From Trichlorobacter lovleyi SZ (GTDB taxonomy: Bacteria; Desulfobacterota; Desulfuromonadia; Geobacterales; Pseudopelobacteraceae), in assembly GCF_000020385.1 (NCBI RefSeq), contig NC_010814.1, positions 1,440,001 to 1,472,000 on the forward strand: 32,000 bases of DNA. The letters run 5' to 3'. The position numbers and the translations under genes are program-made. Shown one piece after another: positions 1-32,000 of the stretch. The notes under the pieces were generated by a model. That model searched no databases, had not been told where the DNA came from, and saw only the letters and a list, made by a program, of their open reading frames with translations. Numbering within the stretch: position 1 is the first letter of the stretch; each line of letters opens with the position of its first letter.

Positions 1-1
1 G

Positions 2-1246
2 ATCATCAAGGCCGGCCTGCTGATGACCGGTGCTGCCCTGCTGTCGATTCTTGTCTCCATTAAATCCGGTTTCAGCCCGCTGCAGTTCTTTACCGATATC
101 GCCACCAATCAGAACATCATTGACCATGTCAAGCTGCTGCCGATCTATCTGAAGGAATCTGCTGCCGGTACAGCCACGGCTGATGCCGGCCAACGCTTCC
201 TTGAGCCCGGTCTGTTCCTGACCAATCCGCTGGACCAGATCTCTCTGGGTATGGCGCTGGTGCTGGGTACTGCCGGTATGCCGCACATCCTGATGCGTTT
301 CTTCACGGTCCCGACTGCACAGGCTGCCCGTAAATCGGTTATCGTGGCGATGTTCATCATCGGTTCTTTCTACATCCTGACCACCCTGCTGGGCTTTGGT
401 GCTGCTATCCATCTCTCCCCGCAGGGCATCAAGCAGGTTGACGCAGGCGGCAACATGGCTGCCATGATGCTGGCAAAGCAGATGGGTGGCGAGTTCTCCC
501 CGTTCCTGGGTGACCTGTTGCTGGCCTTCCTCTGTGCCGTTGCCTTTGCAACCATCCTGGCTGTTGTATCCGGTCTGGTTCTGGCAGCCTCCGCTGCCAT
601 CGCCCACGACATCTATGTGAACGTGATCAAGGACGGCCACGCTGACCAGAAGGAGCAGGTCTTTGCAGCCCGTGCCACTTCCTTTATCGTTGGCGCTTGC
701 GGTATCGTAATCGGTATTGCTGCCGAGAAACAGAACGTTGCCCACCTGGTGGCCCTGGCCTTTGCCGTTGCCTCCTCCGGTAACCTGCCGGTTGTGGTGA
801 TGTCCCTGTTCTGGAAGAAGTTCAACACCGCCGGTGTTATTGCCGGTCTGGTGGTTGGTACCATCGCCTCTGTTGGTCTGGTTATGGTTTCACCCAACAT
901 GACCTATCCCGAGGTCGTTGCTAAAAATGCCAAGGCAGCCTACACCAAGCTTGAGAAAGAGATTGCAGACGGCAAGGTCAAGCCTGAAGCAATGGAGAAG
1001 ACCCTCAAGACCATCGAGGCCAAGAAGGCAGAAGAGGCCAAAAACCTCGGCGGCAAGTCCATGCTGGGCCTGTCCAAGCCGCTCTTTACCCTCAAGAACC
1101 CCGGTATCCTCTCTATCCCGCTGGGCTTCATCGCTGCCATCCTGGCAACCTTGATGTTCCCCTGCAAAAAGGCAGAGGAGATGTGGGACGAGATCTATGT
1201 GCGCCAGAACACCGGCATCGGCATGGCCAAGGCCATCGACCACTAA
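2..1246 (+). CDS. actP: cation/acetate symporter ActP (sodium:solute symporter family), 5' end cut by window edge
   Basis: The reading frame is open to the window start. The protein is strongly hydrophobic and multi-TM. The segment LGTAGMPHILMRFFTVPTAQAARKSV matches the conserved ActP/SSF region. A hairpin terminator follows. Confidence 0.85.
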   Translation: MIKAGLLMTGAALLSILVSIKSGFSPLQFFTDIATNQNIIDHVKLLPIYLKESAAGTATADAGQRFLEPGLFLTNPLDQISLGMALVLGTAGMPHILMRFFTVPTAQAARKSVIVAMFIIGSFYILTTLLGFGAAIHLSPQGIKQVDAGGNMAAMMLAKQMGGEFSPFLGDLLLAFLCAVAFATILAVVSGLVLAASAAIAHDIYVNVIKDGHADQKEQVFAARATSFIVGACGIVIGIAAEKQNVAHLVALAFAVASSGNLPVVVMSLFWKKFNTAGVIAGLVVGTIASVGLVMVSPNMTYPEVVAKNAKAAYTKLEKEIADGKVKPEAMEKTLKTIEAKKAEEAKNLGGKSMLGLSKPLFTLKNPGILSIPLGFIAAILATLMFPCKKAEEMWDEIYVRQNTGIGMAKAIDH

Positions 1247-1284
1247 GTCGTCATCTTTGCATTCCTTTGAATTGTGGTATAGTT

Positions 1285-1312
1285 GGGGAGGCTTCGGCCT
1301 CCCCATTTTTTT
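1285..1312 (+). terminator. rho-independent terminator after actP
   Basis: GGGGAGGC-TTCG-GCCTCCCC is an 8-bp GC-rich stem with a tetraloop. It is followed by A and a run of seven T. Confidence 0.75.
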
Positions 1313-1326
1313 AATCAGAGGGTTCC

Positions 1327-2541
1327 GTGGAAACTGTTCTGCATGATGATATGAGCAATCTGCTTGATCTGCTGCCGCCGCTTACGCAGTTGACCCGCTA
1401 TTGTACGGTTGGCGAAATCACTGAAGTACTGCATCAGCTCAAAGCGGATCTGGTTACTGTCAGGCGTAAGTTTGAGGTCTGGGATGCTCAGTCTGCCCTG
1501 CAACAGGGGCTGATCGGGACTGCCGGCGCTGATACGTTGAAGCAGTTGCATGATGAGCTAAACCGGATTGAACTTGAGCGCTTTATTGCAGCCGGATCGG
1601 TCAGTAATTTGCACCGTTCCTGTACCCGCTATCGTGACCTGCTTGCTGAACGGGCGCTGCAGATTGTCACCGAAGAGATGGCTGCTGCAGGGTATGGTGC
1701 GCCGCCGGTTTCCTACGCCCTGGTCAGCATGGGGAGCGACGGCCGGGAAGAACAGACCCTGATTACGGATCAGGACTATCTGATCGTCTACGATGACGGG
1801 GGAGAAGAGGCTGCAGATGCCTGGTTTGTGGAGTTTGGCAACCGGCTGGTTGATTGTCTTGAAATCGCCGGGTTCAAGCGCTGCACCGGCGATATTATGA
1901 CCAGCAATCCTACCTGGCGAGGGTCGTATAAGCAGTGGCGCAAACGGTTGTTTGCCATTGTGCGCTACGAAGTGGAAGATTTTGCCAAAAACATGATGGA
2001 TCTGATCGTCCTCTCCGATGCCCGCTTTGTCGGTGGTGATCGTGAACTGGGAGGAAAGCTGATCGAACTGATCCGTGATATGGAGAAAGAGCACTTTCAG
2101 GTGCTCTGGAGCATGGCCCGTGCTGCCACTGAAATGAAACTGGCGCTGGGGTTCATGCGCCGGCTCTGGACTGAACCCAGTGGTGAACACCGGGGGGAGC
2201 TGAATGTCAAGTTGCTGGCCTGGGCACCTCTGGTCATGAACGTCCGTATCCTCGCCATCAGCCAGGGGATGGCTGCCACCAACACGGTCCAGCGAATCAA
2301 CTACCTTGAGCAGGAAGGCAGTTTTTCCGAAGAAATGGCCCGTGGGTTACGGGAGGCTTACGACACCCTGACTCATCACCGGATACTGCTGCAGATCAAG
2401 CAGATCAAGGGGATACAAAAGGACTCCTACTATCTTGATCCATTGATGCTGGACAGTGGTGAGCGTGAGCAGCTTCGTCAGGCCGTGATCAGGGTGGAAG
2501 AGCTGCAGAAGATGATTCACACCAACTTCAACATTGTCTAA
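1327..2541 (+). CDS. DUF294-type putative nucleotidyltransferase (GlnD-like NTase plus substrate-binding domain)
   Basis: YALVSMGSDGREEQTLITDQDYLIVYDD matches the G-x-GR-x-E...DQD NTase signature of DUF294 proteins, followed by a helical DUF294_C-like half. The track start is GTG preceded by AGAGGG. An ATG nine codons downstream (1351) is an alternative start. Confidence 0.7.
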   Translation: METVLHDDMSNLLDLLPPLTQLTRYCTVGEITEVLHQLKADLVTVRRKFEVWDAQSALQQGLIGTAGADTLKQLHDELNRIELERFIAAGSVSNLHRSCTRYRDLLAERALQIVTEEMAAAGYGAPPVSYALVSMGSDGREEQTLITDQDYLIVYDDGGEEAADAWFVEFGNRLVDCLEIAGFKRCTGDIMTSNPTWRGSYKQWRKRLFAIVRYEVEDFAKNMMDLIVLSDARFVGGDRELGGKLIELIRDMEKEHFQVLWSMARAATEMKLALGFMRRLWTEPSGEHRGELNVKLLAWAPLVMNVRILAISQGMAATNTVQRINYLEQEGSFSEEMARGLREAYDTLTHHRILLQIKQIKGIQKDSYYLDPLMLDSGEREQLRQAVIRVEELQKMIHTNFNIV

Positions 2542-2545
2542 AGCC

Positions 2546-2575
2546 TTGACAGGTGCAGGTCGCTTCGTCTATAAA
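2546..2575 (+). promoter_or_regulatory. sigma70-type promoter for the tRNA gene
   Basis: TTGACA (2546-2551), an 18-nt spacer, then TATAAA (2570-2575), 12 nt upstream of the mature tRNA 5' end. Confidence 0.55.
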
Positions 2576-2587
2576 ACCACCTCTCAT

Positions 2588-2662
2588 GCGCGCTTAGCTC
2601 AGCGGGAGAGCACTGCCTTCACACGGCAGGGGTCGCAGGTTCGAAACCCGCAGCGCCCACCA
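2588..2662 (+). tRNA. tRNA-Val (anticodon CAC), CCA encoded
   Basis: 75-nt cloverleaf. Acceptor GCGCGCT/AGCGCCC; D arm GCTC-AGCGGGA-GAGC; anticodon arm CTGCC-TTCACAC-GGCAG; variable loop GGGTC; T arm GCAGG-TTCGAAA-CCCGC; discriminator A then CCA. Two stem positions are mispaired as read (see findings). Confidence 0.85.
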
Positions 2663-2669
2663 TAAAATC

Positions 2670-2706
2670 AACTGGTTAGCTAATTAGCTAACCAGTTTTT
2701 TATTTT
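2670..2706. terminator. bidirectional rho-independent terminator (perfect 28-bp palindrome)
   Basis: AACTGGTTAGCTAATTAGCTAACCAGTT is flanked by ATAAAATC upstream and TTTTTTATTTT downstream. It lies 7 nt after the tRNA. The stop codon of the convergent HTH gene sits inside the stem. Confidence 0.6.
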
Positions 2707-3013
2707 GTGGAGCACATATGGAGCACTTTGTGTTGAAGGGTAGTCTTTTTTCATCGCATTCAAGCGACGATGAACCTTCAACCGCCTGCCTGACAAACTC
2801 ATATTCCTGCATCACCCTCAGCAGATCAAGAGCTGTCATGCCTGTATCCCGATAATACCAGTTCCGTACCCGTTCGACAGGTATGTTGAGGTCGCTCGCC
2901 ACCTGCTTTGTCGTAATCCCCTGCTTTTGCAGCAACCTCATAATATATCTCGTTACATCGCCATTGTTGAGATCTTTTTTGTGGCTAATCTGCCACAAAT
3001 TCATTGTAGACAT
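2684..3013 (-). CDS. small XRE-like helix-turn-helix protein (109 aa)
   Basis: ITTKQVASDLNIPVERVRNWYYRDTGMTALDLLRV is an HTH-like segment. The track ORF (to 3202) would overlap the recombinase start, so I chose the internal ATG at 3013 (MSTMNLW...). It is divergent from the recombinase operon. Confidence 0.55.
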   Translation of the reverse strand: MSTMNLWQISHKKDLNNGDVTRYIMRLLQKQGITTKQVASDLNIPVERVRNWYYRDTGMTALDLLRVMQEYEFVRQAVEGSSSLECDEKRLPFNTKCSICAPQNKKLVS

Positions 3014-3069
3014 ACGCCCCTTGTTGGATGAAAGTATTACAGGAATATTTTGTGTTGTAACAAGGAGAT

Positions 3070-4683
3070 ATGCAGAAAATGCTGCAAACGGGAACGGCAT
3101 ATACTCCAAGCCAAATAATGAGCCTTCGCCTGAAGGGGGCCATGTATATCCGTATGTCCACAGAGTTGCAGGTGGAGTCGCCAGAAAACCAGGAACGTGC
3201 AATACGTACCTATGCCGCTCAATACGGAATTGAAATTATCAAAGCCTATGCCGACCTGGGCGTTAGCGGAATCAACACGGAAAAGCGGGAACAGTTTCAG
3301 AGCTTGATTGATGATGTGGAGCAAGGTCGGAATGGATACAACATTGTCCTGTATCTGGACGAAAGCCGCTGGGGACGGTTTGTAGACAGCCGCGAGGCTG
3401 AGTATCACCGTATGAGGCTGGAACGCAAAAACGTTTTGTGTCAGTCATGCGAAAAACCACTTACGTTAACCAGCAACATTGCCGACCGTATTATGACCCT
3501 GCTGCGGGATGAAAGCGCCAGCGACTACTGCCGCCAGCTCTCTCAGAAGGTATGGGCGGGACAATGCAATTTGGTATCAAAAGGATACCGGCAGGGAGGC
3601 GTGGCGGGTTTCGGGCTCCGGCGCATGCTCTTGGATGAAGCCGGTAACCCCAAACAGGAATTGGCAATGGGGCAGCGGAAAAGCCTGCTCACCGAGCGGG
3701 TGATTCTGATGCCGGGGTCAGACGAGGAATGCCGGATTGTGCTCTGGATTTATGATCAGTTCATCGGCGGGAGCAGCGAAACTGACATTGCGGCGCAGTT
3801 GAACGCACAAGGGGTGAAAACCCATTTTGGTCGCCCATGGTCACGAGGAACGGTGTGCGAAGTGCTGACCAATGAGAAGTACGTCGGCAACAACTTATTC
3901 AACCGCACATCGGGCAAGATGAAGAGCAGAGCCAAGCCCAATCCGGAAAGCGAATGGGTTCGTAAGGAACACGCCTTCGAGCCCGTAGTGGACATGGAGC
4001 GTTTCTACACCGTCCAAGGAATATACCGGGAACGTAACAAAAAGACTACCGACGAAGAGCTGCTGCAGGGGCTACGGGATTTATACGCCAGGCAGGGACG
4101 CCTTTCCGCGCTGATCATTGACGAAGCTGATTTCTTACCTCCCTGCAGTCTGATCCGCAATCGTTTCGGCGGCCTTCTGCGGGTCTATCAGATGATCGGG
4201 TATACCCCGAAGCGCGACTATCAGTATGTTGCCATCAACCAGCGGCTGCGCACCCTCCATGCCGAGATTGTTACCGATGTAGTCCGCACCATAGAGAACC
4301 TTTGCGGCAGGAAGATTCCCATCGACCCGGAAAGCTGCCTGCTGGAATTGAATAACAATCTCTTCGTTTCAGTTGTCATCAGCCGCTGTTTCATTACCCC
4401 TGCCGGAATCCGGCGCTGGAAAATCCGCTTCGATAGCAGTCTCCGTCCCGACATAACCGTAGCGGTACGCATGGATATCCGTAATGAAGCGATTCGGGAT
4501 TACTACATCCTGCCCGCGCTGGAGTTTTCAGATGGGCAGTTGAAGCTGTCGGAGGACAACGCCGGATTTCTGGACGGCTTTCGTACCGACACTCTGGATT
4601 ATTTGCTGAAACTGAGCGTTAACATCTCTCTCGACAAGGCGGTGGAACATGGATCATGGGGCCGTAGCGCTTATTCCCATTGA
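3070..4683 (+). CDS. large serine recombinase (resolvase/invertase catalytic domain plus recombinase domain)
   Basis: The N-terminal AMYIRMSTELQ...ENQ...YADLGVSG...R..F..L matches the serine-recombinase catalytic motif (Y-x-R-x-S-T-x-x-Q). Its 537-aa length is typical of large serine integrases. An AAGGAGA RBS lies directly before the ATG. Confidence 0.85.
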   Translation: MQKMLQTGTAYTPSQIMSLRLKGAMYIRMSTELQVESPENQERAIRTYAAQYGIEIIKAYADLGVSGINTEKREQFQSLIDDVEQGRNGYNIVLYLDESRWGRFVDSREAEYHRMRLERKNVLCQSCEKPLTLTSNIADRIMTLLRDESASDYCRQLSQKVWAGQCNLVSKGYRQGGVAGFGLRRMLLDEAGNPKQELAMGQRKSLLTERVILMPGSDEECRIVLWIYDQFIGGSSETDIAAQLNAQGVKTHFGRPWSRGTVCEVLTNEKYVGNNLFNRTSGKMKSRAKPNPESEWVRKEHAFEPVVDMERFYTVQGIYRERNKKTTDEELLQGLRDLYARQGRLSALIIDEADFLPPCSLIRNRFGGLLRVYQMIGYTPKRDYQYVAINQRLRTLHAEIVTDVVRTIENLCGRKIPIDPESCLLELNNNLFVSVVISRCFITPAGIRRWKIRFDSSLRPDITVAVRMDIRNEAIRDYYILPALEFSDGQLKLSEDNAGFLDGFRTDTLDYLLKLSVNISLDKAVEHGSWGRSAYSH

Positions 4684-5515
4684 AGATATTCACATCCTGA
4701 ACCCACGGGTGCGCAATCAGATCATTGCCGAAGAAATACGGCAGAACATTCGGAGCGTCGGCCTGAAAAGGCCCATAACAGTCGCTCCCAGAAAGGATTC
4801 GAAAAACGGCAAGAAATATGACCTCGTGTGTGGGCAGGGGAGGATTGAAGCCTTCATTGCCGCCGGAGTGACAGAAATCCCCGCAATCGTTCGCGAAGTA
4901 AGTGAAGAAGATGCGCATCTCATGAGCCTGGTGGAGAATATCGCCCGGCGCAACAGCAGTGCCCTGGAACTCCTGCAGAGTATCAAGTATCTGAAAGGCC
5001 AGGGGTACGCGGACGATGCCATCGCTGCCAAGACCAACCTTGGCAAAGACTATATTCGCGGCATCATCCGTCTGCTCGAAGATGGTGAGGAATACCTGGT
5101 CAACGCCGTGGAAAAGGGGAGAATCCCATTATACCAGGCCCTGAACATCTCTGTGGAAGATGACGCCGCCGTACAGACGGCCTTGACGGAAGCATATGAA
5201 TCTGGTGCATTGACCGGGAAGAAGCTGGTCGTTTTGCAGAAAATCATCTCCCGGCGCAAACATTACGGCAAAGGACTTTCAGCTCCACACCGTGAACATG
5301 CCAAAGTCTCAGCAGAAGATCTGATTGCAGCCTATGAGAATGGAGCCAGGGAAAAGAAACGGCTGTTGGCTCAGTCAAACTATATCAAGGATGTCCTGGA
5401 CTACACGGCCATGGCCCTGCGCCAGTTATTGAATGATGTCCATTTCACCAATCAGCTGAAGGCCGTCGGCATGAATGAAATACCTCTGCATGTAACGGAT
5501 CTTCTGAAAAGGTAG
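4649..5515 (+). CDS. ParB N-terminal (ParB/Srx nuclease-like) domain protein
   Basis: LIPIEDIHILNPRVRN...GLKRPITV...YDLVCGQGRIEAFIAAG...IPAIV matches the ParB-type box I/II layout. It overlaps the recombinase 3' end by 35 nt, consistent with an operon. Confidence 0.75.
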   Translation: MDHGAVALIPIEDIHILNPRVRNQIIAEEIRQNIRSVGLKRPITVAPRKDSKNGKKYDLVCGQGRIEAFIAAGVTEIPAIVREVSEEDAHLMSLVENIARRNSSALELLQSIKYLKGQGYADDAIAAKTNLGKDYIRGIIRLLEDGEEYLVNAVEKGRIPLYQALNISVEDDAAVQTALTEAYESGALTGKKLVVLQKIISRRKHYGKGLSAPHREHAKVSAEDLIAAYENGAREKKRLLAQSNYIKDVLDYTAMALRQLLNDVHFTNQLKAVGMNEIPLHVTDLLKR

Positions 5516-5520
5516 CGGCG

Positions 5521-6414
5521 ATGACAAACATAATAAAGCAGGGATTCCAGGAAAAATTGATCGAACTTGCCGTGGAAGAGTTGCACCCCACCAAAAGCAT
5601 TTCCATCTGTACCAGGAAATGCAGAAAGTATGCTCAGGTCCTTTCCTCAATTCGGGAAGTGGGGCTTATCGAAGCCCCTGTCGTCGCTCCGCTCAAGAAA
5701 GATAATGGATATCTCCTGCTCGATGGCCATTTGCGGATCATGGCCTTGAAGGAATTGGGAGTGGAACGCGTCTCCTGCCTGATCTCCACCGATGACGAGA
5801 CCTATACCTACAACAAATACATCAACCGGCTTTCAGCAATTCAGGAACATCGGATGATCGTGAAGGCCGTGCAGTCCGGCGTCTCGGAAGAAAAGCTCGC
5901 CCGTGTCCTGAATCTTGACATCGGAACAATCAGAAATAAGAAGAATCTGCTTGAGGGCATCTGTCCGGAGGCGGTCGAACTATTGAAGGATAAGACCGTG
6001 CCGGAACCGGTGTTCAAGGTATTGAGAAAAATGAAGGCACCCCGGCAGATTAACGCTGCCATGCTGATGAATGACCAGAACAAGTTCAACTGTAACTATG
6101 CCAAGGCCCTTCTGGACGCAACGCCGGTGAATCAGCTCGTCAACAAAGGCAAACCGAAAAAGGAAACTCCGGCGATACTGGCTCGCCAGGCTCGTCTTGA
6201 AGAGGAGAGTCTTGCCTTGTCCAGGGAAATAGGCTCATTGAAGGAACAATACGGTACAGCGATGATTGATATGACATCCATGCAGGCATATCTGAAAAGT
6301 CTGCTCGGCAACGACGCAGTTGCAAAATATCTGCGTGAATTACATGGACCAACTTATGACAAATTCAAGCATATCGCTGAGCTTGACTTTTTCAGGCTGA
6401 AAAATATGGAGTGA
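5521..6414 (+). CDS. ParB/RepB-like partition-family protein (ParB N-domain plus RepB-like C-terminal part)
   Basis: VEELHPTK...VGLIEAPVV...YLLLDGHLRIMALKELG...VSCLI is a ParB-like N-domain. It starts 5 nt after the preceding stop. Confidence 0.7.
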   Translation: MTNIIKQGFQEKLIELAVEELHPTKSISICTRKCRKYAQVLSSIREVGLIEAPVVAPLKKDNGYLLLDGHLRIMALKELGVERVSCLISTDDETYTYNKYINRLSAIQEHRMIVKAVQSGVSEEKLARVLNLDIGTIRNKKNLLEGICPEAVELLKDKTVPEPVFKVLRKMKAPRQINAAMLMNDQNKFNCNYAKALLDATPVNQLVNKGKPKKETPAILARQARLEEESLALSREIGSLKEQYGTAMIDMTSMQAYLKSLLGNDAVAKYLRELHGPTYDKFKHIAELDFFRLKNME

Positions 6415-6526
6415 GAATGGAAATCCGCATGTAAAAGGGGCCTGACGGAAGCAAAACGTCACTGCATCAAAGCTGATTTATCAACAGCCCCTCCTGCTCT
6501 AAGCCAATTCCATATTGATTCAACCA

Positions 6527-9500
6527 TCAAGAAAATCTAGTTTCTATGAGATTTCTCGCTGTTATAGAAAGGTTTCCGGATTCTTCTGTCGTGACAAGAC
6601 GACCAGGGAAATGTTTCTCATACCAAGCCTTTTTGGTATCCCAATGGCGTTTATATTCATCACGCTCAAGAAGTCCCAGATGCTCCCAGTAGAATTGCTC
6701 TCCACGCCAGACGATCGTAAAATCCGGCAAGTAGAATGATCCGTCAGGAGCATATAGTGGTTTTTCGTAGAGGAACGAAATGTCGCGGTCGAACAGCATG
6801 TTTGCAATAATTACCTCAGACTTCGATCTAACCATTGCTTCTGCCAGGGTACGGTGAATCCTCCCTTCCTCAAAAAAACCTTCCCGCCGGATCAATTCGA
6901 AACCGTCAGGTGCTGGCGTAAATTCAAAAAGTGAACAGTTGATACCAACGAGATGGGAGCTCTCAGGGCGATGAATTTTCAACAGAGGCGCAATATCTTC
7001 CTCGATAAGGACAGTGCAATGCCTCGTTGCCCGTGTAATCCCTGTGTAGAAAAGTTCAGGAGACAGTAACGCCGTCTTCTGCTTTGGTAGCACAAAGTAT
7101 ACTCGCTCAAATTCGCTGCCTTGCGACTTATGTACCGAAATCGCGTAAGCGAGTTCGAGGTTATCTTCGGGTTTTTCATCAGGCAGATATCTTTTTTTGG
7201 TGCCCTCCATTGCGTATCCGAGTTCCTTACCATAGGCAAAAGCAAGGTGTTCTTTCCGGGAGAACCGTACCTGAAAACGTTTAATCCGATAGTATGTTTT
7301 CTCTGGGACTTGCCATTTCGAGCCATCAAGAGCATGCGGAACAACAAATCCCAGTTCACCATTGAAAACCGAAGAACGCTCATTCTGCCTAGTCTGATGG
7401 TTATAGGCCCAAATTGCATCAGATGCCCCTCGATTGCGAACTTGAATCACTTTGTCAAATAGCGTTAGCCCTGCCAACAGGCCTACACGTCGCATGCCAA
7501 CACCGCGGGCCTCTTGCTGAATACGAAGGTTGATGGCTTCAGTTCCGAAATCTTCATGCCGGTATGGTGAGATCACCTGGTGATAATCGGGCCGAGGGTT
7601 CTTTTCTTTTCCCCGCGTTGCCGCCAGCCATAGAGCATGGGCAGCTTCAGGGTTAAACTTTTCCCCGCTGTCTTCTTCCATATCGGCGACAATGCGATTC
7701 ACAATTTTGCTCAGAAGATCATCTGCACCTTTCCAGTAGATAACCCGTAAATCTTTATCCACAGTGCCATCTGGCGGAAGGTCCTGAAGTCGCTGGAGCA
7801 TGAGTTCCGCACGGATAGACTCCTCTTCATCTTTTTGATCACGGTTTGGATTTCGCACATAAATAGAGGCGAGGTCAAGTATCCCCGTCCCCTTGCCCGT
7901 AAGTCGATTTTCCATCTGACGCAGATTAACTGTCAGCTCGCCGATGCTTGCTGGATGGTTCTTACGCAACCATTCGATTATATCGGCGAACACCTTGCCA
8001 CGTCCGATCGGCGGCAATTGGTTCGGATCACCTACCAAAATAATCCTCTGTACTGCGCTCCAGTTTATTGCCCTGAAGACGGCAGCCAATAATTCGAGAT
8101 CAAGCATAGACGCTTCGTCTATCACAAACGTCGTAACTTGGTCCTCACGCTGTCCCCCGCTATGTTTGAGAGTAAGATTAGGGTTCAACCACCCCCTACG
8201 AGCCAGGAATGAATGGATGGTACTAGCTTCCTTGCCAGTTTTTTCTCGGATTCGATCTGCCGCTTTCCCCGTTGGAGCGAGAAGGAGGAACGTAGCATCG
8301 GTTCCGTGTGCCTTCTCTATTGCCTGAATTATTGATCTAATAATTGTTGTCTTACCGGTGCCCGCAGCACCGCACACCACAGATATTGGACGGTTGAAAA
8401 TTTTCGCACATACAGCGGCCTGAGCCTCTATCGCAACCTCGTAATCGTGCCGACTCTTTTCTGCTAATGGGCTCTTGGCCTCAAACAAAAGATCCTTCCA
8501 GTGTCTTTCGGTTACTGGCGATCTGAAAGTTATGTCCGAATAGCCAGCAAGCTTCCTGATGCGGTCTTCGATCTCTCTCTCAGCTTCGTATGCCCCTCGT
8601 AAATAGGCATAGTCCCGTTCGCCTTCCCTACGGAACACCATGGCGAATTCTAGATTGGTGCGATCTACCTCCAGGTAGCGGGCCGTGAACTCGACGCGCT
8701 TCCAATCAGGTAAATAGCTTAGACGTCGATTCACATCTTGTAACATTTGACCGCACGTAAGGAACGTATGCTTTGTCTCGAACTTTAGCCTATCAACACA
8801 CAACGCGCGCAATCTTCGCCAATCATCGGTATCGAAAAGAAATTCTCCTCCAAGGTCCGGGGACGGGAACACCGCATGGTCAACTCTGCTGAAGTTGATA
8901 CTATCATCTGGATTCTCGCCGACGTACTGTTCTATCAAGACATAGGGATTTGCCTGAATGTCGCCGAGACCAGCTTCCAGGCCATTTTCGATGCGCTTTT
9001 CGCTCAGAATCCGCTCCATCTGGTCAACAGGCAAGTCAATGCGCGGTAATAAGCCAGTCAGTATCTGACGCTCATCATCAGTCCTGAGGCTCCACTGCCG
9101 ACGAATTTTAGTGATCTCCGCGCTACCAATTGAAACACCGGGGATAGCATCACGCCCCGCGTTCAGCCATTGGAATACTGCATCATGGAAGATCTTCTCC
9201 TGACCTTTGGCAACTGCAGAACGGAATGGGGTGACAGCGCTGGAGAGGCCAATAAGATCCATCACTCGTGAGAGGCCAGGGAAAAGACCTCGACTCTTCC
9301 AAAGCTCTGCAACAAGACTATTCAGCCATTGCAGCCTAACACTCCAATTCTCTGAATCGTCACCGATATCCCGCAGGAAGGTAACTATTTCTATAAATCT
9401 CTCAACCAGCGACAACGCGTCATCATCACTCACATGACGGGAACCGTACTTGAAACAACGGCTATTTTCTGGAATCAGGACTATCTTCTCTAAGACCTCG

Positions 9501-10171
9501 GGCTTATCCATGTACCGGTGGTATGGGATACGCAACCCTTGGTCGGGATAGAATGTTTCGACATTTTTCTGCCAGACATAAGCACCGCCGTATTGCTCCT
9601 TTGTCTGTTCATCAGTACCCTCGTAATATACGATCTCCCCGAGCTTCTTCACACGTGACAATCCAATTACAACGTAGTTCTTGGCATCTTCAGTGCTGAA
9701 AGGATTACTCAGGTTAGCATAGTGAAATACCAAGCTCTTCTCTGGCTCAATCGCAGCAAAGAACTCCTTGGCTAGCTCTAACCGCTTCCAGTTATCTACT
9801 CGCCCGCTAGCTTTCGCTTCGTCGCCATACATCGCTTCGTATGGCCAGACGCAGACTGTAGCCGGCGGAAGATGCCATGAAGTCCTGTTGCCAGAGCGGA
9901 AGAAATCCGGTGGATCGTCGAACGCTGTCAAGGGGTCGGCACCAAACGCATTTATACTGTAAATACATGGGGGCGCGCCATCAATCTTGGAACATGGTTT
10001 ACCGGCAATTTCAACGGATTTTTCCCAGGCAAGGTCGCGAGCTCCCCGGATCTTGTCACCGGGATATGAATGAGGACCGATGCAATATCTATTGCAATCG
10101 GGATTCTGGCAAATATGGCCATTCCATCCATCCATGTGCCACGATAGGCGTGCTGATAAGTGTATTGCCAT
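6527..10171 (-). CDS. 1214-aa multidomain protein: unknown Cys/Trp-rich N-terminal region, RecD/TraA-like SF1 helicase core, C-terminal PD-(D/E)xK-type nuclease-like module
   Basis: A GGAGGGG RBS precedes the ATG. Helicase motifs: Walker A GAAGTGKTT (res 601-609), LLLAPTGKAA, Walker B FVIDEASML, ILVGDPNQLPP, SVHKSQGSEF, FYTGITRAT. The NPYVLIEQYVG segment resembles the RecD2 N-terminal region. The C-terminal SKSEVIIANML...YLPDFTIVW...YWEHLG resembles Vsr/DUF559/DUF2726-type endonuclease folds. Confidence 0.85.
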   Translation of the reverse strand: MAIHLSARLSWHMDGWNGHICQNPDCNRYCIGPHSYPGDKIRGARDLAWEKSVEIAGKPCSKIDGAPPCIYSINAFGADPLTAFDDPPDFFRSGNRTSWHLPPATVCVWPYEAMYGDEAKASGRVDNWKRLELAKEFFAAIEPEKSLVFHYANLSNPFSTEDAKNYVVIGLSRVKKLGEIVYYEGTDEQTKEQYGGAYVWQKNVETFYPDQGLRIPYHRYMDKPEVLEKIVLIPENSRCFKYGSRHVSDDDALSLVERFIEIVTFLRDIGDDSENWSVRLQWLNSLVAELWKSRGLFPGLSRVMDLIGLSSAVTPFRSAVAKGQEKIFHDAVFQWLNAGRDAIPGVSIGSAEITKIRRQWSLRTDDERQILTGLLPRIDLPVDQMERILSEKRIENGLEAGLGDIQANPYVLIEQYVGENPDDSINFSRVDHAVFPSPDLGGEFLFDTDDWRRLRALCVDRLKFETKHTFLTCGQMLQDVNRRLSYLPDWKRVEFTARYLEVDRTNLEFAMVFRREGERDYAYLRGAYEAEREIEDRIRKLAGYSDITFRSPVTERHWKDLLFEAKSPLAEKSRHDYEVAIEAQAAVCAKIFNRPISVVCGAAGTGKTTIIRSIIQAIEKAHGTDATFLLLAPTGKAADRIREKTGKEASTIHSFLARRGWLNPNLTLKHSGGQREDQVTTFVIDEASMLDLELLAAVFRAINWSAVQRIILVGDPNQLPPIGRGKVFADIIEWLRKNHPASIGELTVNLRQMENRLTGKGTGILDLASIYVRNPNRDQKDEEESIRAELMLQRLQDLPPDGTVDKDLRVIYWKGADDLLSKIVNRIVADMEEDSGEKFNPEAAHALWLAATRGKEKNPRPDYHQVISPYRHEDFGTEAINLRIQQEARGVGMRRVGLLAGLTLFDKVIQVRNRGASDAIWAYNHQTRQNERSSVFNGELGFVVPHALDGSKWQVPEKTYYRIKRFQVRFSRKEHLAFAYGKELGYAMEGTKKRYLPDEKPEDNLELAYAISVHKSQGSEFERVYFVLPKQKTALLSPELFYTGITRATRHCTVLIEEDIAPLLKIHRPESSHLVGINCSLFEFTPAPDGFELIRREGFFEEGRIHRTLAEAMVRSKSEVIIANMLFDRDISFLYEKPLYAPDGSFYLPDFTIVWRGEQFYWEHLGLLERDEYKRHWDTKKAWYEKHFPGRLVTTEESGNLSITARNLIETRFS

Positions 10172-10216
10172 TTCCCCTCCAAAATTCCAGAGCTGCGACT
10201 CTTTACGGTACTACTG

Positions 10217-12961
10217 TCAAATCTCAGTATTTCGGTAGACGTCAACCTTTGTCTGTCGACAGCGGCGAAGACTGTGGTCTGCAGCTTCAATCGAGATCCA
10301 GCTTTCAGGCTTATGATATATATCCAAGCCTCGACCAATCTTAACGGTCCATCCGTTGTCAAAGAGGATCTCACGGTCATGAATACTGGAATCTCTTCGC
10401 CAGGTAAGAGTAACCCCCCTGCTACTCAGGTCACGGGATAATGTTTCTAATCTACTGTCAGCATCGTCAGTGTTTTCTCCGGTTTGTTTACCAGAATGAA
10501 GCTCTATCCTGTTTACTCTTCCGAACCGAATGGCCAATGCGCAGAAACGGGAAAAATTATCCACTTGATGCGGAAGTTTAATGTAGGGATCTTCAATTTT
10601 TATGTGTGTAACATCGTCGATATAAGGGCGGAAAATCCTCTCATAAGTGTATCCAGTTGCGTTGTCCAATATTTCGTAATGCTGCTCTTTGAGCATGTTG
10701 GCCAAGAGGTCGGCTGCATTTTCATCTTCAGTGGAGTCACCGGCAGGCGGGGCAATGTGAGGATTCAGAGGTGCAAATACGACTGCTTCAGGACTGGCCG
10801 CAAAATTACGCAGAAGAGCGACCATTCCACTAAGATATGAGGTGACTTGTTCTCGTTGGCCTTCGGCAGCAACTTGCAATGAGGACTCAATTGCTTGTAG
10901 TCGTTGCTGAATGACTCCTTCCGAGGTTTCCCTAATTCGTGGGCCGACTGATTCCGCATTCTTTCTAATTGCTCCAGCAAACTCATGAATTCTCGTTTCA
11001 AGATGGGTCCGCAAGGCGTCAGCAAGCATTTTACGTATTTCAGAGTAGAAACGTGTCACTTCGTCACCCTGCTTAACAGTGGTCCCCTTGCCGAATACAT
11101 CTGAAACCTTGCTGCGGGCACCGTCAAGCCTCTCCTGGACCTCCTCAGTCACAAAGTCGTCAAGTTTTGAGACAATCCCATCTCTTTCCTGTTCTCCGAG
11201 TTTCTGGAATGTCCTGCGAAGACCATCAAACAATGGCGTTTGTGCTGCGGCTAACGCTATCGGCTCCAACCCGGCCAATTTGTGGTCGGCTTCGAGAGAG
11301 TTCAACTCCGACTGCAAAAGAGTAAGCTGTCTGCCAGCCTGGCCCATGTAACTTTCTAAGTGTTCGCGTAATTCATTCAGTACTGCCTCGGCCTTTGGGA
11401 AAACTCGGTCGGCTACTTTTGCCTGTAAATCATATAGAGCACCCCAATAACCACACCGTCGCGTCTTCCAGTGCTTGATGAGATCGGCCTTTTCCAGGTC
11501 GTTAAGGACCTCCTTAGCTTGCATGGAAATAAGATCGAGGTGAAGGGGTAGTGTTTTGAACAAGGCCTCCTGGTCATTTGCCAAGAGGCCAAGGGCTTCC
11601 CCCGAGCGTTCACCAAAAGTATCCAACTTCTGCCTTAATGCCGTCCTGATAGTTTCTATTTCTTCACGGACTCTGGCAGGATCAAATTCTCGTTCAAGAG
11701 TATTCAGACGCTCCCCGAATGCACGACGAAGGCGCTCCAAAGCTATCCCTAACCGATCGTTGAGAACATTCCGTGCCTGTTCAAACCGGTTGCTGGTGGA
11801 AAGAATCCGATACAGTCCATCGCGGACAGCATCTATGCCTCCTTTTTCTACTTCTCCATCATCATGAAATTTGGCAGAAACCAAGTGCACAGGAACATTG
11901 TCGAGTTGCTCAATGAAATAGTATCCCTCTTCGTCGGTAAGCTGATTGGTTTGAAGCAGCTCATCCAACGTGGATTTTGATTCTGACCTAACCCGATTGG
12001 CTTCTCGGCCCTTGAAATCATTGTATGCAGGAGGATCGTCATCGTTTTCCCGTGCGTCACGAACCGCATTTTCATAGGTCTCGTCGCACTTGGTAACAAT
12101 CAATTGAAGATGTTTGATCTGGCGTCGCCTTAACTGACGCAAGATAAATTCTTTATCGCTTTGACTGTACGATGCCCCGCTGACAGTTAAGAAAAGGATT
12201 GCATCAACGTCTTTAACAAGCTCTTCCGTAAGTAAAACCCGGAAGTGTTCAGTGTCATCTAGTCCTGGGGTATCAATCAACTCGATTTGATCACGCAATA
12301 GAGGAATTGGGGCATAGATCGTCAATTTGTTAACGAGATAATGCAACGGCTCCTGGCCGGAGGTGAATTTCTTGATGGCGGCAAGAAAGGCTTTTTTCCC
12401 GTCACGCGTCCCCCAGTCCTCTGCCAGGATTTTGTGTACCTTTCCATCTGGTTGAACCCAGCGTTTAACCAATCCATCGAGATCGATCTGCTCTCGGGGG
12501 ATATCGCGCCCTTCCCTGTCCTTCCTGGGCGGACGTTCGTTAAAATGGATAAAACGGTCATATCTCTTTACTTCAGGATTTTTCGGATCGTCTGCGTGAT
12601 CTTCTTTAAGGCGCTGCCACTCCTCGACACTTACTAATTCAACCTCTGCCCGAGTTTGAGTGTCATAGCGAAAAATTGAAATTGCCGCAGTTTCAGGGTT
12701 TGTGTCCACTCCCGCCAGACGCTCCCCAGCCAACTTGTTAACAAAGGCGGATTTCCCCACCTTAAAACGGCCAACAACGGCCACTCGATACCGTTCTGGA
12801 ATATGCGCCTGTTCCAGTGCCTCGGTCAGAAGCATGACCTGTTCATCAATAAAAGGTCGATACGCCGGAAGTTCCTTATGTAGAGCTTGTTCTAACTGCT
12901 GTCTAAGAAGGATGATCCTGTCGCGTGCTTCGTGCAGTTCGTGAACAAGTAACATACTCAT
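10217..12961 (-). CDS. dynamin-family GTPase fused to a C-terminal MIT_C (MITD1-type PLD-fold) domain
   Basis: GTPase motifs, numbered on the 923-aa track ORF: G1 GRFKVGKS (73-80), G3 DTPG (239-242), G4 TKCD (299-302), followed by a long helical region. The C-terminal IEDPYIKLPHQVDNFSRFC...IHDREILFDNGWTVKIGRGLDIYHKP...RRCRQTKVDVY closely resembles human MITD1 MIT_C as I recall it. The track start (12988) is a TTG. The ATG at 12961 has a GGAGGG RBS 9 nt upstream, so I use it. Confidence 0.85.
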   Translation of the reverse strand: MSMLLVHELHEARDRIILLRQQLEQALHKELPAYRPFIDEQVMLLTEALEQAHIPERYRVAVVGRFKVGKSAFVNKLAGERLAGVDTNPETAAISIFRYDTQTRAEVELVSVEEWQRLKEDHADDPKNPEVKRYDRFIHFNERPPRKDREGRDIPREQIDLDGLVKRWVQPDGKVHKILAEDWGTRDGKKAFLAAIKKFTSGQEPLHYLVNKLTIYAPIPLLRDQIELIDTPGLDDTEHFRVLLTEELVKDVDAILFLTVSGASYSQSDKEFILRQLRRRQIKHLQLIVTKCDETYENAVRDARENDDDPPAYNDFKGREANRVRSESKSTLDELLQTNQLTDEEGYYFIEQLDNVPVHLVSAKFHDDGEVEKGGIDAVRDGLYRILSTSNRFEQARNVLNDRLGIALERLRRAFGERLNTLEREFDPARVREEIETIRTALRQKLDTFGERSGEALGLLANDQEALFKTLPLHLDLISMQAKEVLNDLEKADLIKHWKTRRCGYWGALYDLQAKVADRVFPKAEAVLNELREHLESYMGQAGRQLTLLQSELNSLEADHKLAGLEPIALAAAQTPLFDGLRRTFQKLGEQERDGIVSKLDDFVTEEVQERLDGARSKVSDVFGKGTTVKQGDEVTRFYSEIRKMLADALRTHLETRIHEFAGAIRKNAESVGPRIRETSEGVIQQRLQAIESSLQVAAEGQREQVTSYLSGMVALLRNFAASPEAVVFAPLNPHIAPPAGDSTEDENAADLLANMLKEQHYEILDNATGYTYERIFRPYIDDVTHIKIEDPYIKLPHQVDNFSRFCALAIRFGRVNRIELHSGKQTGENTDDADSRLETLSRDLSSRGVTLTWRRDSSIHDREILFDNGWTVKIGRGLDIYHKPESWISIEAADHSLRRCRQTKVDVYRNTEI

Positions 12962-13039
12962 ATGTGCATTCCCTCCGTAATAATTCAAAATTCAATTGAT
13001 ATTCAAATAGTTGCCTTGCCTTTCATCAACAGCAATATC

Positions 13040-14131
13040 TCACACCAGCCTGCTTGCCTGATACCAGTACCAAAATGCCTCGGGATTGACCGACATGAGT
13101 CGGTTGAGGCGTTCCCATTCACCCTCAATCTTCAACTGTCGCATCTCTTCTGGTGAAGGAATTGCCTTGAAAACCTCCAACGAAGAACCTGCCCCCTCGC
13201 TTCCTATCAATCTGGCCACCAGTGCGGCTTTTGCAGCTGCCAGCTTTGCTGCATCCAGGTTGAAGCGGTGGTTGACGAGATGGGATGTTAGCTTTCGTGT
13301 TCCATCTTCGAGCATGAGCGCATCAGGAGAGTCGCTTACCCCCTTGAGGCGATGCAGGCTGAGTCTCAAGGATGCATCCAGCGTGTCGTGCAGGCTGTCA
13401 GTTGCGGTCATACCGCCACCGCGATATACATTTTCCAGATCAAAAACCTTATGGTAAACCCTTCGGACAGCCGTTAGGTCCTCTGTCAGGTTGAACAACT
13501 CGCCCACATCGAAGAGTTGTTTGACGATCTGCATGGTGTCAGGGGGGCCGCCATTGGCCGGTGCAATGTGCACACCGGTTGTTCTCGGGGCAAATGCCGT
13601 CAGCTTATCCGCCAGCAAGCTTTCCACTGTGGGAACTGTGACCGGGATCTCTCGTCGGATCTCCAGAATATCCGGAGTAATCGGTTTGACTATCACATCA
13701 TGGGGAACATGGGGTTCTTCCACGACATCCAGGAAAACGTAGGGCGCCGGGTTGCCGGCAACAAGGGGGGTGTAGAAGAATTTGAAGTGCCGTCTTTGTG
13801 GCAGGCCACGGGAACCCCGCTCATCTTCCTCATAGCGGGTAAATGGCGGCACCTTCGCCACCTCACCGAGAATCCGGTCCAGTTCTGTTGCCGGAGCTGA
13901 ACAGAGAATGTCAATATCAATGGAAAGTCTGCGGATGACCGGGACATGGAGCAGGAGGCTCGTCCCCCCCTTGAATACGAAATTCAGGTCACTTTCCGCC
14001 AGGTGACCCAGAAGTGCGAAGGCATGGAGAGCTCGTTCAAGCAGGGAAGGATCAACCCCTTTAAGCTCTTTCCTTTTTTTGTCCAACCAGTCGGCCGTAA
14101 AGCAGATTTCAGCGATCATATTGCTGTCCAC
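13040..14131 (-). CDS. abiEii: AbiEii/AbiGii-family nucleotidyltransferase toxin (type IV TA / abortive infection)
   Basis: FVFKGGTSLLLHV...RRLSIDIDILC is the G-S...D-x-D NTase signature typical of DUF1814/AbiEii. It lies directly downstream of an AbiEi-like gene. Confidence 0.8.
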   Translation of the reverse strand: MDSNMIAEICFTADWLDKKRKELKGVDPSLLERALHAFALLGHLAESDLNFVFKGGTSLLLHVPVIRRLSIDIDILCSAPATELDRILGEVAKVPPFTRYEEDERGSRGLPQRRHFKFFYTPLVAGNPAPYVFLDVVEEPHVPHDVIVKPITPDILEIRREIPVTVPTVESLLADKLTAFAPRTTGVHIAPANGGPPDTMQIVKQLFDVGELFNLTEDLTAVRRVYHKVFDLENVYRGGGMTATDSLHDTLDASLRLSLHRLKGVSDSPDALMLEDGTRKLTSHLVNHRFNLDAAKLAAAKAALVARLIGSEGAGSSLEVFKAIPSPEEMRQLKIEGEWERLNRLMSVNPEAFWYWYQASRLV

Positions 14132-14160
14132 TAACTACACATATATTCATAAATGTGGAG

Positions 14161-14880
14161 TTAGTGTATTATCTCCTTGCTATCTATTTTCTTCTTGAGA
14201 TCTTCTGCATAGCCAAATAAAACAGTAAGTTGCAACAATCCTGAGCCAAGGGCAGTGTCAATAATCCGCTGCACTTCGGCAGAATCCATCAATTTAAGTT
14301 TGTTAGCTTCGATGACAAGATCTACCAGTGCCTTTTCAATGGCCGCGATATGCTCCTTGGCGTTCGGCTGATCAGTTTTTGTTGGACGGAGGACGATTGT
14401 CTTCTCGCTGGGCTGGAGTAATTGATCCACAACATTTTTAACAGGATTAGCCCAAGCATTCCAGCCGATCCCGCGTAATGCGTCGGCTACTGAATTTAAG
14501 GTGTCGCTCTCAGCATAGAGGAAAGTCGTAGGTTGGGCTATAAGATGCAGGGCAAAAGGATTGAACTGAACCGTGGACCAGCAGCAGAAATCGAGTAGCG
14601 GGAAAACCTTTTTCACATCACGGATCACGTTTGCTACAGGCTTTGGATCGAGACTGACGGGCCTACTATGGCGGCTGTACCAGCCACGTCCAGCATCAAC
14701 GACAATGCCGGTGGCCATAGCCTCGCTCATGTACTTGCGAAGAGAGTTATCAGCCAATTCGATTCCATCAGCAGTCAAAGTGCGCTTCACAGCATCGATG
14801 GAAAAATACGCGCTCTGCACCTTGAGTACAGGAAGCGTATGGGTAAAGAGATAAGCTTTATGTGTCAAAGGTAATTTCAT
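14161..14880 (-). CDS. abiEi: AbiEi-like antitoxin / wHTH protein paired with AbiEii
   Basis: It sits 29 nt upstream of abiEii. The N-terminal winged-helix-like part ends in GIVVDAGRGWYSR, resembling the R-G-x-Y motif of AbiEi antitoxins. The start was moved to ATG 14880 (MKLPLTHK) to remove the overlap with the upstream gene. Confidence 0.6.
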   Translation of the reverse strand: MKLPLTHKAYLFTHTLPVLKVQSAYFSIDAVKRTLTADGIELADNSLRKYMSEAMATGIVVDAGRGWYSRHSRPVSLDPKPVANVIRDVKKVFPLLDFCCWSTVQFNPFALHLIAQPTTFLYAESDTLNSVADALRGIGWNAWANPVKNVVDQLLQPSEKTIVLRPTKTDQPNAKEHIAAIEKALVDLVIEANKLKLMDSAEVQRIIDTALGSGLLQLTVLFGYAEDLKKKIDSKEIIH

Positions 14881-14894
14881 TGCGGGGAACTCGT

Positions 14895-16115
14895 TTATAA
14901 ATAAAAGACTCCGAAAATAACCACCCCGACAAGGAATGGAGCCCAACTTAAGCATCTAAACAACCGTAACAACCATCGCAATTTATTTTCGTTTTTATCC
15001 AATCCTGTCTTCATTTCAGATATTGCAGACTTTAGTTCATCCGGATAAACTTCCTGTTTCCCTTCAAGTGCGTTAAAGACAATATTCTTTGCATGAATTA
15101 TTCTTTGTAATTGGCGCTGCTGATTGCCTACTGTTCCAGAGAAAATAAGCGTTGCTAAACCAAGGCCAATTACTATCATCAAACTTTCTAAAACTGATGT
15201 AGATTTCATAATTGCAATTGCTGCTGCAAGGGATATAGGGATACCTAACAATTTACCTGTTATGTCGATAATTATCTTGGAAAATTCATCGGCTATCTTT
15301 AACTCAGCTTCCGCTACCTCTCTTTTTGCTTTGTGAAAAGCAAAACCACTCAAATATGTATCAAGATTGTTGTTAAAAATATTGATAAAATCTTCCCATT
15401 CAGAGACAAGAAATGAGAATGTAGGCTGTCCGACAGGGCACTTCTGCAAAAACTCCGCTAAGGACACGCGGAATACTCCTACCTTAGAGCTATAGTGAGG
15501 ATCAGTCTTGGGATTGTCTGCCCGCAGGGATTCTACAAGAGTTAAATCGGGAATGCGACCATCAAGCATATCCACATTGATGGTCGTGTCTATCTCTACA
15601 GTCTTGGAAGCTGGCTGCGTTGAATCTTCAGGTTGGATGAATATTAATCTATAATGTCCTGCAGCTGTCTTTTCATCGTGATAATGAGCTAAATCAGATA
15701 AACCTTTGATCAGCTTGCAGACGACAGATAATTTTTCTAACTTAGGAAATGGCGTATCTGTCCCGTTAAAATAATCCTCTTCAATCAAATAAAATTCAGA
15801 TGGCATTTCGCCGCGAGATATCTTAGGAGCACCAGTTATCAAGCCAGACAAAGAAGGGTAAAATTTACAGTCTGTACCAGTAGGCAACCTGAATATTAAT
15901 TCAACTTGACTACCTTGATCAGGCAACGCCTCAGTAGTCGTTATCTCAGCATCATCAACAAGTATTTCGTCAAACAGGTTCGAATTTAATTCTCTGATAG
16001 ACTTGATCAAACTGATCACATCAGTATCAATGGCTAATAGCGACGAGAACACCCCACCACTTATTGGGGGTCTATTTGCCTTGCGGTACAATTTTACTAT
16101 GGGAGCAAGAGCCAT
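14895..16115 (-). CDS. hypothetical membrane protein (soluble N-terminal ~270 aa, C-terminal TM helices)
   Basis: 406-aa ORF. Hydrophobic segments are LLGIPISLAAAIAIM, LMIVIGLGLATLIFSGTV and the C-terminal WAPFLVGVVIFGVFYL. It starts 3 nt after the stop of the NdpA-like gene. The DNA is A+T-rich. Confidence 0.6.
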   Translation of the reverse strand: MALAPIVKLYRKANRPPISGGVFSSLLAIDTDVISLIKSIRELNSNLFDEILVDDAEITTTEALPDQGSQVELIFRLPTGTDCKFYPSLSGLITGAPKISRGEMPSEFYLIEEDYFNGTDTPFPKLEKLSVVCKLIKGLSDLAHYHDEKTAAGHYRLIFIQPEDSTQPASKTVEIDTTINVDMLDGRIPDLTLVESLRADNPKTDPHYSSKVGVFRVSLAEFLQKCPVGQPTFSFLVSEWEDFINIFNNNLDTYLSGFAFHKAKREVAEAELKIADEFSKIIIDITGKLLGIPISLAAAIAIMKSTSVLESLMIVIGLGLATLIFSGTVGNQQRQLQRIIHAKNIVFNALEGKQEVYPDELKSAISEMKTGLDKNENKLRWLLRLFRCLSWAPFLVGVVIFGVFYL

Positions 16116-16118
16116 GAC

Positions 16119-17234
16119 TTACTCCTCTGGCCTGTTTTCTAGCTCTTCACAGATTTTTTCGATCAAACTATCAGGTAGATCCTTTATCGTAATGCGATTA
16201 TTTTCTCGGTCGTAATATATTTGAGCAGCGTCAGTCACCCCGAGAGCATGACGTTCAAATTTAAGATCCCAATTGTCAGCACTGTAAATAATATGCGTGT
16301 GTTTTTTTAATGCAGCCTTGTTTACGGGAAATTCAACTGGTACAGCATGCTCTTCACTATTCAGATGTGAGATGAGAGCACAAGCCATCTCGTCGACTTG
16401 GCCCGGCTCTCCAGCTGGCATGAACTGACGTGCTATCTCTTCCACCTCGCTGAGTTTAACGGATTCTCCTACCTCCTCTTTTCTCGAAAGGTATGCAAGC
16501 AAGTTGTCTTTAAACCTCTTGCGAAAAGGGTTAAGAGCGTCGTTGTTTCTAAAAAATGCTGTACTTTCTTTAACCAAAGTGTCGGTAGCACGTGCTGATG
16601 CAGCTCCGGGGGCGCAACCAAGTGCAGTTACAAAATAACCAGCCGCCGTCTTTCCAGCATTTGGGCTTACAAAACTCAGATAGCTCAACTCTTGACGGTC
16701 AGCCTCAGGTGCAGCAAGATATGCAGACAACTTCCCGAAATTAACGCGAGCTGCCTGGTAGAGGCGATTCATATCAAGCTCTGTGAGTTCCTCTGGTTCA
16801 AGGCCTTCGCTAAGCCTTATTCCCTCTTTTTGCTTGATCATTGCTATTATGAAAAACCTTGACTGAGCGCTTGAATAATCAGCGAAAAGTATATAGCCCC
16901 CGGATGACGCTTGGCTTGATTCAGCTTTTCTATACAGTTCGTCCATTGCGACTCGCGTTAGTGCCATAAACTGCGCGTCATCCGGGGTCGCAGATTCAGT
17001 ATATGTGCTAAAACTGCCCGGAAAGGCTCCGCTGCCGTCGCCAGTACGGAAGGTTCCATAATGGGCGCTGTTGTTGCGAGTGCCATAAAGCGACGTGATG
17101 CCGTCAACCAACTTTAGCACAATCCCGTTAGTAGGATCTAGAACGGCTGCCCTTAGGTTAGATGGTTGAATTGGTTGGTGCTGTTCTTTAACAAGCTCAT
17201 GAATTACTACCTTGTTAATGATGATATCAGGCAT
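16119..17234 (-). CDS. NdpA/YejK-like nucleoid-associated protein (NA37 family)
   Basis: The N-terminal IINKVVIHELVKE and the central GGYILFADY...RFFIIAMIK match the NA37 pattern as I know it. The ATG at 17234 is preceded by GGGGGA. The track's 12-codon extension would overlap the upstream gene. Confidence 0.65.
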   Translation of the reverse strand: MPDIIINKVVIHELVKEQHQPIQPSNLRAAVLDPTNGIVLKLVDGITSLYGTRNNSAHYGTFRTGDGSGAFPGSFSTYTESATPDDAQFMALTRVAMDELYRKAESSQASSGGYILFADYSSAQSRFFIIAMIKQKEGIRLSEGLEPEELTELDMNRLYQAARVNFGKLSAYLAAPEADRQELSYLSFVSPNAGKTAAGYFVTALGCAPGAASARATDTLVKESTAFFRNNDALNPFRKRFKDNLLAYLSRKEEVGESVKLSEVEEIARQFMPAGEPGQVDEMACALISHLNSEEHAVPVEFPVNKAALKKHTHIIYSADNWDLKFERHALGVTDAAQIYYDRENNRITIKDLPDSLIEKICEELENRPEE

Positions 17235-17242
17235 ACATCCCC

Positions 17243-18184
17243 CTAAGTTCTTTTTCCGATAACAGCACAAATTCGGTAATACAGCTGCTCTTTCAGACTT
17301 TCAGGCGTTTCCCACACAATGTGATTGTACTGTCGTGTGTCGAAATGAATTTTATCGAGCTCGTCTTTTTTCACGCACCAGATCACCGGTCGATTCAAAC
17401 CCATGGCATAGCCGGCCTCAAAATAAACTCCTTGTTTTTGCTGCGTGACGTCAGCAACAACAAATAGCGAATCCTTGATGTCGGAAATGATCTTGGCGTC
17501 GATCCGGTCAATGTGCTCTTCCTTGTCGATCCGGTGAGCCTTGTAACCTGCCTTCTCGATAGCTGACTTTATCCCTTCTTCCCAAATAGCGTCTAATATC
17601 TTGTCGAAAGACATGGCGACAAAGACCTGATCGGTAAAAGTAGGTTTCCAAGCTTCAGAATCGAGATTGTCCCACCCTCGCGGGCTGATTTTCACTTCAC
17701 TACTACCAATTATAGCGCTACGTGTAACCAATCCGCGCTGCTCAAGTGACTCCAATAAGTATTCAAACTCGTCGCAATTTACGGCCCAGGCGATCGGGTA
17801 ATCAGTGTCCGGGTTCAATGTAACTTCTTTGCCGGGGTATACGGTGCGGCGTTCTATAGCCCTAAGCAGAAGCAACTGCTTCTCAAGCACAGAATACTGG
17901 CGAAAATTTTTAATCGTTTCATCTATTGAATTGGTGAGCAACTCAGGCTTTGGGCGTTTGTTTTCCTCTTGATTTCTAATCCATGCCGACAAACGCGGAT
18001 CGGCATCTCCGCTCCGCTGATTTATTTCGGCAGTCCGGGAAATAAAAAAAGGCCCACAAACCGCGCATTCATAGGAAAAGCCATCTCTAGTACGATATTC
18101 ATCATTTTCAATCATTCTGACGTACGAAGTTCGACAAATCGGGCAGGTCAATTCCTCCATAGTAATCTCCATGTCAAACACCAT
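17243..18184 (-). CDS. Zn-ribbon + winged-helix + nucleoside 2-deoxyribosyltransferase-like (TIR/SLOG-type Rossmannoid) domain protein
   Basis: CPIC...CAVC is a four-Cys ribbon (res 14-43). LLLLRAIERR...YLLESLEQRGLVTRS is wHTH-like. The C-terminal VFVAMSFD...FVVADVT...GVYFEAGYAMGLNRPVIW fits the NDT pattern (A-D...E-x-G-x-A) with candidate catalytic Glu256. The start is uncertain (ATG codons 1, 5 and 9); codon 9 at 18160 has a GGAG RBS. Confidence 0.6.
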   Translation of the reverse strand: MVFDMEITMEELTCPICRTSYVRMIENDEYRTRDGFSYECAVCGPFFISRTAEINQRSGDADPRLSAWIRNQEENKRPKPELLTNSIDETIKNFRQYSVLEKQLLLLRAIERRTVYPGKEVTLNPDTDYPIAWAVNCDEFEYLLESLEQRGLVTRSAIIGSSEVKISPRGWDNLDSEAWKPTFTDQVFVAMSFDKILDAIWEEGIKSAIEKAGYKAHRIDKEEHIDRIDAKIISDIKDSLFVVADVTQQKQGVYFEAGYAMGLNRPVIWCVKKDELDKIHFDTRQYNHIVWETPESLKEQLYYRICAVIGKRT

Positions 18185-18210
18185 GCACGATGCTGAACAA
18201 TCATTTTTTT

Positions 18211-18456
18211 CTATTTTTTTGGTTTTTGCGTCAACGCAGAGCCTGCTGCTGTTTTTGCTTTTTTACTAGACTCACTACTATGTAGCGTTTTGGATGCAGC
18301 TGTAGCAGCCACAGGTGATGTAACTTTTTCTGGAGCTTTTCTTTGGGAGAGCGCAGAGCCCGCAGCAGATTTGGCCGTCTTGCTTGAGCTTTCACTTCTG
18401 AGGACTGTGGATGCAGCTGATGCAGCTCGCTTGCTTGTTACCTCGGACTTTTTCAT
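18211..18456 (-). CDS. 81-aa basic Ser/Ala/Lys-rich protein made of two ~40-aa tandem repeats
   Basis: The ATG overlaps the upstream stop (ATGA) and has a GAGGAG RBS. Repeat 1 (...AASAASTVLRSESSSKTAKSAAGSALSQRK) and repeat 2 (...AATAASKTLHSSESSKKAKTAAGSALTQKPKK) are clearly homologous. Confidence 0.5.
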   Translation of the reverse strand: MKKSEVTSKRAASAASTVLRSESSSKTAKSAAGSALSQRKAPEKVTSPVAATAASKTLHSSESSKKAKTAAGSALTQKPKK

Positions 18457-18947
18457 TGTTTTTTCTCCTCAATTGGCGGTTTGATCTTTTTCCCAATTTC
18501 AACAGGTGATGTGTCATTCAAAACTAAAAAAGCCATTACGATTAGAAATGCTGCAAAAAGTAACGCACTGCAGAAGCCACCCGCAAGATTAACACCAAAT
18601 TGCGGCCAAAAACTCCCCAATTTCTTGATTTCGCTTATTACAACGCTTTCTTCTATTTCCTTGCGAATATCTCCATTTGCCACTTCAAGCACTTCAGCAG
18701 AAAAGGTTTGTAAGGCGTTTTCTGCAGTGCCTTTGGCTCTCAGCAATACACTGTCGGGTTGTTGCTCGTACCAACTCTTGATTTCGGTGTCATCGGGCAT
18801 TCTTCCGTTTTGGCTTTCATAATGCTTCATCCACTCAATACGCTGCTCTTCAACAACAGCAAATGCCACTAACCCGTATAACCAGTTTTCTTTGGAATCC
18901 TCAACAAGCTCTCGGTAAACATCGGCAGATCCGGTATACTTAGGCAT
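18453..18947 (-). CDS. hypothetical protein with one C-terminal TM helix (164 aa)
   Basis: A GAGGAG RBS precedes the start, which lies 29 nt after the hsdS stop. GGFCSALLFAAFLIVMAFLVL is a hydrophobic helix. No family was recognised. Confidence 0.55.
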   Translation of the reverse strand: MPKYTGSADVYRELVEDSKENWLYGLVAFAVVEEQRIEWMKHYESQNGRMPDDTEIKSWYEQQPDSVLLRAKGTAENALQTFSAEVLEVANGDIRKEIEESVVISEIKKLGSFWPQFGVNLAGGFCSALLFAAFLIVMAFLVLNDTSPVEIGKKIKPPIEEKKQ

Positions 18948-18976
18948 AGTTGCGCTCCTCAGTTCAGTTGTGACAA

Positions 18977-20359
18977 TTAAGAAATAACAGTTCCCGCTTG
19001 TTGCCCCACATCAAACGCCTCCCGCAGCACCGTCTGCATCAGCAACTGCGCCTGCTCCTTCCGTTCGGCAACCTGCTTTTCCAGTTCATCAATGGTTGCC
19101 ATGAGACTATCCACGCGGGCAACGATGGCTTGTTGTTCGGCGAGAGGGGGAAGAGGGAAAAAATAATCCCTCAGTTTTGTGGCATTAATATTTGATTGAC
19201 CCAATGCATCTGTCTTGTTCGCATCGCACCACTCACGATGAAACTTTGAGTTGAGGACCCCGTTTGAGTAGGTTGCACTGATGCCGCCTAACATCGTTAC
19301 CCGCACCAAATAGCCAGCGAAAATGGCCTCGTACATACCGTCAAAGAGTCCTGTCTTACCAACAAGCTCTCTGCTGTTCGTACGATTGAAAAGAAGGTCG
19401 CCATTTGTAACGCGATATTTCCTAATTTCACCTGTATCGTTAGTGTAGACAAGGTTGCTCCAGTCTATTTTCCCACATTGAATGTTGCCCATGCGAAGAA
19501 CTGGAACTTTCCCTTCCTTGAGAGACTTCACACTCGAACCGTACTGGAAGCCGTCTGCCACTTCTCCCAGCCGGCACCACCCCCAACCCTCCGGTAGGTC
19601 GAACGGTTTATCTTCGTCGGTAATTGGTGGCAAGGGCTTTTCTTTCCGGATTTTACCTTCCTTCACCAGCCGCTCTTTTTCTGCCTTGATCTGTGCCAGC
19701 AACGCTGCCGCGTCATACTGCGGATCGCCCTTTGCCACCGGATGTTGCTTGCGCCATGCCGTTGTCAGTTCCCCTGCGACAGCCTCTTGCAGCAGAGCCT
19801 GGCGGAGTTGTTTGAGCAGCACTCCTTGATGGTTCGTTTCCGTCAGCAATTCCTGATGCTCATCCTCAATCCGGAATATCAGGTCTATCAGACTCTGCTG
19901 TTCATCCAGCGGTGGCACGGGGATCTTAACCGATGCAATCTCTTTCATCGACAGACTGACATTGGCTGCTCCCTTCATCAACGGCACCAGAACGGTATCC
20001 TTGAAATGGGAAAGATACAGATGCAGAAAGCGAGCTGTCAGAACAGACGGGTCTTTGGGAATGACGGCAGCCAGAATGGTGCCGAGAGCAAACTTGCCTG
20101 ACTGATAGTGGACATAATTCAGCGTCTTTTTACCATGACCGGTTGATGACACCAGTGGAATGCAAACCGCATCGGTATCAAACTGCCAGGTGGTGCATGA
20201 TCTGCGATCTGCGCCAGTGGCAACCAGTGGGTATTCCCCTGGAGGAGCGCTTGCCAGGCCGGTTTCCCCTTTGATGATCTCACACAGATCACCTATTCTG
20301 GCTCGTTTCCAGTTAGACACAGGCCAATTCCTTCCGCAACGTCTGCAAAAGGCTATCAC
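18977..20359 (-). CDS. hsdS: type I restriction-modification specificity subunit HsdS
   Basis: Two target-recognition halves are each followed by a conserved helix (VPPLDEQQSLIDLI..., LPPLAEQQAIVARVDSLMATIDELEKQV). The GTG start overlaps the hsdM 3' end by 47 nt. The exact start is uncertain. Confidence 0.85.
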   Translation of the reverse strand: MIAFCRRCGRNWPVSNWKRARIGDLCEIIKGETGLASAPPGEYPLVATGADRRSCTTWQFDTDAVCIPLVSSTGHGKKTLNYVHYQSGKFALGTILAAVIPKDPSVLTARFLHLYLSHFKDTVLVPLMKGAANVSLSMKEIASVKIPVPPLDEQQSLIDLIFRIEDEHQELLTETNHQGVLLKQLRQALLQEAVAGELTTAWRKQHPVAKGDPQYDAAALLAQIKAEKERLVKEGKIRKEKPLPPITDEDKPFDLPEGWGWCRLGEVADGFQYGSSVKSLKEGKVPVLRMGNIQCGKIDWSNLVYTNDTGEIRKYRVTNGDLLFNRTNSRELVGKTGLFDGMYEAIFAGYLVRVTMLGGISATYSNGVLNSKFHREWCDANKTDALGQSNINATKLRDYFFPLPPLAEQQAIVARVDSLMATIDELEKQVAERKEQAQLLMQTVLREAFDVGQQAGTVIS

Positions 20360-21746
20360 TCTTCTGAAACGACTGGTGCAGCAGCTCCAACAGTTCCGCG
20401 CTGGTGTGGGCGTGGCCGGTGTCCTTAATGTGCGGGTTCTTTGTATCCAGGTTATAGCTGTTGGCAGTCAGGGTATCGATAGAAACGCGCCAGGCTTGAT
20501 CGCTCTCCTGCCGGTTGTTCCACCATTCCTTTAGGCGGTTGAACTCAGCGCTCTGGATCGGCTTGGTCTTGGAATAGGACTTGACCCCTTCAGGTAATTG
20601 ATGCTCCCAGTACCAGATTTCCTTGGTCGGCTCCCCCTTGGTAAAAAAGAGCAAGTTGGTGGCAACACTGGCGTAGGGCTGAAAGACCGAGTTGGGCAGC
20701 CGCACAATCGTATGCAGGTTACAGCCTTCCAGCCAGTGCTGGCGGATACGCTGCTTGACGCCGTCGCCGGTCAGAGAGCCGTCCGGAAGGACAATAGCGG
20801 CCCGACCACCATCCTTGAGATAGCGGATCATCAGGAGCAGAAACAGATCGGCGCTTTCAGTGGTGCGGTAGTTCAGGGGGAAATTTGTTTCAACGCCGTC
20901 GGTAACTGATGCTCCGAAAGGTGGATTGGCCAGGATCACATCCACCCGATCCTTGGCGCCGATGCTGGTGTATTCCCGGTTGAGGCTGTCGGTGTAATCC
21001 ACATTCGGCACTTCGATATCATGCAGGATCATATTGGTGACGCTGAGCATGAATGGAAGCGGCTTAAACTCCATACCGTGGATAGTTGACTGCAAGGTTT
21101 GCAGATCTTCTACGTTCTTAACATCCTGGCGACGGATGTTTTCAATTGCGCAGGTGAGGAAGCCGCCGGTGCCGCAGGCTGGGTCGAGCACCTTTTCGCC
21201 CAGGCGTGGGTTGATGATGGCGGTCATGAACTCGGTCAGGGCACGGGGGGTGTAGAACTCGCCATAGTTGCCGGCGCTTTGCAGGTCACGCAGGATTGTT
21301 TCGTAAATGTCGCCGAAAATATGGCGGTCATCGGAGGAGTTGAAATCGATCTGGTTCAGCTCATTCAGCACCTGGCGGATGACGGTGCCGTTCTTCATGT
21401 AGTTGTTGGTGCCTTCGAATATCTCGCGGATGATCAGGGCGCGTTTGTTGCCAGTGGAGATGTCCAGGTTTTTCAGTGCGGGAAACAGCTTCAGGTCGAT
21501 GAACTCTTTAAGCTCGTCACCAGTCATCCCCTCGGCATCGGCAGCCCAGGCCCGCCACTGCACCGCCGAAGGGATGGGTGAGGCGTAGGCCTCTTGAAGT
21601 ATCTCCAGCTCCTTGTCCTTGTCGTCCAGTATCTTCAGGGTAATCATCCAGCCAAGCTGTTCGATGCGTTGGGCATCACCGGAGACGCCTTGATCCTTGC
21701 GCATGGTGTTCTGCAGCCGTTTGATGATGGTGCCGATATTTTTCAT
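20313..21746 (-). CDS. hsdM: type I R-M N6-adenine DNA methyltransferase HsdM
   Basis: The AdoMet motif is VLDPACGTGGFL and the catalytic motif is ILANPPFG. There is also an HsdM N-terminal-like region. Confidence 0.9.
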   Translation of the reverse strand: MKNIGTIIKRLQNTMRKDQGVSGDAQRIEQLGWMITLKILDDKDKELEILQEAYASPIPSAVQWRAWAADAEGMTGDELKEFIDLKLFPALKNLDISTGNKRALIIREIFEGTNNYMKNGTVIRQVLNELNQIDFNSSDDRHIFGDIYETILRDLQSAGNYGEFYTPRALTEFMTAIINPRLGEKVLDPACGTGGFLTCAIENIRRQDVKNVEDLQTLQSTIHGMEFKPLPFMLSVTNMILHDIEVPNVDYTDSLNREYTSIGAKDRVDVILANPPFGASVTDGVETNFPLNYRTTESADLFLLLMIRYLKDGGRAAIVLPDGSLTGDGVKQRIRQHWLEGCNLHTIVRLPNSVFQPYASVATNLLFFTKGEPTKEIWYWEHQLPEGVKSYSKTKPIQSAEFNRLKEWWNNRQESDQAWRVSIDTLTANSYNLDTKNPHIKDTGHAHTSAELLELLHQSFQKSDSLLQTLRKELACV

Positions 21747-21749
21747 GAA

Positions 21750-24158
21750 TTACGCCATCCTGTAAATTTCAGTTTCCAGCTCTCTCACTGCCGCCTGATA
21801 GGCTTCCTTGCCGCCGAAGAGATGGACGATCTCAGCCGGGGTGCCGATTGCCTTGAACGGGTCAATGGTCAGCACCTTCATCTCTTCGATGTTCTCGATA
21901 CCGTCTTTGGCGTATTTTTCCAGTAGCGCCTGCAAGACTTGACGGGCATTGTCACCATACCGCGTGAAGTAATCACGTTTTGTTACCTGCTCGGCTCTTT
22001 CTCTTCTGGTAAGTGCTGGCCGATCCCAGGCGATGTGGCAGATCAGGTCGAACAGGTCCAGCTCCTTCTTTGTCTCATCCAGCAGATTTTCCAGAATAAT
22101 GTCATGCTCAGCCAGCTGGTCGATCACCGCTTTCTTCTTTTCGGCACTGTTCCAGCGGGACAGGAAGTCATCGAGCGTGCGGAACTCATTCAGTAGGCCG
22201 GTGCGGGTGAACTCCTTCAGGCTGCCGGTGGTGAGCTTGCCGTTGGCCCCCAGATACTGCACCCGCTCATTGAGGATCGAGACATCGACACCAGCCACAT
22301 AGATCTTTGGTAGGGGCTCGGCCACAATGCCGCCGCCATCGATGATCTCCGGGCGGTCATAGGTCACTTCCGGTTTGTCATCACCAAAGGGGATTTCGTC
22401 CCCGGTTTCTTCATCCACGACCGGCTCGTCTTCGGGATGGATATCGGCTTCGGTCAGTTCATCATCTGCCAGCAGTTGCTTCACCATGACCGGGTCGCCG
22501 TCAAAATCCGGATCGGCAAACAGGTCGGTCACGTTGCGGAAATCCATGATGGTGAAGTAGCGCTTGCCGAACTCCTCGTTGATGCGCGTACCACGTCCAA
22601 TGATCTGCTTGAACTCAGTCGGGGAATTGATATTGGAATCAAGCACAATCAATTTGCAGGTCTGGGCATCGACGCCGGTGGTCATCAGTTTGGAGGTCAC
22701 AGCAATGACCGGGTAGCGCTCTTCGGGGTTGATGAAATTATCCAGCTCCCGCTTGCCGTCATCGTCATCGCCGGTGATCTTCATGACATACTTATGATTC
22801 TTCAGTACCTCTTCAGGATTGGCGTTGGCCAGAGCTTGGCGCATACGAGTGGCGTGTTCGATATCGACACAGAAAACAATGGTTTTGTCGAAGGGGTCGG
22901 TCTTTTTGAGAAACTCCGTCACCTTGCGGGCAATAGTCCTGGTACGTTCATCAATGACTAGGTTACGGTCGAAATCCTTGGTGTTGTAGAGCCGGTCGTC
23001 CACCGGATTGCCGTCGGCATCCAGTTGACCTTCTTCCGGCCGCCACCCTTCCAGGTCGATGTTAAGGCCGACACGGAGCACTTTGTAAGGAGCGAGAAAA
23101 CCATCGGCAATCCCTTGCCGGAGGGAGTAGGTGTAGAGCGGTTCGCCGAAGTATTCAATATTGGAGACGGTCTTGGTTTCCTTCGGTGTGGCGGTGAGAC
23201 CGATATGAGTGGCGCTTTTGAAGTAGTCCAGAATCTCCCGCCAGGCGCTGTCAGCGGATGCGCTGCCACGGTGGCATTCATCCACCACGATCAGGTCAAA
23301 GAAATCCGGGCTGAACTCCCGGTAGGCGTCTGAATCCTCGTCGTAATTGGTCAACCCCTGATAAAGGGCAAGATAAATCTCAAAGGCCTTGTCGATCTTC
23401 TTCTTGCGGATGACCGTCATTCGGTCCTTGAAATGCTTGAAGTCGCCCCGTTTGGTCTGGTCGATCAAGGCATTACGGTCGGCCAGGAACAGGATGCGTT
23501 TCTTGGTGCCACTCTTCCAGAGACGGTGGATGATCTGAAAGGCGGTGTAGGTCTTGCCGGTGCCGGTGGCCATGACCAGTAGAATCCGGTCTTGCCCTTT
23601 AGCAATTGCTTCGACGGAGCGGTTAATGGCTATCTGCTGGTAGTAGCGGGGCGCCCGGCCGGAACCATCATAGAAGTAGTCAAAAGAGGCAATCTGTTCC
23701 TGATGCGGGGTATCAATCCCTTTGTATGTTTTGTAGCGTTGCCAGAGTTCTTCAGGAGAGGGGAAATCATCAAGGTGGAGCGTGCGCTCTACACTGCCGG
23801 ATGAACCAGTGCGGTCATGTTCCACGAACCCGTCACCGTTGGAACTGAATGCTACCGGGATATCAAGGGTTGCAGCATAGCCAAGAGCCTGCTGCATGCC
23901 GTCGCCCACGTTATGGCTGTTGTCCTTGGCCTCTATGACGGCAATGGGGATATTCGGCTTGTAGTAGAGGATAAAGTCAGCCCGCTTGCGGCTACCACGA
24001 GCAGAGCTAGTGCCGCGCACGTAGATGCGACCATCGGTGAAAGAAACCTCCTCTCGTACCTGACGCTCGATATCCCACCCGGCCTTTTTCAGGGCAGGCA
24101 CAATGTACTGGGTGCAGATATCGCGTTCTGAAAGATTTTTCTTAGAGGTCATGATCAC
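21750..24158 (-). CDS. hsdR: type I restriction endonuclease R subunit HsdR
   Basis: The N-terminal nuclease-like region contains ADFILY...IAVIEAKD. The SF2 motor has MATGTGKT and VVDECHRGS. The C-terminal region is EcoEI_R_C-like. The gene ends 3 nt before the hsdM start. Confidence 0.9.
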   Translation of the reverse strand: MIMTSKKNLSERDICTQYIVPALKKAGWDIERQVREEVSFTDGRIYVRGTSSARGSRKRADFILYYKPNIPIAVIEAKDNSHNVGDGMQQALGYAATLDIPVAFSSNGDGFVEHDRTGSSGSVERTLHLDDFPSPEELWQRYKTYKGIDTPHQEQIASFDYFYDGSGRAPRYYQQIAINRSVEAIAKGQDRILLVMATGTGKTYTAFQIIHRLWKSGTKKRILFLADRNALIDQTKRGDFKHFKDRMTVIRKKKIDKAFEIYLALYQGLTNYDEDSDAYREFSPDFFDLIVVDECHRGSASADSAWREILDYFKSATHIGLTATPKETKTVSNIEYFGEPLYTYSLRQGIADGFLAPYKVLRVGLNIDLEGWRPEEGQLDADGNPVDDRLYNTKDFDRNLVIDERTRTIARKVTEFLKKTDPFDKTIVFCVDIEHATRMRQALANANPEEVLKNHKYVMKITGDDDDGKRELDNFINPEERYPVIAVTSKLMTTGVDAQTCKLIVLDSNINSPTEFKQIIGRGTRINEEFGKRYFTIMDFRNVTDLFADPDFDGDPVMVKQLLADDELTEADIHPEDEPVVDEETGDEIPFGDDKPEVTYDRPEIIDGGGIVAEPLPKIYVAGVDVSILNERVQYLGANGKLTTGSLKEFTRTGLLNEFRTLDDFLSRWNSAEKKKAVIDQLAEHDIILENLLDETKKELDLFDLICHIAWDRPALTRRERAEQVTKRDYFTRYGDNARQVLQALLEKYAKDGIENIEEMKVLTIDPFKAIGTPAEIVHLFGGKEAYQAAVRELETEIYRMA

Positions 24159-24245
24159 TCACGATGTTCATGTCTGATTGGGTATCATTCCATATACCAC
24201 AGCTATGCGACAGAATATGTCATTTGCGCTAGAGACCCGGCTATT

Positions 24246-25025
24246 TCAAATATCCGGATCAATCGTAGCATTCACATATACCTGCCACCGGCGATCCTTC
24301 TTGGCTCCCTTAGTACTTATCCTTGGTGTTAAAGCTGTCGGGATTGGCCGTTTCGAACGGACATAGTCGGCAAGAGGTGCTGCCAACTCTTTTTTACCAA
24401 CCAATTCCAGTAAATAGCCAAGCCTCTGTGCATACGACACCGGAGAAAGCTCGGCTACTTCGGCAAGGCGCTGAGGATTCACACTTTCAGCCAACTCGCT
24501 CAAGATGGTCACAACATTATCCAGGCCGGCGCAGTGGCTGACGTAGCCGACCACATCAAGGGCAGTTGCCTCGGGTGTTGATACTTTTATGGTGCCGGCA
24601 GTGGTGTTCCGTAATTCTGTGGGGATTGCTGCTGCGTTCTTCCGATAAATAAACTGAACCCTGATATTGCCACAAGTTATCGGCCTGCGGACCTTTGCCA
24701 CCATAACTTGAAAGACCTGCGGTCGCTGATGTGCAGCCCCATGATACTCCGCAGCACTTAGGAGCCCGGCATAATATACCTCTCCCAAATGCGCCATGAG
24801 GTGCGGGATGAACTGGGCTGCTGGCACGCACCCCATGATTCGGTGCATCGGGAGAAGAATGACGTAGAAGCCGCGGTACGGCATTGCGATCTCGCCTTTT
24901 TTCTGCAAGCGATGCAACGCCGATTTGACCGCAATCTCTGATGACCCCGCCAGTTGAAAAAACTCCTGGTAGGTGAAACATGAACGGCCTTGCGCGGCTA
25001 AACTGTCGACCAGATCAAGGTACAT
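24246..25025 (-). CDS. AbiEi-family antitoxin-like transcriptional regulator (orphan, no adjacent AbiEii)
   Basis: GEIAMPYRGFYVILLP and YYAGLLSAAEYHGAAHQRPQVFQVM match the AbiEi N- and C-domain patterns. The start was set to ATG 25025 (MYLDLVDSL). Confidence 0.65.
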   Translation of the reverse strand: MYLDLVDSLAAQGRSCFTYQEFFQLAGSSEIAVKSALHRLQKKGEIAMPYRGFYVILLPMHRIMGCVPAAQFIPHLMAHLGEVYYAGLLSAAEYHGAAHQRPQVFQVMVAKVRRPITCGNIRVQFIYRKNAAAIPTELRNTTAGTIKVSTPEATALDVVGYVSHCAGLDNVVTILSELAESVNPQRLAEVAELSPVSYAQRLGYLLELVGKKELAAPLADYVRSKRPIPTALTPRISTKGAKKDRRWQVYVNATIDPDI

Positions 25026-25170
25026 ACGCCGATCTCTAACCTGTTTGAATTTGGCGCATAAAATAGCACGCGCTGCCCATATTTGCAAATAATCAATGTG
25101 AATTGATGTTCATCGAGTATTTGACTGACTTTGGGAAAAATCCTACATTTAAAGCAAGTTATATTCTGTA

Positions 25171-26517
25171 TTGATGGGGGCTGTTATGGACAAAACAAAA
25201 GACACCCGAGTCAGCCGGGAACAGTTGTATGAAGAAGTTTGGGCGGAGCCGATGACTACTGTCGCGCTGAAGTACAAGGTCTCCTCAAGTTTCCTTGCAC
25301 GTATCTGCACTCGCTTGAAAGTCCCTCGGCCACAAAGGGGCTACTGGGCCATGTATGCGACCGGCAAACGCCCCAATAAACCGCCATTGCCAGCTGCCAG
25401 TCCGGGGGACGAACTGGAATGGGCACGAGATGGTGAGGCAAGGCGGGAGCCGTTAAAGTTACAAGCTCACCCATTGAAGTTTAAGCGCCGCAAACGTAGT
25501 GAGCTTCCAGCACTCCATCCGCTGCTTGCAGGCTTTCAGGATCGCCTGAATGAAGGGCGCGATTCTATCTTCAATCCATTCATCAGGCCCATTAAAAGGC
25601 TCCTTCCGGATATAATCACATCCAAGAAAACAGCACAGCGTATCATTGATGTGGCAAACGAACTCTATCTGGACCTTGAGGCACACGGGCATCAGGTAAA
25701 ATTTTCTCCGCATGGTCGGTGCTTATGGCGGCGCATGGTCGATGAACGAGAAAAGGTGAGAGGTGGCAACCACAATTCCTACCTGTGGTCACCGTCGAGG
25801 CCTACCCTCTTGTTCATCGGTAGTGTAGCCATAGGACTCACCGTCTACGAGATGACCGAGTACGTGGAGGTTCGACACATTGACGGGGAGTACATTAAGA
25901 TTACGGATCTTACCCCGCAGCAGCTAAAGAAAGCGGCAAGGTCATACTCATGGACGTCAACACAGGACATGCCGAGTGGCAGGCTATGCATTCAGGCGTC
26001 ATCACCATATCCAGGGACGCAATGGGCAAAACAATGGCAAGAAAAAAAAGCTGGTGATTTCCCAGACAAACTTCCCGGAATTATAAGAGAACTTGAAATT
26101 GCATCAGCTACGATTGCTAAACAGGTTGAAGAGGCGGAGCACAAGGCGGAAATCCAGAGAAAACAGTATGAGCAGCAATGCGAGATAGAACGTCAGCGGC
26201 GGGAAGAGGAGAGGCGCAGACAGGCCCTGGAAGAAGCTGAGCGTCGACGGGTCAAGGCGATCAAGGATAGTCGCGATGAGCTATCCGACATCATCAAGGC
26301 CTGGGCCAAGGCAAAGAGGATTGTTGAGTTCTTTGCCGACGTCGAGCACAGGACCGCCGATCTGGAGGATGTAGAGAAGGCTGCTGTATTGGATCGACTG
26401 ACACTGGCCCGCAAGATGGTTGATACTACGGATGCCCTGAAATGGCTTGCGGCATGGAAGACGCCAGAGGAAAGAAATCAGGGGCCTATCAGTATGACAC
26501 CTAGCATTACTGATTGA
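25171..26517 (+). CDS. hypothetical protein: conserved N-terminal module plus E/R-rich coiled coil
   Basis: The N-terminal REQLYEEVWAEPMTTVALKYKVSSSFLARICTRLKVPRPQRGYWA recurs in many unannotated proteins, as far as I recall. The C-terminal QRKQYEQQCEIERQRREEERRRQALEEAERRR is a charged helix. The track start is TTG; ATGs at 25174 and 25186 are alternatives. Confidence 0.55.
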   Translation: MMGAVMDKTKDTRVSREQLYEEVWAEPMTTVALKYKVSSSFLARICTRLKVPRPQRGYWAMYATGKRPNKPPLPAASPGDELEWARDGEARREPLKLQAHPLKFKRRKRSELPALHPLLAGFQDRLNEGRDSIFNPFIRPIKRLLPDIITSKKTAQRIIDVANELYLDLEAHGHQVKFSPHGRCLWRRMVDEREKVRGGNHNSYLWSPSRPTLLFIGSVAIGLTVYEMTEYVEVRHIDGEYIKITDLTPQQLKKAARSYSWTSTQDMPSGRLCIQASSPYPGTQWAKQWQEKKAGDFPDKLPGIIRELEIASATIAKQVEEAEHKAEIQRKQYEQQCEIERQRREEERRRQALEEAERRRVKAIKDSRDELSDIIKAWAKAKRIVEFFADVEHRTADLEDVEKAAVLDRLTLARKMVDTTDALKWLAAWKTPEERNQGPISMTPSITD

Positions 26518-26671
26518 TCATCAATTCAACGCTGAAAGCTGCTGCTGTTCCGAAATATCGGTTACTGTAAATATGTACCGTGATTTTGCAACATTGCTAT
26601 TATTGATCTCCGGCATTCAGTACAGTCAACCATGATAGCTGAATAAAGGCTGCCGTGGTGTTGACCTTTCG

Positions 26672-27463
26672 TCAGAGTTCAATGACCAGTTGTCTGTCGA
26701 ACTGTGGATTAACCTCCACATCCTTGTACCCATAGGGGTTTACCACCACCCGGGTTCTGCCGAGGGTGTAGTCGAATGAGTTGTGGGTGTGGCCGTGAAC
26801 CCAGAGATCCGGGCCATGATCGATGATCTCGTTGGAAATGTCGGTCATGAAGGCGCAGTTGAGGCTGTCACCCCGGAACCGCTCATGGATGGACAAGGGA
26901 GAGATACCATGGTGTGTCACCACGACGCTCTTCCTGTCGCCGACATTTTCCAGAGTCTCGAATATATAGCGTTTCGACTCCTGGAACAGATCGACCGTCT
27001 CTTCCGGCATGAGCCGCGTCCCGTCAGGCTTTTTGATCACGATAAAGTCGTTCATGTTCTTCCGGGCGTTCTGCATCTTGAAGAAATCCTTCTCCATGAA
27101 ATCCGTCCAGAGGGTTGCCCCGACAAATAGGACACCGTTGATCTCTACCGATTCATTTTCAAGAAAGTGAACGTTCTTTGGAAACGACAGCATGGCTTTC
27201 AGTTCCTGGATGCGCCCGAAGAAGTCGTTGTGATAGAAAAAGTGATTCCCCTCCACATAGATGACTGCCAGAAAACGCTTGGCGAGGAGGCTGATAACCT
27301 TGAGCCAGGTCTCCTGACGGTGAGCCAGGCCGATATCGCCGGCAACCAGGGCAATCGTTTCCTTATCAGTCGGCAGCGGTGGGATTACCATCTCCAGAAT
27401 GCGGGGAATCTCGTTGGGCTGCCAGAATTCGGTGTGGATGTCGGAAAACGGGCGGACAAGCAT
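26672..27463 (-). CDS. metallophosphoesterase (calcineurin-like)
   Basis: The motif series is present: FSDIHTEF (D-x-H), VAGDIG (G-D), VEGNHFFY (G-N-H), VVTHHG, VHGHTH. The ATG at 27463 has an AGGAGA RBS. The track's upstream extension was rejected. Confidence 0.8.
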   Translation of the reverse strand: MLVRPFSDIHTEFWQPNEIPRILEMVIPPLPTDKETIALVAGDIGLAHRQETWLKVISLLAKRFLAVIYVEGNHFFYHNDFFGRIQELKAMLSFPKNVHFLENESVEINGVLFVGATLWTDFMEKDFFKMQNARKNMNDFIVIKKPDGTRLMPEETVDLFQESKRYIFETLENVGDRKSVVVTHHGISPLSIHERFRGDSLNCAFMTDISNEIIDHGPDLWVHGHTHNSFDYTLGRTRVVVNPYGYKDVEVNPQFDRQLVIEL

Positions 27464-27548
27464 TTTTATCTCCTGATGCAGACACAATTGCCAAAGAGGC
27501 ATAGAAAACAACCATACATTGGTAGAGATTCTGGAATATACCTGAAAA

Positions 27549-27700
27549 TGGTGGCATTTTGGGCACCTTTTTTGGGTACTAAAAAGCCACCAAAGCAACA
27601 ATGCCGCATTGAAGGCACCATTTTTGGACCCAACAATGTGGCATTGACGGAAGATGGCAAATAGTTCCCCATTTTTGGTACCAAATTGGTATCCAAAACA
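27549..27700. repeat. intergenic array of degenerate direct repeats (GGNNCC-W-TTTTTGG-NNCC cores and a duplicated 20-mer)
   Basis: Core copies: GGCACCTTTTTTGGGTAC (27562-27579), GGCACCATTTTTGGACCC (27614-27631), GTTCCCCATTTTTGGTACC (27664-27682). A related copy, GGTTCCATTCTGGGATGCC, is at 27737-27755. The 20-mer CAACAATGCCGCATTGAAGG (27596-27615) recurs as CAACAATGTGGCATTGACGG (27631-27650), matching at 17 of 20 positions. Confidence 0.55.
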
Positions 27701-27719
27701 GCCACCATAATATTATCCT

Positions 27720-27759
27720 ATTTGGCATCCCAAACAGGTTCCATTCTGGGATGCCAAAT
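27720..27759 (-). terminator. 13-bp perfect inverted repeat immediately after the stop of the 113-aa gene (terminator-like or operator)
   Basis: ATTTGGCATCCCA (27720-27732) and TGGGATGCCAAAT (27747-27759) are separated by a 14-nt spacer. The repeat begins 7 nt downstream of the minus-strand stop at 27766. The trailing sequence is A/U-rich, but there is no clean U tract. Confidence 0.4.
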
Positions 27760-27765
27760 ATTCCC

Positions 27766-28107
27766 CTACCACCAGTAGTACCAGCGCCAGTACCACCATG
27801 GGGCATAGCAGGGCCGGTAGTCCGTGCTGGAGAAGGCGTACTTGAGCAATGTCCAGAATGGTTTCCCCTTCACATAGCCATGGTACAGCCGCACCTGCAC
27901 CCGGTCCATCAGGATGTACGGCAGCGAGATACAGGCGATGCCGATGGCCCAGTACCAGAATGTCCCGAGGAAACAGAGTCCGACCAGCAGACCGGCAACC
28001 GCGCTGGTGAGAAGGGTAACGAATATGGCGACCAGCACTGCCGGGAATTTTGCCCGTTTCGGCTGCCGCTCCTTCAACCATTGCTGGGCGTCATAGTATT
28101 TGATCAT
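27766..28107 (-). CDS. small two-TM membrane protein with Trp/Tyr-rich C-terminal tail
   Basis: A GGGAGG RBS lies 7 nt before the ATG. Hydrophobic segments are FPAVLVAIFVTLLTSAVAGLLVGL and WYWAIGIACISLPYIL. The tail is YAPWWYWRWYYWW. Confidence 0.55.
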   Translation of the reverse strand: MIKYYDAQQWLKERQPKRAKFPAVLVAIFVTLLTSAVAGLLVGLCFLGTFWYWAIGIACISLPYILMDRVQVRLYHGYVKGKPFWTLLKYAFSSTDYRPCYAPWWYWRWYYWW

Positions 28108-28136
28108 GGGTAAACCTCCCTGTGCGGATCAGACAG

Positions 28137-28793
28137 TCATATCCGCACATGTGCCGGTTTGCACAGGCAACCGAGCCTCGTCCCCTTGTTAAGGAAACCG
28201 AAAATCCTTGCCCGTAGCAGCTTCAATTCTTCGGAAGTGATTTTGACGTCATTGGCGACATGCCAGTCCGGGATCATCTGTAGCTCCAGGATAACAAGGC
28301 CGGCTCCTGTCAGAGCCTTCTTCTTACGGGGTCCAGTTTTATGCGTGTCGGTTACCTCAATACCAATAACACCAGATGTTTCGTAATAGAGATCTGAGTC
28401 AGGAGACAAATGCAGCTGACAATCCACCGAGTAGTTGAGCCCGGATCGATCATCATGAATGGACCACTCATCGGAAGTTTCGTCAATCTTGAGCAAGAAC
28501 TCTTTCCCGAACACCCTGATTCGCCATGTCCACAACTTGCACACGTATTCCTGGACCAGTTCGTGAGCTATTCCCTTGGAGCCCTTGCCATGACCATCCC
28601 CGGAGCCACCGAGATAGGCAAAGCTGGATGATTTCGCTCCGCGGTCTACCGGCACCATAGGTCTCAGCTTGATAAGGTCGTAGAAATGTTTTCCTTCCCA
28701 CTCTTCCGGATACTGGCGCCGCAGACGCAGGGCTTCGTGTACGGTGATGATCGGGCTGGAAAAATCGGCTTTCTTGTACGCTAACAATTTCAT
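28137..28793 (-). CDS. hypothetical protein, possible nuclease-like fold (weak)
   Basis: The 218-aa ORF is translationally coupled to the upstream gene by a 4-nt overlap. AHELVQEY...VDCQLHL...IGIEVTDTHK loosely resembles H...D...E-x-x motifs of CoiA/PD-(D/E)xK-like nucleases. This is pattern recognition only. Confidence 0.45.
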   Translation of the reverse strand: MKLLAYKKADFSSPIITVHEALRLRRQYPEEWEGKHFYDLIKLRPMVPVDRGAKSSSFAYLGGSGDGHGKGSKGIAHELVQEYVCKLWTWRIRVFGKEFLLKIDETSDEWSIHDDRSGLNYSVDCQLHLSPDSDLYYETSGVIGIEVTDTHKTGPRKKKALTGAGLVILELQMIPDWHVANDVKITSEELKLLRARIFGFLNKGTRLGCLCKPAHVRI

Positions 28794-29260
28794 ACATGAC
28801 CCTCCATTAACTGGTAGGTTGGCGTCAACAGGTTGATTGCCTTACCGATGGCGATATCCAGCATGATGACCTCCTGGCCGCTGAGATAGATATTGTTTGC
28901 AGTCTTTCCGTTCTCGATCAGGCTGATTTCGAGTGAGTGAATACTGTTTTTCTGACGGGCAACCAGGTAGAGCGACTGCTGCTGCACGCCATAGTCATGT
29001 TTGAGTGCCGTCGCCAGCTCAATCTTGCTACTAGCCTTGCTGCTCCGTTTCCAGTAGGCCTGCATGAAATAGTTCAGTGTCGATTTCACCGTGGCCAGTT
29101 CGGTGAGGTCGTTGTCGACGACAAAACCCCAGAAGTCGGCCTTGACCAATGTATTTCTGTTGAAGCGGGTTTTGTAATGGCCGCCCTTGTCCCGGAAGTC
29201 ATACCGTTCCATCTCGACCGTGGCGGTGATGGAAATACCCTTCAAATTGAACTCGATCAT
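28790..29260 (-). CDS. hypothetical protein (156 aa)
   Basis: The ORF has 4-nt start/stop overlaps on both sides (29257-29260 and 28790-28793). No family was recognised. Confidence 0.5.
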   Translation of the reverse strand: MIEFNLKGISITATVEMERYDFRDKGGHYKTRFNRNTLVKADFWGFVVDNDLTELATVKSTLNYFMQAYWKRSSKASSKIELATALKHDYGVQQQSLYLVARQKNSIHSLEISLIENGKTANNIYLSGQEVIMLDIAIGKAINLLTPTYQLMEGHV

Positions 29261-29742
29261 CCTACTTCCACCTCTTTCCAGAGTTTGCTCAGATACGTTG
29301 CCGACACTTTCAGCTTCCGCTTGCTCTGCAGATAGCCGGCGATGACCCGAAAACCCATACCATCAGCCTGCAACTCCTTGACTTCGCCCCAGTAGGCCAG
29401 TATCTGACGTCGCAGGAGCGGCTTCCTCCCCCTGCTGATCAGGATGGCGGCACTGGCCTTGCGCAGATGGGAGAAATCGTCGTACTGCTCTTTATCTGCC
29501 ACCCGGTACCCTTTACCCTTCACGGTGTCCCAACCCCCCTTGCGGGCGGCCATGACAAAGGCGCAGTACTTGGTGATCCGGCCAGACAGGTCTGGGCGCT
29601 CACCTTTGAGCTGGAACGATTTCTTCACGCCCTCCTGGAAAATCTCGATGATATTTTCCTCCGGGAGCGACGCCAGCCAGGAAAAAAGCTTTTTTCTCTC
29701 GGATTCAGTCAGGCCGGTTATCAGGTTGAGCTGCTCGGTCAT
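29257..29742 (-). CDS. hypothetical protein with C-terminal resolvase-type HTH-like segment (161 aa)
   Basis: It starts 1 nt after the stop of the recombinase-like gene. The C-terminal GMGFRVIAGYLQSKRKLKVSATYLSKLW is HTH-like. Confidence 0.5.
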   Translation of the reverse strand: MTEQLNLITGLTESERKKLFSWLASLPEENIIEIFQEGVKKSFQLKGERPDLSGRITKYCAFVMAARKGGWDTVKGKGYRVADKEQYDDFSHLRKASAAILISRGRKPLLRRQILAYWGEVKELQADGMGFRVIAGYLQSKRKLKVSATYLSKLWKEVEVG

Positions 29743-29743
29743 A

Positions 29744-30709
29744 TCATCCTCTCGTGTAGGTCAGGGTCTCCCGCAGCCGGAAGTGGGATGTTTCAAGGGA
29801 GGTTTGCTGCAGGGCCTCTTCGTGTGTCAGGCCTTGATTGATGCATTCCAGGTAACGTTCCTGGGCGAAGTTGTGCTTGAGGCCGTGGCTGCCGCGGCCC
29901 GGCGAATACTGGCCGGTCTCCCTTGCCGCCAGGTTGATTGCCGCCACATATTCGGAGTAGTCACTTTCCAGCCTGCAGAATTCTTTCAAGTATTGCTCCA
30001 GGCGCCGATAGGTTGCGATGGAAACGTAATGGTCGGTTTCTTTCCCCCCCTTCTCCACGGTAGCAACAATACCAATCGGCTTGCGGGTGACCGGATCAGG
30101 GATGATGCCGCGCAGGCCAGTTGCCGTCAGGGGATTCTTTAATCTGCGGTTACTCGGTGCGCCGACCCCTTCGGTACGAAGGCCCCCTTCATACTGCAGC
30201 GACGCCTGGAGCTGGAATGTCTTGCTCCTGATGGTCGCTATGAGCAGTACCGGGTCTGGATATGCCCGGTTATCGAATACCTTGCTCGATTTTCGCAACA
30301 CTCTTCGGCTCAGGGCATAGTACTCAAGCCGGAGTGGTTCCGTCTCCACTAATGGGACGTCAAGGCAATGCTGGCGGATGTAAAGGTTCAGGGCATACTC
30401 GAACTTTCCCAGTGCCGAGAGCATAGTCTCCATGGTCTGGCGGGAGCGTTTCTTTTCGTAATAGTAGGTCAGCATGTGCTCCAGATACTCCGCCATGTCG
30501 TCGTGTACCGACAGGGTGTCCAGCAGGCTGGTCCGGCCTTTGCCGATCATGAAGTCGACAAAGCGATGGGCATGGCTTCTGTAAGAATCCCAGGAGCCGA
30601 AGGATCGTAATCCGAATGGATTGCTCTTTTTCATTTCCCGGATCGAACGAATCCCATGAAATATTGCTTCCATCTGCGAATGTGGTGATGTTGGCCATCG
30701 ATGATTCAT
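29744..30709 (-). CDS. tyrosine recombinase/integrase-like protein
   Basis: There is an N-terminal SAM-like region. Catalytic-region candidates are GGLRTEG (Arg), SHGLKHNFAQ (H-x-x-K/R-H) and SHFRLRETLTYTRG (H...Y). The start is uncertain; ATGs at codons 1 and 13 are possible. Confidence 0.6.
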   Translation of the reverse strand: MNHRWPTSPHSQMEAIFHGIRSIREMKKSNPFGLRSFGSWDSYRSHAHRFVDFMIGKGRTSLLDTLSVHDDMAEYLEHMLTYYYEKKRSRQTMETMLSALGKFEYALNLYIRQHCLDVPLVETEPLRLEYYALSRRVLRKSSKVFDNRAYPDPVLLIATIRSKTFQLQASLQYEGGLRTEGVGAPSNRRLKNPLTATGLRGIIPDPVTRKPIGIVATVEKGGKETDHYVSIATYRRLEQYLKEFCRLESDYSEYVAAINLAARETGQYSPGRGSHGLKHNFAQERYLECINQGLTHEEALQQTSLETSHFRLRETLTYTRG

Positions 30710-30931
30710 GTTTTAGTTCCTCTGGCCGTTGCCGGCCTGCGTGGTAAGATGACATGCTCTTTTTCCGGCATCGCCATGCCGACGGTAGCAGCTCCGTCTT
30801 CCTGCTTTTCGTAGTGTCCCTTATATGTGGACCTGGCAAGGATTCCTGCCAATAGTCTGCTGTCTGTCGTGAACCGGGACTCTACCGGTGGATCACGTTA
30901 AACAGGTCCTCGATTGTGCCTGCCAGAAAAT

Positions 30932-31070
30932 GCCTTTCCAGGGCGCCGGACTTCGGGGGTATTCCCGGTCCTTCCTCAGATTCCGGATCAACAGATACAT
31001 ATCGTTGAGCGGAAACGCCTTTCCATGGGCGCCGAACCGGGAGTATTCCGGTCGTCTTCGGATTTCTGAC
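30932..31070. repeat. pair of ~55-nt imperfect direct repeats in non-coding DNA
   Basis: GCCTTTCCAGGGCGCCGGACTTCGGGGGTATTCCCGGTCCTTCCTCAGATTCCGGA starts at 30932. GCCTTTCCATGGGCGCCGAACCGGGAGTATTCCGGTCGTCTTCGGATTTCTGA starts at 31017. They are roughly three-quarters identical with small indels, and their starts are 85 nt apart. Confidence 0.5.
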
Positions 31071-31287
31071 TGCGTACGGTCATGCGAGGGGGAGGTGCGT
31101 GTACCTCGACATGAAAGGGCTCTGCTTAGGTTGGCCAATCCCGTGGGTGGTGTCCGGCCGGGCCAAGTGGCTCGACGGCTCTGGGTACACCGGGCAATGA
31201 TGCTGCGAAAAATCTCTCCTATCTGAAAAGTTGTAACTGTTTTGTTTGTTTCCTAATACCCGGCAACATATTGATTACTTGTCGCTT

Positions 31288-31860
31288 TCACGGCGATGGC
31301 TCAATAGTGGCTCCGGTATTTGTGATCATTTGTTTGCGACAGCCCCAAGCCTTTGACTTGGCAAGTGCAACCACTCCTATCTCCGGAATGAACTTACCAA
31401 TTGGCGATGAATTCTTTTCATCTTCGATGAATTTATTTTGGTCCGCTTCGGACAGGGAGTGCCAGTAGTCATCACGTTCTTTTGACTCCTGTGCTTCCGC
31501 CTTCTTCAGTTCCTCATGCTTATCGTCTTCGGCACGTTTCCGTTCTGCGGCCGCCTCTGCATTGGCAGCGCGAACATGCGGGGGCTCGTACCATTCCGGT
31601 ACGACGAGATTCACACAGAATGTTTGGAGATAGCCGCCGGGGTTCTTGATTTCTTTGCGCTCACGTCGCCATTTTTCTGCGGCAATATCAGCAGCCTGCA
31701 TAACCCTTTCGTTACCGTGGCGCTTGATCAGAATCCTCACCTCTTTTTCAGAGATTTTTGACAATGGCGTGCCGGATAACAACAACCTGATTTCTTCTGT
31801 TGTTGTCGTTTCACTATTTGATTCTCTTGTATGATTCTCTTTGGGTGACATATCTGACAC
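31288..31860 (-). CDS. hypothetical protein (190 aa), charged/helical, possible replication or regulatory protein of the element
   Basis: The ORF has a K/E-rich central helix. The track start is GTG at 31860; the ATG at 31851 is an alternative. It is preceded by a dense repeat/palindrome array. No family was recognised. Confidence 0.5.
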   Translation of the reverse strand: MSDMSPKENHTRESNSETTTTEEIRLLLSGTPLSKISEKEVRILIKRHGNERVMQAADIAAEKWRRERKEIKNPGGYLQTFCVNLVVPEWYEPPHVRAANAEAAAERKRAEDDKHEELKKAEAQESKERDDYWHSLSEADQNKFIEDEKNSSPIGKFIPEIGVVALAKSKAWGCRKQMITNTGATIEPSP

Positions 31861-31936
31861 CAGGTGGTGTCGTTTATGACACTGGGGGGTAGTGACATTT
31901 GTGACACCACCCCTGGTGTCATTTTTGTCACCAGGG
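31844..31936. promoter_or_regulatory. iteron/operator-like array of GTGACA/TGACACC heptamers in both orientations
   Basis: At least eight copies lie within 93 bp: GGTGACA 31844, TGACACC 31855, TGGTGTC 31865, TGACAC 31877, GTGACA 31892, GTGACACCA 31901, TGGTGTCA 31914, GTCACCAGG 31927. They form palindromes GACACCA-GG-TGGTGTC and TGACACCA-CCCC-TGGTGTCA. The array overlaps the start codon of the downstream minus-strand gene. Confidence 0.55.
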
Positions 31937-32000
31937 TCCGTAAGACCATCATCTGAAAAAGTCTGGTGCCAGAGAAAAGCATAGATATTGGAAGTAAAAC

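Follow-up and report, generated by a model that had tools for sequence, protein, structure and literature searches.

Three genes that lie within a few nucleotides of one another in Trichlorobacter lovleyi raise the question of whether they form a single defense system or belong to separate systems. The genes, here called g1, g2 and g3, are co-directional ORFs on the minus strand at positions 14895-18184 of the window, the 32,000-nt stretch of DNA that we analyzed; all other features located below are on the minus strand as well. An initial annotation had read the three genes as one system, in which a DNA-binding sensor works with one or more effectors.

Gene layout and island setting

The first gene, g1 (17243-18184), is an ORF of 313 aa counted from its first ATG, and translation more likely begins at M9 (18160), since a homolog of 95% identity (P0001) is 305 aa long. 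It is followed by g2 (16119-17234), of 371 aa from the ATG of MPDIII, for which a TTG at 17270 is unlikely as an alternative start, and by g3 (14895-16115), of 406 aa. Reading the sequence directly, we found that the g1/g2 junction consists of TAG, the 8 nt ggggatgt and ATG, with a GGGGGA Shine-Dalgarno sequence, and the g2/g3 junction of TAA, the 3 nt gtc and ATG, with GAGGAG within the end of g2. The ORF order and the two gaps are as initially annotated, as is the higher A+T content relative to the surroundings: G+C is 0.39-0.46 over 14.5-19 kb versus 0.50-0.55 in the flanks. Given the 8-nt gap and the absence of a recognizable promoter or terminator between the g1 stop and the g2 start, the three genes are probably co-transcribed in this strain.

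These gaps, together with Shine-Dalgarno sequences that overlap the upstream gene ends, favor a reading in which g1, g2 and g3 are one system, with the nucleoid-associated protein (NAP) encoded by g2 and/or the winged helix (wHTH) of g1 sensing DNA and licensing a nucleotide-depleting g1 and a membrane-disrupting g3. However, tight spacing is common throughout the island, and short gaps therefore do not mark out g1-g2-g3: hsdS is separated by 29 nt from the gene for a 164-aa protein, that gene overlaps the next, for an 81-aa protein, by 4 nt, and g3 lies at most 14 nt from AbiEi. The 164-aa acidic single-TM protein (18453-18947) and the 81-aa basic repeat protein (18211-18456) are encoded between hsdS and g1 and make up a two-gene module (18211-18947) with its own DNA homology block (18206-18947). 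The module has 417 homolog clusters, recurs beside Thoeris-like TIR genes, CBASS and other cargo, and is separate, belonging to neither g1 nor the g2+g3 unit. The trio had been placed between a type I R-M system and an AbiE pair; the defense-island setting holds, but the trio does not directly abut the R-M system, since the 164-aa and 81-aa genes intervene.

The locus is a cargo-swapping hotspot downstream of the type I R-M system in a T. lovleyi defense island, within a tRNA-flanked T. lovleyi genomic island encoding a serine recombinase. A sister island (L134) shares hsdRMS (87-90%), the 164-81 pair (93-94%) and AbiEi (70%) with the window, and its slot matching the g1-g2-g3 position holds a patatin-CBASS.

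g2 and g3 as a two-gene unit of the DS-1 / PANGU type II class

The assignment of g2 to the NA37 family is well borne out by a Pfam match at E = 1.6e-65 covering profile positions 1-324 of 325; g2 also matches YejK in the PDB (9be2, 8.4e-17), and its homologs are found on phages and plasmids. We predict it to be an NA37/YejK-like NAP that serves as the sensor of the g2+g3 pair (DS-1A / Pag2A-like). The g3 protein, which matches phrog_5023 (1e-54), has an N-terminal soluble alpha/beta domain (aa 1-235; 15411-16115) in an AF2 model with pLDDT 86; no solved fold matched this domain. It is acidic, with a net charge of -10 (family median -12, range -20 to -7), and by analogy with the preprint's Pag2B DMK domain it is a candidate NAP-binding ("DNA-mimic") domain. 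Further along are a hydrophobic helical hairpin predicted to be membrane-embedded (aa 281-331; 15123-15275; Kyte-Doolittle 1.7-2.15, long AF2 helices) and a C-terminal hydrophobic helix (aa 385-406; 14898-14963; Kyte-Doolittle 2.11, model helix 392-405), the C-terminal TM region being called from hydropathy and the AF2 model only. The expected arrangement of a soluble N-terminal part and C-terminal TM helices is thereby recovered. A SLATT-type assignment, also raised for g3, failed, with no SLATT match in Pfam at E <= 0.1 and none in PADLOC. We predict that the 406-aa g3 protein acts as the pair's membrane effector (DS-1B / Pag2B-like).

In every informative locus of the g3 family (40/40, drawn from metagenomes and prophages), an NA37 gene lies immediately upstream of the g3 homolog, and the distance between g2 and g3 ranges from -8 to 45 nt (n = 36). 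The g2 and g3 identities co-vary across the family (Pearson r = 0.96, Spearman 0.79; n = 36), and g1 is absent from g3-family loci (0/41). We conclude that g2+g3 (14895-17234) is an obligate, co-diverging two-gene unit.

The pair resembles DS-1, a two-gene E. coli system (DefensePredictor) for which phage defense has been shown experimentally (PMC13092281). The two share gene order, with an NA37/YejK-like NAP followed by a protein of about 400 aa with C-terminal hydrophobic helices, as well as similar protein sizes, 2-3 nt spacing and homology over nearly the full length of both proteins. Compared with the DS-1 reference (WP_000355468.1 and WP_000150292.1; NCBIfam NF053868/NF053869), near-full-length BLASTP alignments gave 9e-13 for g2 against DS-1A and 8e-7 for g3 against DS-1B, and hhalign paired g3 with DS-1B at 95.8% probability. 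The NCBIfam model DS1_1 matches g2 (4.2e-29, 101.7 bits) and DS1_2 matches g3 (2.6e-25, 89.3 bits, spanning 304 of 337 profile positions), as it does every g3-family member (37/37); these scores fall short of the equivalog cut-offs of 330 bits for DS1_1 and 315 bits for DS1_2. With scores about one third of the cut-offs and a sequence identity of just 22-24%, we regard g2/g3 as a subfamily separate from DS-1. The two systems differ further in that a CxxC..CxxC Zn-ribbon is present at the N-terminus of DS-1A and absent from g2, and in their hosts, E. coli for DS-1 and a deltaproteobacterial-type anaerobe for g2+g3.

PANGU type II consists of a NAP sensor, Pag2A, and a TM effector with an acidic N-domain, Pag2B, and in the proposed model the NdpA/YejK-like DNA-binding protein senses for the membrane effector (bioRxiv 10.64898/2026.04.06.716658). 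Both PANGU-Ecu and DS-1 are reported to have an anti-phage phenotype that requires both genes, with the NAP leaving the nucleoid on infection (10.64898/2026.04.06.716658; PMC13092281). We compared g2+g3 with Pag2A/Pag2B by published description and via DS-1. The likeness extends to the bicistronic arrangement of a YejK-like NAP and an effector, the acidic N-domain and C-terminal TM domain of that effector, linkage to R-M and other defense genes, and wide horizontal spread including phages and plasmids. On homology, pairing, co-divergence, architecture and context, we place g2+g3 in the DS-1 / PANGU type II class as a distant member. The statement that an NdpA-like partner belongs to no known defense system is outdated, DS-1, PANGU and NF053868/NF053869 being such cases. 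What does carry over from the proposed sensor-effector reading is a NAP sensor for a membrane effector, as in the PANGU type II model; its extension to a single trio system does not.

g1 as a stand-alone candidate effector

The g1 protein begins with a zinc ribbon (aa 14-46; 18047-18145), recognized by family conservation and by model beta-strands at 22-49: among 30 homologs, C40 and C43 never vary, and conservation of C14 and C17 is at least 90%. A helical and winged-helix region follows (aa ~63-178; 17651-17998), seen in the AF2 secondary structure (model pLDDT 87) and in Foldseek matches to MarR, TubR and TrmBL2-type wHTH proteins. Both features had been read from the sequence and are upheld here. 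The helical/wHTH region is acidic (pI 5.1), which makes DNA binding by g1 uncertain.

The NDT-like domain initially ascribed to the g1 C-terminus is a Rossmannoid domain of the NDT/DNPH1/TIR superfamily (aa 186-308; 17261-17629). Its Pfam match to PF05014 (1.9e-5) is below threshold, at 25.2 bits versus a gathering cut-off of 28.8, and all 30 relatives match the same profile weakly (30/30, best 9.2e-6). The assignment draws on the fold, with Foldseek matches to DNPH1 (TMt 0.74-0.77) and also to NDT, BcmB, SPARTA TIR and SARM1 TIR, and on the PADLOC TIR-effector model PDLC00733, which matches g1 at 3.8e-11 and 30/30 relatives (family best 1e-14). With the TIR models PF13676, PF01582 and PF08937 in view for this domain, we found no Pfam match to TIR, TIR_2, ThsB_TIR or DUF4062 for g1 at E <= 0.1, nor for 30 relatives at <= 0.01; the TIR likeness is one of fold (SPARTA, SARM1) plus the PDLC00733 match. 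E256 (codon 17417-17419), the predicted catalytic glutamate in GVYFEAGYA, is invariant with the surrounding NDT motif in the g1 family across phyla. Aligning g1 GVYFEAG with DNPH1/Rcl GVGYELG places E256 at the glutamate of that motif (G-x-x-x-E-x-G), which is catalytic in DNPH1 and NDT.

The closest described domain combination to that of g1 is found in the retron type II effector (Retron-Eco1/Ec86, Sen2), which likewise combines an NDT-like N-glycosidase domain and a winged helix in one defense polypeptide (PMC7736814). The retron protein, however, has its NDT domain N-terminal and its wHTH C-terminal, the reverse of g1, and g1 has an additional Zn-ribbon. No reverse transcriptase was found among all identified window neighbors of g1, Rfam over the window gave a tRNA only and no retron ncRNA, and RVT lies outside the commonest neighbor families of g1 homologs. 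With the SPARTA TIR-APAZ, ThsB-type and CBASS TIR effectors, PDLC00733 among the last, g1 shares the Rossmannoid fold and a conserved acidic catalytic-type residue; unlike them, it has no Argonaute, ThsA or CD-NTase partner. PADLOC 2023 has no separate system with this combination of Zn-ribbon, wHTH and NDT-like domain.

The N-terminal module of g1 (aa 1-180) occurs with other effector domains. Among 10 variants scanned, it was fused to TIR_2 in six and to PNP_UDP_1 + bDLD3 in one, so the module swaps among TIR_2 and PNP domains and g1 is probably a single-protein immune effector; the initial suggestion of a TIR/NDT-class effector gains from this. These fusions and the invariance of the glutamate and NDT motif also argue against a quite improbable reading of g1 as a transcriptional regulator of the downstream defense operon, like BrxR and CapW, with its wHTH paired to a ligand-sensing NDT/SLOG-like domain. 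A regulator would account for the wHTH + Zn-ribbon N-terminus and for close g1 relatives directly upstream of defense or toxin-antitoxin genes (NA37-TM, 164-81, MqsRA and 397aa-DUF5131); but the wHTH region has an acidic pI (5.1), just 16/80 loci show a co-directional ORF no more than 60 nt downstream of the g1 homolog, and a convergent gene faces that homolog at 29/80.

We consider it very improbable that g1 is a housekeeping or salvage NDT or dNMP N-glycosidase (DNPH1-like) with no role in conflict and g2 an ordinary YejK-type nucleoid protein. The best fold matches of g1 (DNPH1/Rcl and NDT), the JGI label of nucleoside 2-deoxyribosyltransferase for its homologs, the metabolic genes among some of its neighbors, and the g2 matches to YejK in NCBIfam (3.8e-39) and the PDB are all compatible with such roles. 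Set against these are the position of g1 between R-M and AbiE, in a hotspot of cargo swapping and in a slot that CBASS occupies in the sister island, its relatives in prophages, and a sensor-like N-module common to TIR, PNP and Death-like fusions. For g2, the NCBIfam YejK score is 135 bits, far below the 341-bit equivalog cut-off, and the gene is tied to g3 at every informative locus and lies in a part of the island that is low in G+C, while its homologs include genes of phages and plasmids.

The g1 family is large (2,685 clusters) and mostly monocistronic. By tblastn, neither NA37 nor g3 was found within 7 kb of g1 homologs at any of 80 species-level loci, nor was NA37 at 16 viral loci; a 38-sequence NA37 HMM run over 2,474 ORFs matched only at L004, a locus 95% identical that keeps g1-g2-g3 and is the sole other one with the trio. 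There is no universal neighbor across g1-family loci, and immediate neighbors are only partly defense- or mobile-like. Relatives of g1 at 81-95% identity adjoin four different downstream neighbors, the four named above, and g1 relatives occur on 16 prophage/viral contigs. DNA homology blocks end exactly at module borders, and the block that g1 shares with L005/L153/L154 covers window positions 17249-18172 only. At L090 the g2+g3 pair is intact and g1 has been lost, leaving a remnant of ~40 nt, so the g1-g2 adjacency predates the split between the window and L090 and has persisted for some time. We conclude that g1 (17243-18184) is an independently mobile module, separate from the NA37 pair.

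This distribution makes a single three-gene system unlikely. In its favor, the trio is kept in L004 and ancestral in the L090 lineage, some PANGU type I operons include an extra SLATT gene (10.64898/2026.04.06.716658), so three-gene NAP operons exist, and g1 has an acidic N-terminal half, in common with the NAP-binding domains of PANGU effectors. But NA37 is absent from g1 loci (0/80, plus 16 viral) and g1 from g3 loci (0/41), g1 at 81-84% identity adjoins three other unrelated modules, the L090 pair stays intact after g1 loss, and the validated DS-1 and PANGU type II systems have two genes each. The claim of one conserved system is not sustained.

Two probable defense modules side by side

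The likely explanation is that the interval holds two functionally independent defense modules brought together in a cargo-swapping hotspot. For g2+g3, analogy suggests that the NA37/YejK-like protein would coat the chromosome until phage degradation of host DNA frees it; the freed NAP might then bind and activate g3 through its acidic N-domain, and active g3 could damage the membrane or stop growth (abortive infection).

For g1, fold, conserved glutamate, effector swapping and independent mobility were observed, and they point to a probable stand-alone immune effector of the N-glycosidase type, with a presumptive substrate, trigger and defense phenotype. Its Zn-ribbon/wHTH N-module would probably serve in trigger sensing or oligomerization, and once activated the protein would most likely hydrolyze NAD+ or a (deoxy)nucleotide, arresting the infected cell.

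NAP + membrane-effector pairs like g2+g3 are a known kind of system, validated in 2025-26, and g1 beside this pair is an uncharacterized candidate defense gene.

Gene spacing and cargo of the island

The locus comprises three genes on the reverse strand: g1 (17243-18184), coding for a protein with a Zn-ribbon, a winged helix (wHTH) and an NDT/DNPH1-like domain; g2 (16119-17234), coding for an NA37/YejK-like nucleoid-associated protein (NAP); and g3 (14895-16115), coding for a membrane protein of about 400 aa. The junctions read TAG-ggggatgt-ATG (g1/g2, 8 nt) and TAA-gtc-ATG (g2/g3, 3 nt), as the initial annotation had described, with the Shine-Dalgarno sequences of g2 and g3 at or within the ends of the preceding genes. 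The DNA is indeed richer in A+T, with a G+C content of 0.39-0.46 at the locus vs 0.50-0.55 in the flanks. Co-transcription of g1, g2 and g3 is probable; in a scan of 13900-19200, promoter and terminator sites were no commoner than in shuffled sequence.

The locus had been placed between a type I restriction-modification (R-M) system and an AbiE pair. The island setting holds, but two small reverse-strand genes separating hsdS from g1 had been overlooked, encoding proteins of 164 aa (18453-18947) and 81 aa (18211-18456). Elsewhere in this co-directional island the spacers are 29 nt between hsdS and the 164-aa gene and at most 14 nt between g3 and AbiEi, and the 164-aa and 81-aa genes overlap by 4 nt. 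Because short spacers are usual across the whole island, tight packing does not mark g1-g2-g3 as special, and close gene spacing within a defence island is more generally no evidence of a functional unit.

The entire defence array is probably carried on an integrated mobile island. At the island flank, a large serine recombinase gene (3070-4683) comes after a tRNA gene (2588-2659), and two ParB/RepB-like genes also lie within 2588-6414. The cargo includes PDC-S68, a dynamin-like GTPase with an MIT_C domain, AbiEii/AbiEi, g1-g2-g3, the type I R-M system and a further AbiEi. PDC-S68, a PADLOC candidate system, is identified by the end-to-end match of a 1,214-aa helicase (1,798 bits). This helicase adjoins the 923-aa GTPase (together 6527-12988, reverse strand), which has a C-terminal MIT_C/PLD-like domain and matches the PADLOC model named BrxL (over the C-terminal ~170 model positions) as well as LeoBC; helicase and GTPase look like another candidate system. 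The second AbiEi-type antitoxin gene (24246-25088, reverse strand) is partnered by no recognisable AbiEii and lies divergent from a 448-aa ORF (25171-26517, forward strand) that has no Pfam match.

The 164-aa and 81-aa genes form an independent, widespread two-gene module with 417 homologue clusters, found repeatedly within defence islands, beside Thoeris-like TIR genes in Geotalea, CBASS in a related island (L134) and other genes in Vreelandella. The 164-aa protein is acidic with one C-terminal TM helix; the 81-aa protein is very basic (pI 10.7), with two Ser/Ala/Lys-rich repeats and a match to phrog_5079. Possible roles are an island "anchor" or a small system of defence or toxin-antitoxin-like type. 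Its position downstream of g1 in three other loci (L005-L007) prompted us to consider it as the true partner of g1, a candidate that we rejected since each is widespread without the other.

The related island L134 shares the frame of 13040-24158, with identities of 87-90% for hsdR/M/S, 93-94% for the 164-aa/81-aa module and 70% for AbiEi. Its order is hsdRMS-164-81-patatin-CD-NTase-397aa-DUF5131-AbiEi, so that a patatin/CD-NTase CBASS and a 397-aa/DUF5131 gene pair replace g1, g2 and g3. The stretch downstream of the type I R-M system is thus a hotspot for swapping defence cargo, and sister islands with exchanged cargo gave clean module boundaries here. The 397-aa/DUF5131 pair, which also follows g1 in another locus (L154), may be a further uncharacterised module.

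The NAP and membrane protein pair

The initial assignment of g2 to the NA37 family is borne out over the full length of the protein (Pfam NA37, 1.6e-65; PDB 9be2, 8.4e-17). For g3, a soluble N-terminal part followed by C-terminal hydrophobic helices had been noted, and the AF2 model (pLDDT 86.4) agrees, with an alpha/beta N-domain and then long helices, hydrophobic at aa 281-331 and 385-406. The suggested SLATT-type identity fell away, as g3 matched no SLATT model; neither Pfam nor PADLOC gave a match, and a profile search of PDB sequences found nothing. Comparison of the fold against the PDB gave nothing significant (best E ~1), with a weak, non-significant likeness to alpha-pore-forming toxins. 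The acidic N-domain of g3 has a net charge of -10, compared with a family median of -12.

NCBIfam models relate g2 to DS1_1 ("nucleoid-associated anti-phage protein", 4.2e-29) and g3 to DS1_2 ("anti-phage protein", 2.6e-25), both far under the equivalog cut-offs; every one of the 37 tested relatives of g3 also matched DS1_2. The E. coli system DS-1, found by DefensePredictor and validated, has two genes, for a 391-aa NAP and a 404-aa protein, separated by a 2-nt gap (PMC13092281). Using the DS-1A and DS-1B sequences from the supplement of that paper, BLASTP aligned g2 to DS-1A at E = 9e-13 (24% identity) and g3 to DS-1B at E = 8e-7 (22% identity, almost full length), and hhalign placed the g3-family profile against DS-1B with a probability of 95.8%. 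Unlike g2, DS-1A (WP_000355468.1) starts with a CxxC...CxxC zinc ribbon (MDITCLECG...CDKCG). A zinc ribbon begins g1, the gene directly upstream of g2, a parallel that is probably coincidence.

In the PANGU model, put forward in a 2026 preprint, a YejK-like NAP resides on the nucleoid, is freed once a phage breaks down the host genome, and then binds and activates an effector; in type II the NAP is Pag2A and the effector the TM protein Pag2B, whose acidic "DNA-mimic" N-domain binds Pag2A at 19 nM (10.64898/2026.04.06.716658). The preprint makes no mention of TIR or NDT partners (10.64898/2026.04.06.716658). The likeness of g2 and g3 to PANGU type II is drawn from its published description and from DS-1. 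We conclude that g2 and g3 belong, as a divergent member, to the DS-1 / PANGU type II class, which pairs a NAP with a membrane effector. The initial annotation knew of no defence system with an NdpA-like partner, a statement overtaken by the description of DS-1 and PANGU with YejK-like NAPs: a pair of this kind would have been surprising a year or two ago.

In the closest relatives (L004 and L089), identity to g3 is only 83%, compared with 97-98% for g2 and 94-95% for g1. On these identities the membrane effector evolves markedly faster than its NAP partner. The differences are spread along the whole of g3, and region-wise identity shows no single hypervariable domain.

Separate distributions of g1 and the pair

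We sampled 41 g3 loci (33 metagenomic, 8 prophage or viral). An NA37 gene lies directly upstream of g3 in all 40 that extend upstream, and g1, the 164-aa gene and the 81-aa gene occur in none of the 41. The identities of g2 and g3 co-vary (Pearson 0.96, n=36 loci), with intergenic gaps of -8 to 45 nt, and the pair is also carried by Klebsiella phage P7641 and by Pseudomonas and Xanthomonas plasmids. The g1 family is large: clustering at 90% identity gives no fewer than 2,685 clusters, and GTDB species genomes hold 557 or more matches. None of 80 species-level g1 loci has an NA37 or g3 homologue nearby (tblastn, 7-kb flanks), and a 38-sequence NA37 HMM run over 2,474 ORFs of g1 loci, viral ones included, found a single case, L004, which is a copy of the present locus at 95% identity. 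Among 5,426 complete E. coli genomes, megablast found no match to the cassette.

No neighbour of g1 is common to more than 7 of 88 loci. In only 16 of 80 homologues does a co-directional ORF follow within 60 nt, and 29 of the 80 have a convergent gene opposite; a role for g1 as transcription regulator of downstream operons is less likely. Among close relatives of g1, immediately downstream lie the NA37-TM pair here and in L004, the 164-aa/81-aa module in L005-L007 (84% identity), MqsR/MqsA in L153 (81%) and the 397-aa/DUF5131 pair in L154 (82%). Blocks of DNA homology end exactly at the module borders: 18206-18947 (164-aa/81-aa), 17249-18172 (g1) and 14921-17287 (g2-g3). In Planctomycetota/Sedimentisphaerales, four g1 homologues are followed by a conserved co-directional ORF of 400-460 aa, at 12 nt in L037, L043 and L047 and at 54 nt in L034, which may be a lineage-specific partner.

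In a further locus, L090, whose NA37 protein is 91% identical to g2, a decayed remnant of ~40 nt of the g1 3' end lies directly upstream of the NA37 gene (L090:4829-4882, a deletion scar aligned to 17243-17287), with unrelated DNA beyond. Here g1 was therefore deleted and the pair left intact.

Against these distributions, the T. lovleyi lineage could have captured g1 as a second NAP-licensed effector, giving a dual-output PANGU variant that combines nucleotide/NAD+ depletion with membrane damage; freed g2 would then bind both the acidic N-terminal half of g1 and the acidic N-domain of g3. This arrangement would be compatible with the probable co-transcription, with the acidic N-module of g1 and with a g1-g2 adjacency whose age shows in the remnant kept by L090. 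Comparative genomics lends it no support and we consider it very unlikely, as we do any functional link of g1 with the pair in this lineage. On the same reading, taken more broadly, stand-alone g1-family proteins might be triggered in trans by host nucleoid proteins. The ORFs, junctions and domains were read correctly at the outset, and the interpretation as a single sensor-plus-effectors system is only partly supported: the trio is not a syntenic unit, and g1 and the pair are two unrelated modules, adjacent by chance and hotspot dynamics.

g1 as a candidate single-gene effector

The ribbon, winged helix and NDT-like domain proposed for g1 are all recovered in its AF2 model (pLDDT 87.3), which shows a Zn-ribbon with conserved cysteines (C14/C17/C40/C43), a helical/winged-helix region and a C-terminal Rossmannoid domain. 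The match of g1 itself to Pfam Nuc_deoxyrib_tr (25.2 bits) is under the gathering cut-off of 28.8; that model and the PADLOC "TIR effector" model PDLC00733 (best 1e-14) were each matched by all 30 g1 relatives. The C-terminal domain is structurally closest to DNPH1/Rcl (target-normalised TM 0.74-0.77), NDT, the CMP N-glycosidase BcmB, SPARTA TIR and SARM1 TIR. In the alignment with DNPH1, GVYFEAGYA of g1 falls opposite GVGYELGRA; E256 is invariant in the family. A housekeeping salvage enzyme with this fold is a less likely reading, as is a retron-type effector; retron association was rejected on finding no RT, no ncRNA and a reversed domain order.

Searching the N-terminal 180 residues (Zn-ribbon and wHTH) against 1.84 billion representative proteins gave 580 matches, most with the g1 architecture. 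Among ten longer variants scanned, six carry TIR_2 (one of these also HEAT repeats), one PNP_UDP_1 with a bacterial Death-like domain and two an NDT-like domain within a longer protein; the last has no Pfam match. A constant N-module with interchangeable NAD+- or nucleotide-cleaving domains is typical of immune effectors in the comparative genomics of conflict systems. The g1 family occurs in prophages, with 16 distant relatives in IMG/VR; in 50,697 phage records, tblastn with g1 detected none. A Pfam/PADLOC scan of the 138 nearest neighbours of g1 homologues, counted without a baseline, found integrases, Schlafen/AlbA_2, LmuB, MADS and type I REase, and also housekeeping genes.

Because its effector domains are swappable, its catalytic-type Glu is invariant, prophages carry it and it is set in a defence hotspot, we read g1 as a stand-alone immune effector: a single-gene candidate, unrelated to the pair and not previously characterised. 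It would be an N-glycosidase switched on by a trigger and acting on NAD+ or a nucleotide, and its activation would lead to abortive infection.

The very recently recognised NAP-based class of DS-1 / PANGU type II thus gains a divergent subfamily in Desulfuromonadia-type anaerobes, phages and plasmids, and the alignment, confident model and co-divergence signal could help map the interface between NAP and membrane effector. The g1 family is a widespread, well-defined candidate single-gene immune system, in which a Zn-ribbon/wHTH module stays constant while NDT-like, TIR or PNP domains interchange, and for which E256 gives a clear catalytic mutant.
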